From a virus (Duplodnaviria > Heunggongvirae > Uroviricota > Caudoviricetes), in the IMG/VR virus record IMGVR_UViG_3300035517_000267, positions 67,521 through 131,520 of that record: a stretch of DNA of 64,000 bases; one strand, 5' to 3'. Both the position numbers and the translations under genes were made by a program. How positions within the stretch are numbered: the stretch's first letter is position 1; each line of letters starts with the position of its first letter. The notes under the pieces are model-generated. The model saw only the letters and a list, made by a program, of their open reading frames with translations, was not told the origin of the DNA and did no database searches. This document shows positions 1-64,000 of the stretch, piece by piece.

Positions 1-288
1 GTTAAATACTCCAACATTAATATTTTCATCTGATAAGCACGAGATTAGGGTTCCGTATAGCCAGCTATTAAATGATGTCCACTCAGCCATTTCATTATTT
101 CCGAGCTTAATATTAAATTCTTCCTCTGTAAAAAAATGATAATCTACTCCGTCTATCTCGCCCTCCCTAGGAGGACGAGTAGTACAGCTAATTATTTTAT
201 GATATGCGGGATTCGAGGCTAGTAGCGCTTTAAGGCATGAATCTTTACCGCTACCAGCTTCGCCCATGAGCGCAATAATTTTATACAT
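1..288 (-). CDS. guanylate kinase-like nucleotide kinase; partial, continues past the window start
   Basis: Translation from the ATG at 286-288 gives MYKIIALMGEAGSGKD (P-loop) followed by TTRPPREGEIDGVDYHF, the guanylate kinase signature. Confidence 0.6.
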   Translation of the reverse strand, partial: MYKIIALMGEAGSGKDSCLKALLASNPAYHKIISCTTRPPREGEIDGVDYHFFTEEEFNIKLGNNEMAEWTSFNSWLYGTLISCLSDENINVGVFN

Positions 289-289
289 T

Positions 290-577
290 TTATTCCTCCT
301 CCGTGAAAGCCCAGGTTTCTCCATAATCTGAGAAACGATAAATGTTAATATCTGGACCAGGAGATCCCCAAACGAAGAAAAAACAATTTTCATTTGCGCC
401 TAATTTAAGTTTTTCTTTGCTAATTTCGACTACTTTATCGAGCTTTTTAACTCCATTACCATAGTTGAGGTATCTTTGACCAAACATAAAGCCAAAGATA
501 GACCTCGTTGCATTAGAGTAATATTTCTCAAGTATTTGTTGTTTAGTCATCTTCACTTTCTCCTTTTGCCCTTTCAC
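290..577 (-). CDS. hypothetical protein
   Basis: ORF of 95 aa; its stop overlaps the start of the downstream kinase gene. Confidence 0.4.
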   Translation of the reverse strand: MKGQKEKVKMTKQQILEKYYSNATRSIFGFMFGQRYLNYGNGVKKLDKVVEISKEKLKLGANENCFFFVWGSPGPDINIYRFSDYGETWAFTEEE

Positions 578-2543
578 CTCTTAATACAAGGCTTCCATCT
601 TCTTTAATTTCATCTATCTTATAAAGTTGATGTTTTACAAGTGAATTTGCGTACTTCTTCGGCACAAATTGATCGCCACGTCTATATCCTTGAATAACTA
701 GCAAAGATCCACGGTTAAACCAACTGCGTTCTTCTATCGACTTGGTTCCATCTGCATTTATTTTACTAATTTGCTTGTCGAACAAACTAAAATGCTCTTT
801 GTTAAATCTAATAGTGACTACTCCATCTGTTGTTAATAAATAGATTGTACTTTTAGCTTTATCTTTTGCAAGACAAGTTCCGCAAATTCTGCTAAGCTTA
901 TAAAGAGGAATTCTTGCGTCACCTTTCTTCAATGTATAAGAAACAACAGGTGTCTCAGGAAGTTCTCCAAAATCGACTATTTGATATTGTTCCTTATTAA
1001 TGTGCGCAAGCTCATGCTCATGGTAGTAGAAACACAAGCTTTCCATCTCCCATGAAGAGAGGTTTCCACCCGCATATTTTTCCCAGGCTTCCATAAATAT
1101 CTCTGTGTTAAGAGCGTCAAGCAATTCATCTTTATTTTCTTTAATCCAATCTCTAAACACATCCATATAAGATTGATATGCTTTATCCCACACTTTAGCA
1201 TTTAAGATATTTGAATCAAAAGAATGATAATCTATTTCATTCAAGAAATCAATTGCTCTATCATCAAGTGTATAAGTGTCTGCGGATGTTTTACAAACCG
1301 ATTTTAAATACCTATTAAATTCATAAATTCTTTTTGTAAGAATATAAGGTTCTTCATCGGGGATTAAATTATATTTAATTAAAGTAGGAATATTTTGAAG
1401 TGTAAGTCTACTTTTTTTATCACAAGTCAACCACAAATATTCTACCATTGCACCTTGTCTATTAGATTCTATATTGTCAAAAGCTCCACCCTTTAAGAGA
1501 GCAACTATGGCTTGCTTGTTAGGATTTACTTTTTCAAGAAATTCTTTAATTGAATTATAAGGACGATTTGCGAATATTCTTTCAATCAATTCCTCTCCTA
1601 CATTTGTTATGCCCCTTAAACCAAAATAAATTTGATTGTTTTCTTCATCAGGAGAAAAAGTATAGCTTGATTGATTTATGTCGGGAGGAACTATTTTAAC
1701 ACCACTACTAATCATTTTACCAAGAGCTTGTGCAAGCTTTGCATAATCATTTGAACCACCGCTATCAGTAATCAAACAGGCACAATTCCAATAAATGATC
1801 GGAAAGTGGTAGCAAAGATTCATCTCCTGTAACGCAATGAGTGAGTAAGCTAGACAATGCGACCTATTAAAGCTATATCCGCGTTGTACCTTGAGTAATA
1901 CATCCCATACATAATGTGCTAGTTTTTCTGAGCAGCCCTTTTTGCGTACATTTTCAAAGAATTCTTTCTCACATTCCTCAAACAAGCTGCCTTGCTTCTT
2001 TGCTATTCCCTTGCGGCACTTATCAGCAAACGTCAAGGAGTTTCCACCAAGTCGAGGTTCTTGGACAAGCAACATCAAGCCTTCTTGGGATTCTACGATA
2101 CCATCTGTAGCTGCATCACTGCTTGCGAGCCATTTCATTTCATCAGATGTAAGACCATAAAGAGCCATTTCTTTATACCATTCACTAATATCACTTCTAT
2201 ATCTAGCCCATGTTTGAAGTGGCTGTTCTCCGCCCTTTTCCGGAGCCATTAGCCGGATAACCGAATTAAGAACAGTTAGGTCATTGATATTTTGAGGATG
2301 AATTGCAGAGATGCCTTGTATACCACTTTGTTGTTCCATTTGAAATAGCGAATGGATTTGGTGGGTATTAACCATTTCCCACATTTTTGGAGCAGTTCTT
2401 TCAATATTATAAATACCGATAACCTTTTCATATGTTTCTTTAAGAGTAGGTTCTGCGGAAACCTTACCATATTGTACTAACAGATCAAGGCAATTGTGAA
2501 TTTTATCCAAGCACTCTACAGACAACAGGTCTATCTTAATCAA
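543..2543 (-). CDS. dnaE: DNA polymerase III alpha (DnaE-type), 3' exon (C-terminal part)
   Basis: GYSFNRSHCLAYSLIALQ and PPDINQSSYTFSPDEENNQIYFGLRGITNVGEELIERI match the DnaE palm/fingers and HhH motifs. The ORF-track start is a TTG; the real exon begins near 2543 after the intron. Confidence 0.8.
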   Translation of the reverse strand: MIKIDLLSVECLDKIHNCLDLLVQYGKVSAEPTLKETYEKVIGIYNIERTAPKMWEMVNTHQIHSLFQMEQQSGIQGISAIHPQNINDLTVLNSVIRLMAPEKGGEQPLQTWARYRSDISEWYKEMALYGLTSDEMKWLASSDAATDGIVESQEGLMLLVQEPRLGGNSLTFADKCRKGIAKKQGSLFEECEKEFFENVRKKGCSEKLAHYVWDVLLKVQRGYSFNRSHCLAYSLIALQEMNLCYHFPIIYWNCACLITDSGGSNDYAKLAQALGKMISSGVKIVPPDINQSSYTFSPDEENNQIYFGLRGITNVGEELIERIFANRPYNSIKEFLEKVNPNKQAIVALLKGGAFDNIESNRQGAMVEYLWLTCDKKSRLTLQNIPTLIKYNLIPDEEPYILTKRIYEFNRYLKSVCKTSADTYTLDDRAIDFLNEIDYHSFDSNILNAKVWDKAYQSYMDVFRDWIKENKDELLDALNTEIFMEAWEKYAGGNLSSWEMESLCFYYHEHELAHINKEQYQIVDFGELPETPVVSYTLKKGDARIPLYKLSRICGTCLAKDKAKSTIYLLTTDGVVTIRFNKEHFSLFDKQISKINADGTKSIEERSWFNRGSLLVIQGYRRGDQFVPKKYANSLVKHQLYKIDEIKEDGSLVLRGERAKGESEDD

Positions 2544-3840
2544 CGTGTTATCCTATGTTTCCATAGGTACTGACTATCTCTTACTCCGTGAGAAAAGAAT
2601 TTTATATCCTTTCTCACGGAGAATACCATTTCGGTTTTCAGATGCTTCGTTTCCTAAAACATCGCTGCGTACTAATAGCAGCCCTACTCCCAGTCTCACC
2701 CGGGATAGTCGATACGCACAAAAGTTAAAGTGTTACATTCTTCCATGTTTTATAGTTAATTATATCTCTAATCGTGGTAGTAGACACGGAGGGGTATAGA
2801 GTATATAATTCTTTATTTGTCATTCCTTGTTCATGTTTTTTCCGAATATATCTTACATCATCTTCTGTAAGTTTAGCTTTAGGATTTCTAGAACCAGAAG
2901 CCTTTAAAGAGCTATGCTTCTTTTTGTTTTCTTCTGTAAAGACTTCTGGCATTACAAGCTTATAACTACGACCATTATATACATTCCAAAAACTCATTTC
3001 ATTGGTATATCTATTCTTATAGTCCTTATAGACATCTTTCCAATATTCTCCATTGGCGTAGCGCTTCCTTAAATCTATAACCTCTTCATATGTTAATACA
3101 TTACCTTTATTACAAAACTGATTAGAAAATTCAGTATTATAAGGATAACATTCTACCGAGGGAGTTAGATTTGTATAAGTTTGATGGTTGTAGCACTTCC
3201 TAAAAGCTTCATAACTTATCTTATCGCTAAATTCTTCATATAAAAGATAAATTGGAATGTTTCTATGGTCTTTAATATATTGCGCTTCTTCTTGCGTCAA
3301 ACAAGCATTTGCATTATCACTTCCATATTTAGCTTTATCACCCATAGTATACATCCCACCCTTAGCTACATTATAGCCATTAGGGACTAAACTATTTTTT
3401 TCTTGAATTAACTTTATTTCCAGCTCAGAAGCTTCTTCAACGCTAATTCCTTCATAAAGAACTTCAAAGGTAAAATTCTCTTTACCATACTTTTGAATTG
3501 CGTTCGTAATAGCTTGACGTCTCTTTGGATCTCCTATTTTAGAACACTCATTCTGCCAACGCCTCTTGTAATTGTTGGTTATTCCAATATAAATTTTCCC
3601 ATTTATATTATTGGTTATTTGATATACATACATACTTCATTACTCCTTTACAGTTCATATTAGATGTACCCCTACATTAAATATGAAAGTCGGAATAAAC
3701 ACTTTAAACTTTTTTGGTCCGGGATTACCATGAGATAAAAATCTTTTAGGCTTCCCCGGTGCTATATAGGTATTATTTACTTACGAGTTGCCTCAGCCTA
3801 TATAACATTGCTAGTAAGCAATTAGGTATTTAGTAGCCTG
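2544..3840 (-). mobile_element. group I intron interrupting dnaE, carrying a GIY-YIG homing endonuclease gene
   Basis: The DnaE reading frame is broken: exon 1 ends ...DCSQQLV and exon 2 resumes ...IKIDLLSV, aligning to DnaE LLKFDFLGL. The intervening about 1.3 kb holds a free-standing GIY-YIG ORF, and the 3' intron segment (2548-2730) contains GACUA-type core sequence shared with the dnaB intron. Confidence 0.7.
2725..3633 (-). CDS. GIY-YIG homing endonuclease (I-TevI-like, with a C-terminal NUMOD/IENR-type DNA-binding region)
   Basis: MYVYQITNNINGKIYIGITNNYKRRWQNE and NGYNVAKGG form the GIY-YIG motifs. The C-terminal region is related to the second intron endonuclease (MPEVFTE... KTWK). 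Confidence 0.85.
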   Translation of the reverse strand: MYVYQITNNINGKIYIGITNNYKRRWQNECSKIGDPKRRQAITNAIQKYGKENFTFEVLYEGISVEEASELEIKLIQEKNSLVPNGYNVAKGGMYTMGDKAKYGSDNANACLTQEEAQYIKDHRNIPIYLLYEEFSDKISYEAFRKCYNHQTYTNLTPSVECYPYNTEFSNQFCNKGNVLTYEEVIDLRKRYANGEYWKDVYKDYKNRYTNEMSFWNVYNGRSYKLVMPEVFTEENKKKHSSLKASGSRNPKAKLTEDDVRYIRKKHEQGMTNKELYTLYPSVSTTTIRDIINYKTWKNVTL

Positions 3841-5675
3841 ACTAATTGTTGACTACAATCTTCGCTATCATGCAGATCAAACTGTGTTACAATGTCTCCA
3901 TTAGGCACTTTCATTAAGGCGGTTGATTTTGTAAAAGGTTCATCTACAAAAATAACTCCACCAGCGTGCTCTCCGACGCGACATACCAAGCCTTCTATCT
4001 TCTGTGCGACTTCCCAAACTTCAGGATAGTCATTAGTCATGGCATTAACAAAAGTGGGAATTGGTTTAAATCCTTTTTCTTCGTCTCCATAGAAACATTC
4101 TTTAAGTGTGCGGGTTTGCCCTCTATCAGCAGGAATAAGAGACGCAAGATAAAGACCTACATCACTATCTATGCCAAGTCCTCTCGCAGCCGTTTGGATT
4201 GCTGACTTACTTTTTTCAGTTCCAAAAGTAACTACATTAGCCACTCTATCTTGTCCATAAAAATCACGAAGATGTTGGAGCACTTGAGCACGCCTTCCTC
4301 CCTCTATATCGCTATCTATGTCGAGCACAGAAACACGCTCGGGATTCAAAAATCTCCATGAATAGCATTTTGTCTCTTCCCATAATGGATTTATCTGAAT
4401 AATATCGAGCACATATAGCAAGGCAAACCCAACTCCTGAACCACGACCAGGTCCAACTAGAGTTCCTGCATTCCAGCATTCTTCAATCGTCTTTTGAAGA
4501 TTTAAAAAATAAGCACTCCAATGTGTTTTATTTACTTCTGAACTTTTCCAAGTAATTTCAAGATTGCTATTAAGTTCGTCATAAGTTTCTTGATTTTGCA
4601 GTCGAGAGTCTTTCTTTAATTTATCTACAACTGCCCTTGCGAGAATACTATCTCCATCAAAGCTCGATTGAGCGAACGTCCGCAAATAAGGAATTTTTTC
4701 ATACCATTCTTCTTCAATTGTTTTTGTCTCAGGAATTTTCCAGATAAGAGAAGGAATTTTTAGAGGCTTCAAAAGGCTATAATCTTCGCAAGCATCTTTA
4801 ATTTTTCTTATATTCTCATAAGCTGTATTTAGCTGTATCTCTGTAAAATAATCAAAATAAAGCTCTATTTCAGTTGTATCCATTATATAAGTTGTAGCAT
4901 AAAAAGAATCAACTTCTCTTTCACCATCCTGAGAATTAAGAAAAGCTTTGTGAATCGGAGCATCTTCTCTTCGTGTATAGTGAGTATCTGTAGTTATGAT
5001 ATAAGGAATGTTGAGCGTAGAAGAAAGATTAAGAAGGAACTTATTAACTTCTATTTGTTCATCATTTCTGGAAGGCTGCATTTCAAAATAGAAATTACCT
5101 TCTCCAAACAAATGTACCATACTAGTACACCAGTTAATAATTTGTTCATAAACTGTTTCATCATCTGTTATAAGATATTCCAAGATATGTTGCGGAAGCC
5201 AGCCTCCTAGACACGCACTACTTCCTATTACGTTTCCTCTATCTTGTCCTATAATCTCTATAAGATCTTGGTAATAAGTGGGAACCCTCGTCATTCCTCT
5301 TGAAGAATAACTGCGTTCCCATGCTCTTGTTGAAAGTTCTCTTATCTGCTCATGTCCTCTAGCATTTTTTGCTAAAAGAATAAAGTGCCAATACTTATCT
5401 TGTCCAGCAATATAAGTTTCAGGAGATAACCCATCTCGGCAAAGATAAATTTCATTGCCTCTAATAACCTTAAAGTCTGGATGATCTTTCTTTACTTTGC
5501 TATAATACTTTTCAATTTTGACGGCATTACTTATAGTTTCATGCTCGGTAAACGCAATAACTTCATGCCCAAGCTCAATAGCTCGATCTATAGAAGATTC
5601 TATGGTTGAAATGGCGTCGCGTAAGCGCAAATTACTATAATCCGTGTGCCCATGCAATGAACCGGGATAACCCAA
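3822..5675 (-). CDS. dnaE: DNA polymerase III alpha (DnaE-type), 5' exon (PHP domain and N-terminal palm)
   Basis: LHGHTDYS... FTEHE is the PHP domain; NFYFEMQ and GFALLYVLDIIQINPL are DnaE-like. The frame closes at 3822 inside the intron. Confidence 0.8.
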   Translation of the reverse strand: MGYPGSLHGHTDYSNLRLRDAISTIESSIDRAIELGHEVIAFTEHETISNAVKIEKYYSKVKKDHPDFKVIRGNEIYLCRDGLSPETYIAGQDKYWHFILLAKNARGHEQIRELSTRAWERSYSSRGMTRVPTYYQDLIEIIGQDRGNVIGSSACLGGWLPQHILEYLITDDETVYEQIINWCTSMVHLFGEGNFYFEMQPSRNDEQIEVNKFLLNLSSTLNIPYIITTDTHYTRREDAPIHKAFLNSQDGEREVDSFYATTYIMDTTEIELYFDYFTEIQLNTAYENIRKIKDACEDYSLLKPLKIPSLIWKIPETKTIEEEWYEKIPYLRTFAQSSFDGDSILARAVVDKLKKDSRLQNQETYDELNSNLEITWKSSEVNKTHWSAYFLNLQKTIEECWNAGTLVGPGRGSGVGFALLYVLDIIQINPLWEETKCYSWRFLNPERVSVLDIDSDIEGGRRAQVLQHLRDFYGQDRVANVVTFGTEKSKSAIQTAARGLGIDSDVGLYLASLIPADRGQTRTLKECFYGDEEKGFKPIPTFVNAMTNDYPEVWEVAQKIEGLVCRVGEHAGGVIFVDEPFTKSTALMKVPNGDIVTQFDLHDSEDCSQQLVRLLNT

Positions 5676-5677
5676 GA

Positions 5678-6049
5678 TTACTTACCTCCTTTATATATCT
5701 TTTTATACCACTCTCTATCATCAATAGATAAGATAAGTTCCTTACCACAAAAAGGACAATTCATAAAAGAGATAGTATGAAGGTCACGCTTTTTATTCTT
5801 TATATCTTCTTCTTTAAATCTGATGACCGACTTACAATTGGCGCATTTTGTTTCATACCCAGCTGCTATTGATTTTGTTGCCATAAAGTCTTCACAAGTC
5901 AAGGCGGCTGTATCTGGATGGCGCTCTTTTTGGTTTACATCAAGAGAGCCATAAATCTTACAATTACAAGCATCATAGCCACAAAAATAAGAAGTAAAGA
6001 AATTGATACAATTAGAACATTTTTTCATTATTTTCCCTCTTTTGTACAT
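5678..6049 (-). CDS. Cys-rich zinc-ribbon protein, paralog family
   Basis: Several CxxC pairs and a C-terminal DDREWYKKIY motif shared with the two downstream small ORFs. Confidence 0.5.
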   Translation of the reverse strand: MYKRGKIMKKCSNCINFFTSYFCGYDACNCKIYGSLDVNQKERHPDTAALTCEDFMATKSIAAGYETKCANCKSVIRFKEEDIKNKKRDLHTISFMNCPFCGKELILSIDDREWYKKIYKGGK

Positions 6050-6236
6050 CTATAATGGCTTCGCTTCCACAACAAGGACAATGAATATAGAATGTTGTAG
6101 AAAAAAACGTGCGAGCGATTACATCTTGAGGCTCATATTCAAGTAATGAGTTACTCCAATAACATCTTATTTGCTTCTTCTTTACACAATTTTCTATAAC
6201 TTTAACCATTAATTTTCTCATACCACTCTCTATCAT
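6012..6236 (-). CDS. Cys-rich zinc-ribbon protein, paralog
   Basis: Contains HCPCCGSEAIIDV, a CxxC zinc-ribbon motif of the same kind as in the two neighbouring Cys-rich ORFs. Confidence 0.4.
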   Translation of the reverse strand: MIESGMRKLMVKVIENCVKKKQIRCYWSNSLLEYEPQDVIARTFFSTTFYIHCPCCGSEAIIDVQKRENNEKMF

Positions 6237-6426
6237 CTTTAGCCAAGACTACTACTTCTCCGCAACAAGGACAATTATCTTTAAGAAGCTTGTAAGCATG
6301 CCACCCATCAATTTCATCTATGCGTCGAGTTGACAAGATATCTTCGCCTCCAAAGCCAAGAATTGAACCACAACTTTCGCAAGTTGTTTTGTATTTAGGT
6401 ACGTTGTTTTTAATTATTGTAACCAT
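6202..6426 (-). CDS. Cys-rich zinc-ribbon protein, paralog
   Basis: CESCGS ... CPCCGEVVVLAKDDREWYEKING shares the DDREWY motif; AAAGGAGATAG ribosome-binding site upstream. Confidence 0.5.
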   Translation of the reverse strand: MVTIIKNNVPKYKTTCESCGSILGFGGEDILSTRRIDEIDGWHAYKLLKDNCPCCGEVVVLAKDDREWYEKING

Positions 6427-6439
6427 AAACTATCTCCTT

Positions 6440-6476
6440 TCTAATAATATTATACCATATTTTTCTCTATATAGCA
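6440..6476 (-). promoter_or_regulatory. conserved phage promoter (minus strand): extended -10 TATGGTATAAT
   Basis: One of at least 15 copies of the motif. Plus strand reads ...tatatattata(c/t)cata(t)ttttat...aaaaagtaaaaag; minus strand reads TTTACT-17 nt-TGnTATAAT-ATATATAGAAA. Confidence 0.6.
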
Positions 6477-6479
6477 AGC

Positions 6480-7676
6480 TTACTTGAGAACCAGGGTAAG
6501 CTTTTTAGTGGCACGAGTTACAGCTGTATAGAGCCATCGACGATGTTCTTCTTTGTCGTAAGGAAAAGATTCTTCGATAACTAAGACCTTATCCCATTGG
6601 GATCCCTGTGCTCGATGAGTAGTGATAGCATAACCATAATTAAACTCTATAGGAAGGGGCGGATTTTTGCTGCCCTTTCCCGCGTAGGTAATCATATATT
6701 CTTCTTGCGGAGTAAAAGTTTTTGTTCCAGTACAAAGAGCTTTATAATCAATAGGAACATTATAAATCATATCACCAGAGCTTGTTATTAAATCAGTTAC
6801 AAGAACTTCTGCTTTAAATCTTTTATGCAATTTTTTATTTACATATATTCTATTTTCCAGCCGCATAGTATCAATAGTGCAAATAGAACCATTAACCAGA
6901 GGGTCTTGTTTTTCTTGAGAGACTAAATCCCAATTATTTTTTAAACAAATGATTTTCTCTCCAATTACTGGATTATTTGCGGGATAGCCCTTTTCCGCAC
7001 GAACAAAATTATTTATTGCGATACGAGTTTTATTAGTAGCAGTAAGTATTTCGTCTGCCCAGTTATACATTCCAGTTACCAAATCTTGAGAACGTACAAT
7101 TTGAGTGTCATTGCCACGGAAAGGGGTAATTACTTTTCCTTCTCTAATATTCATGCTTGTAACAATAATATCGCTTTCTTTTGCTTGCCGCATTACTTCA
7201 TCAAGAAAAATGTGCGGATTGTCGAGTATGTGGTTGTCATCTTTCTTGTTTATTGGTGGTAATTGAGCAGGATCTCCGAGCGCGATAACATGAACACCAT
7301 GGCTTAAAAGTAAATTCCACATCTGTTTAGGTAGCATTGATACTTCATCCACGATTACTAGTGCAGGACAGTCGTCTAAATATTCTTTAGGATAAAAGCT
7401 ATAAGTTCCATCTTTATTTTGTTTAGCTTTATAAAGTATTTTATGAGCCGTTTTAGCGTTGGGATTCCCTTTTTCTCTTAATACCTCGGCTGCTTTGCCT
7501 GTATAAGCAAGGTAGATTACATCTTCTGGATCAAGCCCTAAAGCTGCAATAATAAAGGTTACTAGAGTCGACTTTCCACTTCCTGCGTAGCCACTAATCA
7601 CGGTATAGAGTTCTCCACGCTTATATCGTTCGACTGCAATTTTAAGCCCTTCGGCTTGCTTGTCTGTAAGAACCAT
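6480..7676 (-). CDS. SF1 DNA helicase, Dda/RecD-like
   Basis: GYAGSGKST (Walker A), VIVDEVSML, GDPAQLPPI and YAITTHRAQGSQWDKVLV motifs. Confidence 0.8.
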   Translation of the reverse strand: MVLTDKQAEGLKIAVERYKRGELYTVISGYAGSGKSTLVTFIIAALGLDPEDVIYLAYTGKAAEVLREKGNPNAKTAHKILYKAKQNKDGTYSFYPKEYLDDCPALVIVDEVSMLPKQMWNLLLSHGVHVIALGDPAQLPPINKKDDNHILDNPHIFLDEVMRQAKESDIIVTSMNIREGKVITPFRGNDTQIVRSQDLVTGMYNWADEILTATNKTRIAINNFVRAEKGYPANNPVIGEKIICLKNNWDLVSQEKQDPLVNGSICTIDTMRLENRIYVNKKLHKRFKAEVLVTDLITSSGDMIYNVPIDYKALCTGTKTFTPQEEYMITYAGKGSKNPPLPIEFNYGYAITTHRAQGSQWDKVLVIEESFPYDKEEHRRWLYTAVTRATKKLTLVLK

Positions 7677-7693
7677 AGTTTCCTCACTTCTTA

Positions 7694-7984
7694 TTAAAGA
7701 GTTTTACAATCATATTTACAAGTGGCACAATCGCCCTTGCATACAAAATAATTCAACAAGTCATCGGCAATAAAGGCTGCGGATTCTACACGAGAACAAT
7801 TGGTCTCCGCCATTATATTCTGTATATCCTTTTCAAAGAGTACTTCTTCATAATCTAGGGGTTCTACAGTATTATCATTATTTAAAAGAATCTTATAGCA
7901 ATAATTAATAAAGCGTTCACCTTTTTGGTTAATGTATTGATGTTTGAAACTGTTTATTATGCGCTTAACATACCGCTTTAACAT
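7694..7984 (-). CDS. hypothetical protein
   Basis: ORF only. Confidence 0.35.
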   Translation of the reverse strand: MLKRYVKRIINSFKHQYINQKGERFINYCYKILLNNDNTVEPLDYEEVLFEKDIQNIMAETNCSRVESAAFIADDLLNYFVCKGDCATCKYDCKTL

Positions 7985-8159
7985 TTTCTATCTCCTTGTC
8001 TATCATATCTCGCATTATCTTTAACCCATTTTCATCTAAAGTAGGAAATTTAACTGGGAGTGTTAATGTATCCCCTATTTTTTCAACTATATGCTGATGA
8101 GTTTCTTGAAGCTCGTCTACGCTAATAAGATTTTTCATATCATAAAGTAATATATTCAT
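7965..8159 (-). CDS. hypothetical protein
   Basis: ORF with an AGGAGGAATAAAAAG ribosome-binding site and the conserved promoter upstream. Confidence 0.4.
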   Translation of the reverse strand: MNILLYDMKNLISVDELQETHQHIVEKIGDTLTLPVKFPTLDENGLKIMRDMIDKEIENVKAVC

Positions 8160-8164
8160 CTTTT

Positions 8165-8200
8165 TATTCCTCCTATTATTATTATACCATATTAAGAAAT
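8165..8200 (-). promoter_or_regulatory. conserved promoter copy
   Basis: Minus strand TATGGTATAAT followed by AGGAGGAATAAAAAGATG. Confidence 0.55.
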
Positions 8201-8330
8201 TTAAATCAATTAATTACTTTAACCTAAAAATTTCTAAAAGTGATTTTAGTTTTGAGGAACGATAAAGGCAGTCATAATCGCTCCGACTGCATATAAAAAA
8301 AATAAGGGGAGCATTTAAGCTCCCCTAGAA

Positions 8331-9038
8331 TCAAGTGGTAAAGTAGTTATAAGCAATTATTGCATTTGTCTGCGCGTAAGCATGAGTATAAGAGGCGCCT
8401 CTCTCATAACATTTAGAAAAGGCTAACGCTGCGGCAGACGCATCTTGTAAGTTTAAGAAGGCATCATAATTGAACCCTCTGTAATAATTTGACCCATAAG
8501 TATCCATTTCATATTCAATTGTGTCTCTAAGAAAATTACACTGAGTCTCAAGATCCGTTCCCCAGACAGAAGAATATCCTTTAGACCATTGGCAGATTCC
8601 ATAATATCCATTTCCGTATAGCCAATACTGAATATTAAGAGTTCCGCCGCCAACTTCTCGCATCATATTGCCTAGTAGTCCTGCACAAACATAATCATTA
8701 TAGCCAAGGTCTTTAAAGTAATTCCAAATGTAAGCTGCATTAGGATACTCGGTTTCCTTTTGGCTTGCCGCAGCTTCTTCTTGATATGATTTCTTGGCAT
8801 AATATGCTTTCCACCATTCTTCTTGTGCGGTTTTGATTATGTCGCAATCTTCTTCATAGCCCAATCCTCTAGCTCCTTCTGCCATTTGATGGGCTGCATC
8901 CATTCTAGCTTCTTGCTCAGCTATAAGATCGGTTGAGGGCGCTGCCGCAAATCCCCAGCTTGCGATCATAGATGCTACTAAAGCAATACAAATAATTTGT
9001 TTTTTCATGTTGTCCTCCTTAAAATAGAGGTTACGCAA
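8331..9038 (-). CDS. secreted protein with signal peptide; possibly a lysozyme-like domain
   Basis: N-terminal MKKQIICIALVASMIASWGFAAAP signal peptide; a GICQWS-containing domain. No firm family assignment. Confidence 0.4.
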   Translation of the reverse strand: MRNLYFKEDNMKKQIICIALVASMIASWGFAAAPSTDLIAEQEARMDAAHQMAEGARGLGYEEDCDIIKTAQEEWWKAYYAKKSYQEEAAASQKETEYPNAAYIWNYFKDLGYNDYVCAGLLGNMMREVGGGTLNIQYWLYGNGYYGICQWSKGYSSVWGTDLETQCNFLRDTIEYEMDTYGSNYYRGFNYDAFLNLQDASAAALAFSKCYERGASYTHAYAQTNAIIAYNYFTT

Positions 9039-10586
9039 TCAAAAATAATACTTTTGTCTACCTAAAATTTCAAAATCGGTAATTAAAATCTGCGGAGTGA
9101 CCTTAGTAAAATATCTATTTACCGTAGGTCTACCAATAGCAGTTATATTTACGCAACCTAATTCGTTAGAAGTTAATTCTTCTAACTCCTTCTCATTTGA
9201 TTTAAACTTAATCAGTGTTATTCCATTTGATAGTGTTATTTTTAAAGTTGGATTTTTATCTCTAGACATTAATGTTACCATATCTTTTGTCACTGATAAG
9301 TTTTCTACTACAACAAGCGGTTCATCGACATTTGTTGCCCAAAGATTTTTTGAATCTCCTAATTCTAATATTGCTTGTTGATTAACAGATGAACCCGAAT
9401 AAATAAAATCAACCTTATAACAAGGAGAAAATTCTATATCTTTAAGTTGCTCTTCCGACCATTCTACAAATTGATTAAAATTGTGGTCGGAGATGGCTAA
9501 TCCAAAAGCATTTCCATGTCCGCTCGCATATTCAATTAAGCCAGAACTTTCGCAAAAAGCTCGGAAATCTATAAGCTTTGACTTCTCATAACCTCTTGCG
9601 GAACCCGCCCAAATTAATTCTCCATTTGTTGTAGTTGGAGAAAGAATTGCAACAGGTCTTTTGTACTTAGACATTAATTCATTAGCAATTAGTCCTCGCA
9701 CTCCAGCATCTACAGATACATCATGCAATTGAATCAAAAGCAACTTCCGAGAAAGAAGATTGTCTTGCTCTATTATAGACTCTATTTCTGCGGCGCTGGC
9801 ATCTCGAATTTTTGTCTGGCGATTTTTTACGTTAGTGCAAGTCCGCAAAGCTTGTTCAACTCTAGTTTCTTCTTCGCCTTTATGACCGCGTTTCGTTGAA
9901 GGAATTAATTCATTTGCTTTCCATTCAAGCATACTTTCAAAAACCAATCTCTTTTCTTCTTGTGTTCCTACTCTAGTAATTGCATTAATTAAAGGAACTA
10001 TATAAAAAGAGACTCCTAGGGGAGTTAAATCCCCAGTGCCAAGTTGATACTCATTTTTTTGAGCCATACCTTTTATGAATGGATTGCGGAGACTCGTGCG
10101 ACGTAGCCCTTCTTGGATAAGATAATGTGTTTCGATATATCTTGCATCCATCATGTCGCCTTGAAGTCCAATCCCTACTATGTCAAGATAATCATCCGCA
10201 TAAGCAGTCCCGCAAATCCTGTCAAAATATTGACATAACTTATAAACTATTCCTACGCCAGAAAGAGATTTTGTTGGATAGTCACAAAGCTGATTATTGA
10301 CAACACAAGCATATTCGCTTTCTCGCTCCGCAATGTGATGGTCTAATACCACTACATCAATACCTTTTTCGCTTAACTCTTGGTGAATGGCATAATCATT
10401 GCTCGAAGAATCGGGCGCTATAACCAATGTTGTTCCCTCTGGAATTAAACTTATATTAATTCCATGTACTTTACCATCATGAAAATCATAACTAAATTTA
10501 TTCATCGCTGAGGGAAACTGCCTACCAAGGTAGTTGAGCAAAAGTGAGCTTGACGAATATCCATCACAATCCGAGTCCACTTGCAC
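9039..10586 (-). CDS. DHH/DHHA1 phosphoesterase, RecJ-like ssDNA exonuclease
   Basis: VQVDSDCDG (motif I), DVVVLDHH (motif III) and the GHGNAFG DHHA1 motif. The frame stays open upstream to about 10776 (…LKNIEQAAQIIIKHIIDDNAKIF) with an AGGGGGG ribosome-binding site but no canonical start codon, so the N-terminus is probably longer than the ORF track shows. Confidence 0.75.
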   Translation of the reverse strand: MQVDSDCDGYSSSSLLLNYLGRQFPSAMNKFSYDFHDGKVHGINISLIPEGTTLVIAPDSSSNDYAIHQELSEKGIDVVVLDHHIAERESEYACVVNNQLCDYPTKSLSGVGIVYKLCQYFDRICGTAYADDYLDIVGIGLQGDMMDARYIETHYLIQEGLRRTSLRNPFIKGMAQKNEYQLGTGDLTPLGVSFYIVPLINAITRVGTQEEKRLVFESMLEWKANELIPSTKRGHKGEEETRVEQALRTCTNVKNRQTKIRDASAAEIESIIEQDNLLSRKLLLIQLHDVSVDAGVRGLIANELMSKYKRPVAILSPTTTNGELIWAGSARGYEKSKLIDFRAFCESSGLIEYASGHGNAFGLAISDHNFNQFVEWSEEQLKDIEFSPCYKVDFIYSGSSVNQQAILELGDSKNLWATNVDEPLVVVENLSVTKDMVTLMSRDKNPTLKITLSNGITLIKFKSNEKELEELTSNELGCVNITAIGRPTVNRYFTKVTPQILITDFEILGRQKYYF

Positions 10587-10918
10587 AAATATCTTTGCAT
10601 TGTCGTCGATAATATGCTTAATTATAATTTGAGCCGCTTGTTCTATATTTTTAAGTTTCAGGGGTGATAAATTATCCTCTTTTGTTACGTTTAGATAATG
10701 AGGAATATCTTCATAAGCAATTCCTCGGTTTGTAAGAACTTGCTCTAATGCAGAGTAATTTTCATTAATTGAATTTATTAATTCGTATTCTATTATAATT
10801 ACCCCCCTCGTTTAAAACTTATAAAAGCTTGCAGAGGGGACTTCCATAAGGTGAGACATGATAATTTCATTTAATCTCCAGTCGGCGCTCTCATAGATCG
10901 CTCCATATACTATACCTC

Positions 10919-12031
10919 TCATTCCTTTGGTACAATCCTTTCTTTTAATAACTTTTCAAATATTTGCGGACCTGCGTCTATAGGGCTTGCTTTATGAGGG
11001 AGAATCATCTCCTTATCAAATATTGCAGATATTTTAATACTTTGACCATATTTATCATTAATGTGAATAAGTTTACTTTTTAGTCTCTGAAACTCTTTGT
11101 CTCCTATGCACTCAAAATCACGGTCAAATGCAACCACAACTTCTTGTACTCCAATAGATTTTAATAGTTCTATATGATAAGTTGAAATACTACTACCGCA
11201 ACAAGCTACTGAAATATCGTTATCTTGTCCATAATAACTAATATACTGCAAGCACGCTTTTTCTGATTCAAAAATAATTGCCACTCCCGCACGCCTAATA
11301 TTTTCTTTACTATTATTCAAATTATATAAATTAAGACTTAAAGGATGATTATACATTTGTCCTTCTACTATTAAAGGGCGATATTTTCCAAATTTATCTG
11401 CTTCTTCTTGTGCTAAAGTTCTTCCTCTTATTCCAATAAGATTACCTTCCATATCAAAATGAGGAATAGTTATTTGCTCTTTGCCTGGGTAATAACCGAT
11501 TAGATTCTTCTTAATTACCTCATTTGATATACCTTCATCTTCCCAATTAAGTATCCTTGGATAAAGAAATCTAGTAAGAATAACCGGGTCATAACTAGGC
11601 AATTTAGCAAATGAAAAAGAATCTTTGGACTTTTTCTTATATCTACTAAATATTTCCCAACCTATTAAATGCTCTTCTTCTTTTACTTGCTCAACGCCTT
11701 CAAATCCAAAGTATTGTGCAATAAAATTCATGGCGTCATAAAGTTGCCATTCCATATTTTTTTGATTATGTACTACTTTAATACATAATTCAAATATATC
11801 AAATGAAGGTGAACTTGTACATCCAGTAAAACAATAAAAGAGTTGTGAGCCTTCATAATAATAAAGTTTGCGGGAGCCAACCCCTGGAAGATTATGACAT
11901 ATTGTCTGGGAGATTATACCTTGTGAAAAGTATTCAGGCTCCCCGCCCCACATTTCTAATAGGTCGTATATGTTTTCTATTGATAGTTGAGCTTTTAGTT
12001 CATCTTTATTATAAAATTTATTCAATCCCAA
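10919..12031 (-). CDS. dnaG: DNA primase, DnaG-like (zinc finger plus TOPRIM)
   Basis: CHN...CFTGC zinc-binding region and a TOPRIM motif AIIFESEKA...VVVAFDRD. Confidence 0.75.
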   Translation of the reverse strand: MGLNKFYNKDELKAQLSIENIYDLLEMWGGEPEYFSQGIISQTICHNLPGVGSRKLYYYEGSQLFYCFTGCTSSPSFDIFELCIKVVHNQKNMEWQLYDAMNFIAQYFGFEGVEQVKEEEHLIGWEIFSRYKKKSKDSFSFAKLPSYDPVILTRFLYPRILNWEDEGISNEVIKKNLIGYYPGKEQITIPHFDMEGNLIGIRGRTLAQEEADKFGKYRPLIVEGQMYNHPLSLNLYNLNNSKENIRRAGVAIIFESEKACLQYISYYGQDNDISVACCGSSISTYHIELLKSIGVQEVVVAFDRDFECIGDKEFQRLKSKLIHINDKYGQSIKISAIFDKEMILPHKASPIDAGPQIFEKLLKERIVPKE

Positions 12032-12720
12032 GGAGCATCACCATCATCTACAATTACGCGTGTATCCTCTATAGGTACCATTTCTAGTCGCCAGTTAGTA
12101 CAAAATTGCGGTTCTATTCTACAAGTTCCCAAATTTGCGGAACAAAAAAGATAAACTCCCTTATATGCCCCACGACGATTCTTATATATAGATAGTTTGA
12201 TTTTAGGCACTTTAAGATTGGGATTTGCGGCAAGAATTGGAGCGAGTTTTTCAAGGTCTTGAGGAGTAACTTCCAAGAGTATCATCCCCGTGTCAACTCT
12301 GTCTGCGATGCTTTTCGCTCCTCTCAAGAGATTTTGGTCTGGAGTTTCGCTATCTTTATAGTCGGTATTAAGCTGTGTACCCGTCAAAATAAAAACTCCA
12401 TATTGATTAGCTATATCTTTTAACCTAGCAGACAACATAAAAAGTATATTATCTTCTCGAAGCTTGACTCCGCCAGAACGCTTGGATATTTCTTCGAGTA
12501 TCTTGAGTGATGTGTGTATATAATCGAACATATTCCTCCTATGTTTCCATAGGTACTGACTATCTCTTACTTGACAAAATGCCAAGGATACCTTTTCGAG
12601 CCACGTACCAATAGTAGCCCTACTCCGCCGATCCGCGGATAGTCGATACAGGTTAAATTTGGACTTGTTTCCAAGTTTTTCCTCGACAAATATCTCCAAT
12701 TGTAGATTTGCAAATACCAT
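12022..12720 (-). CDS. dnaB: replicative DNA helicase DnaB-like, 3' exon
   Basis: MFDYIHTSLKILEEISKRSGG... ILTGTQLN matches the DnaB IDYLQL...ALSQLNR region. The true exon begins near 12530; the upstream in-frame part of the ORF is intron sequence. Confidence 0.7.
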   Translation of the reverse strand: MVFANLQLEIFVEEKLGNKSKFNLYRLSADRRSRATIGTWLEKVSLAFCQVRDSQYLWKHRRNMFDYIHTSLKILEEISKRSGGVKLREDNILFMLSARLKDIANQYGVFILTGTQLNTDYKDSETPDQNLLRGAKSIADRVDTGMILLEVTPQDLEKLAPILAANPNLKVPKIKLSIYKNRRGAYKGVYLFCSANLGTCRIEPQFCTNWRLEMVPIEDTRVIVDDGDAPWD

Positions 12721-13526
12721 ATTTGTCGATTAATTGTTGGTATGTGAATCCATTTTTTCTATCTATTTTAATTGCACGAACAATTTCTTCATTTAATTTG
12801 GTATGTCTATTTTTCTCAGTAAATACTTCTGGCATAATTGTTTTATATCTAGAGCCAGTCCAAATATTTAGAAAAGAATTATAGTGCATTTTTCCTTCAT
12901 ATAATTCTTTGTAAATCTTACTTGGACTTTCATGCCTAGCATAAGCTTTTCTAAGAAAAATAACCTCATCTTCCGATAATGAAGCGTGAGCTTTCATAAG
13001 CTTTTCTTTTTGTTCCTCTTTCATTGGTTTAGAAGCATTTAATCCACCAGACTCAATATTATATCCATTTGGAATCTAAGTTTTTAAATTAGCAATATAA
13101 TATATTTCTAGTCCATTTAATTCTTCTATTGTTTCGGCTTCTGCTAAAATTTCATATTTAAAATTTTCATAGCCATATTTTCGGAAAGCTCTATGAAGCG
13201 GAGAATTATACTCAGGGTCTTTTTCATTAAAAGCCGTACTTTTATGAGCATTATATCTTTGTCTTGGGTTAATTGTTTGACCCACATATTTTTTCCCATT
13301 AATTAAATTAGTATAACAATAAATGATTCCCATAAAGTAATCATCCTTTCTTTAAAATTATTTCCATTAATATATGAAAATAATCAAAGGTGTTTTGATT
13401 ACTTTTGTCCAAAATTTTTTCCCACGGGATTACCATGCCATTTGGTTTAGGTTTCCCCGTTAGCTAGAATCAAAACTATTCTAACCCCAGTGGTAACTGG
13501 AAAGGTATTACACAGCCCTCGGTTTT
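12541..13526 (-). mobile_element. group I intron in dnaB, carrying a GIY-YIG homing endonuclease
   Basis: DnaB N-terminal and C-terminal halves are separated by about 1 kb. The 3' intron segment at 12538-12660 shares near-identical core blocks with the dnaE intron: cctatgtttccataggtactgactatctcttact, agccctactcc and ggatagtcgatac. Confidence 0.7.
12653..13333 (-). CDS. GIY-YIG homing endonuclease, intron-encoded, with one in-frame TAG
   Basis: The 13076-13333 ORF (GIIYCYTNLINGKKYVGQT) and the 12653-13024 ORF (IPNGYNIESGG... KTWKQV) are in one frame joined by a TAG at 13076-13078. Together they give the complete GIY-YIG plus NUMOD-like architecture seen in the first endonuclease. Confidence 0.65.
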
Positions 13527-14567
13527 TCACTGAGCAATGTAGCGAACATCATGCTCTCTGATGTTCTTCTTTATAATATTTTCTACGTCTTGGAGAGAAA
13601 AGTCGGGCAACGTCTCAACCCAAAGGGGGCTACGAGACAAGATTTCCGCAGCTTTTTTAATTCTTTCTTCTTCTCCTTCAAGATATTGACCATTTAAGAT
13701 ATGTTCTTCATTTACATTTGATAAAAATGCAAGCATCATTGTTTGAATCTCAGTTAAATCTTGTTCAACAGCAATAAAAAGAGTAGGCTGTGCGCTTCCA
13801 TTTCTTATCCAACCAAACTGGTCATGATAAATCTCATTACACGCAAAATTGCAAGCATCGGCAATCATTGAACGTGTTTTGCCAACTCCAGTTGCCGCTG
13901 ACCTAAGATACATTTTGCCAAGTCTTGCTCCGCGAGTTACTGTGTTAATGAGGGGTCCATACATCGGAATACCAATCTCAGGATTCTTCTTTAAATCTTC
14001 AATAAGTCCCAAAATACCATCTCCCGCCTGGTAGCCATCACCTAAGTCATCATTAACATATTTTGTTTTTATTTCATCTATTCTATTATCAATATCTTGG
14101 GCAATAGATGTAATAGAAGTTTTATCAAGCCAATCTTCTTGCTCTTGTTTTTTGTTTGTATTGATAATATTTTCTGGGTCATAAAGATAACTTACATCAA
14201 GCCCATAGTTTGCATAAGCTCTTAGCAAGCTAAATTTTTTCATGCGCATATAATAATAATTAAAGGTTTCTTTCTTAGAAACTTGAGAAGCTTCTGCAAG
14301 ATATTCAACGCCTTTATTCTTATTAAAAATCGCTTCATATTTAGGTCTATTGGCGAGATAATCTATAATAGACTCTATGTTTACCTTACTCCCAGTAAGA
14401 TGTATATTGTAAATTGCTCCAAAAGTTATTTTATGAAAATTTTCAGTAAAATCATCTTCATGTATAACATATTTATCTGTATCATCAAGTATAGAAGAAT
14501 CGTTAAAAACACATCCAATAACCTGCGTTATGGCGGCAAGGTCTATATAACTATTAGGATTAACCAC
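13527..14567 (-). CDS. dnaB: replicative DNA helicase DnaB-like, 5' exon
   Basis: DnaB N-terminal domain followed by Walker A GVGKT. Confidence 0.7.
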   Translation of the reverse strand: MVNPNSYIDLAAITQVIGCVFNDSSILDDTDKYVIHEDDFTENFHKITFGAIYNIHLTGSKVNIESIIDYLANRPKYEAIFNKNKGVEYLAEASQVSKKETFNYYYMRMKKFSLLRAYANYGLDVSYLYDPENIINTNKKQEQEDWLDKTSITSIAQDIDNRIDEIKTKYVNDDLGDGYQAGDGILGLIEDLKKNPEIGIPMYGPLINTVTRGARLGKMYLRSAATGVGKTRSMIADACNFACNEIYHDQFGWIRNGSAQPTLFIAVEQDLTEIQTMMLAFLSNVNEEHILNGQYLEGEEERIKKAAEILSRSPLWVETLPDFSLQDVENIIKKNIREHDVRYIAQ

Positions 14568-15084
14568 TTACATCTTCCTCCTTGTCCAAAAAATCAAAAA
14601 GATTTTTAAAACGCCTTACTGGTTTTCTTCCACTTGCTTTAATGTGTATTTCTCGTGCGGGAAGCACATAATCTTGAAGCTCAATATTTTCATTTTTCTG
14701 CTGTGCTTCCCATATACCATGCCAGTAGGCATATGCTTCCTCGTACACATATGGCGTTATACCAATTCCACCATTCGACTTCTCAAGGTCATTTCCGCAC
14801 ACATCATAAAAATATTTTAGAGTTTTTAAAATTCCTGAATAAGTATATTTTTTATCTTTCACATAGGTATTTATCTGTCTATCAATTTTTTCTGAGATAC
14901 AATTAATTCTAAATAAGTCCTTAATATAATTTTCTAGTTCTTTCTTATCTTTATCCTCTTGGGTTTCTAGAGATTCCGCACAAGAAGCATGAGCATAACG
15001 ATTACTTCTTGGCTTTACATAGGGTTCTTCGTCAGGATTAAACATCTCATTACAATAAAGACATTTAACGAGCCTTTTTGCCAC
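14560..15084 (-). CDS. hypothetical zinc-ribbon protein
   Basis: N-terminal CLYCNEMF...HASCAES zinc ribbon. Confidence 0.4.
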   Translation of the reverse strand: MAKRLVKCLYCNEMFNPDEEPYVKPRSNRYAHASCAESLETQEDKDKKELENYIKDLFRINCISEKIDRQINTYVKDKKYTYSGILKTLKYFYDVCGNDLEKSNGGIGITPYVYEEAYAYWHGIWEAQQKNENIELQDYVLPAREIHIKASGRKPVRRFKNLFDFLDKEEDVSG

Positions 15085-15108
15085 TACTTCTCACTCCTTC
15101 CCTAAAGT

Positions 15109-15143
15109 TTATATAAATATTATATCACATTTTAATAAAAAAA
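15109..15143 (-). promoter_or_regulatory. conserved promoter copy
   Basis: Plus strand tatataaatattatatcacattttaataaaaaaag, next to a terminator hairpin. Confidence 0.55.
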
Positions 15144-15172
15144 GCAAGAGAGGGAGATTTCTCTCCCTCTCA
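15144..15172 (-). terminator. rho-independent terminator
   Basis: agagagggagatttctctccctct hairpin. Confidence 0.55.
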
Positions 15173-15178
15173 TCTTCT

Positions 15179-15736
15179 TTAACCCTTTATAAGTTCTTCC
15201 AAGTCTGTAGCAATCAAGTCCATAAGCTCAGCTTGCTCGGGGGTACAATCGCTAACTTTTCGCCCCTTACCAAGATAACGCTCAATAATTGAGGTAATCT
15301 TAGCTGCGTTAGACTGATTTGCACTCATAAGATCTCCAATAAGATTCTGAATCTTTTCAGCAAGAGCCTGATAATCATATTCTTTTGGAGCTGCAAACTC
15401 AGCTCTTTCTGTAGTAATATACTTTCCATTTGTTGCTTTTGCTTCTGCATCAATTGCGGCATTAAGAGCATTAACAAGTGCATTATAAGAAAAATCTATT
15501 TCAGGAGCGATATATTTAAATCTACAGCCACAACGAACACTATTATCCTCAGACCTAAGTGTAAGAACAGGCTTATAGGTTCCATCAGGCATAGCTTTTG
15601 GATGAGCATAGGCTATTATATCACTCATATTTTCTATTATCGAAAGCGCAGAACTCTGCATAGAAGAACCAATCTGTTGATATTCAGTGCCATTCTGAGG
15701 TTTAATTGTTTTTTCTTTATCGTGACTTATAAACAC
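15179..15736 (-). CDS. probable 3' exon of an AAA_24/Sak4-like recombination ATPase
   Basis: RecA-fold continuation (DIIAYAHPK...) downstream of the P-loop ORF at 16927-17292, separated by a LAGLIDADG-containing insert. Confidence 0.4.
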   Translation of the reverse strand: MFISHDKEKTIKPQNGTEYQQIGSSMQSSALSIIENMSDIIAYAHPKAMPDGTYKPVLTLRSEDNSVRCGCRFKYIAPEIDFSYNALVNALNAAIDAEAKATNGKYITTERAEFAAPKEYDYQALAEKIQNLIGDLMSANQSNAAKITSIIERYLGKGRKVSDCTPEQAELMDLIATDLEELIKG

Positions 15737-16926
15737 AACAGCATATCCCAGCTGAGTTAAAGTCCTAAAAGTTTCCTCGAATTCCTTTTTATATTTTGCC
15801 CCAATAATGTTATCCTAAAGGCTTTTTATCCTCTAGTTCTTACGCTTACTTATTCGCGTAAGTTCAGCATAGCTTTTATCCCCAACACTTGGGGATTGTA
15901 GTCTCGTGGAGAACTATATCAATTAAAGTTTTTTATATCTATAATCTTTTGATATTTTTCTTTCTTTCTTGCCAGGAATAAAGAGTTATCGGTATATAAA
16001 TGCTTAAAGATTTCTTTAGAAGCATTTGTCGAATATTGTAAGATATATAATGTAGAAGTATTACGTTGAAAAGAGTGAACATTTACTTTTGGAATATCAT
16101 ATTCCTCATAAAAAAAGTCTACAATCCATTCAAGAATTTCTTTAGTTGCAGATGTAATCTGCCAACTCAAAGTATTATAATTATTAGAAAGAAGAGTTAT
16201 ACTCCCATCGCCATCAAAAAAACCTCTAATATAATCAATCCAATATTTTCTATCTAAGCTTAATGGTGGCTTTAGCTTAAAGGTTTTTTGTGGAATCACG
16301 CCATACTTGGCTAAATCTTTTTTATGTTGTTCGCTTGACCATTGAATTTTGCTAACTTGATAACCAGCTTGAGTAATATAATCTTTAACTTCGGACTTCA
16401 AACCAATTTCTTGACGAATCTTTTCAAGAATCTCTCTATCTACTGTACTCAAACTAAGTTTAACTACATTCCTATCTTTCTCAATGCTACCATCGGCAGC
16501 CAAAAAACCAACAAGCCAAGCCATATTATGATTTTCTTCGCTAAAATAATTCTGCTTTTCTAGCAGATTTCTGCCTTTATTCGCAGCTACAATAGCTTCA
16601 TGTCGATTTCTTAATTTATAACCATTCTTTTCTAAGACTTCTTTGAGTTGAGGCAAAGTTATTTTTGCAGCAGCCATTACTGCCGCTTGCCCTCTCCCAT
16701 TTTCAATATACTCCTTTAGAACAATTTTCTCTTGCTCTTCCGTAAATGAGTTTTTTGTATTCACACTGAACACACTCCTTAAAACTAAAACTTTAATTGT
16801 TTAATTTCTCTATGCGTTGCGCGTGTTAAAGCTTTTAGACTTTAACTTCCGCTCTGGTTAGCATTTCAGCTTTCCAGGTTTTTACTACAATTTTGATATG
16901 AATTACTTCATAAAAGACCAAGCATT
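15737..16926 (-). mobile_element. putative group I intron with a LAGLIDADG homing endonuclease inside the Sak4-like ATPase gene
   Basis: A Walker A/B N-terminal half and a C-terminal half are separated by 1.2 kb holding a double-motif LAGLIDADG ORF. The flanks contain GC-rich hairpins and an AGACUA element. Confidence 0.45.
15919..16773 (-). CDS. LAGLIDADG homing endonuclease (double-motif)
   Basis: LVGFLAADGS and IRGFFDGDGS motifs. Confidence 0.8.
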   Translation of the reverse strand: MFSVNTKNSFTEEQEKIVLKEYIENGRGQAAVMAAAKITLPQLKEVLEKNGYKLRNRHEAIVAANKGRNLLEKQNYFSEENHNMAWLVGFLAADGSIEKDRNVVKLSLSTVDREILEKIRQEIGLKSEVKDYITQAGYQVSKIQWSSEQHKKDLAKYGVIPQKTFKLKPPLSLDRKYWIDYIRGFFDGDGSITLLSNNYNTLSWQITSATKEILEWIVDFFYEEYDIPKVNVHSFQRNTSTLYILQYSTNASKEIFKHLYTDNSLFLARKKEKYQKIIDIKNFN

Positions 16927-17292
16927 TTAGCCATTATTCGACCATCCGCCGTCTCCAATGTTTTCTATCCCCAGCTGATTACAAACATATTTCTGACACA
17001 TATCAGCGGCTAGGTCTGCGGTATCAATTATAATGCTTTTATAAACTTCCTTAACCTCAGATTTCTTAAGCTCTCTAAGAACTTGCTTCATATCTCCCCA
17101 AGATGTGATATCTTGTACCATGACCCCAGGTAGTGCGTTGTAACCACGCTCGAATGCTAGTATCAAATGACCAGGCATCTGAGAACCAAAAGTCGTCTTA
17201 CCAATCTTTGCAGGTCCAAATAAAAAAGTAATATAGCCAGATAGATCGCGACTTACACTATGAGGCTGAATATTTAAAAGGTTGATAGCCAT
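16927..17292 (-). CDS. AAA_24/Sak4-like ATPase, 5' exon (Walker A and Walker B)
   Basis: GPAKIGKTT and SIIIDTAD motifs; the 121-aa ORF stops right after Walker B, which reads as truncated. Confidence 0.5.
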   Translation of the reverse strand: MAINLLNIQPHSVSRDLSGYITFLFGPAKIGKTTFGSQMPGHLILAFERGYNALPGVMVQDITSWGDMKQVLRELKKSEVKEVYKSIIIDTADLAADMCQKYVCNQLGIENIGDGGWSNNG

Positions 17293-17347
17293 TATTTTTA
17301 TTTCCTTTCCTAAAGCTAAAGGGGGAGGTTTTTCCTCCCCTTATAAA

Positions 17348-18277
17348 TTAAAACTTGTACTCGCCCTCAGTAGGCTTTGCGAAAGCCGACGGAGTAGAAT
17401 TCTTACTAGCACGATAAGTATCGCTACGCTGCTTGATTTCCGCAAGATGGATCTCTCGTGCGGCGATCATCTCAGACAGCTCAGAAGCAAGAAGTGTGCT
17501 TTCATCATCCCAAAGATAAGGCTCAGGCTGCGCCCAAGTAATAACAAATGCCTTCTGAGTATTAGTAACCTCGCGCACACTAATCTCACCCCAAGCGCTT
17601 GCTTCCTCTATCTTCTTCTTTACAACCCTAGAGATTTCCTGCCCCTTCACCTTAGTAAAGACGGGCTGCTTCTGCGTAGCCTCAAGTCCCTCAAAATAAT
17701 CAATTGCTGCCGGATTGGTAACAGTAAACTCGACAGGAAGAAGCATCTTGGGATAACCAAAAATACAGCCCTTGACTATGCCTGTATCCGGCTGATCCTC
17801 AGTCTCCTTACGAGAAAAATTAGTAATAACCATATCTGCTTCAAAAGTAGATCGACTATCAGGCTCACTAAATGTATCAATAGGATGAATAAATCCACCC
17901 TCATTGCGCTTTGTGCTTACAAGCGGTTCACCCTCAACACGATAATTGTACCACTCGTTAAGAGCAATTGCAGAATCTACTCTAAGCTTCGCAGCATTCT
18001 CCTTACCAGCGCCCATAACTGTCTTGGTGGTACCGTCAAGTATGCTCTGAAGAATTGCATAGTTACCATTTACACGAGGTGCATCATTCGGATTCTTCTG
18101 AGGATAATACTCTGCAACATAGGTATAATGAACAGTAACTATATTGGTATCATCTGTTGCAATACTAATATCACCAGAGATATAAGGAATATTCTTGGCA
18201 CTTACCTTGCTCTTAAGATTATGCTCATAGAGATAACCCTCAAGATGAACTGTGTTTATAAAATTCTTCTTACTCAT
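17348..18277 (-). CDS. possible single-stranded DNA-binding protein (T7 gp2.5-like); GC-rich gene
   Basis: Sits next to the Sak4-like ATPase; acidic C-terminal tail ending in an aromatic residue (...EGEYKF). The assignment is tentative. Confidence 0.3.
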   Translation of the reverse strand: MSKKNFINTVHLEGYLYEHNLKSKVSAKNIPYISGDISIATDDTNIVTVHYTYVAEYYPQKNPNDAPRVNGNYAILQSILDGTTKTVMGAGKENAAKLRVDSAIALNEWYNYRVEGEPLVSTKRNEGGFIHPIDTFSEPDSRSTFEADMVITNFSRKETEDQPDTGIVKGCIFGYPKMLLPVEFTVTNPAAIDYFEGLEATQKQPVFTKVKGQEISRVVKKKIEEASAWGEISVREVTNTQKAFVITWAQPEPYLWDDESTLLASELSEMIAAREIHLAEIKQRSDTYRASKNSTPSAFAKPTEGEYKF

Positions 18278-18629
18278 TCGTAATATTCTCCTTAATAATA
18301 AAATTCATACCTTTTTCTGTAATCAAGTAATTTACAGGGTTAGTTCCATTCTTTTCAACAAATCCTTCTGTAACAAGCTTTCGCATTGCACCAGAAATCT
18401 TTCTAGATGATTCTCCCATTTCATCTGCTATATCTTTTGCTTTTATAGATTTAAAACCATAATTCTGCAAAAACTCAAGAATCGCAGCGCCAGTTTCTGT
18501 GATAATAGGAGCTTCCGCCTTATCTTCATACGAGGCAAGTTCATTATAAATTTTCATTACGCCACTAGGAATATCATTTTCTCCAACTATAGTATCAAAA
18601 TAATCCAGAAATTCTTTGTATTTATTCAC
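18270..18629 (-). CDS. hypothetical protein
   Basis: ORF with the conserved promoter upstream. Confidence 0.4.
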   Translation of the reverse strand: MNKYKEFLDYFDTIVGENDIPSGVMKIYNELASYEDKAEAPIITETGAAILEFLQNYGFKSIKAKDIADEMGESSRKISGAMRKLVTEGFVEKNGTNPVNYLITEKGMNFIIKENITNE

Positions 18630-18650
18630 TTTTTTATTGCCCCTCCTTAA

Positions 18651-18685
18651 TTTCTATATATATTATATCATTTTAATTAATTTTT
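18651..18685 (-). promoter_or_regulatory. conserved promoter copy
   Basis: Plus strand ttctatatatattatatcattttaattaattttt. Confidence 0.55.
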
Positions 18686-19474
18686 GTCAATGAATATAAA
18701 TTCCTTAGAATAAGGTAAAGATTGAGCAAATGAAATGAAATCTTTTGACCATTCTGTTAACTTGTGTTTTTGACGCTGATGTACCATAGAAAGAAGATTC
18801 TCATAATTCATAGTAATTGTACGAGTTTGAAGCCAGCTCATAGGCAACCATCTCACAAGCTCTTTCCAATACTTTTTCGCTTCAATAGGATTTTCGTCTT
18901 TAAGAAGTAAATATTTTTGACGAAGTTGTTCCAAGTCATTAATAAAATTGTCAACTCTAATCCCTACATTTATATCATCTATTAAAGGAAGTTCATTGTT
19001 ATAATTAGTAGTTTCAAAACAATCAATTGTAATAGGCTTAGAAGTAAGCTTGTGCATAGTTGAAGTACTATTAGCCACGGTGCCTATTTTATAGGTACTT
19101 GCTTCTTTCCACCAGTAAATTGGTGCTGTGATGTCAACAGTCACGAATATTTGTCTCAAAAACTTACGATGTTCACTACCAGCATTTATGAGATTTTGCG
19201 CTAACTTCATATCCTTTGGACCGATCGCCGCAAACTCCCAAATATCTTTATCATGGTGAAGAAGAATATTTTTCTCAATAGCCGCATAATCTTCATTGGT
19301 CATAGGAACATCTTCTCCATGATACGCAATCCACATTTCAGAAACAATATCAGGAATAGAATTGTATAAGCACATCCCAAAATTGCTATCGCTTAGATGC
19401 CAACTATTTTTAGGATTGCGCATACCCCGAAGAGCGTGTTCAAAATTATAGACTCTAATATTCTCAAATTTCAT
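18677..19474 (-). CDS. hypothetical protein
   Basis: 265-aa ORF, no recognisable motif. Confidence 0.4.
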   Translation of the reverse strand: MKFENIRVYNFEHALRGMRNPKNSWHLSDSNFGMCLYNSIPDIVSEMWIAYHGEDVPMTNEDYAAIEKNILLHHDKDIWEFAAIGPKDMKLAQNLINAGSEHRKFLRQIFVTVDITAPIYWWKEASTYKIGTVANSTSTMHKLTSKPITIDCFETTNYNNELPLIDDINVGIRVDNFINDLEQLRQKYLLLKDENPIEAKKYWKELVRWLPMSWLQTRTITMNYENLLSMVHQRQKHKLTEWSKDFISFAQSLPYSKEFIFIDKN

Positions 19475-19477
19475 TTA

Positions 19478-19753
19478 TTATTCTCCATCACTCAAAGTAT
19501 AGCCAATAAGTTTATCATGAAAAGCAGCAACAAATGCTTCAAGATCATCAACCACAATAAACCTTTCGGGGTCACAATTACCTACCGCATAGTCCCAATA
19601 AGAAACAAAGTCTATCCCCATAATTCCATATACCATTGATTTTTGTTTCATGCCGGCAGGGTTTCCGCACACAAATATAGCATCTTTTTCCTTGGCAAAT
19701 TCCATTAACTTACGAGTTTTCCCGCTACTGCGTGTTCCGATTATTCGCTCCAT
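19478..19753 (-). CDS. small P-loop protein
   Basis: GTRSSGKTR Walker A-like motif. Confidence 0.35.
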   Translation of the reverse strand: MERIIGTRSSGKTRKLMEFAKEKDAIFVCGNPAGMKQKSMVYGIMGIDFVSYWDYAVGNCDPERFIVVDDLEAFVAAFHDKLIGYTLSDGE

Positions 19754-19754
19754 T

Positions 19755-20681
19755 TCACGCGCCTCCCGATGTTTTATTCATACCGCTTTGTTTTGTATCA
19801 TACAAATCTATATAATAAATTTCACGCTCATTAAGTTTATCTCTGGAAATTTCTTCCAAAACCTCAAAAGTAAAATTATTTAATCCATCTTTTTTCATAG
19901 CTTGGTAAAGTTTATTCGTAGCAGGAGCAGAAGATAAACCAGCCTTGATGTGTTGCCTAAACCTCTCTCGTATATCGACCGACTGACCAATATAAGATTG
20001 TCCACTAATTAAATCTGTTATTTTATATATACCAATTATCTTTCCACTTGTTTTAAACAAATGAGACATTAAGGTATCATAAGCAGTTTTATAATATACA
20101 TCCCAAATTAGTTTATCTATAGCTTCTTTATGGCATAGTCTTTTTTGCAAATCTCTTAATAAAGTTATATCATTAATATCTTCATCGCATATAGGCAATT
20201 TATAATAACTTTCATTAGCTTTTATTTCTTCTTCTCTTTTCTTTGCCTGAATATAAGCCAATTGCTTAGCTTTTAAATCTTCAACTTTTGCTTCTTCTTC
20301 TACAACTTTATTAAGACAATCTTGCAATCTTTCTTTATATTTTTTATTAAGTGACTGATATTCTTCATCAAGCGCGGCGACCGACGCCTCATAGGCTTCT
20401 TGAGCTTGCTTTATAGCGCCCTCCCGCATATCTTCTGCGGCTTTAGATAAAGAATTTAATATATTAGCTTGTGCCTCTACAGAATCTTTTACTTCATCAA
20501 GCTTTTGTTTGTCCTAATCTATTTCGGTTAAGAGCTGACTATGTTGTTGCTCTAAAAAATCATTTTCTTCTGCTATCTCTACATTAACTTTAATTATTTC
20601 TTGCTTAGTTTGTCTAAGCTTAATTACATAATATAAGAGAAAAACACTAATAAAAATTAAAAAAATAGTTACAAATATCAT
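19755..20681 (-). CDS. membrane-anchored coiled-coil protein with a C-terminal GIY-YIG nuclease domain; one in-frame TAG at about 20514
   Basis: C-terminal IIGIYKITDLISGQSYIGQS... GGA is a GIY-YIG domain. An upstream ATG at about 20681 opens a transmembrane helix in the same frame, interrupted only by the TAG. Confidence 0.45.
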
Positions 20682-20690
20682 AAGTTTAAA

Positions 20691-20716
20691 AAAGGGGCTA
20701 GAAAAACTAGCCCCAT
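20691..20716 (-). terminator. rho-independent terminator
   Basis: ggggctagaaaaactagcccc hairpin. Confidence 0.55.
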
Positions 20717-20720
20717 GTTA

Positions 20721-20996
20721 TTACTCTTCTGCCTTCTCAGCGGGAGCATCCGGGTCAACCGTCATGCCCAGCTCAGTCAGACGAAGGAACTTAATCTTCT
20801 GATGCGAGCCATCTGCCAGCTCGATCTCCTTCTCCTCGCGATAACCCCAATCCTTCTTGACAAAGGAAGTAAAGCTACCATTAACCTTGCGGGTATCAAA
20901 ACCCAGCTCCTCAGCGACGCTAATCGCGGTAATATCCTCTCCGTTATGCTTACGGATGTACTCAAAAATTGTCTTAGTATCGGGCTTCATTGCCAT
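20721..20996 (-). CDS. hypothetical protein in a GC-rich patch
   Basis: 91-aa ORF; a strong hairpin terminator lies downstream at 20691-20716. Confidence 0.4.
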   Translation of the reverse strand: MAMKPDTKTIFEYIRKHNGEDITAISVAEELGFDTRKVNGSFTSFVKKDWGYREEKEIELADGSHQKIKFLRLTELGMTVDPDAPAEKAEE

Positions 20997-21450
20997 TGTT
21001 AATTTTCTCCTTTAAATAATTGTTGTTGTATTATTTCATCTATTTCTAAAAACAGATTCATCCCATCTTTTAAAGCTAGAATTTGATTAGTTAACTAAAT
21101 TATTCTATTTTCGGCTTGAGATTTTTCCTCTTTTGTACTGGTTTCGCTTTGATGAATCAATTCGCATTTATACATTTCCTATGCGTATTTCTTCATTTGC
21201 TTTCTGGTCATTTCAAAAAACAACCTTTCCTTATTGATTACAAGTATATTATAGCAAAAAATTTTTTTAAAGTCAATCAATCTTCTCTTATAATCATTTG
21301 CGCAATTTGTTCTCTTGGAATATAGAAATCACAAGTTTCTGTTTTGCTTTTTATGGTAAGCCAGTTTCCGCCCGCCATCAAATTAATATCATAATCGTCA
21401 TAAGAATAAGTTCCACGCGAACCATCTATATAATCTACTTTAGCGTACAT

Positions 21451-23400
21451 TTAACCAAACTCCTTTATAAAACCTTCCTCTGTAATTATAGGCACATTAA
21501 GTTTTTTCGCGGTTGCATTTTTACTAGTGGTTGAATTAATATCGTTATTTATAAGATAGTTTGTTTTACTAGTTACGCTGTTTGTAACTTTTCCGCCACG
21601 TTCTTCAATCCAAGCTTTGAAGTCATCTCTTTTCTTAAATTGCTGTAACTTACCGGTTATGCAAATTGTCAACCCATCGCACGAATGCTGAACACTATTA
21701 AGCGTGACTTCCGCGATATTAAGCAAAGGATAAATCTTGTCCGCTTCTGTATAATCATAATTCCATATTGCATCTGTTTTTGCGCCTGCGAATCCATCAT
21801 ATTCAGAAAAATTAAATTTATTATCTACTTTTTCCCGAAAATCTTCATAAGAGTTAATGTGTTTGCAAAGTTCTTTAGCTACAGTTCTTCCTATCAGAGG
21901 TATTCCTAAACTAGAAATAAAAGATTCAAGAGTTGTATTTTTTGCGGCTTCAATAGAATTAAGAATATTAGTTACAGATTTTACTCCAAAACCAGGCTTT
22001 AAAATCCATTCATCTTTATGATTAACAAGAGTAAAGATGTCTGAAATATTTTCAATCCAATCCCAGCTAATTAGCTTTTCAAGGGTGGCTTTTGATAATC
22101 CTTTGATTTTAAGTCCTTTAATCCCGGCAAAATGATCAAGAATATTTATAAGTTTTCCATCACAAGTAGGATTACTGCAAACAAGATTGGCAGTCCCAGA
22201 ATCAAAAATTTCTATTTCGGTAGCTTCACCGCAAATAGGACAAACAGATGGAATGGAAAGTTGAAGTTCTGCGGACTCTTGCTTATCTGCGCTACTAATC
22301 TGTGGTATAATCGCATTAGCCTTATATACTTGCAGCTTTTCTCCTACATAAGGATGTTCTCCAAGAAGGTCAATCATCGTATTAATATTAAACATATTCG
22401 CCCTATTAACCATGCTCCCATCCATCTCTATTTCTTTAAAGATTGCTACGGGAGTAAGCTGCCCAGTTCTACCCATTGACCATTCTATATCTTGAAGCTC
22501 GGTTTCATAAGTCTCATCATAAAACTTGAACGCATAGGCGGCGTTGGCATGATGTGCTGTTGAGCCAAGACTTGTACCATAATCAATATCGTCAAATCGT
22601 CCAACAAGACCATCAATGGGATAACCCAATTTCTTGGCTTCATTCTGAAGAAATTCTTTAGCATCATCACACAGAGAAGAAGCCCAAGGAACGATAGTAA
22701 AACCAAGCTTTAAAAGATCTTGAAGTTTGTCAATAAAACTATTTCCTTCTAACCCCTCAACTACATTCCAAGCCACAAAGGTTAAATTACGCTTGGCACA
22801 TTCTTCAGATTCAAGAAGCCTAATACTGCCTGAGGCAAAATTTCTGGGGTTTTTGTACTCGATAGAGAAAGGTTCAAAGTCTTGATATCGGCAAATTACT
22901 TCTCCATCAATTACCAATCTCTCTTGATAGCTAATTTTTTTAGGAATAGATTTAATAATTCTTGCATTATGAAGAATGGCTTCGCCAATTTCACCATTCC
23001 CGCGCGTCTCCGCAGACACTAATACTCCATTTTCATAGGTAAGACAGCAAGTTAAACCATCCATCTTGAGCATTAAATCTACAGCTTTATTTCCAAAATA
23101 TCTTACAAACTCATTCCAATCTTTTGTCTTGTCGAGTGATAACATATCATGGTTATGTTTTACTTTTTCAAGTTTTGTAACTACTTCATATGTAATTTTT
23201 TGAGTAGGAGAATCTTCCATTGTGATTCCAGACTCTTGCTCCAAGTTTTTTAATTCAAAATAAGCCCTATCCCATTCTTCATCCGTTACTATCGGAGTTC
23301 CTTTATCATATTCTTTAGTCCAATTATTAAGATCGCGAATCAAAGTCTGTATTTTCTCACGCTGCTGGTCGCGCAGCCAGTCTTTCATTTCATTACTCAT
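21451..23400 (-). CDS. ligA: NAD-dependent DNA ligase
   Basis: KMDGLT adenylation motif (KxDG), a Cys4 zinc finger (CPICGE...CSNPTC), HhH repeats and a C-terminal BRCT-like region. Confidence 0.85.
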   Translation of the reverse strand: MSNEMKDWLRDQQREKIQTLIRDLNNWTKEYDKGTPIVTDEEWDRAYFELKNLEQESGITMEDSPTQKITYEVVTKLEKVKHNHDMLSLDKTKDWNEFVRYFGNKAVDLMLKMDGLTCCLTYENGVLVSAETRGNGEIGEAILHNARIIKSIPKKISYQERLVIDGEVICRYQDFEPFSIEYKNPRNFASGSIRLLESEECAKRNLTFVAWNVVEGLEGNSFIDKLQDLLKLGFTIVPWASSLCDDAKEFLQNEAKKLGYPIDGLVGRFDDIDYGTSLGSTAHHANAAYAFKFYDETYETELQDIEWSMGRTGQLTPVAIFKEIEMDGSMVNRANMFNINTMIDLLGEHPYVGEKLQVYKANAIIPQISSADKQESAELQLSIPSVCPICGEATEIEIFDSGTANLVCSNPTCDGKLINILDHFAGIKGLKIKGLSKATLEKLISWDWIENISDIFTLVNHKDEWILKPGFGVKSVTNILNSIEAAKNTTLESFISSLGIPLIGRTVAKELCKHINSYEDFREKVDNKFNFSEYDGFAGAKTDAIWNYDYTEADKIYPLLNIAEVTLNSVQHSCDGLTICITGKLQQFKKRDDFKAWIEERGGKVTNSVTSKTNYLINNDINSTTSKNATAKKLNVPIITEEGFIKEFG

Positions 23401-23420
23401 ATCTTTACCCTCTCTATTTT

Positions 23421-23463
23421 TACTTATATATATTATATAATATTTTTATTAAAAAGTAAAAAG
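23421..23463 (-). promoter_or_regulatory. conserved promoter copy
   Basis: Plus strand tacttatatatattatataatatttttattaaaaagtaaaaag. Confidence 0.6.
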
Positions 23464-23492
23464 AGGGTGGAAAACCCCACCCTCTAGTTTTT
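23464..23492 (-). terminator. rho-independent terminator
   Basis: agggtggaaaaccccaccct hairpin with a T-run on the minus strand. Confidence 0.6.
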
Positions 23493-25867
23493 TATATTTT
23501 TGTTATAGTTATTATTTCTGAATTATTTTTTAACATTATATTACCAAGAGAGACTCTGCTAAGTAAAGGAATATTCTTACAACTTACAACAATGGAAGAT
23601 TTATTTCCTGAAATAAGAATATTGTCCTCATCATTTACTATTGTGGCGCCCGCTATTTCTTCTTTATGGCAAGTTAATCCCTTTCCGCCTCTAGCTTGGA
23701 CAGTAAACTCTTCCAGCTTTATTTTCTTCCCAAGACAATTCTTAGAAACAAGAGTAAGATAGTCTGCGGGATTGGCGATAGGTAGAGCCGCTATAACTTG
23801 GTCATCTTTTGCGAGATTAATACCTTTTACTCCTTGAGCCGTGCGTGAAGACGTCGGCACACCGGCTGCTGCAAATCTTATACTCATTCCATTTTTGGTT
23901 ATAAGCATTATTTCTTCTTGGTCGATAAAAGTTATATCTGCCAGGCTATCTCCATCTTTTAGTGTAATTGCAATAACACCTTTATTCCGTTTAGTTTTGT
24001 CATATTCACTCAAAGGAACTTTCTTTACTATACCATTTTTAGTAGCAAAGAATATAAATTTCTTAGTTGTATCTCTAGTCAAAGTGGTAAAAGCGATAGG
24101 AACTTCATTATTTTCAAATTCAATTAAACTGCCAAGAATTGTATTGGTGCCTTCAGGAATATTATCAACAAGAATCTTATACATTTTGCCCTTGGAAGTA
24201 AATATCATAAGATAATCTTGAGTATTAGTAGAAGTAGAAAACTTAGCTATTTCACCATTTGTTTTTACTCCTATAGTATTGCGTCTCTGCGGTTTAAAAT
24301 TCTTCTTTGCAATACGCTTTACCTGATTCTTACTATTGATAATAACGACGCAATCTTCTGGTTCAGCCACGATAATTTCTTTCTCGGCTTTAGGTAGTTC
24401 AATGTTTAAAAGCTTTGTGCGTCGCTCGTCACCATAGGTATCCCGCAATTTCTTAACTTTATTAATAAGTTCATTATTTCTTGTCTCTTGATTTGTCAAA
24501 ATGTTAATACAATAAGCAATGAACTCTTTCTTTTCTTTAAGCTCGTTAATAAGTTCTTCTTTATCAATCTTGGTTAATTTACCAAGCTTCATATCAAGAA
24601 TTGCAGTAGCTTGAATATCATCAATAGAAAGAAAGTCAATCAACTTTTCTTTTGCCTCTGCTTTACTTGCGGAAGCCTTGATTAATGAGATTACTCCATC
24701 AATCTTGTCTACTGCAGCAATCAAACCTTCAAGAATATGAGCACGAGCTTCTGCTTTTGCTTTATCATACTCCGTTGCTTTAATAAGTACATTCTCTTGA
24801 TGCTGAACATAAGCTTTAATTAAATCAACCATAGAACAAAGCTTCGGAGTACCATTTACAATATAGTTCATATTGTAGGATAAAGTAGTTTGAAGGTCAG
24901 TTAAAGTAAACAGCTTATTAAGAGCTTTAGAAACAGAAACTCCATCTTTTACGTGGAAGACAAGCTTATTTTGTCCCACGTTAGATTCATCATCAAAATC
25001 ATCAATAACTTCCTCTAGCGTTTCAATATTTTTCTCAATCTGCTCTTTAATCTTATTTCTATAGGTACGGTAAGGGATGGTTGTAAAGATTATCTTTTGT
25101 CCATCAACTTCATAATCACCTTGAATTTTAAGAGACACAGAAGACTTACCTGTTTCAAATGCTTTAGCAATGTCTTTAGAGTTGAGAACCTTGTTGCCTA
25201 GAGGAAAATCAGGACCCTTAATATATTCCATAATCTCGCTTGTTGTGAGAGAACCTTTCTCGATGAAAGCAATAATCGCGTTGCAAACCTCTGTTAGGTT
25301 ATGTGGTGCGCTATTATGAGCCATGCTAACTCCAATTGCCTGTCTACCATTGCAGATTGCATTGGGAAAGAGAGAAGGTAGAACAACAGGTTCCATAAAT
25401 TCTCCGTTGTATGTCTCTTTAAAAGGAACGACATCTTTCTTAAAATCGTTCATCATTAAGTCTGTATAAATACTAGGCTTGGCTTCAGTGTATCTTGAGC
25501 TCGCTTTCATGTCATTATTTTCTTGAGTGCCAAGAGAGCCTTGCCCATGAATAAGAGGATATCGCATAAGATACTCTTGAGACATCTTACAAAGAACTCC
25601 ATAACAAGAAGCGTCGCCATGAAAATAAGAGGTAATTAGCGTTGAACCGACAATACCTTGGCACTTTCTAGTCTTGCTTTTGCTATCCATTTTAAGATAA
25701 TCTTCCATCGTCCAAAGAATTTTGCGCTGAGCGCTTAAAAGACCATCTTCAGCGGCAGGAATTGCGCGGTCAGTCAAGACCTCCTCGGCATAGACCAAGA
25801 AATTTTCCTTTGCTTCATCAAGAATATCAACTTCTGTAATCATATTTTCATTCGCCATTATTCTCAC
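23492..25867 (-). CDS. type IIA topoisomerase subunit A (GyrA/ParC-like)
   Basis: AIPAAEDGLLSAQRKILW and SSRYTEAKP (active-site Tyr region). Confidence 0.8.
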   Translation of the reverse strand: MRIMANENMITEVDILDEAKENFLVYAEEVLTDRAIPAAEDGLLSAQRKILWTMEDYLKMDSKSKTRKCQGIVGSTLITSYFHGDASCYGVLCKMSQEYLMRYPLIHGQGSLGTQENNDMKASSRYTEAKPSIYTDLMMNDFKKDVVPFKETYNGEFMEPVVLPSLFPNAICNGRQAIGVSMAHNSAPHNLTEVCNAIIAFIEKGSLTTSEIMEYIKGPDFPLGNKVLNSKDIAKAFETGKSSVSLKIQGDYEVDGQKIIFTTIPYRTYRNKIKEQIEKNIETLEEVIDDFDDESNVGQNKLVFHVKDGVSVSKALNKLFTLTDLQTTLSYNMNYIVNGTPKLCSMVDLIKAYVQHQENVLIKATEYDKAKAEARAHILEGLIAAVDKIDGVISLIKASASKAEAKEKLIDFLSIDDIQATAILDMKLGKLTKIDKEELINELKEKKEFIAYCINILTNQETRNNELINKVKKLRDTYGDERRTKLLNIELPKAEKEIIVAEPEDCVVIINSKNQVKRIAKKNFKPQRRNTIGVKTNGEIAKFSTSTNTQDYLMIFTSKGKMYKILVDNIPEGTNTILGSLIEFENNEVPIAFTTLTRDTTKKFIFFATKNGIVKKVPLSEYDKTKRNKGVIAITLKDGDSLADITFIDQEEIMLITKNGMSIRFAAAGVPTSSRTAQGVKGINLAKDDQVIAALPIANPADYLTLVSKNCLGKKIKLEEFTVQARGGKGLTCHKEEIAGATIVNDEDNILISGNKSSIVVSCKNIPLLSRVSLGNIMLKNNSEIITITKI

Positions 25868-25872
25868 CTCTA

Positions 25873-27774
25873 TTAGTCAAAATTAAAGCCAAGTCTTGTA
25901 GCATTATCATAGATATATTGCTTACGAGGCTCTACGTTACTTCCCATAAGTGTTTCAAGAAGCTCCTCAGTTTTCTTAGCATCACTCACGGTAATACGCT
26001 TATATCGTTCATTCTCAAAGCACACTTTCTGCAAGTCTGCAGGGTCTAATTCTCCAAGCCCTTTTGCGCGTAAGAGGTCGAATGAATTCGTCTTATGTTC
26101 TTGCTTCCATGCTTCCAATTCTTCGTCTGAATAGCAATAATACTCTTTATTCTTACAACGAATGATATAAAGAGGGGTTACAGCTCGATAAAGTTTACCA
26201 GCTTCCACGAGAGGACGCATATAAGTAAAGAAAAATGTAGTAAGCAAAAGCTCAATACTCATTCCATCAGAATCTTGGTCGCTAGTAATTACAATCTTGT
26301 TAAAGTTCATTTTATTCACGTCAAAATCTTTTCCAAAACCTGCTCCAATAACGCGAATAATATCACTCATTTCTTGATTAGCCAAGATTTTATCTACACT
26401 GGTCTTGAGAGGAGAGATTGTTTTCCCTTTCAACATATAAATACAGTCTGTTTTTGGATTACGGGCTTCCACTGCTGAAGATCCTGCACTCAAGCCTTCT
26501 ACAAGCAATAGGTTACGTTGATTGGCAGACTTATTCGTACAATCAATAAACTTATCGCTAAGTTGCATTTTAGCTTTAAGACCAGATTCTTTCTTGCCCT
26601 TAATACCTCTTGCGGAATCCCTAGCACGACGCGCCGCCTCTCTAGCTTTACGCGCGTTAAGCGCCTTGTCCGCAATCTTCTTTACATCTTTAGGGTGAAT
26701 AGAAAAGTATTCTTTAAGAGCAGAAGTAGAGAGTTTTTGAACATATGTTCTGCCTTCTGAGGAACTAAGTTCCTCTTTATTTTGCCCTTTAAATACAGGG
26801 TCAATCATCTTAAAGTTAATAATTAAGATTTGTCCTTCTTCGATATCAGACCCGGCAAGATTGACATCCTTCTCTTTGAGCCATCCTTGTTCTCTCATAA
26901 AATTATTAAAAGTAGAGGTTAAAGCGGTTTTGAAGCCAGTTAAATGAGTTCCTTTTTCTTGAGGAATATTGTTTGTATAAAGTCTTACAATGCTTCCATA
27001 ATCAGAAGTATAAGCCATTGCAACTTCAACTTGAAAAAATCCATCTCGCTCTGTAAAATAAATTGGCTCGCAAATAAGTTGCTTTCCTTTTGATAGATAG
27101 TTAATATAATCATAAAGTCCTTGCTCAGAATAGTAAGTTTTTTCAATACCTTTTATCTCGTCAATAAAATTAAACCTAAGTCCTGTGCATAAAAAGCTAA
27201 ATTCTTGAAGCATTTCTTGGAGCTTTTCACTATCAAAAATCACAGTTTCAAAAATCGTATCGTCGGGATAAAAAAGAACTTCAACACCCATGTCGGCACT
27301 TTTCTCTTCCTTGGACGATACAAACTGACCTTTTGAAAATTCTACAGTCTCTTTGATTCCTTCTCTTGATGTAGAAACAATCATCTTTTTAGAAAGGGCA
27401 TTAACGGCTTTACCACCAGTGCCATGCTCACCACCACTGGTATTGTAACCAGTTTGACCAGTTGCATTATCAAATTTGCCACCAGTATTTGCGATACCAT
27501 AACAAGCTTGAAGCAAACTACAACCGCTTTCATGTTTGCCATGGGGAATACCTCTACCATTATCCTTAATAAGAATTCCACCATCTTTTTGAAGTTTTAC
27601 AAGAATTTCTGAACCTGCTCCGTTGAGATATTCATCAATACTATTAGAAATTATTTCTTTAGCACAATGGTGTAATCCCTTAAGATCTTTAGAACCAATA
27701 TACATACCAGGATATTGCCTAATATGTTCAAAATAATCAAGCGTTTTAATACTTGAAGCATTATAATCAGTCAT
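25873..27774 (-). CDS. type IIA topoisomerase subunit B (GyrB/ParE-like)
   Basis: GHKL ATPase motifs (HHCAKEIISNSIDE, KDNGRGIP) and a TOPRIM motif LLVEGLSAGSSA. Confidence 0.8.
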   Translation of the reverse strand: MTDYNASSIKTLDYFEHIRQYPGMYIGSKDLKGLHHCAKEIISNSIDEYLNGAGSEILVKLQKDGGILIKDNGRGIPHGKHESGCSLLQACYGIANTGGKFDNATGQTGYNTSGGEHGTGGKAVNALSKKMIVSTSREGIKETVEFSKGQFVSSKEEKSADMGVEVLFYPDDTIFETVIFDSEKLQEMLQEFSFLCTGLRFNFIDEIKGIEKTYYSEQGLYDYINYLSKGKQLICEPIYFTERDGFFQVEVAMAYTSDYGSIVRLYTNNIPQEKGTHLTGFKTALTSTFNNFMREQGWLKEKDVNLAGSDIEEGQILIINFKMIDPVFKGQNKEELSSSEGRTYVQKLSTSALKEYFSIHPKDVKKIADKALNARKAREAARRARDSARGIKGKKESGLKAKMQLSDKFIDCTNKSANQRNLLLVEGLSAGSSAVEARNPKTDCIYMLKGKTISPLKTSVDKILANQEMSDIIRVIGAGFGKDFDVNKMNFNKIVITSDQDSDGMSIELLLTTFFFTYMRPLVEAGKLYRAVTPLYIIRCKNKEYYCYSDEELEAWKQEHKTNSFDLLRAKGLGELDPADLQKVCFENERYKRITVSDAKKTEELLETLMGSNVEPRKQYIYDNATRLGFNFD

Positions 27775-27799
27775 TAATTTTCTGCCTTTCTCTTTTTTA

Positions 27800-27836
27800 T
27801 TTCTATGTATATTATATCATATTTTAAAAACAAATG
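27800..27836 (-). promoter_or_regulatory. conserved promoter copy
   Basis: Plus strand tttctatgtatattatatcatattttaaaaac. Confidence 0.55.
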
Positions 27837-27877
27837 CAATCAAAAAACAAAAAAGAGATTAATGATTACTCGAACCA

Positions 27878-28384
27878 TTAATCTCCCTGTATGATTTCTT
27901 CAGGCTTAATTTGACCCGTTGCTAATTTATCCGCTAACTCATTCCAAATATTTCCATTATGACCTTTAACATAATATAATTCAATATGCTTATTATTAAA
28001 GCTAGTTAAAATATCATATTTCTGAATTAAGTCTAAATTCTCAAGCGGCGCCCCTCCCGCACGAGTCCATCCATTGCGTTTCCACCCCTTAATCCACTTG
28101 GTAAAGCTATTAACACAATACATAGAATCACTATAAACAAGAGGATAAGGAAATGAATTGGAAGGACTTCCATAATTTTCCAGCGCCCAGAGTATTGCAC
28201 TCATTTCCATTCTATTATTAGTTGTACCTTCTGCGCGCTCCGCATATGCAGCTATTAACTTATACTCTTCTGGCTTTTGCTGTAAATTGCCCTCGCATAC
28301 TACAACTCCAAAACCGCCAACCGCATTTTTAGAACCATTTTTTAAAGTAGAACCATCTGTATATATAATAATTATTTTTTTCAC
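27878..28384 (-). CDS. rnhA: ribonuclease HI
   Basis: IYTDGS, NNRMEMSA and YVKGHNGNIWNELADKLA RNase H motifs. Confidence 0.8.
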   Translation of the reverse strand: MKKIIIIYTDGSTLKNGSKNAVGGFGVVVCEGNLQQKPEEYKLIAAYAERAEGTTNNRMEMSAILWALENYGSPSNSFPYPLVYSDSMYCVNSFTKWIKGWKRNGWTRAGGAPLENLDLIQKYDILTSFNNKHIELYYVKGHNGNIWNELADKLATGQIKPEEIIQGD

Positions 28385-28466
28385 CTTCTTTTTTTATTTA
28401 TTATAACATATTATAGATAAAAAGAAAAAGGGATTAATAGTAAAAACTACTAATCCCTTGTAATTA

Positions 28467-28781
28467 TTAAATACCTTCATCAAGATTTATGTTATCATTC
28501 TCTAGCTATTTCATTGCCATGTCATAAGTAATTCCACCTTGCGAATGATCGCTTTTTGCCATATTAAGATAAAACGAGCAAATAGTACCATAGGCACTCC
28601 AAGGTAGTCCTACTAAAGAAGTAATCCATGCTAAAGTACCAATATAACCTCGATAAACGCAGAAAAAAGCAAGTAATATTCCAGATAAAGTAACTATCCA
28701 AAGTAAAAGCCTTATATCTCGAATAATTTTCTTAGAATAATCAAGGCTTTCTATCTAATCTTTTACTTTTGCTTTTTTCAT
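28467..28781 (-). CDS. holin-like two-TM protein with in-frame TAG codons
   Basis: The ATG overlaps the amidase TGA stop (ATGA). Sequence MKKAKVKD[TAG]IESL... with two hydrophobic helices, then a second TAG 12 codons before TAA. It does not appear in the ORF track because the TAG at codon 9 splits it. Confidence 0.45.
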
Positions 28782-29533
28782 TTGCAAAACTTATCTTTAA
28801 AGCGCTGAAGAACAGTCATCATTTCTCCCCTTGTTAAAAACTTTTTGGGAGAAAGACGCCCATTCTCGTCTCCTTGTACTAAACCATTCTGCTGCGCCCA
28901 TTCCATCGCAGAAAGTTCCCAGGTGGAATCTTTTTTAGCTTGTTGTGCAAGATAAGTTTCAAGCATTTGATTAAAAGTTTCTTGCGTCATTTCTTCGTCA
29001 CCCTCTCCATTTAAACGCTTATTAACTTCCGCGGCAATTTGCCCATGGCGATTATAAAGCCAATCTCCAGGACAAGCTTTTTGCGCAAACCATCTATGAA
29101 CAGTCATGTTCTGTTTATCAACTTGTCCAATTAAACTCTTATCTCCTTGCCAAAGTAATTTTTTAATTCCATTACGTTGACAAATATCTACCAATAAATT
29201 AATCAAGCTGGCATAAGCCTCGTCTGATACTGGCCAAGGATCAGCTGCTATGCTATTAGCAACTTCAATGGTAATAGCCCTATTATCGTTGCTAGAACTA
29301 CTAGTACACCAACTTCTATTGGCTTCATCTACATATAAGGCTATTCTGCCATCGCTACCTATCCCATAATTGCTGCTTGCTTTATTTGAACTGTTGGCGA
29401 AAATAGCTCCACAACTTTCAACGGTTAGATTTCCTGCCATACAATGAATAGAAATTGTGTCAATTGTATGAGTACGCTTGCCGCTATTATTCGGAGATAA
29501 TTTGGTATAAGATACCAAAGAACTATTGCTCAA
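28778..29533 (-). CDS. endolysin: N-acetylmuramoyl-L-alanine amidase (Amidase_2/PGRP) with a C-terminal SLH-like cell-wall-binding domain
   Basis: N-terminal ISIHCMAG...GIGSDGRI amidase_2 pattern; C-terminal WELSAMEWAQQNGLVQGDENGRLSPKKFLTRGEMMTVL is SLH-like. Confidence 0.7.
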   Translation of the reverse strand: MSNSSLVSYTKLSPNNSGKRTHTIDTISIHCMAGNLTVESCGAIFANSSNKASSNYGIGSDGRIALYVDEANRSWCTSSSSNDNRAITIEVANSIAADPWPVSDEAYASLINLLVDICQRNGIKKLLWQGDKSLIGQVDKQNMTVHRWFAQKACPGDWLYNRHGQIAAEVNKRLNGEGDEEMTQETFNQMLETYLAQQAKKDSTWELSAMEWAQQNGLVQGDENGRLSPKKFLTRGEMMTVLQRFKDKFCK

Positions 29534-29539
29534 TTTTCC

Positions 29540-30799
29540 TCACCCTCTCATTAGTTCGGCACGCTCGGCAATCCTAGATCTATGACATTGCTTAAGCGTT
29601 ACTTCACCATAATAGCTTTGACCTCTAAATACTTTAGAAGCCTTAATTAATCCATTATTATTGTTTTTATAAACATCTAGATCAACTTGAGTGCGGTCAT
29701 CGCCTTCTATGATACAAATACAATTCTCTCCAATTCGTTGAAGAATAAGTTGCATTGTATCAATTGTAGTATTCTGAGCTTCCGTTACATAAACGCCAGC
29801 TCTAACATTTATATCCATTCCTCTACAATCAGAGACGGGAATCAGTTCAATTTTTCCTTCGTTAATTAATCTTTCAATAGCTTCAATTCCACCAAACTTT
29901 CCTACGAGGAAATTGCCAATTTGTGAATCAAGCAGTTTCGTATTTTTATCACCCGGATAAAATCCGAGCTTAACTGAGTCTCTAGTTGCTACAGGGTTGC
30001 AAAAAATTATAATTTTATCAATACGATTTTTCTCAAGTTGTTGAACGAGATAAGCCATGGCTATATATGACTTTCCACTTCCAGCTTTTCCACGAATAAT
30101 TGTGAATTGGTTATTAGATAAGCTATCAAACAAAAGCTTCTGATAAGGGTCATTCTTATAAGGCTTAACCTTCCCAAACCAGTTTGAATTAAAGTCCTCA
30201 TAATCAAGGTAATCATGACTACTACCTGACCATTTCCGCAAATCCAATATTTCACCATCAATACTTCGCAATATTAAATACTCACCTATCAAGAGGTTAA
30301 AGTGATTATAATTTATATCTTGGTAAAATTTGGTAAGAACCTCATCATTTGCATATATCTCTTTATAACCTGTATATTCATCATTATTTTGTGCGGCTTC
30401 TTCTATCATCCCATCTCCGAAAAACAGCTATGCAATATTCGCTAAAGAAAAATCATTAGTAACAAATATTACTTTATCAGGATGAATAAAATTATTCGCA
30501 TAAATGGCATCGCTTAATATCCTTGTATCATCTGTTATCGTGAGAAACTTTTCTCGAATGGTATTTTCCATATTTTCAGTATGAATTATTAAATCATACA
30601 ATTCTATATTTTCTCTAAGCCATTTAAGAATTTGTCTGGCTAAATATTTAGTATCAGAATCTTTTGTAGAAGAAACCTTTATTCTTTCCAATTCATTAAG
30701 CGTAATAGAAGAAATCATTATTTTTTCTTCTGGCATTTGTTCTCCCAAGGCTAAAAGAGCACTTGTGTCATAGAAACGAATGTCATGTTCCATAGTCAT
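29540..30799 (-). CDS. phoH: PIN-PhoH fusion ATPase (YlaK-like) with an in-frame TAG at the domain junction
   Basis: The PIN ORF (30428-30799) ends at TAG 30428-30430 and the PhoH ORF (GKAGSGKS) follows in the same frame six codons later. PIN-PhoH is a known single-polypeptide architecture. Confidence 0.7.
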
Positions 30800-31065
30800 C
30801 TTCCTCGTCCTCTATTATTCTAGTGTTAAAACCTATTACTCGCGTTTCCTCGGTCGAAGATTCTTCGGATAGTTCCTAAATTTCAACTCCATATCGCATT
30901 ATAGTAACGCTCATACGAGTTTTAATAAGTTCAACAAATGTACTAAAGATTTCAACAACACCTTCAATAAAAGTTAATCCGAAAGTGCCTATTAAAAATC
31001 CAAGAAGTAAATAATACAATAAAAATCACCTTCTCTAACTATTATTGAAAATGATTAACTAATAA

Positions 31066-31527
31066 TTAACTATTGTTGTCCTTTTCTCTAAATCTTTTAA
31101 CAGATTCAATGGCTTTTGTATGTCCATCAAGATAATTGCGGAGGCTCGCCTTCTCGCTCTTTATAGCAGACCTAAGGCTTCTAATATGAGACTCTGCTCT
31201 ATCTATATTCTGTTTAAATGCTCCAGTAGGATCAACTTCTGCGGGAATTTTAGCACCATATCCAAGAACTTCATCGTAATATCTTATTTTATTTTCATAT
31301 TTCTCTCTTGCCTTTTTAAGTTCATCCTCAAGAATACTAATTCTTGCTCTAGAAAGCGCTATGGTAAAACCAACTTTCTCAGAAAAGAAATTAGAATCTT
31401 CATCATGAATACAAGACATTCCAGAATAAACAAGACCATTATGTTTAATATAGACAATTACACAACCAACTTTTTCACTTACATCAACTTCAAAAGGTGT
31501 ATTATAAATAGATTTAATCAAATTCAT
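31066..31527 (-). CDS. hypothetical protein
   Basis: 153-aa ORF, no recognisable motif. Confidence 0.4.
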   Translation of the reverse strand: MNLIKSIYNTPFEVDVSEKVGCVIVYIKHNGLVYSGMSCIHDEDSNFFSEKVGFTIALSRARISILEDELKKAREKYENKIRYYDEVLGYGAKIPAEVDPTGAFKQNIDRAESHIRSLRSAIKSEKASLRNYLDGHTKAIESVKRFREKDNNS

Positions 31528-31626
31528 ATTTTTATTCTCCCTTATTTCTTATAATTTAATTATACTTAAAAATTTTTATTATGTCAATATTAGAAATGCC
31601 CTAGGCTTTTGACCTAGGGCTTCTAT

Positions 31627-32556
31627 TCAACTTCCCAAATCGGGAGTAACCATGAGATTTGTACCATCGCTAACAATGGTAGGAAGTACCCCATCCCACT
31701 TATCAAGCCACTGCTGTGCGATCCAAGTATCAGGCATATTTTCAAGAGCCTGCTGAGTAATTTCAAGAGCTTCCGCTTCGCCCTTAGCTTTTTCAATTGC
31801 AGCCTCTGCCTCGATTGAGGCAACTTCCTTCTCCTGCTCAGCCTGGATTATTGCAGTCTTCTTTTCCTGCTCTGCACGAAGAGCATCCTGTTCTGCGACC
31901 ATCTTAGCTTCAACGCTTGCCTCAAATGCGTCAGAAAAATCAATATCCTGAACTATAACAGATGTAAAGTTAATGTGATACAGATCTTCCAGAGTCTCAA
32001 CCTCATCTGCTACTTCTGCAGACAGACTAGAGCGATTTTCAAGAAGCGTCATGGCGCTATATCTTGCAAATACAATCTTTGCCTTTTCCTGAACGACATT
32101 GGAAAGCTTAGTTTCAAGAATCTCATAAGAACCATATTCTTTAGCAATATCAAGAACATAGTCAGGGTTAATAGCGTACTGGTATTCGATTGCGGCAGTC
32201 ACAGGCTGAGCGTCCATAGTATAAGATGCGAAACTCTCAGAATTAATATGAACTCTCAGGTCATAAGTAGTTACTGTATCGGAAATGGGATTAACAACAT
32301 TAAGACCAGAAGTTATCTCTTTATTAATGTTACCAAAAGTTCTAACAACTCCAATTTCAGTAGAATCAATAATCTGTATTCCACTTGCTATAAAAACAAT
32401 TACAGTTATAAGAATAATGGCGATAATAGCTATCAGCCTAACTGTTCTTACGCCTTTGGTGTTTAAAGCTTCTTTCTCAAGGTATCTAATAACGGAGCCA
32501 AAACCAATAATAATTCCAATAAGAAATATTGCCATGATAACCAAAAATATAATCAT
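31627..32556 (-). CDS. SPFH/band-7 (prohibitin/HflK-like) membrane protein
   Basis: N-terminal transmembrane helix, then an SPFH domain and a C-terminal coiled coil. Confidence 0.65.
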   Translation of the reverse strand: MIIFLVIMAIFLIGIIIGFGSVIRYLEKEALNTKGVRTVRLIAIIAIILITVIVFIASGIQIIDSTEIGVVRTFGNINKEITSGLNVVNPISDTVTTYDLRVHINSESFASYTMDAQPVTAAIEYQYAINPDYVLDIAKEYGSYEILETKLSNVVQEKAKIVFARYSAMTLLENRSSLSAEVADEVETLEDLYHINFTSVIVQDIDFSDAFEASVEAKMVAEQDALRAEQEKKTAIIQAEQEKEVASIEAEAAIEKAKGEAEALEITQQALENMPDTWIAQQWLDKWDGVLPTIVSDGTNLMVTPDLGS

Positions 32557-33116
32557 TTAATATACTCCTTTATATCTTCTATAATTTTTTCTATATGAAC
32601 AGGATAGCAATTATGACTATCCGTTTCAACGTGATAAGATAGAATATTCTGTTTAATTAGTTCGTATTTATCTTTTGTGTGCGAATGCCCGCATATATTT
32701 ATAACCTTAGCTTTTAGTGGTTTAAGTTCATCATAATTAGAAGTAATGGTAGGGAAATGAGAAAGATAAAGATGATACTTTTTATAGACTAGCATAGTAG
32801 ACCACCCAAGAATTTCTTCTACATTATTACAGCTTTCATACATGGCTAGTCGTTGCGAGGTATCATGGTTTCCGCAAATTATATGGAGTTTTCCATTCAT
32901 AGATTCAATTAGTTCTTTATTTGCGGCAAGTGCCTCTTCATTCCCTCCACCAAGACACAAATCTCCTAATACATACACATCATCTTCTGGAAGAACTAGA
33001 GAATTATGTCTTGTAATAATTGCTTCATTCATTTGTTGTATATTATCAAAACCTCGGGATTCCCAGATAAAAGGGCGATCGTGACTAAAATGCCAATCAG
33101 AGGTGAGCCATACCAT
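32553..33116 (-). CDS. calcineurin-like metallophosphoesterase (end-healing phosphatase candidate)
   Basis: SDWHFSH, LGDLC, GNHD and CGHSH metal-binding motifs. Confidence 0.7.
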   Translation of the reverse strand: MVWLTSDWHFSHDRPFIWESRGFDNIQQMNEAIITRHNSLVLPEDDVYVLGDLCLGGGNEEALAANKELIESMNGKLHIICGNHDTSQRLAMYESCNNVEEILGWSTMLVYKKYHLYLSHFPTITSNYDELKPLKAKVINICGHSHTKDKYELIKQNILSYHVETDSHNCYPVHIEKIIEDIKEYIK

Positions 33117-33118
33117 GC

Positions 33119-33604
33119 TTATTCACTTCCTTTTACTTCAATAATTTTATTATATTTATATTTTTCATATTTAGATGCAGGACAAAAATTTTGTTTCATT
33201 TTATACATTATTTTATCGGGTACTTTTTCTCGTCCTTTTCTTTTAGCATTACGCTCAAAACAAATGTTAAAGGGAGTTAAGAAATTAACTGCATATATCT
33301 CAACATCTTTAAGATTCAATTTATCAAGAACTTTATTGCGACTGTATTCATTAATATGAGTAGCATCAATATAAGTATTCTCATTGGTAATAATAGATTT
33401 ATTAATCTGACGAATGAACTCTTTAAAAACAGCATCTTCTTTAGAAAAATATTCTTCATCTTCATTTACCATGCTGAATCGAACAGCATCGCGAGAAACA
33501 CAATAGCCATTTTGTTTAGCTACCCAGCTGCTTTTACCCGATGCCGGAATCCCGCACAAAAGCCAAATCTTTTTCTGCTTCATCTTTATATACTCCGTCC
33601 GCAA
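33119..33604 (-). CDS. P-loop polynucleotide kinase-like protein
   Basis: LLCGIPASGKSSW Walker A; size and motifs resemble the kinase domains of bacterial Pnkp and T4 Pnk. Confidence 0.55.
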   Translation of the reverse strand: MRTEYIKMKQKKIWLLCGIPASGKSSWVAKQNGYCVSRDAVRFSMVNEDEEYFSKEDAVFKEFIRQINKSIITNENTYIDATHINEYSRNKVLDKLNLKDVEIYAVNFLTPFNICFERNAKRKGREKVPDKIMYKMKQNFCPASKYEKYKYNKIIEVKGSE

Positions 33605-33815
33605 AATCTTTCTGAAATTCTTCTACTTCTTCAGGTGTTATACATTCAATATGGTTAATTACTTGTTTGCAAGATGGACAGTAAAGTCTTTTTCGATGAA
33701 ACTTTTCGTGCAGGTGTCCAGGACTTCGCAGCACAGGGATTCCTTGATTACCACAATAAATACAATAAAAATTATGTTTTATATAATAATTATTTTTGCT
33801 GTGACGTCGTCTCAC
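33534..33815 (-). CDS. hypothetical zinc-finger protein
   Basis: Cys/His-rich; overlaps the 3' end of the upstream gene in another frame. Confidence 0.3.
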   Translation of the reverse strand: MRRRHSKNNYYIKHNFYCIYCGNQGIPVLRSPGHLHEKFHRKRLYCPSCKQVINHIECITPEEVEEFQKDFADGVYKDEAEKDLAFVRDSGIG

Positions 33816-33896
33816 TGTTCTTCTTCCTTTATTAACTTCTTCTCTTGACGGAAAAATTTTTATGAATTAAAATATTAATATAAATTAAATTTCTTC

Positions 33897-34214
33897 CTAA
33901 ACTCCTATATATTCAACAATAAACCAATTCATTATGTCCCAAAGACGATAACCATTCCAGTGGCACCATCCGTTGGTGCTATCAAGCTGTTCAAAATATC
34001 TTCCAGTTTTACGATCTTCAAAACGTAGCCACACATAATATTCCATTCCAGAGCCATCTTCATAATAAGCAGCTTGTGGACAATTTACTTGATGAATATA
34101 AAAACGCCCTTTCCACAAATTATCATTCTCAATGTTTTTATTAATTTTCTTAACATAAGAATTTATTTTGCGCTGATGTTTTTTTCTATTCCTTGAATAA
34201 ACCCAATTATCCAT
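33897..34214 (-). CDS. hypothetical protein
   Basis: 105-aa ORF, no recognisable motif. Confidence 0.4.
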   Translation of the reverse strand: MDNWVYSRNRKKHQRKINSYVKKINKNIENDNLWKGRFYIHQVNCPQAAYYEDGSGMEYYVWLRFEDRKTGRYFEQLDSTNGWCHWNGYRLWDIMNWFIVEYIGV

Positions 34215-34240
34215 GACTCATATCTCCTTTTCTTTATCTT

Positions 34241-34281
34241 TTATATATACATTATATCATATTTTAAGAAAAAAGTAAAAA
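34241..34281 (-). promoter_or_regulatory. conserved promoter copy
   Basis: Plus strand tatatatacattatatcatattttaagaaaaaagtaaaaag. Confidence 0.6.
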
Positions 34282-34300
34282 GGGTGGTAAAAACCACCCT
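34282..34300 (-). terminator. rho-independent terminator
   Basis: gggtggtaaaaaccaccc hairpin with a T-run. Confidence 0.6.
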
Positions 34301-34302
34301 TC

Positions 34303-35193
34303 TTATTCTTCAACATACCTTATATAGCAATCATAGCCTAAATTTGCAAGGTCTTCGGCAACTTTTTGCGCGTTCTCTTTTACTGAGAAAAATCCAACTT
34401 GAACCCTATAGCCCTTCTTCTCGTCATCATATGTAATGAAAGCAGATTCATACGAAAATCCATTAATACCAGATTTAAGACTTTTAATAACTGCAAGATA
34501 GCGCTGAGCATTTTCTTTTTTAGAAAAAAATCCAAGTTGACAGCGATAACCAATTTTTAGCTTTTTTGTCCAAACGGCACAAACAGTATCTACAGATCTT
34601 TCCCATCCGGCATCTGTTATTCTAATACTATCAACATAGGCTGCGACACTTCCGCCGCCATCCATGTTAAGAGCATATTGACAATCAGGAAACTGCTCCA
34701 AAATAACAGTTTGCACAGTTGAGAAAGAAGCTCCGTTACCTTCAATAGTAATGTTAAAAAGAGTATCAGCAGTCCAACCCCAAATATTACGATGTGCGGC
34801 GCCGCTTATTTCACTAGCAGTTTTAATAATGCACTTATTTCCATCTGCTATAAGAGTGGGATAAGAAGAAATATAATGTTTCCAAGCATGATCTGTTGCA
34901 GACCCATAAGCTATTTCTCCATCTGTTGTAATACCCCAACCATCTATATTAGTTGCATCGGAGCTATAGACAACTCCATTAGAAATAACATTAAAAATAC
35001 TATCTCCACTAGATGTGTTGAAGAAGCCTAAGTTTGTAAGAACATTAGGCTTAGTCTCATAAGTGTCCAGCATTTTATTAGGCGCAAGCTTCGGCTGAGT
35101 ACATATATCAAATGAGATATTAGTAATTTCCTTTTTGGGTATTTTAATTACCTGTATTTTCATTCCATTCTGAGTAAAAGATTCATAATTCAT
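34303..35193 (-). CDS. phosphodiester-glycosidase (NAGPA)-like domain protein with two C-terminal SPOR peptidoglycan-binding repeats
   Basis: ALNMDGGGS motif; two repeats of (C/R)QLGFFSKKENAQR... / RVQVGFFSVKENAQK... typical of SPOR domains. Confidence 0.55.
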   Translation of the reverse strand: MNYESFTQNGMKIQVIKIPKKEITNISFDICTQPKLAPNKMLDTYETKPNVLTNLGFFNTSSGDSIFNVISNGVVYSSDATNIDGWGITTDGEIAYGSATDHAWKHYISSYPTLIADGNKCIIKTASEISGAAHRNIWGWTADTLFNITIEGNGASFSTVQTVILEQFPDCQYALNMDGGGSVAAYVDSIRITDAGWERSVDTVCAVWTKKLKIGYRCQLGFFSKKENAQRYLAVIKSLKSGINGFSYESAFITYDDEKKGYRVQVGFFSVKENAQKVAEDLANLGYDCYIRYVEE

Positions 35194-36266
35194 GTGTTAA
35201 ATTCTCCTTCTTTCAAATGTAAAGTTTTTATAAAAGATGCTGTAGTCATTTTTTCAAAGTAGTCGTCTGCATGATCAAAAACATATAGCAAATAATGTGC
35301 TACTTCAGGAGGATAATAAGAGAGAACCTTAATTGCATAATCTTTTTTATTAAGGCAATAAGAACCCATTTCTACCTCTGCCCGCATACAAGCTCTTACA
35401 AGACGAGAGAGCCTATCTTTTATCATATCTATTTTTTCTTGATATTCAGGAGCATAAGTCAAGAATTCGTCCTCTTCACCTTGCCGCACTATTTCAACAA
35501 GAGTAGACAATGAAACAGCTCCGTTGGCTCTTGAATAATGCGCCTTTACATACGCAACAGATTTTACTTTTATACGATTGGTGCCATCGGACACCACAAA
35601 TCCTTCTTTTGTCCAAGGGAAAGTTGAAGCTTTATCTACAATTTCTTTAAGATTAGCAAAGCTGTAACTAGCTGGAGCTTCTATAGGAAGAGGATAATTG
35701 ACATACATTCCATTTTCCTTATTTCGTGCAGCTAAATAATAAATTTTTGTTTCGTCATAAGGAATCACTACACGATTATAGGGTGACACAAGCTCAAACA
35801 TATAGGTATATTTACAATCCAGCATTTGATAAAATTCATTCTTAGAAAAACCAAGGGCTTCCATAAAAAGGTCATAAAAAGTTTTATCAAAATTTCCTAC
35901 TTCTGCTTTTCTTGCATCAATAGTGCCATTGGTTGATATATGCCAACCGTCATGGTACCATACTTTTATCAAGCTTCCATCTATCTTCTCGGTAATCTCT
36001 ACATTATTCCAATTAACAGCTGCGGCATAAGGTTCTCCATAGTTGAAAAATTTATCAAAAGGACGACAAACTATATCCCAAGTGGGTTCATAAAATATAA
36101 TTCCTCGTGCTTCTCTAACGAGCGAATAGGCAAAATCAGAATCAGGCTGAGAATATTTAAAGAGTATATAATTATTATATCTACTAATTTTTAGATTATA
36201 AGGTGCATGAGTAAGCTCTTCTTCCCAATTTTCATGCGAAAGAATATAATTTTTCAATTCACTCAT
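35190..36266 (-). CDS. RNA ligase (Rnl-family nucleotidyltransferase)
   Basis: KxDG motif ITEKIDGSLIKVWY; the N-terminal region resembles T4 Rnl-type ligases. Confidence 0.6.
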   Translation of the reverse strand: MSELKNYILSHENWEEELTHAPYNLKISRYNNYILFKYSQPDSDFAYSLVREARGIIFYEPTWDIVCRPFDKFFNYGEPYAAAVNWNNVEITEKIDGSLIKVWYHDGWHISTNGTIDARKAEVGNFDKTFYDLFMEALGFSKNEFYQMLDCKYTYMFELVSPYNRVVIPYDETKIYYLAARNKENGMYVNYPLPIEAPASYSFANLKEIVDKASTFPWTKEGFVVSDGTNRIKVKSVAYVKAHYSRANGAVSLSTLVEIVRQGEEDEFLTYAPEYQEKIDMIKDRLSRLVRACMRAEVEMGSYCLNKKDYAIKVLSYYPPEVAHYLLYVFDHADDYFEKMTTASFIKTLHLKEGEFNT

Positions 36267-36723
36267 TTCTCTTTATACCTCCTAGTACACAAAAATATTC
36301 ACTACAAGTCTGGAATTCTTGGCGCATACAGCCACCATTATAACATTTACAATCAACCTTACAGGTTTTTTCTATTCTTTCTGGATTGCGGACGGTCGTC
36401 ATAGTGCGCATATTACCTTGTTCAACAACCTTCTGAATCATTTTAGGAAGATTTATGGGGCTTGTTTCAAAGCTGCAAGTAGACACGTTTCCGCACATAT
36501 TACAAGTTCCCATCATGGAAAAACATTCTGCGCAAATCAGCTTATTAGATTCCTCTAAAATGGGACTAGACATTACATTGCCGCAAATCTCACAGGTAAA
36601 CATTTCTTTTTGATAATGAGAGCAATAATCTCTATAAGGGTCAACTTTATTATTAAAATAATGACAAACTTTCCGATAAATATCAAGAAATCCACAGCTC
36701 TTACATTTGTTAATCATATTCAC
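36259..36723 (-). CDS. Cys-rich hypothetical protein
   Basis: Multiple CxxC pairs. Confidence 0.4.
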   Translation of the reverse strand: MNMINKCKSCGFLDIYRKVCHYFNNKVDPYRDYCSHYQKEMFTCEICGNVMSSPILEESNKLICAECFSMMGTCNMCGNVSTCSFETSPINLPKMIQKVVEQGNMRTMTTVRNPERIEKTCKVDCKCYNGGCMRQEFQTCSEYFCVLGGIKRNE

Positions 36724-36779
36724 TCTCCTTTTATTTATTATACCATAAAATATGATAAAAAGAAAATAGAAGAAAGCTT

Positions 36780-37130
36780 TTAGCCTTCTTCTATCTTGCT
36801 TACGAGATACAAATCAGTTTCTTCATAGTAGTCTAAAATTTCATAATATTTTCCAAGCTCTTCCGGAGAAGTATCTTCATCTAGTTTTACCAAATACAGC
36901 TCATAAATATGGTTATAACTTTTGAAATAACAAAAAGTTGTAATTAACCAACAAATGGAACTAGTAATTGTAAGTATCATAGAACCACCAAAACAACACA
37001 ATATAATTTGCGCAATCTCAAGCATAGTTATAATTGTATAAAGCATTTTGCTAAGGGGAGATGGTTGATGTATCATCCATGAAAGAGTTTTTATTATAGT
37101 CATTGTTATTCCTCTCTTACTATTAACCAA
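36780..37130 (-). CDS. membrane protein
   Basis: Two hydrophobic helices. Confidence 0.4.
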   Translation of the reverse strand: MVNSKRGITMTIIKTLSWMIHQPSPLSKMLYTIITMLEIAQIILCCFGGSMILTITSSICWLITTFCYFKSYNHIYELYLVKLDEDTSPEELGKYYEILDYYEETDLYLVSKIEEG

Positions 37131-37303
37131 TCTGAATGACTAGGCATTTCCCATATTGTAATATCATTCTCTATTATACCATTTGTAAAGCAAACAGCTT
37201 TAGGATGCTCGTATAGATAATCAACTATAAGACAATCAAAAGGTTCTATTTCCGCAATAAAATATTCTTCTCCGAACTTGTTACGATGATATAGTTTTTT
37301 CAT
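37106..37303 (-). CDS. hypothetical protein
   Basis: 65-aa ORF, no recognisable motif. Confidence 0.3.
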   Translation of the reverse strand: MKKLYHRNKFGEEYFIAEIEPFDCLIVDYLYEHPKAVCFTNGIIENDITIWEMPSHSDWLIVREE

Positions 37304-37619
37304 TAACTACCTTCATTTCTTCTACATATCTATCAGGTATAGGGTGTGCGGTAACTAGACTTTTCTTTTTGCCTCGCCATATATAAATATTTCCTCTATA
37401 TATTCTAATAGAGCAGTCATTTGTTTGATCTCTTTTATTTCTTAGATAAGAAGAAAATTTAGGGTAGCTTTGAAAATCTTTTATAGTTTTACCAGAAGCA
37501 AGAGCTTGTTTAGCCATTTTTTTTGCTTCTGCATAATTGTGTACTTCAGTATCACGCTCTATAATTCTTTGTTTACTATGTTTTGTAACCCTACTCAATT
37601 CAATTCTCTCCTTTCTCAT
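37281..37619 (-). CDS. hypothetical protein
   Basis: 112-aa ORF, no recognisable motif. Confidence 0.35.
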   Translation of the reverse strand: MRKERIELSRVTKHSKQRIIERDTEVHNYAEAKKMAKQALASGKTIKDFQSYPKFSSYLRNKRDQTNDCSIRIYRGNIYIWRGKKKSLVTAHPIPDRYVEEMKVVNEKTISS

Positions 37620-38196
37620 TAAAAAGTTCCGGCATTATGCGAGGTATATACGTCCTTGCTCTCATTTGATTGTTATATTTTTCCAAACAAGAAGCATATT
37701 TATCTGTTGTTTCTGAAATCATAGTAAGGTAAAAATGTGCATCTTTGACTTTACGACGTTTTATTCTAATATCCTTTAATTTCTTTATAAGTCTTAGTCC
37801 TGCTAGTCCAGTGATATTACCAAACTCAATTCTATGAAGCAAATCTTGTTGTGCTCCATCAAGCTGGCTACAAGTAACTTCATAAACTTTAAGAAGCTCT
37901 TTTATTTTTGGTAGCTCTGCACCTAGAACATTTCCAGCATCATAAATTTTATTAAAAATTTCTTCTGCTTGTTCATAAGTTTCAATTCCATAAGTCAACT
38001 CTGAATCTTCATATGCTTCAATTGTAACTGAAGCATTTTGATTTTTAAGCCACGCCCCATAGCTATTTTTGATGCTTTTCTCGGCGGCTTCAAGAGTTGC
38101 AAAATTTTCTGCTTCGTAAAGTTTCTCTACCCATCTAAGTCCATTTTTGCTTCGTAGATAAACCTTTTCTTTCTCATTGTATATCACATATCTCAA
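37600..38196 (-). CDS. hypothetical protein
   Basis: 198-aa ORF, no recognisable motif. Confidence 0.4.
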   Translation of the reverse strand: MRYVIYNEKEKVYLRSKNGLRWVEKLYEAENFATLEAAEKSIKNSYGAWLKNQNASVTIEAYEDSELTYGIETYEQAEEIFNKIYDAGNVLGAELPKIKELLKVYEVTCSQLDGAQQDLLHRIEFGNITGLAGLRLIKKLKDIRIKRRKVKDAHFYLTMISETTDKYASCLEKYNNQMRARTYIPRIMPELFNEKGEN

Positions 38197-38217
38197 ACTA
38201 GCACAACCCTTCTTTTT

Positions 38218-38262
38218 ATTTTCTATATATATTATACCATATTTTTATAAAAAATAAAAAAG
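38218..38262 (-). promoter_or_regulatory. conserved promoter copy
   Basis: Plus strand tttctatatatattataccatatttttataaaaaataaaaaag. Confidence 0.6.
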
Positions 38263-38296
38263 AAAGGAAGCTAGAATGTTAGCTTCCCTTTATTTT

Positions 38297-38389
38297 TGGC
38301 GGAGAAGAAGAGATTTGAACTCCTGCGCCGATATTTCACGACCTATCGGTTTAGCAAACCGACCCCTTCAACCACTTGGGTACTTCTCC
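38297..38389 (-). tRNA. tRNA-Ser (anticodon GCU), type II with long variable arm
   Basis: Minus-strand sequence GGAGAAGTACCCAAGTGGTTGAAGGGGTCGGTTTGCTAAACCGA...AGGAGTTCAAATCTCTTCTTCTCCGCCA. Acceptor, D arm, anticodon loop TTGCTAA, long variable arm, T loop and an encoded CCA are all in place. Confidence 0.8.
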
Positions 38390-38504
38390 AAAGGTATATG
38401 AAAACTAAGAGATAGAAAAACGAACGATATTAAATCGCCTAGAGTAAAAGACTTCTCTTAGGTAAATAGTCTTTTGTTCTATTATGGAAAAGGTAGTGCT
38501 TCAA

Positions 38505-38600
38505 ACATCCCCAGGCAAGAGATTTGAACTTTTACGCTAAACGCGTCTATCAATCAGCTTATAACCGTTCTGATACCGGAAGAGTCCCTAATTTCTATGG
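38505..38600 (-). ncRNA. tRNA-like remnant sharing the T-arm and acceptor 3' half with tRNA-Ser; no complete cloverleaf
   Basis: AAAAGTTCAAATCTCTTGCCTGGGG matches the tRNA-Ser T arm, but no complementary 5' acceptor strand or canonical anticodon arm was found. Confidence 0.25.
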
Positions 38601-38677
38601 CGCTCCCCTCTCACGAGCGCATATAGCTAGATAACAACTGCTATTCCATCGAGTTTTTATGAGTTTTCTTTCTCAAT

Positions 38678-38720
38678 TTCTATATATATTATATCATAAT
38701 TTTATAAAAAAGTAAAAAAG
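38678..38720 (-). promoter_or_regulatory. conserved promoter copy
   Basis: Plus strand tttctatatatattatatcataattttataaaaaagtaaaaaag. Confidence 0.6.
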
Positions 38721-38721
38721 A

Positions 38722-39258
38722 TTATTCTTCCTCGATAAAGTATATTATATAACACTCACAATCAGGATGATAGGGAGGGAGTCGAGAGAGGTCAAAATCC
38801 TTAATAGGTATTTTCACGCCTAATGGGGTCTCATCTCCGCAAACTTCGCAAGCTGGTTCTGCATCATTAGCAATTTCTACATATTTTGCTTTATCTTTTA
38901 AAATGTAATACATTAAATGATTAAGAACTGTGTTGTTTTCAGTTATAAGTATTCTTGTTATAACAAAGAGATAATACATTTTATCTTGTCTATATCTATT
39001 ATATGAAACAACCCTTTCTTCTAATGTCTTACCATCTTCGTGATAAACAAGAGAATCAAGGGGCGGTTTAGGAGTCGTCTTTAAATTATACTCTTTTTTT
39101 ACTTTTTGAATAGTTGAAGAATATGTTTTTTCAAGAGAAAGATATATCTGTTCAATAATCTCTTTATAAACTTCTTTTTTGTCAGAAAGAATTAACTTAG
39201 CAATTTCTTCAAGATAGTGGTCTCGCTCTTTGCGGACTTCGGTAACTATTTTTTTCAT
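38722..39258 (-). CDS. hypothetical protein with a C-terminal zinc ribbon
   Basis: C-terminal CEVCGDE...HPDCEC. Confidence 0.4.
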   Translation of the reverse strand: MKKIVTEVRKERDHYLEEIAKLILSDKKEVYKEIIEQIYLSLEKTYSSTIQKVKKEYNLKTTPKPPLDSLVYHEDGKTLEERVVSYNRYRQDKMYYLFVITRILITENNTVLNHLMYYILKDKAKYVEIANDAEPACEVCGDETPLGVKIPIKDFDLSRLPPYHPDCECYIIYFIEEE

Positions 39259-39417
39259 ATCTTACCTCCTAGGGTATGGCGGCGGGGGACGGTACTGACC
39301 CGTCTTCCAAGCTTTTAGAGAGCCTTGCATTACCTTTATGCTACCCCGCATTTTCTAATTCTATTATACAGGAAAAATTTCATAAAGTCAAAAAAAAGAG
39401 AGGGTTTATTCCCTCTC

Positions 39418-39858
39418 TTAGAAAATAGCTTCTTCAAAGCCGTCTCGTTCAGTTCTATAAGGCTTGATGGTATTACAAAGTATATTCAAACAAATTTGCA
39501 TCAATACTTTAATTTTTTGTGAAGTTTCATCTATTGCCAAAGCTTCTAAAAGAGTATCACAAACGCTACAACTTCCATAACTAATCCACGTCATAAGATA
39601 ATCTTCGTGCGTAGGCTGGTAAGTCTCAAAAGGAAGAAGATAAAGCAACGTACCTTGATAATCTCCATTATCTATCTCAGTAATTCCGTCTATATAGATA
39701 TTATAAGCTTCCCAGCTTTCATCATTATAAACTCGTTCAAAAGCAATTTCAACTAGATCTTTGTAAGTTATATAGTCATTCTCCAACAAATGTTGAGACA
39801 AGGCATATTCCAATTTATCTTTGTTCCTGTCCCATTTCTCCTTGATAATATTTAGCAT
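39418..39858 (-). CDS. hypothetical protein
   Basis: 146-aa ORF, no recognisable motif. Confidence 0.4.
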   Translation of the reverse strand: MLNIIKEKWDRNKDKLEYALSQHLLENDYITYKDLVEIAFERVYNDESWEAYNIYIDGITEIDNGDYQGTLLYLLPFETYQPTHEDYLMTWISYGSCSVCDTLLEALAIDETSQKIKVLMQICLNILCNTIKPYRTERDGFEEAIF

Positions 39859-40079
39859 AATTCTTCTCCCCTATGTTCGTGCATCAATATATTTATATAT
39901 TTTCGTTCATCAGCGGTGCAACAATCAAGATAAAAACCATATTTTTTACAAAGCGCAGCCTGAGCTTTCAAATTATCATCACATTCAGGATGCCTCGCTA
40001 ATTCTATAGCAACCATATCAAGTAGCGCAAAGTAAGGCGGCATAATTTTACTCCTTAACAAAATCCATAATATTATCAA
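39852..40079 (-). CDS. hypothetical protein
   Basis: 75-aa ORF, no recognisable motif. Confidence 0.3.
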   Translation of the reverse strand: MIILWILLRSKIMPPYFALLDMVAIELARHPECDDNLKAQAALCKKYGFYLDCCTADERKYINILMHEHRGEELC

Positions 40080-40257
40080 TCGTAATAAAAGAAAGTGCGG
40101 AAGTTATGCTTAGTAGCGCAAACAACCACGATGAGCAAAACTTATAGGCACCATTTCCGCAAATTCTCCCTTTTGCGCAAGAGTATTTATTACTGTTCGG
40201 TAGTTTGTACATTATTATCAGTGGTTTCATCCTCATTTGTTTCGACCCACTTCCCAT
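40048..40257 (-). CDS. hypothetical small membrane protein
   Basis: 69-aa ORF with one hydrophobic stretch (FALLSITSALSFITI). Confidence 0.3.
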   Translation of the reverse strand: MGSGSKQMRMKPLIIMYKLPNSNKYSCAKGRICGNGAYKFCSSWLFALLSITSALSFITIDNIMDFVKE

Positions 40258-40284
40258 CTTTGTAGATTTTAACGTCCATGTTTT

Positions 40285-40953
40285 TCAACTCCCTTCACTC
40301 AAACAGTCTAGTATAACTGGTATATTCTGATAATAGCCAATATTTTGTCCATGTAAATCGCCCAACTCTACCTTGTCACAAAATTCTATAAAATGATTAA
40401 AGTATTTCATTCCAAATACATCCACTATTGCTTGTCCCCATGAAAGATCGCTCAAATATCCTCTTATTGCATGAAAATCGGCTATTTCATCTGATTTGGG
40501 GTCTTGAATAGGTGCAGCAAGATAGTTTTCTATAGTACAAGGAAAAGATTTATAATGTGGAATATCTATTGCAAAAGTTTTAACTTTTGGCTGAATTTCT
40601 AGGTAATCAAACTCTGGCTCTTCAATGTAGGTTGTTGGAAGATAAGTATCAAGCGGAAAAAACCAAGTATCGAGAAAAAGGTCACTGAGATTTTCTTCCC
40701 AAGCTTTTTGATAGGTTCCTATTTCGGCAGAAGTATTATTATTTACGCTACAAAATTTAATAACAAAGTTTGCAGAAAGGTTATAACACTCTTTATAGGC
40801 TCCAAAAGCCAAGAGATTAAACTCTTCATCGGGGGGTAGCTGTTTCTTAATTATTTTATTGATTTTTTCTTCCGAAGCTATAAGTTCACGTTTTTCTTTT
40901 TCACTTAGGTTGTAGCTTGCTACAATTTGTTCTATCACATTAGAATAAGTCAT
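40285..40953 (-). CDS. hypothetical protein
   Basis: 222-aa ORF with the conserved promoter and terminator upstream. Confidence 0.4.
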   Translation of the reverse strand: MTYSNVIEQIVASYNLSEKEKRELIASEEKINKIIKKQLPPDEEFNLLAFGAYKECYNLSANFVIKFCSVNNNTSAEIGTYQKAWEENLSDLFLDTWFFPLDTYLPTTYIEEPEFDYLEIQPKVKTFAIDIPHYKSFPCTIENYLAAPIQDPKSDEIADFHAIRGYLSDLSWGQAIVDVFGMKYFNHFIEFCDKVELGDLHGQNIGYYQNIPVILDCLSEGS

Positions 40954-40973
40954 ATGATAAACCTCTTTTTTAT

Positions 40974-41015
40974 TTTCTATATATATTATAATATATTTTT
41001 ATAAAAAAGTAAAAA
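40974..41015 (-). promoter_or_regulatory. conserved promoter copy
   Basis: Plus strand ttttctatatatattataatatatttttataaaaaagtaaaaaag. Confidence 0.6.
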
Positions 41016-41039
41016 AGCTCTCTGTTGCCAGAGAGCTTA
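41014..41039 (-). terminator. rho-independent terminator
   Basis: agctctctgttgccagagagct hairpin. Confidence 0.55.
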
Positions 41040-41351
41040 CCTAAAAGTTCCTTTTTTGAGAAAGATTATTATTTTATGCAAATATTGTCTAACAAACTTA
41101 AAAAAATTTATTTCTGTATACTGCTTGCAATAAGGACACATTATATCAAAATAAGAATCTAACGTATCATCAAGAGTATAATTAAATTCTTTACCACATT
41201 TTCTACATTTGGTATGCCATTTAACTGTACGATTTATATATCTGCCTACTTCTGCTTTGTTATTAGGAATGGGCGTGCTACATTTAGGACAGCGAACAGT
41301 AGTCTCAGAATGGGGAACCAGTTCACCGCACCAATAACAAATATCATTCAT
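41037..41351 (-). CDS. zinc-ribbon protein
   Basis: CYWCGE...CPKCS...CRKCGK...CPYCKQ. Confidence 0.4.
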   Translation of the reverse strand: MNDICYWCGELVPHSETTVRCPKCSTPIPNNKAEVGRYINRTVKWHTKCRKCGKEFNYTLDDTLDSYFDIMCPYCKQYTEINFFKFVRQYLHKIIIFLKKGTFR

Positions 41352-41650
41352 TGGTTTACCTCAATACAAATATAATTTCTAAGAGGAACAGTTATCTGAT
41401 ATTGATCAGCAATAGTCTCAATATCTTGTTCTACTCCATTGAGAATAGGAACACTAAGTTTTTCCACACTATAGTAATGATTGTGGTCAAGAAATATAAT
41501 TGTATAACCAAGTAGCCACTCAGGGTGCGGGCTTCGCCTATCCGAGCAATGCAAGTAGCTTCTTGCAAGAGGATCAGTCTGGATTTCAGCTGCTTGCTGT
41601 TCAGAAATAAGGTATCCACGCACGATTCGTGGTTCTATATGAAGTGCCAT
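41348..41650 (-). CDS. hypothetical protein
   Basis: 100-aa ORF, no recognisable motif. Confidence 0.35.
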   Translation of the reverse strand: MALHIEPRIVRGYLISEQQAAEIQTDPLARSYLHCSDRRSPHPEWLLGYTIIFLDHNHYYSVEKLSVPILNGVEQDIETIADQYQITVPLRNYICIEVNQ

Positions 41651-41721
41651 TAATCGTTTCGACTCCTTTTTCTAATTTACAAATATATTATACTATAATT
41701 ATCCATTATTTGCAAAAAAAA

Positions 41722-41752
41722 GAAGTGGGGCAGAACCTAGGCTCTAACCCCA
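41722..41752 (-). terminator. rho-independent terminator after the fibre gene
   Basis: gtggggcagaacctaggctctaaccccac hairpin followed by a T9 run on the minus strand. Confidence 0.6.
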
Positions 41753-41769
41753 CTAAGAAAGGAGATAAA

Positions 41770-42936
41770 TTATGTAATACTGCTAATAGTCCCCCATGAC
41801 ACAGGAACCGCAGTCGAATCAATACCCAATAGATGATATTGAGAACTATATATAAAGTAAGCTATATCGCCAGCGTTGATTATTCCAGCAGTAATTGCTT
41901 TACCCTAATAATAAATAGATTTTGCGCCTTTATTATTAACATTTAATGTTGCACTTGCAGGAACATCATATGTAAATTTGACAGCTACAACGCCTCCAGT
42001 GGCTAAAGAATAGCTTGAAAGACTTGCGACTTTTGCCGCAGTAGCAGCAGCAGTAGAACAAGTAGCATAACCTTGACCTAAAGAAGCATTAGAGTATGTA
42101 CTATTAACATCACCTGTTACCCACCAGCCAGTATAACTAGTTCCACTTATTGTTAAACTAGAAAAGTAAGTTAACGTAATCAAATAGTTGACAGGATAAT
42201 GAGTAGTTAATCTTGTAGTACCATTGCGATAACAATTAATAGCACCAGTGGTACTTCCATCTGCTAAAGTTAATTCCAAAGTAACATTAGTGCTACTGGG
42301 ACTAGTATAAGGAAGCCAATAGTTAATTGTTAAGCCATCATAAAGAGCTTTTACACTAGAAAGAACTCCAGTCCAAGCTGCTGTAGAAGCTGTTTGTGTA
42401 CCTATAACGTAACGATTTTCTTGTACATCAATGGAAACATTAGAAGAGCCATCAAATGAAGCAGAACCTGAAAATCCATTATCTAAACTTATTGTGCGGG
42501 CGGTGGCAAGTTTATCAATACCACTCCATGTGCCATCACTTTTTAGATAATTGGAAGTTTGATTCTTGGTGGGTGCAGGCACTAAACCTCTGGTTCCCGC
42601 AGAAGAAGAGGTCGCTCCAGTGAAAGTTTCTACATTATTCTGAACTACCGTCCAGTCAGAAGCTTTGTATGAGGATGAATAATCTGAAATACAAATTATC
42701 ATATCTCCATTTTCCACTGTACCTACACTTGATATAGTAAAGGCGGCTGAGGCTTTGTAAGTCCAGCCTATTTTATAATTGGTTAAACCAGTAATTCCGG
42801 CAGCACTAGAAACTGTTCCCTTAAAGATTAAACTAGATGCAAGAGTCGTCTCAACTGCAGTAAGGCGATCTCTTGCATCCTGATCTTTAATGTCGTAAGT
42901 GGTACTGCCGAGTTTAATCTTAGAAATGTCAGCCAC
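41770..42936 (-). CDS. fibre protein paralog (conserved N-terminal anchor, Ser/Thr-rich shaft); one in-frame TAG at 41905-41907 extends it to the TAA at about 41770
   Basis: N-terminal MADISKIKLGSTTYDIKD matches the next gene's MADLLSKIKIGTTTYDIKD. After the TAG the frame continues for 44 codons (GKAITAGIINAGDIAYFIY...) to a TAA followed by a rho-independent terminator. Confidence 0.55.
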
Positions 42937-42961
42937 TTACTTACACCTTCTTAAAACTTAA

Positions 42962-44224
42962 TTACGAAACAGAAACGCTCTTGGACGAAGTGGTAAGAGT
43001 CGGGGTAATCGTTGCCTTAGTACCGGTAAGAGTGCTGGAAGCGGAAGTTGCTTTATCATACTTACCAGAGACAGAGACGGAACCAGAAGTACCGGAGAAA
43101 GTTGCAGAAACAGTGTCACTGTCGCCAGTGAAAGTAGCTGCAAAACGATCGCCAGTAAACTCAGGAGCACTAGCAGTGGCAGATTTAATGCCAGTTGCTG
43201 CAGTAATCGCAGTACCAAGAGTCGGCAGAGTGCCAGCAGAGAAGGTACCATCGGTGAAAGAACCAGCCTTGAAACCAGTAGAGGTTAATGCGTTAGCAGT
43301 AGAAGCAGTGCCAATAACTAAGGTTTCATCACTAACCGTAGCAGTTACACCAGAAGTTGCAAAAGCACTCTTGGCTTCAGTCACAGACGGAGCCGTCCAA
43401 GAAGCTGCTGTGTAGCTGGGAAGTGTACCAACAGAAGTCACATTAGGAACGGAAGTGGTATTCACACTAACACTAATCGTAGGAGCGCTAACACTACCAG
43501 AAATAGCAACGCCATCAGTCGTGCTAGTAGTCTTGGCAATAGAGACCGTGCCAGTCGGAGTTACAGTACCACTAATAGTACCAGCCGGAGTGAAACTACC
43601 GGTAGAAGTTATGCTAGTTGCGGTATTGGCAATAGACGTTGTAACAGAACCTGCCGGAGTATAATCAACGCCAGTAATACCAGTAACGTAATCACTTAAA
43701 GTACCAGAAGCAGTATCCTTATAAGCAAGGGCTTTGAGACCAAGAGCAGTCTTAAGAGCGTCCGCAGAAATATTCTCACTCAGAGCAAGACCGGCAACTG
43801 TGCGGGTAGTGGGAACATAGCCATCAAGACCAAGGTTAGTGTCACCAATCTTCTCGAAAGAATAGGTGTAAGAACCTTCAGTACCGCTACGCAGGGTGAT
43901 GTACTCAGCGTAAACGTCATTGCCAGTGGCACCAGAAATAGCAACAAGATAAATTCTATACATCGTATCAGCAGAAGCCGTGGGAAGAGTAGTAACGACC
44001 TCATACTCAAACTGATTAATCTTGCCAACTGCAGAATCAACATAACTCTTGACTGCTGCAGTAGTAGCAACGCCAGTAGCAGAATCAGTAACAGTAGCAT
44101 CTGCAGCCTTGTAAGCAGCAGTACCAAGCTTACCAATTTCAGTTTCTAAGTTAGAACGAGCAGTTGCGTCCTTTATGTCATAAGTTGTAGTACCAATTTT
44201 AATTTTAGATAATAAATCAGCCAT
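42962..44224 (-). CDS. fibre protein (Ala/Thr/Ser/Gly-rich); GC-rich gene
   Basis: Same N-terminal 20-aa motif as the gene at 41770-42936. About 50% GC against a genome background near 33%. Confidence 0.55.
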   Translation of the reverse strand: MADLLSKIKIGTTTYDIKDATARSNLETEIGKLGTAAYKAADATVTDSATGVATTAAVKSYVDSAVGKINQFEYEVVTTLPTASADTMYRIYLVAISGATGNDVYAEYITLRSGTEGSYTYSFEKIGDTNLGLDGYVPTTRTVAGLALSENISADALKTALGLKALAYKDTASGTLSDYVTGITGVDYTPAGSVTTSIANTATSITSTGSFTPAGTISGTVTPTGTVSIAKTTSTTDGVAISGSVSAPTISVSVNTTSVPNVTSVGTLPSYTAASWTAPSVTEAKSAFATSGVTATVSDETLVIGTASTANALTSTGFKAGSFTDGTFSAGTLPTLGTAITAATGIKSATASAPEFTGDRFAATFTGDSDTVSATFSGTSGSVSVSGKYDKATSASSTLTGTKATITPTLTTSSKSVSVS

Positions 44225-44243
44225 GTTTTAATTCCTCCAAAAT

Positions 44244-44738
44244 TTAAGAAATAATTAATTCTTCATTTTCTGCATCAAGAGAAACTTCTACCTTTTTCTT
44301 TAAAGCAGAAGAGATGGCATATTGTGTCATAGTACCATCCTCATTATTGCCGGTAGTTGTATATAATTTCATTATACCTGCCACTTCAGCAGTTGCCGCA
44401 GGAACAGCAGAAATATAATTACTACCATTATAATGATAAATTTCTCCATCAATTGCATCAATGTAGAGTTTATTTGTAGAACCTTGAATTATATTCAAAT
44501 GTTCTGCTTCTTTATAAAAAGCTCCCTCATAAAAGTAAGCTCTTATAAGTAAATTATCAATGAAATCAAGATCGCCAAAGGTAGAAACGCCATCGCCGCA
44601 AACTGCACGAAGCCCATCTGCGGAGGTATCTACCAAACATACTTCTCCATTTGCTGGAATAAAAGTATCTGCAATTTTCGCATAATTGAAATCATTGTCG
44701 CGTCTTAATCGGAGGATGGCATTAATTTGTTGTCCCAT
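44244..44738 (-). CDS. tail-fibre-repeat-like protein
   Basis: GDGVSTFGDLDFIDN, a phage-tail-fibre-repeat-like motif. Confidence 0.4.
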   Translation of the reverse strand: MGQQINAILRLRRDNDFNYAKIADTFIPANGEVCLVDTSADGLRAVCGDGVSTFGDLDFIDNLLIRAYFYEGAFYKEAEHLNIIQGSTNKLYIDAIDGEIYHYNGSNYISAVPAATAEVAGIMKLYTTTGNNEDGTMTQYAISSALKKKVEVSLDAENEELIIS

Positions 44739-44753
44739 TTAAATTCCTCCTAG

Positions 44754-45119
44754 TTAGACTAGATCTGTGGCAGAGCCACCATATAAAACTAAAGTGTCAA
44801 CCCATTTAAGATTGTTATCCTCGCCCTTTTGCAGGATTTGACCCGGTTCCGCGTCAGTAAAACCAGATATTAAAATACTGCCATCATCTGCTTTAACCAA
44901 ATTCCCATTATCTGTTATTTTAAAGTTACCTTCAAAATAATCTAAGTCCTTCCAAGCAGTGGCGCCATCACCAACCTTAAATTGGTTTCCACCTTCATCA
45001 AAGCAAATTTGTCCGGCAAGAGGAATAAAACTATCTTCAAAAGAACCTCTTAAAGTATCTCTATCTTTAATAAGTTCCCATAATGTTTTTAATCCTTCTT
45101 GATTAAGAAATTTAGACAT
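44754..45119 (-). CDS. tail-fibre-repeat-like protein
   Basis: N-terminal LNQEGLKTLWELIK is paralogous to the gene at 45137-45946; contains GDGATAWKDLDYFEG. Confidence 0.4.
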   Translation of the reverse strand: MSKFLNQEGLKTLWELIKDRDTLRGSFEDSFIPLAGQICFDEGGNQFKVGDGATAWKDLDYFEGNFKITDNGNLVKADDGSILISGFTDAEPGQILQKGEDNNLKWVDTLVLYGGSATDLV

Positions 45120-45136
45120 TTATTTGTCCTCCTTTC

Positions 45137-45946
45137 TTATACACAAATTTCGTTGATTTCTTCCTCAGTTAAAGCCTCGGGAATCTCGCTCTTAATAGCT
45201 TCGATATCCTTCTTTACAGCGACTTCATGGTCAGGGTCATCTGCAACATAATCTTCCGCAGCCTTATCCTCTGCGTTATGATAAAACATACCCTTTTGAT
45301 ACACATTTAAGCGGCTGCCTATCCAGTTGCCATTAACCTCTTTATCTGCATAAATCTGTGCGACCATGCCATCTGCGCCGCCATCATTCACACCAACAAA
45401 AGATTCAGTACCATCGGTATGGACATACTTAGCGCCGCCGCCATCACCTTCATTGAAGATAAGACCTTCACCATTAGTACCCTTGACGCTTTGAGTGGTT
45501 TTCTTGGCAACTTCAGTATCAACATACTCTATAGTAGCATAGGCACTCAGGTCTATAATACCAGAGAGATTATCCCAGGAATCACCAGTCCAAACAACAT
45601 TATCTCCAGCCTTGATACCATTTTCATCATCTGCGGCGACCACATTATAGACATCGCCAACCGTTAAGTCATCAGTAGGCAGTTCCGCATAGGTATCAAC
45701 ACTGCCCTTAAAAGTGAAAACTTTAGTGATTTCCGCGGTTGCTTCATCAATTTGAGATTGAAGAGCTTCAATAGTATCCTTTAATTCTTCCTTGGATTCA
45801 TAATTACCAAGAATTTCAACAAGTTCGGTAGAAGTCTTATAGTCTTTAAGAGCGGTAGAAATGTCTTCGGAAGTAGCCGCATATTCTTTAATCTTAGCCC
45901 ATAAAAGCTTTAAGCCTTCTTGATCTAAAATCTTAGCCATTGTCAA
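45137..45946 (-). CDS. structural protein (fibre or decoration paralog)
   Basis: N-terminal LDQEGLKLLWAKIK is paralogous to the gene at 44754-45119. Confidence 0.4.
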   Translation of the reverse strand: MTMAKILDQEGLKLLWAKIKEYAATSEDISTALKDYKTSTELVEILGNYESKEELKDTIEALQSQIDEATAEITKVFTFKGSVDTYAELPTDDLTVGDVYNVVAADDENGIKAGDNVVWTGDSWDNLSGIIDLSAYATIEYVDTEVAKKTTQSVKGTNGEGLIFNEGDGGGAKYVHTDGTESFVGVNDGGADGMVAQIYADKEVNGNWIGSRLNVYQKGMFYHNAEDKAAEDYVADDPDHEVAVKKDIEAIKSEIPEALTEEEINEICV

Positions 45947-45979
45947 TTACTCCTTTTATATAAGAATTGAATTAACTTC

Positions 45980-46309
45980 CTATTCAGTCATAGGAATATC
46001 TTTATCAACCCACTCAAGAGTTCCAGTAGAACCCTTTGAAGGGATTTGACCAACGGAAGCAGTGTCGAAGCCATATAATTCAGCTTTAGACCCTGATAAA
46101 ACAAGGCTTTTACCATCAACAGAGAGAGTGGCTTCTCCACCGAAATACTGTAAATTATTCCACGCAGTTTTGCCATTGCCAATTTTGAGTTTACCTGTAT
46201 CTAATTCATAGCCAGGCTCAGCTTCGGCAAGAATAGGATTTACATTTTTCCAGTCTGCGGCATTACCACGCTTAAATTTAAAAGTAGTAGTATAAACAGT
46301 TGTAGCCAT
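45980..46309 (-). CDS. tail-fibre-repeat-like protein
   Basis: GNGKTAWNNLQYFGG motif. Confidence 0.4.
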   Translation of the reverse strand: MATTVYTTTFKFKRGNAADWKNVNPILAEAEPGYELDTGKLKIGNGKTAWNNLQYFGGEATLSVDGKSLVLSGSKAELYGFDTASVGQIPSKGSTGTLEWVDKDIPMTE

Positions 46310-46323
46310 AATTTTTCACTTCC

Positions 46324-46641
46324 TTAAACGGTGCCGCCGTCATAAATGGTATCAGTTCCGGAGCTAGAGGAAACATTACCGCCATCATATATAATATTTC
46401 CACCACTGGAAGTACCGCCACTGTCTGGCTGTAAAATCCACTGATGGAAGTTATTAAGCATATATGTATTACCAGTTTCTACCACTTTAGCGGTACTGCC
46501 TGCACTCTTGTTTACAGGGAGATCCGCAATATCAGATTCGTAGTCACATATATATACTCCAATATTATAAAATGACTGCTTACCTGTATTTCTTCCTATT
46601 GTAATCATTTGATATTCTCCTTCCCTAATAGATTCGTTCAT
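46324..46641 (-). CDS. small structural protein, paralogous to the gene at 56222-56407
   Basis: Shared motif YICDYESDIADLPVNKSAGSTAKVV against YVCDSDSDIMNLPTDIPMGSTAFVI. Confidence 0.4.
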   Translation of the reverse strand: MNESIREGEYQMITIGRNTGKQSFYNIGVYICDYESDIADLPVNKSAGSTAKVVETGNTYMLNNFHQWILQPDSGGTSSGGNIIYDGGNVSSSSGTDTIYDGGTV

Positions 46642-46686
46642 AAAGTATAAATTTTACTTTAATAAGATTTTCCTTTTTTTGTCCTG

Positions 46687-46986
46687 TTACTTACCTTTAT
46701 AATATTTATACCATTCTCTATATAGTTTTTCTTTATCGGGAAAAGGAACATTATATTGCCACATCCACTCGTGCCAATGGCGTACTTGACTTGCATAATA
46801 TTCTTCAAAAGATGTTCCTACCACTTGATAATCGCATATATCATACGTCATAAAATTTTTGCGGTAAGCGTTATGTTGTAGCTCGTTATCAAGCTTATTT
46901 CGTCTTAATTTGCGGTTTGCATATTTCTTGTAGGCTCGATCTTTGCGCATTCCCGCACGAGGGGTTTTTTTATAAGAGCGACTCAT
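46687..46986 (-). CDS. highly basic small protein
   Basis: Lys/Arg-rich N-terminus; terminator hairpin and an AAGGAGGTAAGATAATG ribosome-binding site upstream. Confidence 0.4.
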   Translation of the reverse strand: MSRSYKKTPRAGMRKDRAYKKYANRKLRRNKLDNELQHNAYRKNFMTYDICDYQVVGTSFEEYYASQVRHWHEWMWQYNVPFPDKEKLYREWYKYYKGK

Positions 46987-47088
46987 TATCTTACCTCCTT
47001 AATAAAAAAGGCGGAGCATAAGCCCCGCCCATAACGTAATAGCACAATAAAACACATATGAATCAAGCAACTGCGAGCTAAACTCGCT

Positions 47089-47269
47089 TGGTAGTCGGTA
47101 CGGGATTCGAACCCGTGACTTCAGCGTTGGAACTAAAAATAAGATTTGAACTTACATCTTTGACCACTCTTCGTCTGAATAAAATCTTATTTCAAATTCA
47201 AAAAGTCAATATTTTTCTTTAAACTATTTTAGCGAAAGGCTGATGACTTAACCTCTTGTCGAACCGACC
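47089..47269 (-). tRNA. tRNA-Glu (UUC) gene interrupted in the anticodon loop by a 106-nt tRNA-like insert (47128-47233)
   Basis: 5' half GGTCGGTTCGACAAGAGGTTAAGTCATCAGC-CTTTC, and 3' half AC-GCTGAAGTCACGGGTTCGAATCCCGTACCGACTACCA. Acceptor (7 bp), D arm, anticodon stem TCAGC/GCTGA, a 4-nt variable loop, canonical T loop TTCGAAT and CCA are all present. The predicted spliced loop CTTTCAC reads UUC. Confidence 0.55.
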
Positions 47270-47687
47270 ATATATAGCTTTTGTTTTAAAAGGAAGCTAT
47301 AAGAAACCTTTGTGATAAGAACCAGAGACTTATCACCCTCACATTTACCCCTGCGATTTTCCCTAGGACTGGGGGATCTTTCCTTTCAGCTTTTTACCCA
47401 GAACTCGAAAGAAAGATATAAATACAAACTGGCTATATTGTTTATAGACTACTAGAAGTCTTAAGATTTTTTGGCTAAATCTTATAACCGTCGCCTTAAG
47501 TAGGTCAAAGCTACAAAAAACCTGTTTTAAAGAGTTTTCTTTCTCCATTAGAGTGAATGACACTATAGATAATTCCCTACAATCTAGATATAATAATTTC
47601 TTTTAATCGAGAAAGAATTAATAAGAAAGAATAACTACAATATTGTAAGTACGTTCCCATTGTTTAAATCCTAGAACGCCAAGGATT

Positions 47688-47774
47688 TGGTGCGAGCGGC
47701 GGGACTCGAACCCGCACGTCCTTGTGGACACGAGATTTTAAGTCTCGGGTGTCTACCACTTCCACCACGCTCGC
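47688..47774 (-). tRNA. tRNA-Leu (UAA), type II
   Basis: GCGAGCGTGGTGGAAGTGGTAGACACCCGAGACTTAAAATCTCGTGTCCACAAGGACGTGCGGGTTCGAGTCCCGCCGCTCGCACCA; anticodon loop CTTAAAA; long variable arm; CCA encoded. Confidence 0.8.
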
Positions 47775-48387
47775 TTATATTTTATGAAAGACCCCTTCGG
47801 GTTGCTATCTGTTCAATCGTAGCTATATTCAGTCAATAGGGAGACAAGAGTGTGCCTAGAGGAGCTACCTCTAAACAGCTTGCCCCAGCTTAGAGCCAAG
47901 TCCCATGGGAGATTGGTTACTCCCAACTTTCACCCACCATTCACATCTTGTATCTGTTAAAACCATTAACATAAAAATTTGATGTAATCTTGGCAGACCA
48001 TTTGGGCTACTCGTACTGTGACCTTATCTTATACACCGATTTCTCGGCTTCAACTGCCAAGTTCCTTAGTGACATTCCAAGGTTTGCAAAAACTGTCACA
48101 TTTTTACCTAACTTGGATTCTTCTCCACAGGAGCGTCTATTGCGGAACCGATAAGACCATACTTTTAACTGCGATTGTGATAGTGCCTTTCTTCCTACAG
48201 AGCTAAAGTTCTTTAGCCTCAACCCAACCTCACGAATTGAGCCGATACAAGATTGCTAGGGTATCCTCTAGTACCTTGCTACTTACGGAAGAAGCCTCAG
48301 CACAATGGCGTTTGTCTACACTGAGTTCTTTCATAATATTTTGTCATTCTTATTTATGTATAGATGGAGAATAACAAAACCACCTTT

Positions 48388-48461
48388 GGCAGTCCCTACT
48401 CGTGACGATCGAGTACCCTCTGATTCAAAGTCAGATGTGCAGTCCGCTACACCAAGGGACT
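48388..48461 (-). tRNA. tRNA-Gln (UUG)
   Basis: AGTCCCTTGGTGTAGCGGACTGCACATCTGACTTTGAATCAGAGGGTACTCGATCGTCACGAGTAGGGACTGCCA. Perfect 7-bp acceptor, anticodon loop CTTTGAA, CCA encoded; the T loop ATCGTCA is non-canonical. Confidence 0.6.
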
Positions 48462-48519
48462 ATATTGTGAGCCAGTTTAATGTCATAGCTCAGGACGGGA
48501 GGTGATTATAATTATGACT

Positions 48520-48650
48520 CATATATATATTATACTCTTTTTTTATTATTTTTTCAAATTTTCTTTATTTCGTTCAAAAAGATTTTTTCTTTCTTTCTTT
48601 CCTTACCTTGTATATATATTATACTCTTTTTTTATTATTTTTTCAAATAA
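48520..48650 (-). repeat. two direct repeats of about 37 bp (tatatattatactctttttttattattttttcaaat) upstream of the late block; late-promoter candidates
   Basis: Copies at about 48527 and 48611. On the minus strand they read GAGTATAATATATATA, close to the -10 region of the conserved early promoter motif. Confidence 0.4.
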
Positions 48651-48917
48651 AAAATAGGCTGGTTTAAAGTCACAGCCTAGGACTTTTGCACATACATTTA
48701 AGGAATAATAATAGTACAAAAACTATTATACTTCTGAAAAAAACTCTAAAAATATTATATTCTTTTTTTTTTGTTACGGCAAATTATTCTTCTTCGCTAG
48801 TCTTTTCTTCGTTGAGAGCAGCAGTAAGCTCTTTAGCCCCGTCCGCAATATCTTGGAAGATTTTCTTTAAACTTTCTTGGCTCTTTTTACCCAAGATAGA
48901 TAACTTCTCTAAATCTG

Positions 48918-51053
48918 TCATTCAAAATCTTCTCCTTCCAATTCTTCAATTCCACCTTCTTCTTCCATAGATTCTTTATCAGTTATATATATCATAATAG
49001 GTTCATCTATGTCATAGAAAGTTAATGTATCATTTTCATAATCTATAGAATAATGTTCCTCTGAAAGTTGCTCCTTAAGAGGTAAGCCTATCTCATACCA
49101 TATATAAGGTAACTTTCCAATTAAAGGACTAGCTTTTAAGAACTCAAAATCACATTCACTTAACTTATTTCCTTGATAAATAAAAGAATTATTTTCCATT
49201 TTTTGGATACCAGTGTCTCCATTTTCATCTAAGAAATATTTTCCATCATCAAGCTCAAATATTACGCCTAATATTCCACCAACCATTTTATCAAGTGTAT
49301 AATAAACAGGAATAAGTTTAAGATTAACTGAATTGCTCATTTCACTTAAGCGATAAATAGAATCATCATATTCTTTTCTAGCAAATGACGTTGTAGTTAA
49401 TGCTCCAAAAATTTCAACAAGCTAAACCACAATATTAAAACGAGATTCTCCATTTATGGTTGTATACATTACATAATTACCATCGCCAATATTAGAATTA
49501 AACTCAATCTCATTTGTTTCTTCATTTTGAGTCATGTTTATATAGATTTCTTGGACTTCTGGTCTTGGACACTCCTAATAAGTAGCTATATACATACCAT
49601 TTTTTCTAGTAGAAAGTTTACAATATCCTTTATAAATATTCCATTCTGCGTGGACTTCATCATCTAAAAGCCAAGGTGCTACCCATATAGTATTACCTCT
49701 ATAAACATTACTAGGACACGTTGTAATAGAATTTTCTTCTTCGCCTTCTATTATTGAACCTTCTTCGCCAAAATCAAAAACTAATCCATTTTGACAGCCA
49801 TATCTGCCAGAAACACACAAAAATTCATTTTCATATTCAAATATTTTTGCTTTTGCTTCATTGTCATATTCATCTTCATTTTCTTCGTTTCTAATAGTTA
49901 ATGCAGCATTGTAAATCTTTAAGGGTCTACTCTGAGTAGCTTTTTCATTATCAGTAACTGCATATACTTCAAAATAAGCGCCTTCTGTATACAAAGCTGC
50001 TAAAACATACAAAAGAATAATTCCAATAGTAGAATTATCAGAATCTTTATAATCAAAAAGTTTGTCTATAGACTCAACTAATGAAACTTCTCCCATAACA
50101 AATGAAGTCAGTTGGTTAGGTTCATAAGTACCATTTAATCCACCAAAAATAGCATAAATGGCTTGATAAACTGTATTAACAATAAAATTTATTAAACCTT
50201 CATTTCCATTGTTAAGGTCATTAAAATCTAAACTATTAACGACAGTAACTACAGTATTAATAATACCATTCCAAGTGGTATTGCAAATAGGAAATAATTG
50301 GTTAATGAATTCCGCAAGAGAAGGAACATCTTTCAATTGTTTAATAGCAGCAATAAGATTATCAATCAGTTCTAATCCATCTTTTACTAAAGGAGCATAC
50401 CAAACTTCATCTGGGTCTTGTTCCGCAAGTTCTTCTAATATGTCCTTAACGGCATTACTTTCCCAAGCTTCTTCAATATCATCTATTAAAGTAACGATTT
50501 GAGAAACGTCAATTTCTGGAAAATATCTTAAACAAATGTCTGATATAACATCTGCGGGAACCCTGATATGTAGAGTATACTTAGGATACCTAATCTTAGC
50601 CTTAGCTCCTGCTATTATCATCTAGTTGAAGTAAGTAAAGAAGTCAGGGGAAAATACATCTTTCACCTAACTAACGAAACTGACTATTTCCTTATAAAGA
50701 TAAGAGTACGCTAAATCATCTATATCAGTATCACTTGCATCTTCTCCAGCTTCTTCTTCTACCTTCTTTTCAATATCGTTAATCATTTGCTTGTAATTAG
50801 CTATAGTTTTTAATACATCCTAAAATTTAATATTATTATCAAAATAACTATGATTTTCAATAGTAATACTAGGATTTGTTCCAACTCCAAGATCGTCAAC
50901 ATCATCCATTACAAACTTAAAGGTAGGCGTAGGATTAACATCATGCAAACTAAAAACAGCATCTTCTCCCGTATCAGTGGGTAGTTTAACCGAATCTATT
51001 TCATTATAAGTAATAGTGTTACCCAATGAGTTTTTTAAACTAATATTAACCAT
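48918..51053 (-). CDS. late structural protein of about 711 codons read through five in-frame TAG codons; function unknown
   Basis: ORFs 50820-51053, 49575-50621 and 48918-49340 share one frame and are separated only by TAG codons, near 50820, 50667, 50622, 49575 and 49422. There is one start with AAAGGAG 9 nt upstream of the ATG at 51053, and one terminal TGA at 48918. Confidence 0.65.
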
Positions 51054-51055
51054 TA

Positions 51056-52093
51056 TTATTCATCTCCTTTAAGTGTAATCGTAGAATCTTCTTGCTCAAG
51101 ATTGTCGGCAGAAGAAATGTTATAAGTAGTTCCATCAACATTTACATTTGATATATTGTATTCAAACTCACATACTATTTCACCATTTTCAAGAGTAAAA
51201 GGAAATCTACATCTAAAATAGGAAATATCCTGTAAAGTATTTGCAGTAGAATCGCTAAATCTAGTAAAATAATTGCTTTTATCTATATCACTTAATACTA
51301 CTGCGTTTTGTAAAGTGTCAATAACTTGCTTCCAAGCAGTTTCTTCGTCTTGGAGAGCAGAAAACTAAACGTCTTGTGGAACTTTAACTCCACAAAAATA
51401 AACACCATAATTTATAATTATATTATTTAAAAAATCTTTTTCTGCCAAAATTAGTTTTCCTAAATTGTTTAATAAATCTGGGATGACAGAATTTTCAGCC
51501 CTTGCCAATATTCCTAAATATTCGTTATAGGAAATATTGTCAGTTTGGTTAGCCATAACAGTTTCGTTATAACTGTCTATATTTAGCCTTGTATAAATGG
51601 TTATTTTATCATAACTAGGGGAAATAAAGGCGGCTCCCGCACGTCCCCAAGTATTAAACTATGAAGTACGAGAAACATAATCATCAGGAATTGGTGCTAC
51701 TACTATATCTCCTGTTGCATAAGTACCTTGTTTTATTGCTATTTGAGAAGAGAGAGAGGGAGTTATTATCTCTCCCTCTTCTACCACAAGCTACCTTTTT
51801 GATTCTTGTTTGCCCGAAGTCGCGGTAATTAAACCAGTATCACTAACTGTAATAACAGGTTCAGGGCAAAGAACATTAACAGTAGCTTGTTTAAAACCAA
51901 CTAAACCTTCGCTAGGAGTTAAAGTATAAGTGCCATTATCCGTATATGTTTCTTTTACAGAATCATTTAATAATTCTTCTGAATAATAAGGAGCGAAGGT
52001 TTGCTGAGAGCTATCGGTTGGGACTAAAACTTCTTTGATTCCCTCGAAAGAAACACCTTCACCCGATTTATTTAATAAATATACTTGTGGCAT
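51056..52093 (-). CDS. late protein(s) with three in-frame TAG codons and an apparent +1 frame change near 51720
   Basis: MPQVYLL... ends at a TAG (51791) and stays open for 35 codons. An overlapping +1 frame (…YATGDIVVAPIPDDYVSRTS[TAG]FNTWGRAG...) runs into MANQTDN... (51556), crosses another TAG at 51365, and ends at the TAA at about 51056. A frameshift, a sequencing indel, or two overlapping genes are all possible. Confidence 0.35.
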
Positions 52094-52165
52094 TTTAACC
52101 CAGCCTTTCAGGATTTAGTTTCTGTTTGCACCTTTATTTCATCTTCAAAGGAAATATCAACTATT

Positions 52166-52759
52166 TTAGTCATCAGTAAAATCTCCTTCTATATCTTCTT
52201 CAAAATTAATAGTAAAACTTAAATCATTAGCGGGAAATCTTAATTGCATAGCATGAGCCGTTGTAATAGAATTGGCAAGCTAGTTAGCATATATTAAAGT
52301 AGTTCCTTGATATAAAGCTATAGCATCTATAACGCCCCAGCCACCTTGATCCACAACGTCGTCTGTAGAATTATTTATATTGTCAGCAGAACCATCATCA
52401 ATCTCAGGGAAAAGAAGGTCATAGGCATTTATAACGGTTGCCTCTGAACCAGTATGTTTTAAAACTAAATAATTTCCAGATTCATAACTTGATTTAAGGT
52501 TCTTAGCTGTGGTTCCAGTGCCTTCAACGTCATCACTGTAAACTAAAATTTGTCTTTTTACATATTGTCTTGTATCAGAGACTTTATCTATCTTGTCTTG
52601 ATGTTCTTCGGGAAGGTGACTCTTGATAGAATCAACGCTTATTTTTATAAATTTATTTTCATCTTCGGCATCTTCATCCCAGTAACCTAATTCAATATAA
52701 AAAGTTCCGTTACTAAAAATTTTATCCCAAAGCGTCTCTTTACCTTTGGTAGTTATCAT
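52166..52759 (-). CDS. late protein with one in-frame TAG
   Basis: Strong ribosome-binding site AAGGAGGAAGAATAATTATG; TAG at 52280-52282; the frame continues for 37 codons to a TAA. Confidence 0.55.
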
Positions 52760-52761
52760 AA

Positions 52762-53208
52762 TTATTCTTCCTCCTTAGTTACTTCTTGCAATTTAATTTT
52801 AATGCCTTTTTTAGGAGAGCTAGAATAAGCATTTAGTTTTATTAAATGATTTTGTCCTAAAGAAACAGGGCTATTAAATTTAATAGCATACATTGCAACT
52901 CCATCTGCTTTATTAGTAGAATTTTCTCCATTTTCTAAGATATATCTACCATCATAAAACATTAAACCATCTACTGCTACATTCCCGGAACTTTTATTTT
53001 CGTTAAATAAAACCGAGCCAGTAGTTTTCCATTCAAGGTTAGATGTATCAAGTGAGCAAGATATTGACTTATTTCTCGTTGTTCCATTATCATCCAGGCT
53101 GGTAATTCTGTTCATACCGCTTTCTTCACCCTAGCCAAGAGCAATATACTAAGTACCATTGGAAAATAAAGAACTCATAATTAAGCCTAAAAAGGTTTTT
53201 GTGACCAT
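52762..53208 (-). CDS. late protein with two in-frame TAG codons near the N-terminus
   Basis: AAGGAGGA ribosome-binding site 7 nt upstream of the ATG at 53206-53208. Sequence MVTKTFLGLIMSSLFSNGT[TAG]YIALG[TAG]GEESGMNRITS...; terminal TAA. Confidence 0.55.
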
Positions 53209-53226
53209 GTTTAAATCCTCCTTGGA

Positions 53227-55480
53227 TTATCTTATTGCTGTAGCGCTTTCAGTAGCGCTATAATCATATATTTGTTTTATTTTTAAAGCATAGTCAGACT
53301 ATACCGGATCTATCCAATCAATGTCTAGCTTTAAAACTCCATCATTCGCATCATAGGAATATACTTGATAGATTTTTAAAGTATCATCTATTTGTACTGG
53401 ATCGATCCAATCAGACGGCTCAGTCTACTCTACTTCTACTTCAATATCATTAACAAATGTTAAAGAATTTTGGACATTTACTATGCTAGTTTGCGGATAT
53501 ATGCACACACAATTTGCATCATTAATAAAATTTATAGAAGAGCTTAAAGCCTCACTATAATCTTTTTGCTCTGCAATATATAAAAGACAATTATTTGAAA
53601 AGTTTAAAACTAAAGATGAATCCTATTTATAATCTTGTTGACTTACTGTATGTAACCTACAATTATTTATAAATTGTGTTTTTGAATCTAAGATTGAACT
53701 ACAATCTTTCCAACTAGCTATATATAAATTATAATTATTTAAGAAGTTTAAGTCTGATTTGAGATTTTCTTTTTGTTCTTGATTACTTATAAGCTATAAT
53801 CTGCGGACGCCGGTAGTATGTAGCGACATATCTTGTTTTGAAGATTGTTCATTCTCGTATATTAGCTTCGCCTAAGCGTTTGCCGCAAACTCCAAGCTAC
53901 TTTCTCCATTATATGTACAATCTACTGTTACAATAGAAAAATCTAAAATAGTAAGAAAATAAGAGTTCAAGAATTGTGTACAAGCTTTACTAGCCAAGTC
54001 CGCACAATTATCAGAAACCAAAGTAGCTCCCAATGAAAGAGTTGAATTTATCGAATTTATTAAATTATTCTAATTATCACTCTTATATACATCTGCTATT
54101 CTATAATTTTTTTGAACTTGAACATTATTTTCAAAACTATCTTTTAAATCTTCTTCTGCTATTAATTGCGCATTAGCTTTTTTAACAATCTAAGCTGTAT
54201 TTTGCAAACTTGCTTCATTTGTTTTAGGAGAAACTAATGCCAATCTTAATCCTAAACTGGTAAAACCTAAAGATTCTTTAAGGTTCGTTGTAGAGATCTC
54301 TCCTGGCATAACAAGAGTTGCATCAAAGTCTTTTTGAACCTTTAACTTTGGAGATTCCAAATTAGCATCAAGGTACCTAGGCTCTATATTAGTGCCACTA
54401 TAATCTTTTTTAATCTAAAAATTTGAGGTTGTATCAAAAAATTTTAAAAAGTCAACTTGACGTATGTCAAGTAGTTTCGCAGACCTTCGTGTATAGAAAT
54501 TATAGGTATCTTTAATGCTCGAAGGAAACGAATGTCTAGTACAATTTAAGGCAAGACTTTTTCTTTTTATTTTAAAAGTATAAGTGTCATTTGATTCTGG
54601 GACAAGGTTTTCTCTGTCTACATTAACCGCAAAATTTTTCCGATGTAATTTATAAGTGTAAGAGTCATTTGATTTTGGAACAAGATTTTCTCTAGATAAA
54701 TCAATAGCTTTATCAAATCTTTTCAAATAATAGGCATAACTATCTGTAAGAGAAAGACCTTTTCTAGTAATATCTTGTGCCCTTGTGCGCCTTCGACCTA
54801 GCAGCGTCCGCACATTTTTATCCTTTAGAAAAAGTCCTTTTCTTTCCAAATTTTTAGCTTTAGTTTTTCGTAAAATCTTAAAACTATCTTTAGTTTTAGA
54901 ATTACTGTTAAATAATTCCAAATTACTTGCATTGCCATCGCGTTTTATAACAAAAGAAAATTTAGCTTTATTTGAGCCTTCTTGATTAGCAAGATTTATT
55001 GCAGTAAAACTTCTTTTAAACTAAAAATTGTCTTGTATATCAGCATTAATATCTCCATCTATACAAACGGTTGCATTTAAGCTATAGATAGGAATAACCG
55101 TATTAGATGTATTAATACTGTTATTATATATTAATAAATCTTCTGCGCGAGTTGAATTCTAAGTCTAAGCAAATGAAAAAAACTCTTCATCGAATGTTTT
55201 TCCTGGGATAATATGAACTATATTATAAGTATTTTGCGGACGCACGCTTACTGATTGTGACACATCTTGGTCTATAGAGCATTTCGCCATACTCTATAGC
55301 CTTATGTCATTAATAGAAATAATATTAGTTTTTTCATCTGCTTTTGTCGGCAGCTAAGTTGTACAATGTAATCGTACATTCATACTAGCCGCAACTGAAT
55401 TATCTCCTATTAATTCTGGCTATTCGTTCTAGATAGTTACGAATGTAAGTCCAGCCGCATTATCAAACTAGGTTGTAGCT
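53227..55480 (-). CDS. large TAG-rich late protein (tail-fibre or tail-like, with DWIDPV and ENLVPxSNDxYTxK repeats); start not resolved
   Basis: ORF 54415-54921 ends in TAG and shares a frame with the TAA at 53227. The 1.3 kb between has no ORF of 60 codons or more in any frame under the standard code, and in-frame TAGs were confirmed at 53299 and 53425. Confidence 0.45.
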
Positions 55481-55558
55481 TTATAGTTTCCTTTTAATAC
55501 AATTGATTTTTCGTTTAGAGGAAGTAATTGATAATATAATAATAAATATTTTTGTTTA

Positions 55559-56215
55559 TTATCCATTTGAGACATCCCTACTTACGCAAGACCATTTGCC
55601 TTCTCCCAACGCTATTCCAACTATTTCATGAAAAGCATTTTGCGTAGTAGCGGCTAGATGACCCACTAGTCCAATTGTATTTTCTTCTAATCCTCCTATA
55701 GCAATAGTAATATAGCTAGATTGAGGTATTGTATAAGATATATAAAACATATCCCCCAGCGTTTTCGCAGGAGGAATTGTAAAGGCAGTTATATCAGTTA
55801 AAGTGCCTAATATATATACATTATTTGCTTTAATAATTCCATCAGATGGCAATGAAGTGTTTACAGTCATGCCAGGCGGAATTGTAGTGTCAGTATATTC
55901 TTTCGCTTGTTTTAAAACATTATTGATTGAGCCTTCTGTATCCTCAGAACCATTTAAAGTATTAATATTCTAAATTATATCTGCGGCGACCTCGGTATGT
56001 GAATCGATCCAGCTTGATACTTCTTTCAATGTATCAAGCGTTTCGGGCGCACCATCAACCACCGCCGCAATTTTTTCATTTACTAATGCTTCTATATCAT
56101 CTGTTGATATATGCTCGGATACAATTTCTTTTATTTGTTCAACAGCTTCTTCTCTTGGTAGGAAATCTTTCGCATCAATGTATTTTTTAGCAAGAGTATA
56201 AGTTGTAAAATCCAT
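55559..56215 (-). CDS. late protein read through one TAG (ORFs 55970-56215 and 55559-55870 fused)
   Basis: TAG at 55970-55972; 33 in-frame codons link to the MTVNTS... ORF; terminal TAA. Confidence 0.55.
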
Positions 56216-56221
56216 GAATTA

Positions 56222-56407
56222 TTACACCTCCACCCACTCTTTGTCACCATTTAGCATAAACAGTTTATGAGTAGAAATCACAAAAGCGGTACTTCCCATA
56301 GGAATATCTGTGGGTAGATTCATTATATCACTATCTGAGTCACAAACATATTCTAACGCATTATAGGTAGCACGCCCGCCGACAGAAGTTCGATTAAACA
56401 TTGACAT
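56222..56407 (-). CDS. small structural protein, paralog of the gene at 46324-46641
   Basis: Shared CDSDSDI..LP...GSTA motif. Confidence 0.4.
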   Translation of the reverse strand: MSMFNRTSVGGRATYNALEYVCDSDSDIMNLPTDIPMGSTAFVISTHKLFMLNGDKEWVEV

Positions 56408-56617
56408 TCTCCTTTCTAGCGAGTTTTCCTTATTAGTCTTAAAAATGGTTTTCTAAGGATTTTCCAAATTAGACCAAAAATAGAAAAAGGTGGTTTTTTC
56501 AAACCACCTTTACTCGTCTCAAAAGTCTCTCCCATTTGCGGATGAGGGCTGCATTTCGCACAGGGTCACGCTCTTTAAGAATGTGTATACGATTTTCAAT
56601 ACTCAGTTCAGTATGTT

Positions 56618-56842
56618 TCATATGCCCTCCGAAATAAACTTGTTTGCCAACTCTTCGTTAATCATAAGGAGCGGACCTTCTATGGAGTTTATCTTAGCCG
56701 AAATAAGATCCTCCGCATAATAATCTTCGAGAGTCCGCATAACATCTGTAAAAGAATTACCTTGTGTAATTATGCAATATTCTTTTTCTTCCCTATCCTC
56801 AGCAGAGTTCCAATATTCAATTTCACAAACAGCAGTCCACAT
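56618..56842 (-). CDS. hypothetical protein
   Basis: ORF with the conserved promoter upstream at about 56864-56905. Confidence 0.4.
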   Translation of the reverse strand: MWTAVCEIEYWNSAEDREEKEYCIITQGNSFTDVMRTLEDYYAEDLISAKINSIEGPLLMINEELANKFISEGI

Positions 56843-56863
56843 AGTCCATTCTCCTTTTCTTAA

Positions 56864-56905
56864 TTTCTATATATATTATATCATTATTTTATTAATATAT
56901 CAATA
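56864..56905 (-). promoter_or_regulatory. conserved promoter copy
   Basis: Plus strand tttctatatatattatatcattattttattaat. Confidence 0.55.
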
Positions 56906-57039
56906 ATCTTCCCATTCTCGATAAAAAGTTACACAAGCTTCCGCAAGCATCCCACAAATGAAGCTAAGAAAAGAATAATCAGCAAGAGAAGCAACAAGTA
57001 TCCACGCAAGGAATATGAGAAGTTCTATCAGTATTTCTT

Positions 57040-57315
57040 TCATTTGATACCAAGACGCTCCTTCAAATCATTTATTTTTGCGCGATCTTCCTCACTAAGG
57101 GAGTAATCAGGAGTAGAAGGGGTTTCTGTGAAAGCGGAAGTGCGCCCTATGGGGTTCTTGGGCATGGTTATAGAGATAGCAAATTGTATCTCTTCGCCGC
57201 CCTCCCGCGCATTTACATATATTTTCTTATCTTGTGTGCCTACATAGCAGTCTCCAAAAGCTTGGGTAATAGTATTAATTACGTTTTGTCTTGCGGTTTC
57301 GCCACGTTTTGCCAT
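57040..57315 (-). CDS. hypothetical protein
   Basis: 91-aa ORF, no recognisable motif. Confidence 0.4.
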   Translation of the reverse strand: MAKRGETARQNVINTITQAFGDCYVGTQDKKIYVNAREGGEEIQFAISITMPKNPIGRTSAFTETPSTPDYSLSEEDRAKINDLKERLGIK

Positions 57316-58577
57316 GTTTTTATTTTCCTTTCATTATAACAAGTGCTACAATAAGCCTTGCCTTGATACCAAATTATCTCATTGTCATAAAGTCTAGTAT
57401 GACACTTATCACAAGTTACGGCATAATCTTCCTCGTCTCCATATTCTGCGGAGCAAGATTTACAAAGGAAGCTATCTGGGAATTCTAAGCGCTCGCTCCC
57501 GCAAACTGGGCAATATGGTCGCTCTCCAATCTTAATAGAAAAGAGGTTGGAAAACAGCTCTCTCTCCTCCTCATAGCGCGGTTCCCGCAAAATACTCTTA
57601 GTATAATGGGTATGAACGTCACTATTTAAAGCAACAATTGGCGCATAAGTGCTAGAAGTTTGCAAATCACAATATCCGAGTAAATCAGATGTATCAATGA
57701 TGTCTCTAGTATCGAATGTGCGGGAACCGGCATTGAGTTGATTATAGACAAGCATTCCGCGGTTCCATTGTCCTTCTACGATTTTAAAACCGTAATCTTG
57801 CGGAGCGTCAAATTGAGTTGGAAGAAGTTTTTGAAGAGCTTGGTGAGTTAAATTAATAAGCTCTCGGTTTTCATAAGGATACCCCTTATCATAATATATG
57901 TTGTGGTGTAGATCCGTATGGACGAGCATCCGCCATTTTTTCGAGTTCCAGCAAGCTCCGCATTTTAATTCTTGGGCTTCAATATCATCTGCTAAGAATA
58001 CTACAAACGTGGTATTGTCTACCATATAGCTTAGAGTTCCATTTTTATAGTCTCCGGTTAAAGAGGAACAGGAAGTCCAATTTTCGTTATTTTCGGAAAT
58101 GGTTAAAAAATCTTGGGGATCGACGGAAAAATAAAGGTTTCCCGCAATCTTATCTTCCTGCATAAACCGAGAGGCAGTATCTTGAACCCAGCGAAGAGAT
58201 TCTTTATTCGAGAAAAATTTACGAAAAGATTTAGATAACTTTGAACCTATTGTTATGTTGCGGGAAGGATCGGGAAGTAAAACTCTATTATCAAAGAATC
58301 CTCTTTCATTTTCTAAGAGGAATATTTTAAAATCTTTATTTAAAGTGTTGTTTTCTTCAAGGGTATTTATAAAATCGTTGAATTTTTCTTTCTTTTTGGA
58401 AGAAGATAAATTTGCTTTTACATTTGATACAACTTTAAGAATAGTAGTATCTCCAAAAAGCTTGATAAATGGAAGCTTCGCAGCATACCATTGCTCAGTT
58501 AGTCTTTTTGCATTTAAATTAAAAGGGAAATTTTGCGAAGTTTTAAGGGTGTATTCAATGTCTTTCTGTATTGTCAT
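57279..58577 (-). CDS. hypothetical protein with a C-terminal multi-Cys zinc-binding region
   Basis: C-terminal CPVCGS...CKSC...CDKCH...CSTC. Confidence 0.45.
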   Translation of the reverse strand: MTIQKDIEYTLKTSQNFPFNLNAKRLTEQWYAAKLPFIKLFGDTTILKVVSNVKANLSSSKKKEKFNDFINTLEENNTLNKDFKIFLLENERGFFDNRVLLPDPSRNITIGSKLSKSFRKFFSNKESLRWVQDTASRFMQEDKIAGNLYFSVDPQDFLTISENNENWTSCSSLTGDYKNGTLSYMVDNTTFVVFLADDIEAQELKCGACWNSKKWRMLVHTDLHHNIYYDKGYPYENRELINLTHQALQKLLPTQFDAPQDYGFKIVEGQWNRGMLVYNQLNAGSRTFDTRDIIDTSDLLGYCDLQTSSTYAPIVALNSDVHTHYTKSILREPRYEEERELFSNLFSIKIGERPYCPVCGSERLEFPDSFLCKSCSAEYGDEEDYAVTCDKCHTRLYDNEIIWYQGKAYCSTCYNERKIKTWQNVAKPQDKT

Positions 58578-59391
58578 ATTGCTGTACCATATGATAGTAG
58601 TTTCCGCAAGTATGGCAACTGAATCCTGGAATTTTACAACGCTGCTTGCAGTTTAATCTTCCTTCGGCAAAATCTTTGTCGAACATCAAATGGTTGATAG
58701 GAGGTAAACCTTTTATTAAGAGATCAATTGTATTAGAGAAATCATTGTTTTTATATATGCGGAAAAGGGCTTCTTCTCTGTCAAGATTGGACTCTTTAAA
58801 GTCTATAATATCTATGAAATCTTCATATTGAGAAAGATTTACTGGAAGAATATAAAAAGATTCTGGAGACATTTCAGAAATCGCGCTATTAGAAGATATA
58901 GTGGGAGATACTCTAATTTTAGTGTTAGGATTTTTAAAAGAAAGGATTCTTGTTTGAAATCCCAAAGAGCCATCAATATAAATATCCGAAACTCCAATCT
59001 TTTCTAATTCTGTAAAAGTTTCCCAGTCGGCGATAGGATACTTTAAAAAAGCTTTATAACCCATTAAGAGAAGTGTTTTAACAAGAGAAAGATTTCCTTC
59101 AACTGTATAGTCTATAGAAGAAGGAATCAATTTTAATTGAGAAATAAGTTTATCTAGATCGTATTTTGCGGGAATTGTTATGACGAGTCGTTGATTCTCG
59201 CTTAATTTTTTTAATATCAAGCCGAGTTGATTGTAAGGGCATTTAATTTCATCGGCTTCCGCAAAATATTTAGATTTATAATTTGAACTAAATTTCATAG
59301 TTAAAAAAAGGAAGGGATTTTTCCCTTCCTTAGACATTGCGGCGATATGCGCTAAGCTTCTTAGACTTCCCGCCCTCATTGGAAGAAGCAA
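58555..59391 (-). CDS. hypothetical protein
   Basis: 278-aa ORF, no recognisable motif. Confidence 0.4.
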   Translation of the reverse strand: MLLPMRAGSLRSLAHIAAMSKEGKNPFLFLTMKFSSNYKSKYFAEADEIKCPYNQLGLILKKLSENQRLVITIPAKYDLDKLISQLKLIPSSIDYTVEGNLSLVKTLLLMGYKAFLKYPIADWETFTELEKIGVSDIYIDGSLGFQTRILSFKNPNTKIRVSPTISSNSAISEMSPESFYILPVNLSQYEDFIDIIDFKESNLDREEALFRIYKNNDFSNTIDLLIKGLPPINHLMFDKDFAEGRLNCKQRCKIPGFSCHTCGNYYHMVQQYDNTERH

Positions 59392-59770
59392 CAGTCATAG
59401 TTTCCTTAACAACTCTATTAACTTCCGGCGCCGCAAGCTGTGTCAGTCGCGCAACAACCATCGGAGAAGTAATATCCTTGTCATTCAGAACCTCAAGAAT
59501 ATCATTGATAGTCATATAGGTTGTATCAGAAAGGGCATCATAAATCTTCTCGCGAAGAATATCTCCCTCTTCCTTCTTCTTTGCGGAACGCTCCTTAGCT
59601 GCTGCGCTCTTATTCTCCAGAAGCTGTATCTCATGGGCAATAAAATCATGCAGATCGGCGTAAGTAACTTCGCTGGAACCAAGACTAATCATATCCTCCG
59701 CAGTATCAAGGATAGCATCAAGTGTAGAAAGCATTGCCTTCTTAATGGGCTTCTTATTAGTAGTAGTCAT
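59330..59770 (-). CDS. hypothetical protein
   Basis: ORF with the conserved promoter upstream. Confidence 0.4.
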   Translation of the reverse strand: MTTTNKKPIKKAMLSTLDAILDTAEDMISLGSSEVTYADLHDFIAHEIQLLENKSAAAKERSAKKKEEGDILREKIYDALSDTTYMTINDILEVLNDKDITSPMVVARLTQLAAPEVNRVVKETMTVASSNEGGKSKKLSAYRRNV

Positions 59771-59871
59771 GTGAAATCTTCCTTTCTTTATTGTTTCTAT
59801 AGATATTATACTATATTTTTTTGTTTTTGTAAAGAGGCGGAAAGTGGCTTTATATAGAGTTTTTTAGCTTG

Positions 59872-60072
59872 TTATCTCTCTTCCATATAGCGCCATTCCC
59901 GCAAAATTTCCTTGGAGAAAGAGAAGATATATTCGCCTTCCCAAGTTTCAAGTTTTATAGAGGAAGGAGTCTTATCTTCAAGTAAATAATCAACAGCTTT
60001 TTGATAGGAGGGAGCTTCAATTACGCCATAGAGAGTTTCTTCGGGGAACTTCATTTCATAATCAAAATACAT
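59872..60072 (-). CDS. hypothetical protein
   Basis: 66-aa ORF, no recognisable motif. Confidence 0.3.
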   Translation of the reverse strand: MYFDYEMKFPEETLYGVIEAPSYQKAVDYLLEDKTPSSIKLETWEGEYIFSFSKEILREWRYMEER

Positions 60073-60094
60073 TTGATAAGACTCCTTTCAGTTT

Positions 60095-60427
60095 TTAGAT
60101 GAACCAGTCAATAATAGCTTTGGGATTATTGTAGTATTTTTCGCAAAGCTCAAATTCTTTGATTATAGTATCTTTAAATTTGGTAAGGGTTTCAGAACTC
60201 CAAGAGGGATTATTGCGGAAAGCCACTAGAGTCGCAATGTTTGCCGCCAGAGAATAAGAAAGTGCGCTATCATCGCCATGCTCATAAGAATCAAAGGCAT
60301 CATAAATTTCTTCATCAATTGAGTCCATAAAATTATTGGAATTGAGGGCTTCTTCAAAGAGTTTAGAAAGCTCTTCTATGGTATAACCTTCGTTTATATA
60401 TTCTTTTATAAGGGTTTTAATATCCAT
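60095..60427 (-). CDS. hypothetical protein
   Basis: ORF with the conserved promoter upstream at 60452-60492. Confidence 0.4.
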   Translation of the reverse strand: MDIKTLIKEYINEGYTIEELSKLFEEALNSNNFMDSIDEEIYDAFDSYEHGDDSALSYSLAANIATLVAFRNNPSWSSETLTKFKDTIIKEFELCEKYYNNPKAIIDWFI

Positions 60428-60451
60428 ATCTCCTTTTCTCCTTTCCTTAAC

Positions 60452-60492
60452 TTTATTATATTATATCATAATTTTTTATAAAAATCAAAAGA
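60452..60492 (-). promoter_or_regulatory. conserved promoter copy
   Basis: Plus strand ctttattatattatatcataattttttataaaaatcaaaag. Confidence 0.55.
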
Positions 60493-60878
60493 GAAAAGTT
60501 TGGTGAAATCACTTAAAATATATATAAAATATATAAATGTGACTATGGAGCAGCTTCAATAAATAATCTCTAAATAGCTTTTTGATTTCTAAGTTGTGTA
60601 TCGTAATCGCCACCATGGTAGAGTTTTGTTTTCCTTTGGAGCGAAGCGTAAAAGGCTAAAACGAAACTCTTGTTGCCGATAGGCAACAAATACATAACAA
60701 ATTCAAATAATTTATTTTGTTCTATTTTCAGGTATTTATGAAGTAATTTTCTTAATTCAATAGAAATACCTTAAATTTTTAAGCTATATATAATATAGTG
60801 CAAAAAAATATGGTATTTTTCTACACATCATGATTGCTAACTTCGTTTAGCACAATAAAATAAAAAGGAGTAATAAAA

Positions 60879-61589
60879 ATGAGTGAATTAAAATTAGGAA
60901 AGATGACATGGAGAGAAATTTCTGTTTGGTTTGGATTACAATAGGATACCTTGAACAAAAATCCTAAATCAAAAGAAAAAAAATTAAATATCTTAAAAAA
61001 ATATGCAGATTATCATATAGAGGGAAAAACAGTATATATAGATAAAATATATATACCTGAGTACTCTAAAGCATATGACATTATAGATAGAGAATTTAGC
61101 CAAGAATGGAATCAAGAGACAAAAATAGATACCTGTTCTAGAGTTGGAAAAGCTATTTATGAGAAACATGCAGAACTCCAAGCTCAAGTTTCTGAATCTA
61201 CAGCTAAAGTATATACCAATAAAGTTAAAGTTGAACGCTATGGAAAAAATCACTTGCAAAATAGTCGTGGAACTTGCGGCTATAGCAAATATATTTGGAT
61301 GGAGAAGAATGGAAAAGAACCTTTATCAGATGAAAAGTTGAAGAAGTTAAGAGAATGTGCGGCTGCCGCATATAAAGATTCTTCTGAGCAGATAGCCGCA
61401 ATAGATGATGATTTCCGCAAAGGTAATTTAACCCAGGAAGAAAGAATAGAAGCTATTGGAAATATAGATACTAATGAAGCTTATAATAGATTTATAACTT
61501 TAGTAATTGAAGCTATTGGGTTTATGCCCATTAAGAAAACTTTATTGATAGACGAAGAAGGAACTGCTTGGGCAGTAGATATAATATAA
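60879..61589 (+). CDS. plus-strand hypothetical protein with an in-frame TAG at codon 22
   Basis: ATG at 60879 lies 8 nt after AAAAGGAG. Sequence MSELKLGKMTWREISVWFGLQ[TAG]DTLNKNP... continues in frame; the ORF track starts at a TTG just after the TAG. Confidence 0.5.
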
Positions 61590-61794
61590 TTTCCGCTAAT
61601 TTTTTACTTATTTAGAAAAATAAAACGAAAAAATAATTCTTTTTTCTAATTTCATTTCAAATTTATCTAGTTTATAAGAATATTATACCGAAAAAATTTT
61701 AAAAAGTCAAATTTTACTTTAGAATTATTATTTGTTATAATTATAATGGAGAAGAGAAATAGAAGATTGTTGGAACTTGTCCTTTCTTTTGTTA

Positions 61795-61925
61795 GACGGG
61801 AAAGACTGCTATGCAGTCTTTCCCTTAGAGACGAGTCGCAAAGGCGACTCGTCTCGTCGGAAGAAACCAGCGACGAAGTCGACTGGTTTCTTCCTCTATT
61901 ATTTTGATAGGACTAAAGGAGCTTG
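61795..61925. terminator. four consecutive perfect GC-rich hairpins (12-bp stems) between convergent genes
   Basis: gggaaagactgc/gcagtctttccc; gagacgagtcgc/gcgactcgtctc; ggaagaaaccag/ctggtttcttcc; aggactaaaggag/ctcctttagtct. Confidence 0.5.
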
Positions 61926-61954
61926 TCTCCTTTAGTCTTTATTTAGTATATATT

Positions 61955-62030
61955 ATTTAGATATACTAGCACTTTTTACCTAAACGATACTAGCACTTTT
62001 TACCTAAACGATACTAGCACTTTTTACCCT
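61955..62030. repeat. three tandem direct repeats of tactagcactttttacctaaacga (iteron-like); a fourth related copy lies at 62745-62780
   Basis: Exact 24-bp unit repeated 2.7 times downstream of the winged-helix gene; a variant tactagcattttttacctaag sits upstream of the same gene. Confidence 0.7.
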
Positions 62031-62039
62031 TTTAATAAT

Positions 62040-62651
62040 TTATACAGGACACTCTATAGAAAACTTGGTTAGCCTTTTGTAAGGGATTGGATGCCCCTTC
62101 TCGTTGATATACCAAACATCTTCCCAATCAACAAGATTTAAATTTTTTAAACAAATGAGAGCATTACTAATTTTAATATAATCTCTATTATGATTATCAT
62201 TTATTTTAATACCTAAATGTTCTCCAAGTTCTTTTAAAGAAAAGAGGTACTAATCTCCTTTATACTTCCATTTTTGACCCAGATATATATATGTTTTAAC
62301 AACTTGCTCTTGCAAAGAGTCATTAATAAACATTAAAGTATCAAGTGGTATCATAAAGAAAATCTCTTCTTGATTAGGTAAAATAAATTTATCTTTTTCT
62401 TCTACTACTAAGCCGGCTTGTATAAGATAAGATAAGTGCGCGCGGTAGGTCTTAGGACTTTTTACCCCAATCGCATCGCATATCTCTCTCTGGACTGGGA
62501 GATCTTCTTTTTTAATTATTGTGCGCTTTTCTTCGTCGGGATAAGAAAATTGTTGTAAGTAAGAATATAATTCCCCATCAATCTTTTTGTCGTTTAAGAA
62601 TGTGTCTACATTAAGTGTAGTGTTTGCGGGAAAGCGTTTTTCTATAGGCAA
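62040..62651 (-). CDS. winged-helix-like protein (candidate replication initiator or regulator) with one in-frame TAG and a 69-codon extension
   Basis: The ORF ends at TAG 62250, and the frame continues (YLFSLKELGEHLGIKINDNHNRDYIKISNALICLKNL...) to a TAA at about 62040. Flanked by iteron-like repeats. Confidence 0.45.
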
Positions 62652-63404
62652 TATTATCTGCCTCCTTTCATGTATATTTGAAAAATTTTATAGTAAAATT
62701 ATAAGCCTTTGCCCAAAGTGTCCAAAATGGCAATAAATTACTACAATACTAGCATTTTTTACCTAAGATTTTTACCTAGGGTAAGAGCGGAAAAGCTGTT
62801 ATGTCGCGCTATCTACTTAATACTAGAATTATAAATACCATGCCTTATGACACTACATACCGTGACCGCCGCCGTTTCTCCTTTTTACATTTGTTGTAAT
62901 TTTGATTTCTTTCAAAGTCGGATTTTGCTAAGCAACAATTGACCAGACTCATTGTGTATCTCGAATTTTTCTAGAAAGATGAATACTTGAAAGTTTTGAA
63001 AATATGTGAAGTAAATTTATTGGGAAAAATAGAATGTGATGTGGAAGCGAGTGTTTGATGCTAGAATTATCTAGAGGGAGGCATATGCGGGAGTTCGGAG
63101 TTAGCCGGCCCTTTGCGAAACGGCGTTAGATATTGGGAAAATTAGAAGTGAAGTGCGATGGTAAAAATTGGATGGAATATTTTGTGAGATGGTAGAGTGT
63201 GATTGTGATTCGGATCGCTAGCGAACCGCCCTAAATCTTCTTATTTCCATTTGTTGTAAAAAAAAAGAGACTTTGTTAAGCCTCTTTAAATTCTACTACC
63301 TCTATTGTAAATCCATTTTCTTCTGCTTTCTTGACAAGATAGGGGTTCGTCCCAAAGTAATTCCTTATCCACAATATAAGTTTCCATAATTTTTATTTCC
63401 TTTC

Positions 63405-63605
63405 TTAATAAATATTTTCATAAAAAGCGGTTTCCCCATTGCTATAGATTTCTGTTATCCCATAATAATATTCTTCACTGCTTGATAAGGTGGGCAATTG
63501 ACGGCGTTCTCTATCTTTAGCTACCATGTCAATAAATTCAGCTCTTGCTTCTGGGTTGGTGAAAACATAAAATTCACCATCAAATGTAACATAGTATACT
63601 TGCAT
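63405..63605 (-). CDS. hypothetical protein
   Basis: 66-aa ORF, no recognisable motif. Confidence 0.3.
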   Translation of the reverse strand: MQVYYVTFDGEFYVFTNPEARAEFIDMVAKDRERRQLPTLSSSEEYYYGITEIYSNGETAFYENIY

Positions 63606-64000
63606 CTTGTCATCTCCTTTTGTTACATTTAGTATATCATTAATGAATATATTTGTCTATTAGCAAAATAAACAAATTTCAGGAAATAGAATTGTGCGGA
63701 ATTGCCAATAGAATTGTTAGAAAAAATTGGAAGAGCTTGCTTTGTAGAATATTTCGGGCCGCTTGCGGTCCGCCCAAAATCCAGCCTTTACCATTTTTGG
63801 GCAAAAGGAAAGAGCTGGAAATTAATCCAGCTCCTCCCATATAACATTGTCTATCTGGTAAAGATTGCTAGGCAGTGGCTCGTCAGTATCTATCTTTTCC
63901 CAAAAAATGTATTTTGCTTCCTCTGGGCTGTCGGCTTCTATGTCGGCAGCCCCACTGAAATAAATTGTGTAAAGAATTTTAATCACTCTCCAATTCGTAG

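Follow-up and report, generated by a model that had tools for sequence, protein, structure and literature searches.

A phage tail-fibre cassette rich in in-frame TAG, apparently read as glutamine, and a candidate phage-encoded suppressor tRNA

We analyzed a window of 64,000 nt from a Caudoviricetes genome (IMG/VR record IMGVR_UViG_3300035517_000267, positions 67,521-131,520). A 7.3-kb block on its minus strand, at 48918-56215, comprises six back-to-back genes once TAG is read as a sense codon:

48918-51053, minus strand: 711-codon gene assigned to the tail module; five in-frame TAGs at codons 78, 129, 144, 493 and 544 (low coordinates 50820, 50667, 50622, 49575 and 49422); ends in TGA
51056-52093, minus strand: 345-codon gene; three in-frame TAGs at codons 101, 145 and 243 (low coordinates 51791, 51659 and 51365); ends in TAA
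52166-52759, minus strand: 197-codon gene; one in-frame TAG at codon 160 (low coordinate 52280); ends in TAA
52762-53208, minus strand: 148-codon gene; TAG at codons 20 and 26 (low coordinates 53149 and 53131); ends in TAA
53227-55575, minus strand: 782-codon orphan gene with internal repeats; 16 in-frame TAGs; ends in TAA
55559-56215, minus strand: 218-codon gene whose N-terminal region is of tail-fibre type; TAG at codon 82 (low coordinate 55970); ends in TAA

The six genes contain 28 in-frame TAGs, no in-frame TAA or TGA, and no frameshifts. Under code 11, the minus strand from 48.9 to 56.2 kb breaks up into start-to-stop ORFs of 41-348 aa, and positions 53116-54414 have no ORF of ≥60 aa in any of the six frames (the largest are 53, 47 and 56 aa). 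This 1.3-kb gap is due to the 16-TAG gene. Reading TAG as sense raised the coverage of 48-56 kb by stop-to-stop ORFs of ≥100 aa from 0.50-0.58 to 0.96-0.99, and reading TGA as sense did not change it. Given the base composition of the block, the chance of encountering no TAA or TGA is ~7e-23 over 782 codons and ~7e-21 over 711 codons. A preliminary description of this region had proposed TAG reassignment from the absence of any ORF of ≥60 codons at 53115-54415 and from interruptions by TAG alone, as against pseudogenization, and had given every merged gene one terminal TAA or TGA. All of this was borne out, including longer ORFs under code 15, and every coordinate was correct. The 14 in-frame TAGs that it listed are rightly placed, but it missed half of the total, among them 51659, and counted 4 rather than 16 in the 782-codon gene. 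It had also assigned a ribosome binding site to each merged gene; AAGGAG/AGGAGG-type sites occur at four of the six, and those at 51056-52093 and 53227-55575 are weaker.

Codon usage and comparisons with related sequences indicate that the merged frames are translated. With codon usage trained on TAG-free genes, frame 0 was chosen in 24 of 24 inter-TAG segments of ≥30 codons; all 10 segments of this length in the 782-codon gene and each inter-TAG segment of the 711-codon gene score best in frame 0. Relative to a 98.4%-identical strain (L095), the in-frame pN/pS of the block is 0.18, compared with 1.14-1.24 for shifted frames. The 711-codon gene has a pN/pS of 0.30 against this strain, and values are 0.03 for the 148-codon gene and 0.24 for the 782-codon gene (1.0-1.6 out of frame). 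Homology to a more distant relative (L003) runs across the TAGs at 40-64% amino acid identity, as the preliminary description had expected. The product of the 711-codon gene aligns with L003 8245-10404 at 64% identity over 702 aa and across all five TAGs, and those of the 197- and 218-codon genes are 44% identical to L003 6529-7104 and 3976-4623, respectively; the latter also matches PHROG tail-fibre families (1e-7 to 4e-3). Only the first ~27 residues of the 782-codon gene are common with L003, and the homologue search with its product found none. At least six assemblies, independent of one another and made from different samples, show the same TAGs, and three of these TAGs are kept as TAG:TAG between the window and L003, at 54-64% protein identity.

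Of the two codes considered in the preliminary description, the alignments point to code 15 (TAG as glutamine) and not code 16 (leucine). Residues 78-145 of the 345-codon gene product form an unnamed repeat domain of ~70 aa that is common to 343 representative proteins and also occurs in large adhesin-like proteins. In the domain column at TAG codon 101, 211 of 237 instances (89%) have Gln, as do 250 of 263 (95%) in the column at Q117, where L003 has a TAG. Where TAG lies opposite another codon in the comparison of the window with L003, 5 of 14 partners are Gln (P = 8e-5), or 6 of 15 when one site at the N-terminus of the 782-aa product is added (P = 7e-6). The remaining 9 of 15 are expected, because ordinary Gln is only 46% conserved at 40-64% identity. 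BLOSUM sums of the partners are best for Q (21), followed by E (14), with L at -24 and Trp at -38. In the 148-codon gene, the L003 codon aligned with TAG codon 20 is CAG, and TAG codon 26 is CAG in L095 (one TAG/CAG polymorphism). The public Logan protein P0002 is the product of the 345-codon gene with Gln at all three TAGs, and an independent public gene call gives the block products with Gln.

The window also encodes a tRNA that may decode TAG, which is absent from the preliminary description, and a standard glutamine tRNA:

39277-39350, minus strand: suppressor tRNA with anticodon CUA (ARAGORN), the proposed TAG decoder
39391-39363, minus strand: promoter-like, sigma-70-like TTGACT-17-TATAAT (consensus match only), ending 12 nt before tRNA(CUA)
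39419-39396, minus strand: terminator-like hairpin ahead of the promoter-like site
39363-39419, minus strand: hairpin plus promoter-like unit as a whole
48387-48461, minus strand: standard decoder of glutamine, tRNA-Gln(UUG); lies a short distance downstream of the recoded cassette as first gene in a tRNA-Gln / ROOL RNA / tRNA-Leu cluster

The tRNA(CUA) forms a canonical cloverleaf that is also its minimum-energy fold, and it scores 41.4 bits against the Rfam tRNA model. It has G73, a mismatch at U1.C72 and a variable loop of 4 nt, and its CCA end is encoded; strains L095 and L096 carry the same tRNA sequence. The “Pyl” label that ARAGORN gives it reflects nothing but the anticodon. Glutamine charging is favoured by U35, by G73 and by a 1:72 pair that is weak or missing. 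As the U1.C72 mismatch, G73 and U35 of this tRNA suit the preference of GlnRS, it is probably charged by the glutamine-charging enzyme of the host. The basis of this amino acid assignment is the alignments together with the tRNA features. The tRNA resembles classical amber suppressors (E. coli supE, a tRNA-Gln with anticodon CUA, and GlnRS mischarging) in a CUA anticodon that keeps U35 and in the weak or absent 1:72 pair with G73. Unlike a leaky suppressor acting within a genome of standard code, it belongs to what appears to be a genome-wide code change, with TAG terminating essentially no gene. Neither a release factor nor an aminoacyl-tRNA synthetase nor an RF1 inhibitor was found among the window ORFs that were scanned. 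A useful yield from the 16-TAG gene would require suppression of roughly ≥90% per site.

In-frame TAG is unevenly distributed: the block has 11.7 per 1000 codons and 1-47 kb has 1.2 (about tenfold; Fisher p = 4e-13), in a comparison of the kind that the preliminary description had proposed, whereas off-frame TAG occurs at 19-27 per 1000 everywhere. At most 2 of ~80 genes possibly end in TAG, and the replication genes are nearly free of it in frame. L003 shows a like pattern, its tail ORFs having 28 TAGs and its flanking genes (7 kb) none. Recoding also extends beyond the block, and the label “late” for the block is inferred from its tail-fibre-like gene content. The other TAG-bearing genes, and the endolysin next to one of them, are:

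12653-13333, minus strand: GIY-YIG homing endonuclease between two pieces of a DnaB-type helicase; TAG codon 86 (13076-13078)
28467-28781, minus strand: holin-like ORF of 104 codons with two hydrophobic predicted membrane-spanning segments; TAG codons 9 and 92
28778-29440, minus strand: endolysin with Amidase_2 and SLH domains (Pfam; PHROG endolysin family, 5e-49); TAG-free
29540-30799, minus strand: PIN-PhoH fusion gene; TAG codon 124 (30428-30430), close to where the PIN domain ends
41770-42702, minus strand: tail-fibre-like gene (PHROG long-tail-fibre family, 2.7e-9); TAG codon 266 (41905-41907)

The TAG of the endonuclease lies within the catalytic domain (GIY-YIG, residues 1-92), and the I-TevI alignment crosses it into the NGYNI motif. 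In the fusion gene, PIN_4 (residues 21-123; profile positions 17-121 of 132) and PhoH (residues 218-413) are in the same frame. The ATG of the holin-like ORF overlaps the endolysin stop (ATGA), and from codon 9 to the end of its second hydrophobic segment there is no ATG, GTG or TTG. A PHROG search with this ORF gave no match; its position and hydrophobic segments suggest that the product is likely a holin. The gene at 41770-42702 sits in a neighbouring tail module that is otherwise TAG-free, and its TAG is the same in strains L095-L097.

The source looks like a large virulent-type phage that uses code 15 and resembles large phages of Clostridia, and the host is probably a member of the Clostridia with the standard code. 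The PolIII-alpha/YorL-type polymerase has its closest counterparts, at 37-38%, in SPbeta and Enterococcus phages, and relatives of the SLH-domain endolysin are mostly in Oscillospiraceae/Clostridia genomes. No nucleotide or close protein match was found among reference phages and IMG/VR contigs. The preliminary description had drawn a comparison with crAss-like and Lak phages. Both crAss-like phages (Crassvirales) and Lak megaphages share the code 15 reassignment and the late-gene bias, but they infect Bacteroidota, and the YorL-type polymerase and Clostridia-type endolysin place the window phage, with a different lineage and host, in neither group.

We consider it very likely that this phage uses code 15, and carries its own tRNA(CUA) and a TAG-rich cassette for tail fibres and host recognition, with TAG proposed to act as a translational delay or lock. 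On this reading TAG is a glutamine codon in the phage, with TAA and TGA as the only terminators, and would be decoded by phage-made tRNA(CUA) expressed from its own sigma-70-like promoter. In a standard-code cell at entry, release factor 1 would cut the TAG-bearing genes short, and full-length proteins would appear only after the suppressor tRNA had built up. Truncation until then could make TAG a lock on tail-fibre and lysis functions, and TAG use may thus delay late-gene translation. The promoter of the tRNA looks like an ordinary host-type one, and the tRNA may therefore be made early, which weakens the case for a sharp “late switch.” Moreover, given the TAG-free endolysin and the whole neighbouring tail-fibre module, recoding does not reach all late functions.

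We weighed this reading against others. The fragmentation of the block by standard-code gene callers would also be expected of a pseudogene region in decay or of an artefact of assembly or sequencing, but the interruptions are of a single stop codon type without frameshifts, pN/pS is low, and the TAGs recur across independent assemblies and, at three sites, in a relative of only 54-64% identity. These strain and relative comparisons refute decay or artefact, whose probability we regard as negligible. It is extremely improbable that the host itself reads TAG as sense and the phage only matches its code: early genes would then have no reason to avoid TAG, yet they do, the phage has its own tRNA(CUA), and the endolysin relatives are in ordinary Clostridia genomes. 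We know of no bacterial lineage in which TAG encodes glutamine. We also think it highly unlikely that TAG specifies leucine (code 16), pyrrolysine, glutamate or tryptophan. The “Pyl” label would fit one of these, and glutamate is the second-best partner (2 of 14); G73 is also compatible with Glu and Trp tRNAs. This reading is disfavoured by the two Gln-dominated domain columns, the TAG/CAG site between strains and, for leucine and tryptophan, the negative BLOSUM sums. The shape of the tRNA adds to this, as a 4-nt variable loop means that it is not of the bacterial Leu, Ser or Tyr type, and its ordinary D-arm, two-base linker and 5-bp anticodon stem are unlike tRNA-Pyl. The density of 28 TAGs per 7 kb is also far too high for pyrrolysine.

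A more serious alternative, though one we consider doubtful, accepts the code change and gives the clustering of TAG no regulatory role, ascribing it to neutral drift and import from a more heavily recoded phage. Once a suppressor tRNA had been gained and TAG terminators dropped, CAA/CAG-to-TAG changes would be nearly neutral, and the TAG/CAG swap between near-identical strains does act like a synonymous change. The borders of the region shared with a second phage type (L003/L004) also bear on this:

48784-56418, minus strand: shared cassette of 7.6 kb, the sole part of the window similar to L003/L004

The similarity (blastn, 67-74% identity) stops exactly at 48784 and 56418, and the GC content is 31-32% in the cassette, ~35% in the window and 38-43% in the neighbouring tail module. 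The L003 counterpart is equally TAG-rich. The low GC and sharp borders suggest that the TAG distribution is partly history (module import) and not regulation, and the TAG-free endolysin and neighbouring tail module fit this as well. What speaks for a role is that replication genes avoid TAG in frame while off-frame TAG is equally common there, that the other TAG-bearing genes belong to classes whose preferential recoding has been reported elsewhere (lysis-cassette membrane protein, intron endonuclease), and that three TAGs have been conserved as TAG despite protein divergence.

TAG recoding is a well-described habit of gut phages, and the window phage fits published code-15 phages. For crAss-like phages, metaproteomics has provided proof that TAG is glutamine (PMC9523058). 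The closest known systems include the alternatively coded (stop-codon-recoded) gut phages of Borges et al. (bioRxiv 10.1101/2021.08.26.457843; Nat Microbiol 2022), especially their large Firmicutes-infecting “Agate” type, and the hosts reported in that work use the standard code (bioRxiv 10.1101/2021.08.26.457843). The window phage resembles these in TAG as Gln, a phage-encoded suppressor tRNA, low GC, standard-code replication genes with separate recoded structural and lysis modules, a recoded intron endonuclease and lysis-cassette membrane protein (bioRxiv 10.1101/2021.08.26.457843), and cattle/pig-gut-type hosts among Firmicutes. It differs in the TAG-free endolysin and second tail-fibre module, and no RF2 gene was seen in the window; their clades are set by terminase phylogeny, and the window has no terminase. 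In the phAss-1 group (proposed Phassvirus), phages of 136 kb from the human gut, 41 ORFs contain TAG and there are three suppressor tRNAs (PMC10607447). Sequence similarity to phAss-1 was not detected in a phage collection expected to include it. What the two have in common is their large size, in-frame TAGs within ORFs characteristic of phages, and suppressor tRNA genes, three in phAss-1 and one seen here.

With the bacterial code, ORFs on the minus strand from 48.9 to 56.2 kb are only 41-348 aa long, and no ORF of 60 aa or more occurs in any frame within 53116-54414, in line with the gap noted in the preliminary description. Reading TAG as sense recovers six close-packed minus-strand genes of 711, 345, 197, 148, 782 and 218 codons (48918-56215; hereafter the block), each of which ends in TAA or TGA, has no other in-frame TAA or TGA and contains no frameshift. 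Long stop-to-stop ORFs cover 0.50-0.58 of 48-56 kb under the standard code and 0.96-0.99 once TAG is sense, so the ORFs lengthen as had been proposed; reading TGA as sense leaves the coverage unaltered. Given the base composition of the block, frames open to TAA and TGA over 782 and 711 codons have chances of ~1e-22 and ~1e-20, respectively. The in-frame TAG codons number 28, with 16 in the 782-codon gene; those listed in the preliminary description are all correctly placed, and the list is incomplete. Its interpretation, TAG reassignment, is essentially right and the finding is real. JGI gene calls in this region are fragments of 32-168 aa, and the Logan gene calls for the block contig are the merged genes.

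Four independent tests agree that the merged frames are indeed translated. A codon-usage score trained on the TAG-free genes of the window was best for the merged frame in every inter-TAG segment of at least 30 codons, across all six genes; ten of these segments lie in the orphan 782-codon gene. A diverged second phage type (L003, L004 and L005, from JGI samples 3300035502/01 and 3300036769) carries a relative of the module, to which five of the six block proteins align over their full length with identities of 64, 54, 44, 40 and 44%. These alignments continue across every TAG without a break, the behavior expected of reassignment in the preliminary description, and the relative has in-frame TAGs of its own. 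Near-identical strains of the window phage (L095, L096, L097, L098, L001 and L002) share 98.4-100% identity with it. Substitutions relative to L095 give a pN/pS of 0.18 when read in the merged frame, against 1.14-1.24 when the frame is shifted either way; within the 16-TAG gene the corresponding figures are 0.24 and 1.0-1.6. Decay into pseudogenes, which had been expected to bring in all three stop codons as well as frameshifts, is rejected, as TAG is the sole interrupting stop, there is no frameshift and the merged frame has a pN/pS of 0.18. An assembly artefact is likewise rejected because identical TAGs recur in at least six independent assemblies, so the TAGs are not errors.

The residue read at TAG was sought in homologs. 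The 345-aa protein contains an unnamed repeat domain of ~70 residues that is common to 343 representative proteins, some of them huge and adhesin-like, with Big_9, cadherin-like or BspA-LRR domains. In an alignment of 331 instances of this domain, the column of the codon-101 TAG (also TAG in L003) has Gln in 211 of 237 sequences (89%), and the column of Gln-117 (CAA), which is TAG in L003, has Gln in 250 of 263 (95%). The column of the third TAG in this gene, codon 145, is variable. Pairwise alignments of the window and L003 keep three TAGs as TAG:TAG. Where only one of the two phages has TAG, the partner is Gln at 5 of 14 positions (P = 8e-5), or at 6 of 15 (P = 7e-6) when the N-terminus of the 782-aa gene is added, against a Gln background of only ~2.5% in these aligned proteins. 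Gln also has the best substitution (BLOSUM) score at the TAG partners, with glutamate second and leucine and tryptophan strongly negative. The 148-aa gene has TAG at codon 26 (53131-53133) in the window and CAG there in L095, and in the public Logan protein set the product of the 345-codon gene has Gln at each of its three TAGs. Counting TAG with CAA and CAG, the Gln content of the block is 4.0%, compared with 3.4-3.6% elsewhere. The alignment to homologs suggested in the preliminary description thus points to glutamine, through the two conserved columns and the TAG/CAG polymorphism, and we read TAG as a Gln sense codon in this phage (code 15).

A tRNA able to read this codon was identified with ARAGORN:

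39277-39350, minus strand (the strand of the block): suppressor tRNA with anticodon CUA

The "Pyl" label that ARAGORN gives this tRNA reflects the anticodon only. It scores 41 bits with the Rfam tRNA model, and its minimum-energy fold is a textbook cloverleaf with an encoded CCA end, a 4-bp D-stem, a 7-nt D-loop with GG, a 5-bp anticodon stem, an anticodon loop of CUCUAAA, a 4-nt variable loop and a 5-bp T-stem. It carries a U1.C72 mismatch, G73 and U35, a configuration known to favor GlnRS. Directly upstream are a terminator-like hairpin and a promoter-like TTGACT-17-TATAAT site, and the tRNA sequence is unchanged in strains L095 and L096. No match was found by blastn against 50,697 phage records, and exact-pattern scans for the anticodon arm returned no relatives. 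The T-loops of this tRNA (GUCAGUA) and of tRNA-Gln(UUG) (48387-48461, minus strand; AUCGUCA) depart from the standard UUCRANN; those of the phage tRNA-Leu and tRNA-Ser are ordinary. With its U1.C72 mismatch and non-standard T-loop, the suppressor could be a natural template for amber-suppression tools. A phage-encoded tRNA(CUA) is present in ~40% of published code-15 cases.

These features also bear on two other amino acids. Leucine (code 16) is rejected because its BLOSUM sum is -24 and it accounts for only 2 of 237 residues (<1%) in the conserved codon-101 column, and because the short variable loop of the suppressor excludes the bacterial Leu, Ser and Tyr tRNA types. A tRNA-Pyl has a 6-bp anticodon stem, a 3-nt variable loop, a shrunken D-loop and a one-base linker, and is accompanied by pylS and pylBCD. 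The ordinary architecture of tRNA(CUA) excludes this type, and no pyl genes were found among the window ORFs scanned; pyrrolysine is therefore rejected.

In-frame TAG occurs at 11.7 per 1000 codons in the block vs 1.2 in 1-47 kb, a count of the early-versus-late kind proposed in the preliminary description, and off-frame TAG is equally common in both. As in-frame TAG is ~10x rarer in 1-47 kb, a host that shares the TAG-sense code is considered very unlikely. All of the ~83 greedily called genes can be read to TAA or TGA and none requires a TAG terminator. Ambiguity is limited to two minus-strand genes, 33885-34214 and 45956-46309, in which TAG lies 3 and 7 codons before TAA, and whose products would gain short tails if TAG is read as Gln. 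Outside the block, four genes have genuine in-frame TAGs:

PIN-PhoH gene: TAG at codon 124; the PIN_4 match runs to residue 123 and PhoH lies downstream in the same frame
GIY-YIG homing endonuclease gene between the DnaB-type helicase pieces: in-frame TAG; the I-TevI alignment crosses it into the NGYNI motif
41770-42702, minus strand: tail-fibre-like gene with an in-frame TAG
Holin-like ORF of 104 codons, its start overlapping the endolysin stop: TAG at codons 9 and 92

The holin-like ORF encodes two hydrophobic segments predicted to span the membrane and has no alternative start ahead of the end of the second, so judging from the reading frame this protein could not be made in a standard-code cell. 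TAG sense codons are thus concentrated in tail-fibre and lysis-related genes. Large Firmicutes-infecting recoded phages with a recoded intron endonuclease and a recoded lysis-cassette membrane protein have been described (Borges et al., 10.1101/2021.08.26.457843), and the window phage matches them exactly in these two features. A 308-codon ORF at 19755-20681 (minus strand), with an N-terminal hydrophobic segment and coiled coil, a C-terminal GIY-YIG domain and TAG at codon 56, is either one recoded gene or two separate genes.

In combination, the sequence results show that TAG encodes Gln, that the phage has a matching tRNA and that TAG is concentrated in tail-fibre and lysis-related genes. 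A host enzyme would charge tRNA(CUA) with Gln, the tRNA would have to outcompete RF1, and the tail-fibre and lysis-related proteins would be delayed until it accumulates. We computed a full-length yield for the 16-TAG gene of ~18% at 90% suppression per site and of almost none at 50%; therefore suppression must become nearly complete, which hints at help from beyond this window. No release factor or synthetase genes were found among the ~50 window ORFs scanned. A simple all-or-none late switch is disfavored by the host-type promoter of tRNA(CUA) and by an endolysin free of TAG. A further, unlikely possibility is that the number of TAGs in a gene, which runs from 1 to 16, grades the order in which genes are expressed or the threshold at which they are; the 782-aa orphan protein would then appear only near complete suppression.

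The window and L003/L004 resemble each other only over 48784-56418, with sharp boundaries on either side, 67-74% nucleotide identity inside and unrelated flanks. In the window this cassette is bordered by small early-type ORFs on one side and a tRNA/ROOL cluster on the other; in L003, by further recoded tail genes on one side and TAG-free genes, including one for a Thg1-like enzyme, on the other. Its GC content is 31-32%, vs 38-43% for a nearly TAG-free tail-fibre module at 41.7-46.3 kb. Given that the two phage types co-occur in the same samples and that the low-GC cassette has sharp edges, the clustering of TAG may be due in part to recoded phages exchanging modules. Otherwise unrelated co-occurring phages share just this stretch, and both copies are TAG-rich, so we also considered whether the block is a portable host-range cassette that is expressible only with tRNA(CUA), its TAG codons acting as a compatibility lock. 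We regard this as unlikely; were it so, stop-codon recoding would direct how tail-fibre modules are swapped, keeping the exchange within a guild of recoded phages that occur together.

The functional evidence for the six block proteins comes from PHROGs, which gave tail-fibre matches for the 218-aa protein only and a marginal tape-measure match for the 711-aa protein; Pfam matched none of the six. Single-sequence AlphaFold models were unusable (mean pLDDT of 30.5 for P0002, the Logan protein of the 345-codon gene, and 40.8 for P0001). In protein searches the 711-aa gene had a single relative, the 345-aa gene matched nothing but itself and the 782-aa gene had no match. No relatives turned up when IMG/VR was scanned with the 711-aa, 782-aa and 432-aa proteins, and a metagenome scan with the alignment of the 711/719-aa proteins gave 600 pattern matches, none confirmed.

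The second tail-fibre-type module (41770-46309, minus strand) has tail-fibre PHROG matches at 41770-42702 and 44754-45119 and a 420-aa gene at 42962-44224 (minus strand); the JGI record places an Mtd_N domain at 45956-46309 (minus strand). It contains only one clear in-frame TAG, a striking contrast with the TAG-rich cassette, which lies 2.6 kb from it. After the cassette, the second phage type has TAG-free genes, among them one for a Thg1-like protein and one for an 811-aa protein that has a major-vault-protein shoulder domain (L003 10648-11454; L004 2808-6100); neither protein has a homologue in the window. Thg1-like enzymes belong to a family of 3'-5' polymerases that act at tRNA 5' ends. 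That such an enzyme is encoded beside a recoded module is intriguing in view of the mismatch at 1:72 in the window suppressor tRNA, and any connection is speculative.

The window belongs to a large phage that has nearly all of its genes on the minus strand. Replication genes at 1-30 kb encode a PolIII-alpha/YorL-type polymerase, a Dda-like helicase, RecJ, a primase, a DnaB-type helicase, an NAD ligase and two topoisomerase II subunits. The best matches of the polymerase are to SPbeta-like and Enterococcus phages (37-38% identity), and the proteins closest to the endolysin (Amidase_2 plus SLH) are mostly from genomes of Oscillospiraceae and other Clostridia. The preliminary description had compared the recoding to that of crAss-like and Lak phages, whose hosts are Bacteroidota; the polymerase and endolysin affinities place this phage in neither group. 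Megablast of 44-60 kb against 50,697 phage records returned no match, and no close relative was found in the reference phage set or IMG/VR. The host is probably a member of the Clostridia. No terminase gene was found within the 64-kb window, and no terminase, capsid, release-factor or synthetase genes were found in the flanks reached, which extend ~7 kb to the left (L086, nucleotide-metabolism genes) and ~10 kb to the right (L092, small early-type ORFs). Membership of the "Agate" clade of Borges et al. is defined by large-terminase phylogeny.

Stop-codon recoding in phages has been described since 2014 and was surveyed in depth in 2021-2022. The window phage is a well-supported new example that adds a case, leaves current understanding unchanged and will not surprise a specialist. 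It is a clean case from beyond the crAss-like and Lak lineages, with Clostridia as the probable hosts, and shows side by side a decoder tRNA, a lysis cassette and a host-range module that can be swapped; several near-identical strains and a diverged cassette are available for comparison. For annotation, the contig must be treated with code 15: the standard code shatters the region and would therefore miss a tail-fibre cassette, a probable holin and a functional homing endonuclease.

Homing-endonuclease insertions split essential genes of this phage. PolIII-alpha is in halves (3825-5294 and 546-2552, minus strand) with a GIY-YIG ORF between them (2725-3633); the DnaB-type helicase pieces (13530-14249 and 12025-12720, minus strand) flank the TAG-containing GIY-YIG ORF; and NrdD is split by GIY-YIG and NUMOD ORFs just outside the window (L086 13945-17114). 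A LAGLIDADG ORF is located at 15919-16677 (minus strand). A tRNA-repair-type set at 32553-36266 (minus strand) comprises an Rnl1-like RNA ligase (35190-36266), an AAA_33 kinase-like protein (33119-33583) and a calcineurin-like phosphoesterase (32553-33116), and is possibly relevant to the phage tRNAs, including an interrupted tRNA-Glu. A NAGPA+SPOR protein is encoded at 34303-35193 (minus strand).

The tRNA/ROOL cluster begins ~460 nt downstream of the last gene of the recoded cassette. A full-length ROOL RNA (47772-48349, minus strand; Rfam RF03087, 322 bits) lies between tRNA-Gln(UUG) and tRNA-Leu(UAA) (47688-47774), the 5' end of the latter abutting the ROOL 3' end, and two repeated promoter-like TTGAAA-17-TATAAT sites are found upstream (48529-48646). 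ROOL beside phage tRNA islands is a known context (PMC12286853). The ~420 nt between tRNA-Leu and the interrupted tRNA-Glu (47270-47690, minus strand) contain no ORF, match nothing in Rfam at E <= 1 and may be another structured RNA.

At 47090-47268 (minus strand), one tRNA gene is nested inside another, and ARAGORN found neither. The outer element resembles tRNA-Glu(UUC), and an insert of 113 nt interrupts its anticodon loop (CUUUC|AC). This insert, which is also tRNA-like (Rfam tRNA, 40.5 bits at 47131-47233; 23% GC), has a CCA end of its own, and its anticodon loop is interrupted in turn by ~36 nt. The insert is shorter than a group I intron would be, and no Rfam intron model matches it. 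Exact-pattern scans for both parts returned no relatives. Five other strains carry the interrupted allele unchanged, and the same slot in L097, a 98-99% identical strain, holds an ordinary uninterrupted but different tRNA-Glu(UUC) (3932-4006).

Follow-up and report, generated by a model that had tools for sequence, protein, structure and literature searches.

Known TAG-recoded phages and the present phage

Reassignment of the TAG stop codon to glutamine (code 15) has been demonstrated by metaproteomics in other gut phages (PMC9523058), and a bias of the recoding towards late genes has been described (bioRxiv 10.1101/2021.08.26.457843). The code-15 gut phages include crAss-like, Lak, Garnet, Topaz and other phages (bioRxiv 10.1101/2021.08.26.457843; PMC9523058), and these reports agree with the original prediction that TAG to Gln is the usual reassignment in phages. 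[quoted passage not shown]

Here, we analyzed a 64-kb stretch (the window) from the genome of an uncultured gut phage. The phage has a genome of about 130 kb, is siphovirus-like and is distantly related to SPbeta/EF1-type phages, and it probably infects a gut bacterium of the Clostridia (Oscillospiraceae-like). It joins the known code-15 (TAG to Gln) recoded phages: UAG is very probably a sense codon for glutamine in this phage, which has its own tRNA(CUA) and a block of TAG-bearing late-type genes. As in the code-15 gut phages, in-frame TAGs are concentrated in structural/late genes with the replication genes in the standard code, a tRNA(CUA) is encoded by the phage, TAG aligns with Gln, and a homing endonuclease is recoded, the last feature having been noted by those authors for one lineage. 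Unlike them, the phage belongs to a distantly SPbeta/EF1-like lineage with a probable Clostridia host, its recoded block appears as a lineage-specific cassette of orphan genes, and no 'code-change module' (aminoacyl-tRNA synthetase or release-factor gene) was found in the 64-kb window.

The likeness to the phAss-1 group is a general resemblance, which covers the genome size (about 130-136 kb), the large number of tRNA genes, the presence of tRNA-Sup(CTA) and DNA polymerase III alpha genes, the TAG-to-Gln reading of tail genes and others, and a predicted Eubacteriales host. The DnaE protein of the phage is less than 40% identical to that of any GenBank phage; EF1 and Enterocloster phage PMBT24 are among its best matches, phAss-1 is not among the best 25, and a megablast search with the late block found no DNA-level match in the GenBank phage set. 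The recoding is real but of an already well-described kind; the phage adds a Clostridia-type, SPbeta-distant lineage to the TAG-to-Gln phages and leaves knowledge of the recoding mechanism unchanged.

Distribution of in-frame TAG codons in the window

All genes of the analyzed region lie on the minus strand, and the following two features are among those that carry TAG codons in frame.

48918..56218, minus strand: TAG-rich block of six consecutive genes (218, 782, 148, 197, 345 and 711 aa) with 28 in-frame TAGs
30428..30430, minus strand: in-frame TAG between the PIN and PhoH halves of the PIN-PhoH gene 29540-30814 (PHROG 2765)

Besides the tail-side block, TAGs are located in the tail-fibre gene and in an ORF with two transmembrane segments that adjoins the endolysin gene. 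A further 37 genes with 10,186 codons, among them replication genes, all stop at TAA or TGA and contain no TAG; the genes for gyrase, ligase, DnaE, primase and helicase have none. That 0 of 43 genes end in TAG is partly circular, since the ORFs were defined by TAA/TGA, and up to about four small genes can be read as TAG-terminated. The block has a GC content of 31.7%, compared with 35-37% elsewhere, and is absent from related phages. Tail-fibre PHROG matches were obtained for the 218-aa protein and limited to it; the other late proteins had no PHROG or Pfam match, the 711-aa protein had no match in GenBank phages or metagenome contigs, and all six proteins as one concatenated query, probably a poor query design, gave no match either. 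An exhaustive HMMER search with a 348-aa TAG-free piece returned just three relatives, one of which pointed to contig L089.

CAG is almost missing from the block (3 CAG, 66 CAA and 28 TAG codons), but the frequencies of AAG, GAG and TTG are likewise about two-fold lower there. The summed share of CAG and TAG in the late genes equals the CAG share elsewhere (32% in both); this codon-usage compensation was rejected as specific evidence, because AAG, GAG or TTG plus TAG fit about equally.

The choice of code determines the annotation. The standard code cuts the block into dozens of meaningless fragments, which callers using it on the JGI contigs reported as many short 'hypothetical proteins', whereas code 15 yields six complete proteins; exact TAG-to-Gln translations of 148, 197 and 779 aa, the output of a public pipeline, are already in a public protein set. 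Standard-code callers also split the PIN-PhoH gene in two. PHROG 2765 aligns with it in one stretch over residues 10-417, across the TAG, and a PDB search covered the PhoH half alone, with the TAG outside.

A large ORF with 16 in-frame TAG codons

The stop-to-stop frame 53227-55581 on the minus strand runs for 785 codons without TAA or TGA and contains 16 in-frame TAGs.

53227..55575, minus strand: large ORF, 782 codons from the ATG at 55573-55575 or 779 from the second ATG, with its TAA stop at 53227-53229
55468, 55429, 55420, 55354, 55294, 55165, 55159, 55021, minus strand: TAGs 1-8 of the large ORF (low coordinates)
54415, 54190, 54070, 53872, 53794, 53623, 53425, 53299, minus strand: TAGs 9-16 of the large ORF (low coordinates)
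Predicted code-15 tryptic peptide spanning TAG sites: LDIDWIDPVQSDYALK

At a TAA plus TGA frequency of about 5% per codon in minus-strand frames, arithmetic from the counts puts the chance of an open run of 785 codons below 1e-15. Differences between strains show a third-codon-position bias over the entire length of the ORF, and downstream of its TAA the ATG of the next gene is preceded by AAGGAGGA. Under code 15 an 85-kDa repeat protein emerges, made up of degenerate tandem arrays, in which the repeat period is about 26 aa or about 24 aa, and of a DWIDPV pair. It is an extreme example of the recoding: of its 45 Gln positions, 16 are TAG and none is CAG. The original prediction had spoken of a large late protein; the large ORF is confirmed, and 'late' is a reading of its position only. 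The 24-aa and 26-aa arrays were tried as a guide to the identity of TAG and set aside as too divergent to be informative.

Profile scans with the large protein found no Pfam or PHROG match, and no homologue was found in IMG/VR or, with X or Q at the TAGs, in a set of 5.8 billion proteins. The AlphaFold2 model of the TAG-free residues 186-386 (window 54418-55020) had a pLDDT of 34.5 and was uninformative.

The DWIDPV repeat pair

The two DWIDPV copies are located at the C-terminus of the large ORF, exactly 31 codons apart.

53341..53412, minus strand: repeat copy 1, DWIDPVQIDDTLKIYQVYSYDAND
53248..53319, minus strand: repeat copy 2, DWIDPV[TAG]SDYALKIKQIYDYSATE
53392..53394, minus strand: CAA (Gln) of copy 1, opposite TAG 53299-53301
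53299..53301, minus strand: TAG at residue 7 of copy 2, also TAG in strains L001 and L004

The copies share 13 of 19 comparable residues in a 20-residue core. Their ungapped BLOSUM62 self-score is 78; the best score of the shuffled protein was on average 40 +/- 5 and never exceeded 60 in 100 shuffles, so the repeat is not a chance match. As had been predicted, the TAG at 53299 sits where the other copy has Gln, in the form of a CAA codon, from which TAG differs by two substitutions. It borders the conserved DWIDPV block, beyond which the four following residue pairs are I/S, D/D, D/Y and T/A, and a second TAG (53425-53427) falls within the range 53290-53440 that the prediction covered. One repeat pair by itself would be weak evidence that TAG encodes Gln; that claim is nevertheless supported, mostly by evidence beyond the repeat, namely a strain difference, family-wide alignment columns, a reciprocal test and the tRNA.

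Residues opposite TAG in strains and related phages

Four sites in the window were compared with strains and relatives.

53131..53133, minus strand: TAG in the 148-aa gene ('YIALG[TAG]GEE'), CAG (Gln) in strains L001 and L034
41905..41907, minus strand: in-frame TAG in the tail-fibre gene 41770-42936, Asn in a 75%-identical orthologue and Tyr/His/Asn in distant homologues
42073..42075, minus strand: CAA (Gln) in the tail-fibre gene, facing TAG in the 75%-identical L060/L061 orthologue with 16/16 flanking residues identical
50298..50300, minus strand: CAA (Gln) in the 711-aa late gene ('AEFINQLFPICN'), facing TAG in L089, the sole late-block homologue found

In 30 contigs with 97-100% identity to the window, the TAG to CAG change at 53131-53133 is the sole change of an in-frame TAG. 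The 148-aa gene shows eight synonymous codon differences and one non-synonymous difference between strains, TAG to CAG being counted as synonymous. Distant internal comparisons gave other residues: F and Y stand opposite TAG when FSNGTxYIALGxGEE is aligned with its paralogue FSNGTFYIELGYWDE, and L stands opposite TAG in a GIY-YIG paralogue. The second of the 'Y' paralogue sites is CAG (Gln) in a 98%-identical strain; since a site that faces Y reads CAG there, paralogue alignments of low identity mislead.

We tallied the residues opposite TAG across 20 related phages (L060-L079), using only frames in which differences were dominated by the third codon position. Of 44 independent TAG columns, 28 have Gln as the majority residue, and every other residue has the majority in at most three; examples of columns opposite TAG are 15/15 CAA, 11/12 CAA and 8/8 CAG. 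In a likelihood test of the TAG identity, Gln reached a log-likelihood of -93.0, followed by Glu with -123.0. Alignment of TAG positions to homologues had been proposed together with the prediction, with a consistent placement of Leu, Tyr or Trp as the contrary outcome; none of the three is consistently placed at TAG sites. Trp had stood opposite TAG in 23% of a first tally, as an artefact of antisense and off-frame ORFs that disappeared after the third-position filter. In the reciprocal test, 6 of the 15 orthologous columns with a TAG in relatives have a Gln codon in the window, compared with a background Gln frequency of about 3%, and the TAGs of L089 face Gln codons of the window at two sites.

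The window's own TAG sites are sparsely covered, with Gln in the repeat, Gln in a strain, Asn in the tail-fibre orthologue and Lys in GIY-YIG homologues. L089, at 44-52% identity, has Asn, Leu, Glu, Leu and Thr opposite window TAGs, in contexts of low identity, and a homologue with 52% identity retains two window TAGs in a frame that is open as well. As homologues of the TAG-rich block are nearly absent, the window's own sites offer little direct evidence.

The suppressor tRNA

Two tRNA genes of the phage were compared.

39277..39350, minus strand: amber suppressor tRNA with anticodon CUA (ARAGORN; cloverleaf fold; 41.4 bits with the Rfam tRNA model, gathering threshold 29)
48387..48461, minus strand: tRNA-Gln(UUG), with A1-U72 and G73, the reference for Gln identity features

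The variable loop of the tRNA(CUA) is short, and the tRNA carries a U1.C72 mismatch, G73 and a CCA end that is encoded in the gene; in the fold, the D-loop of 7 nt includes GG and the anticodon stem has 5 bp. A suppressor tRNA occupies the syntenic position in L060/L061 and L078. All seven distinct suppressor tRNAs in the family combine G73 with a weak or mismatched 1:72 pair, a pattern seen in 14 of 15 family tRNA-Gln genes and few other isotypes. The G73, the mismatched 1:72 pair, U35 and the class-I shape of the tRNA(CUA) fit the tRNA-Gln pattern of the family; whole-sequence similarity does not separate isotypes, and its body is no more similar to tRNA-Gln genes than to others. Judged from the gene, the short variable loop would argue against a Ser, Leu or bacterial Tyr identity.

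Two amber suppressors of E. coli offer a comparison. In supE (glnV) and in su7, a tRNA-Trp(CUA) that is charged with Gln, a CUA anticodon combined with G73 and a weak 1:72 pair leads to insertion of Gln at UAG. Unlike these single mutant host tRNAs, which act by partial suppression, the phage-borne tRNA would serve dozens of obligatory sense TAGs.

Proposed decoding and alternative explanations

TAG and CAA/CAG are equivalent in strains and relatives, and the ORF structure and the tRNA gene are likewise direct observations. In the proposed mechanism, the tRNA(CUA) would be charged with Gln by a host enzyme and would out-compete release factor 1 at UAG. Early genes, those for replication included, have no TAG and would be translated correctly under the host's standard code, and completion of the six block genes would have to await abundant suppressor tRNA. 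The tail fibre, the homing endonuclease, PIN-PhoH and a possible holin would depend on it as well, and the 782-codon ORF, with 16 successive UAG read-throughs, would give a product only when decoding is nearly complete. We infer the charging enzyme, the late timing and the regulatory purpose, the latter two by analogy with published models for other recoded phages.

It is very unlikely that TAG is decoded as Glu, Lys, Asn, Tyr or Trp and not as Gln. Several window TAG sites do face Lys, Asn, Glu, Leu or Tyr in homologues, remote paralogues have Phe and Tyr, Glu is second-best in the likelihood test, and G73 with a weak 1:72 pair is also typical of E. coli tRNA-Trp. However, these non-Gln residues are found mainly at sites of low local identity, the Trp signal came from antisense frames, the column majority and a log-likelihood gap of 30 units to Glu favour Gln, and the only strain-level change leads to CAG; as both CAA and CAG face TAG, the single-base mutational neighbourhood alone is no explanation. 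Extremely unlikely is the reading in which TAGs are true stops, the long ORF is illusory and the region consists of successive short genes or of a pseudogene in decay. The many short 'hypothetical proteins' of the standard-code callers would fit it, but 785 codons free of TAA and TGA are unexpected by chance, the 24-aa and 26-aa arrays and the DWIDPV pair run on in frame through TAGs, the third-position bias extends along the entire ORF, two TAGs are conserved in an open frame of a 52%-identical homologue, PHROG 2765 spans the PIN-PhoH TAG unbroken, and a cognate tRNA(CUA) is encoded. Pyrrolysine has a negligible probability: the ARAGORN label 'tRNA-Pyl', which suggests it, is given to any CUA tRNA, and the homologous positions are Gln, not Lys. 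Moreover, tRNA-Pyl has a short D-loop without GG, a 6-bp anticodon stem and a 3-nt variable loop, unlike the tRNA found here, and no contig of the phage gave a pylS or pylBCD-like Pfam match.

A further alternative, which we consider quite unlikely, is that UAG is read as Gln with moderate efficiency against release factor 1, so that TAGs act mainly as attenuators for dosage or truncated isoforms. It is consistent with the absence of a release-factor or anti-RF1 gene among the Pfam matches of the window, with TAGs located a few codons before the real stop (45956-46315 and 33885-34217), and with the TAG between PIN and PhoH, where both read-outs would give usable products. Against it, 16 TAGs would by arithmetic leave negligible full-length product unless each is read at far above 90%, read-through of 45956-46315 yields a C-terminus that agrees with its homologues in length, and the window is about half of the genome, so that absent factors may lie elsewhere.

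A further reading, within that of TAG as Gln, is unlikely: the 7.3-kb TAG-dense block would go beyond the usual late genes and be a lineage-specific low-GC cassette of orphan tail-side proteins, placed at the site of the relatives' tRNA array, with an expression gated unusually tightly (16 UAGs in one ORF) by suppressor tRNAs of a distinct class. For a Clostridia host without GlnRS, these tRNAs would need charging by a non-standard route, GluRS plus GatCAB, and this might give mixed Gln/Glu decoding. As an observation that touches on the distinct-class reading, some relatives' suppressor tRNAs are 90-91 nt long with a long variable region, and all have a mismatched 1:72 pair.

Repeat copies in the large ORF

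All genes of the window are carried on the minus strand. Counting TAA and TGA alone as stops, we found 785 codons open between the stops at 55582 and 53227, with 16 TAG codons inside the frame. The landmarks of this large ORF are as follows.

55573-55575, minus: ATG start, with a second ATG three codons downstream
53341-53412, minus: repeat copy 1, DWIDPVQIDDTLKIYQVYSYDAND
53248-53319, minus: repeat copy 2, DWIDPV[TAG]SDYALKIKQIYDYSATE, 31 codons from copy 1
53227-53229, minus: TAA stop, then AAGGAGGA and the next gene's ATG

The original prediction had placed the TAG at 53299 opposite Gln in the other copy, and this was correct: CAA 53392-53394 in copy 1 faces TAG 53299-53301 in copy 2. The ungapped BLOSUM62 score of the pair was 78, whereas the best self-scores of 100 shuffles of the protein had a mean of 40 +/- 5 and a maximum of 60, indicating that the repeat is non-random. 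By itself the pair is suggestive only, being a single aligned Gln at the block edge with a codon two bases from TAG. A self-comparison scan showed that most of the large protein consists of degenerate tandem arrays with periods of 26 aa (residues ~206-400) and 24 aa (~550-715), which continue in frame across several TAGs and are so divergent that the meaning of the TAGs inside them is not readable from the arrays. This 782-aa repeat protein gave no family match and no usable structure model. Other internal comparisons pointed elsewhere: alignment of the adjacent paralogous genes, FSNGT[TAG]YIALG[TAG]GEE with FSNGTFYIELGYWDE, puts Phe and Tyr opposite TAG, and a GIY-YIG endonuclease paralogue pair puts Leu there. 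Independent evidence was therefore sought.

Distribution of TAG codons

Counted after a credible start, 28 in-frame TAGs are packed into six consecutive minus-strand genes at 48918-56218 (products of 218, 782, 148, 197, 345, and 711 aa). The 37 other genes (10,186 codons), including gyrase B and A, NAD-ligase, both DnaE halves, primase, helicases, and endolysin, contain none. The GC content of the block is 31.7%, compared to 35-37% in the rest of the window. Its Gln and TAG codons are 66 CAA, 3 CAG, and 28 TAG, and those elsewhere are 207 CAA and 99 CAG; because AAG, GAG, and TTG are likewise depleted in the block, this codon usage is not specific to Gln. TAGs were also found at the following places.

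41905, minus: single TAG of the tail-fibre gene
13076, minus: single TAG of a GIY-YIG endonuclease gene
30428-30430, minus: single TAG of the PIN-PhoH gene 29540-30814, with the PHROG 2765 alignment unbroken over it
28467-28790, minus: small ORF encoding two hydrophobic segments, immediately 3' of the Amidase_2+SLH endolysin gene 28778-29539

At 7 codons past the TAG that joins PIN and PhoH there is an ATG whose Shine-Dalgarno motif is weak, so that the locus could yield two separate proteins early in infection and, when TAG comes to be read, a single fused one. The small ORF, which had no PHROG match, contains two in-frame TAGs, one of them codon 9 past the ATG. As a candidate holin, it would need the suppressor tRNA to be translated.

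Strain variation and homologues of the TAG-containing genes

Exact-protein look-ups gave 30 strain contigs, 97.4-100% identical to the window; contig L032 equals it exactly over 48619-61992. The sole in-frame TAG change among them was TAG to CAG at 53131-53133, in L001 and L034, the same position given Tyr by the paralogue comparison. With TAG/CAG taken as synonymous, 8 codon differences between the strains in that gene are synonymous and 1 is not. Compared with strain contig L035, the large ORF has 24, 16, and 40 differences at codon positions 1, 2, and 3, and the third-position bias of strain differences extends over its entire length.

Exhaustive HMMER searching for the 711-aa protein, with a 348-aa segment free of TAG as the query, yielded three relatives. 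One is on contig L089, the only late-block homologue found, where the 345-aa gene and the 711-aa gene both have homologues (44-52% identical). Two TAGs are retained as TAG in L089, and two of its TAGs are opposite window CAA, e.g. 'AEFINQLFPICN' (window) and 'VEFIN[TAG]FFPICN' (L089); the window's own TAGs are opposite Asn, Leu, Glu, Leu, and Thr in L089, all in poorly conserved stretches. The three closest homologues have Lys at the GIY-YIG TAG and two others have TAG; TAG columns in that family hold Lys, Glu, Gln, and Leu, which is compatible with Gln without singling it out. A 75%-identical orthologue has Asn at the tail-fibre TAG, and distant homologues have Tyr, His, or Asn. GIY-YIG homologues on other large IMG/VR phage contigs (L018, L019, L020-L022) have one to four in-frame TAGs each, so recoded endonuclease genes recur across these phages.

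Residues opposite TAG in related phages

Through the tail-fibre gene we found 20 related IMG/VR contigs, 65-196 kb long, whose amino-acid identity to the window over the tail-fibre cluster is 60-76%. They lack the TAG-rich block and have tRNA arrays of up to 24 genes in its place. All their ORFs were translated with TAG as X and compared all-against-all. The unfiltered tally opposite TAG was 57% Gln and 23% Trp. When only alignments with nucleotide differences mostly at third codon positions were kept, Trp fell to zero and Gln reached about 79% of sites in well-conserved contexts, with both CAA and CAG seen opposite TAG; the Trp signal had come from antisense and off-frame ORFs. Merging orthologous sites left 44 independent columns with TAG and sense codons, in which the majority residue was Gln in 28, Asn in 3, and Asp, Trp, Lys, and Glu in 2 each. 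The BLOSUM-based likelihood was -93.0 for Gln, -123.0 for Glu, and -131.6 for Arg. The alignment of TAG positions to homologues that the original prediction proposed as a check thus favoured Gln by majority and by likelihood. Reciprocally, among 15 orthologous columns where local identity was 50% or more, 6 had a window Gln codon opposite the relatives' TAG; at one of these 6 (42073-42075), 16/16 flanking residues are identical.

A suppressor tRNA with putative Gln identity elements

The window encodes a tRNA that would read TAG.

39277-39350, minus: tRNA with anticodon CUA (ARAGORN; Rfam tRNA model 41.4 bits, threshold 29)

Its fold is a cloverleaf in which the variable loop is short and the D-loop contains GG; U1.C72 is mismatched, and the gene carries G73 and encodes the CCA. 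Its class-I shape argues against Ser, Leu, or bacterial Tyr. In E. coli, the GlnRS identity elements for Gln include U35, G73, and a 1:72 pair that opens readily. ARAGORN made 321 tRNA calls over the window and the 20 related loci, and we tabulated the distinct sequences. In all 7 CUA tRNAs, G73 is accompanied by a 1:72 pair that is weak or mismatched (U.C, U.U, C.U, or G.U), and 14 of 15 tRNA-Gln show this combination too (A-U, U-A, G.U, or A.C); the majority of the other isotypes carry A73, or a G-C pair at 1:72, with tRNA-Arg(ACG) a partial exception. Whole-body sequence similarity did not separate isotypes. Taken together, the strain TAG to CAG change, the relatives' columns, and this tRNA bear out the reading of TAG as Gln, which did not follow from the repeat alone.

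Three relatives have tRNA(CUA) genes of 90-91 nt (L064 2328-2417, L076 182-272, L077 12249-12339), all with G73, mismatched U1.U72, and a variable region enlarged by a long insertion. The one in L077 lies directly behind tRNA-Ser(UGA); nonetheless, one TAG in L077 is opposite CAA in 15/15 homologue codons. Most of the relatives' tRNA arrays (roughly 1-8000 of each locus) also contain a tmRNA gene, with the tag peptide DNNYFDSHMAA, and in several relatives ARAGORN gave tRNAs the four-base anticodon 'taaa'.

Relation to known phages

The mechanism is that of a standard code-15 phage, with its own tRNA(CUA), presumed early genes free of TAG, and presumed late genes laden with it; what is new is the lineage, the kind of recoding being already known. 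Late-gene TAG to Gln recoding with phage suppressor tRNAs has been described (bioRxiv 10.1101/2021.08.26.457843); there is proteomic proof from crAss-like phages (PMC9523058), and TAG to Gln was reported for a 136-kb, tRNA-rich group with probable Clostridia hosts (PMC10607447). Exact translations with Gln at each TAG (148, 197, and 779 aa) are already in a public protein collection, from Logan assemblies, and in the JGI set they appear as fragments of 39-117 aa. Among contigs with these proteins, the longest is 131,520 bp. The DnaE is < 40% identical to any GenBank phage, its best matches being SPbeta-like, Enterococcus EF1, Enterocloster, and Staphylococcus phages. Proteins on Oscillospiraceae/Clostridiales genome contigs match the Amidase_2+SLH endolysin near full length at 54-67% identity, which hints at a host of that type.

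Neighbouring elements

Several elements lie beside the TAG-rich block or interrupt the replication genes.

56486-56511, minus: terminator-like hairpin just upstream of the block
48390-48461, minus: tRNA-Gln(UUG), flanking ROOL
47772-48349, minus: full-length ROOL RNA (Rfam RF03087, 322 bits, E 2.5e-73)
47691-47774, minus: tRNA-Leu(UAA), flanking ROOL
47131-47233, minus: tRNA-like element (Rfam tRNA model 40.5 bits, 23% GC)
47009-47030, minus: terminator-like hairpin just downstream of the tRNA/ROOL region
15919-16800, minus: LAGLIDADG gene between the AAA_24 gene 16927-17340 and ORF 15179-15922
12653-13351, minus: GIY-YIG gene with the in-frame TAG, between DnaB-like halves 13527-14567 and 12022-12729
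2725-3636, minus: GIY-YIG gene between DnaE halves 3822-5681 and 543-2732

Because the hairpins bracket the block and the tRNA/ROOL region, everything between 56.5 kb and 47.0 kb may form one transcription unit. The ROOL RNA is immediately downstream of the block; such RNAs assemble as RNA-only multimeric complexes of unknown function (PMC12286853). The element at 47131-47233, which ARAGORN did not call, carries 36 nt of inserted sequence in its anticodon loop and a CCA end, and could be an intron-bearing or degenerate tRNA. The replication genes are split by the three homing endonuclease genes.
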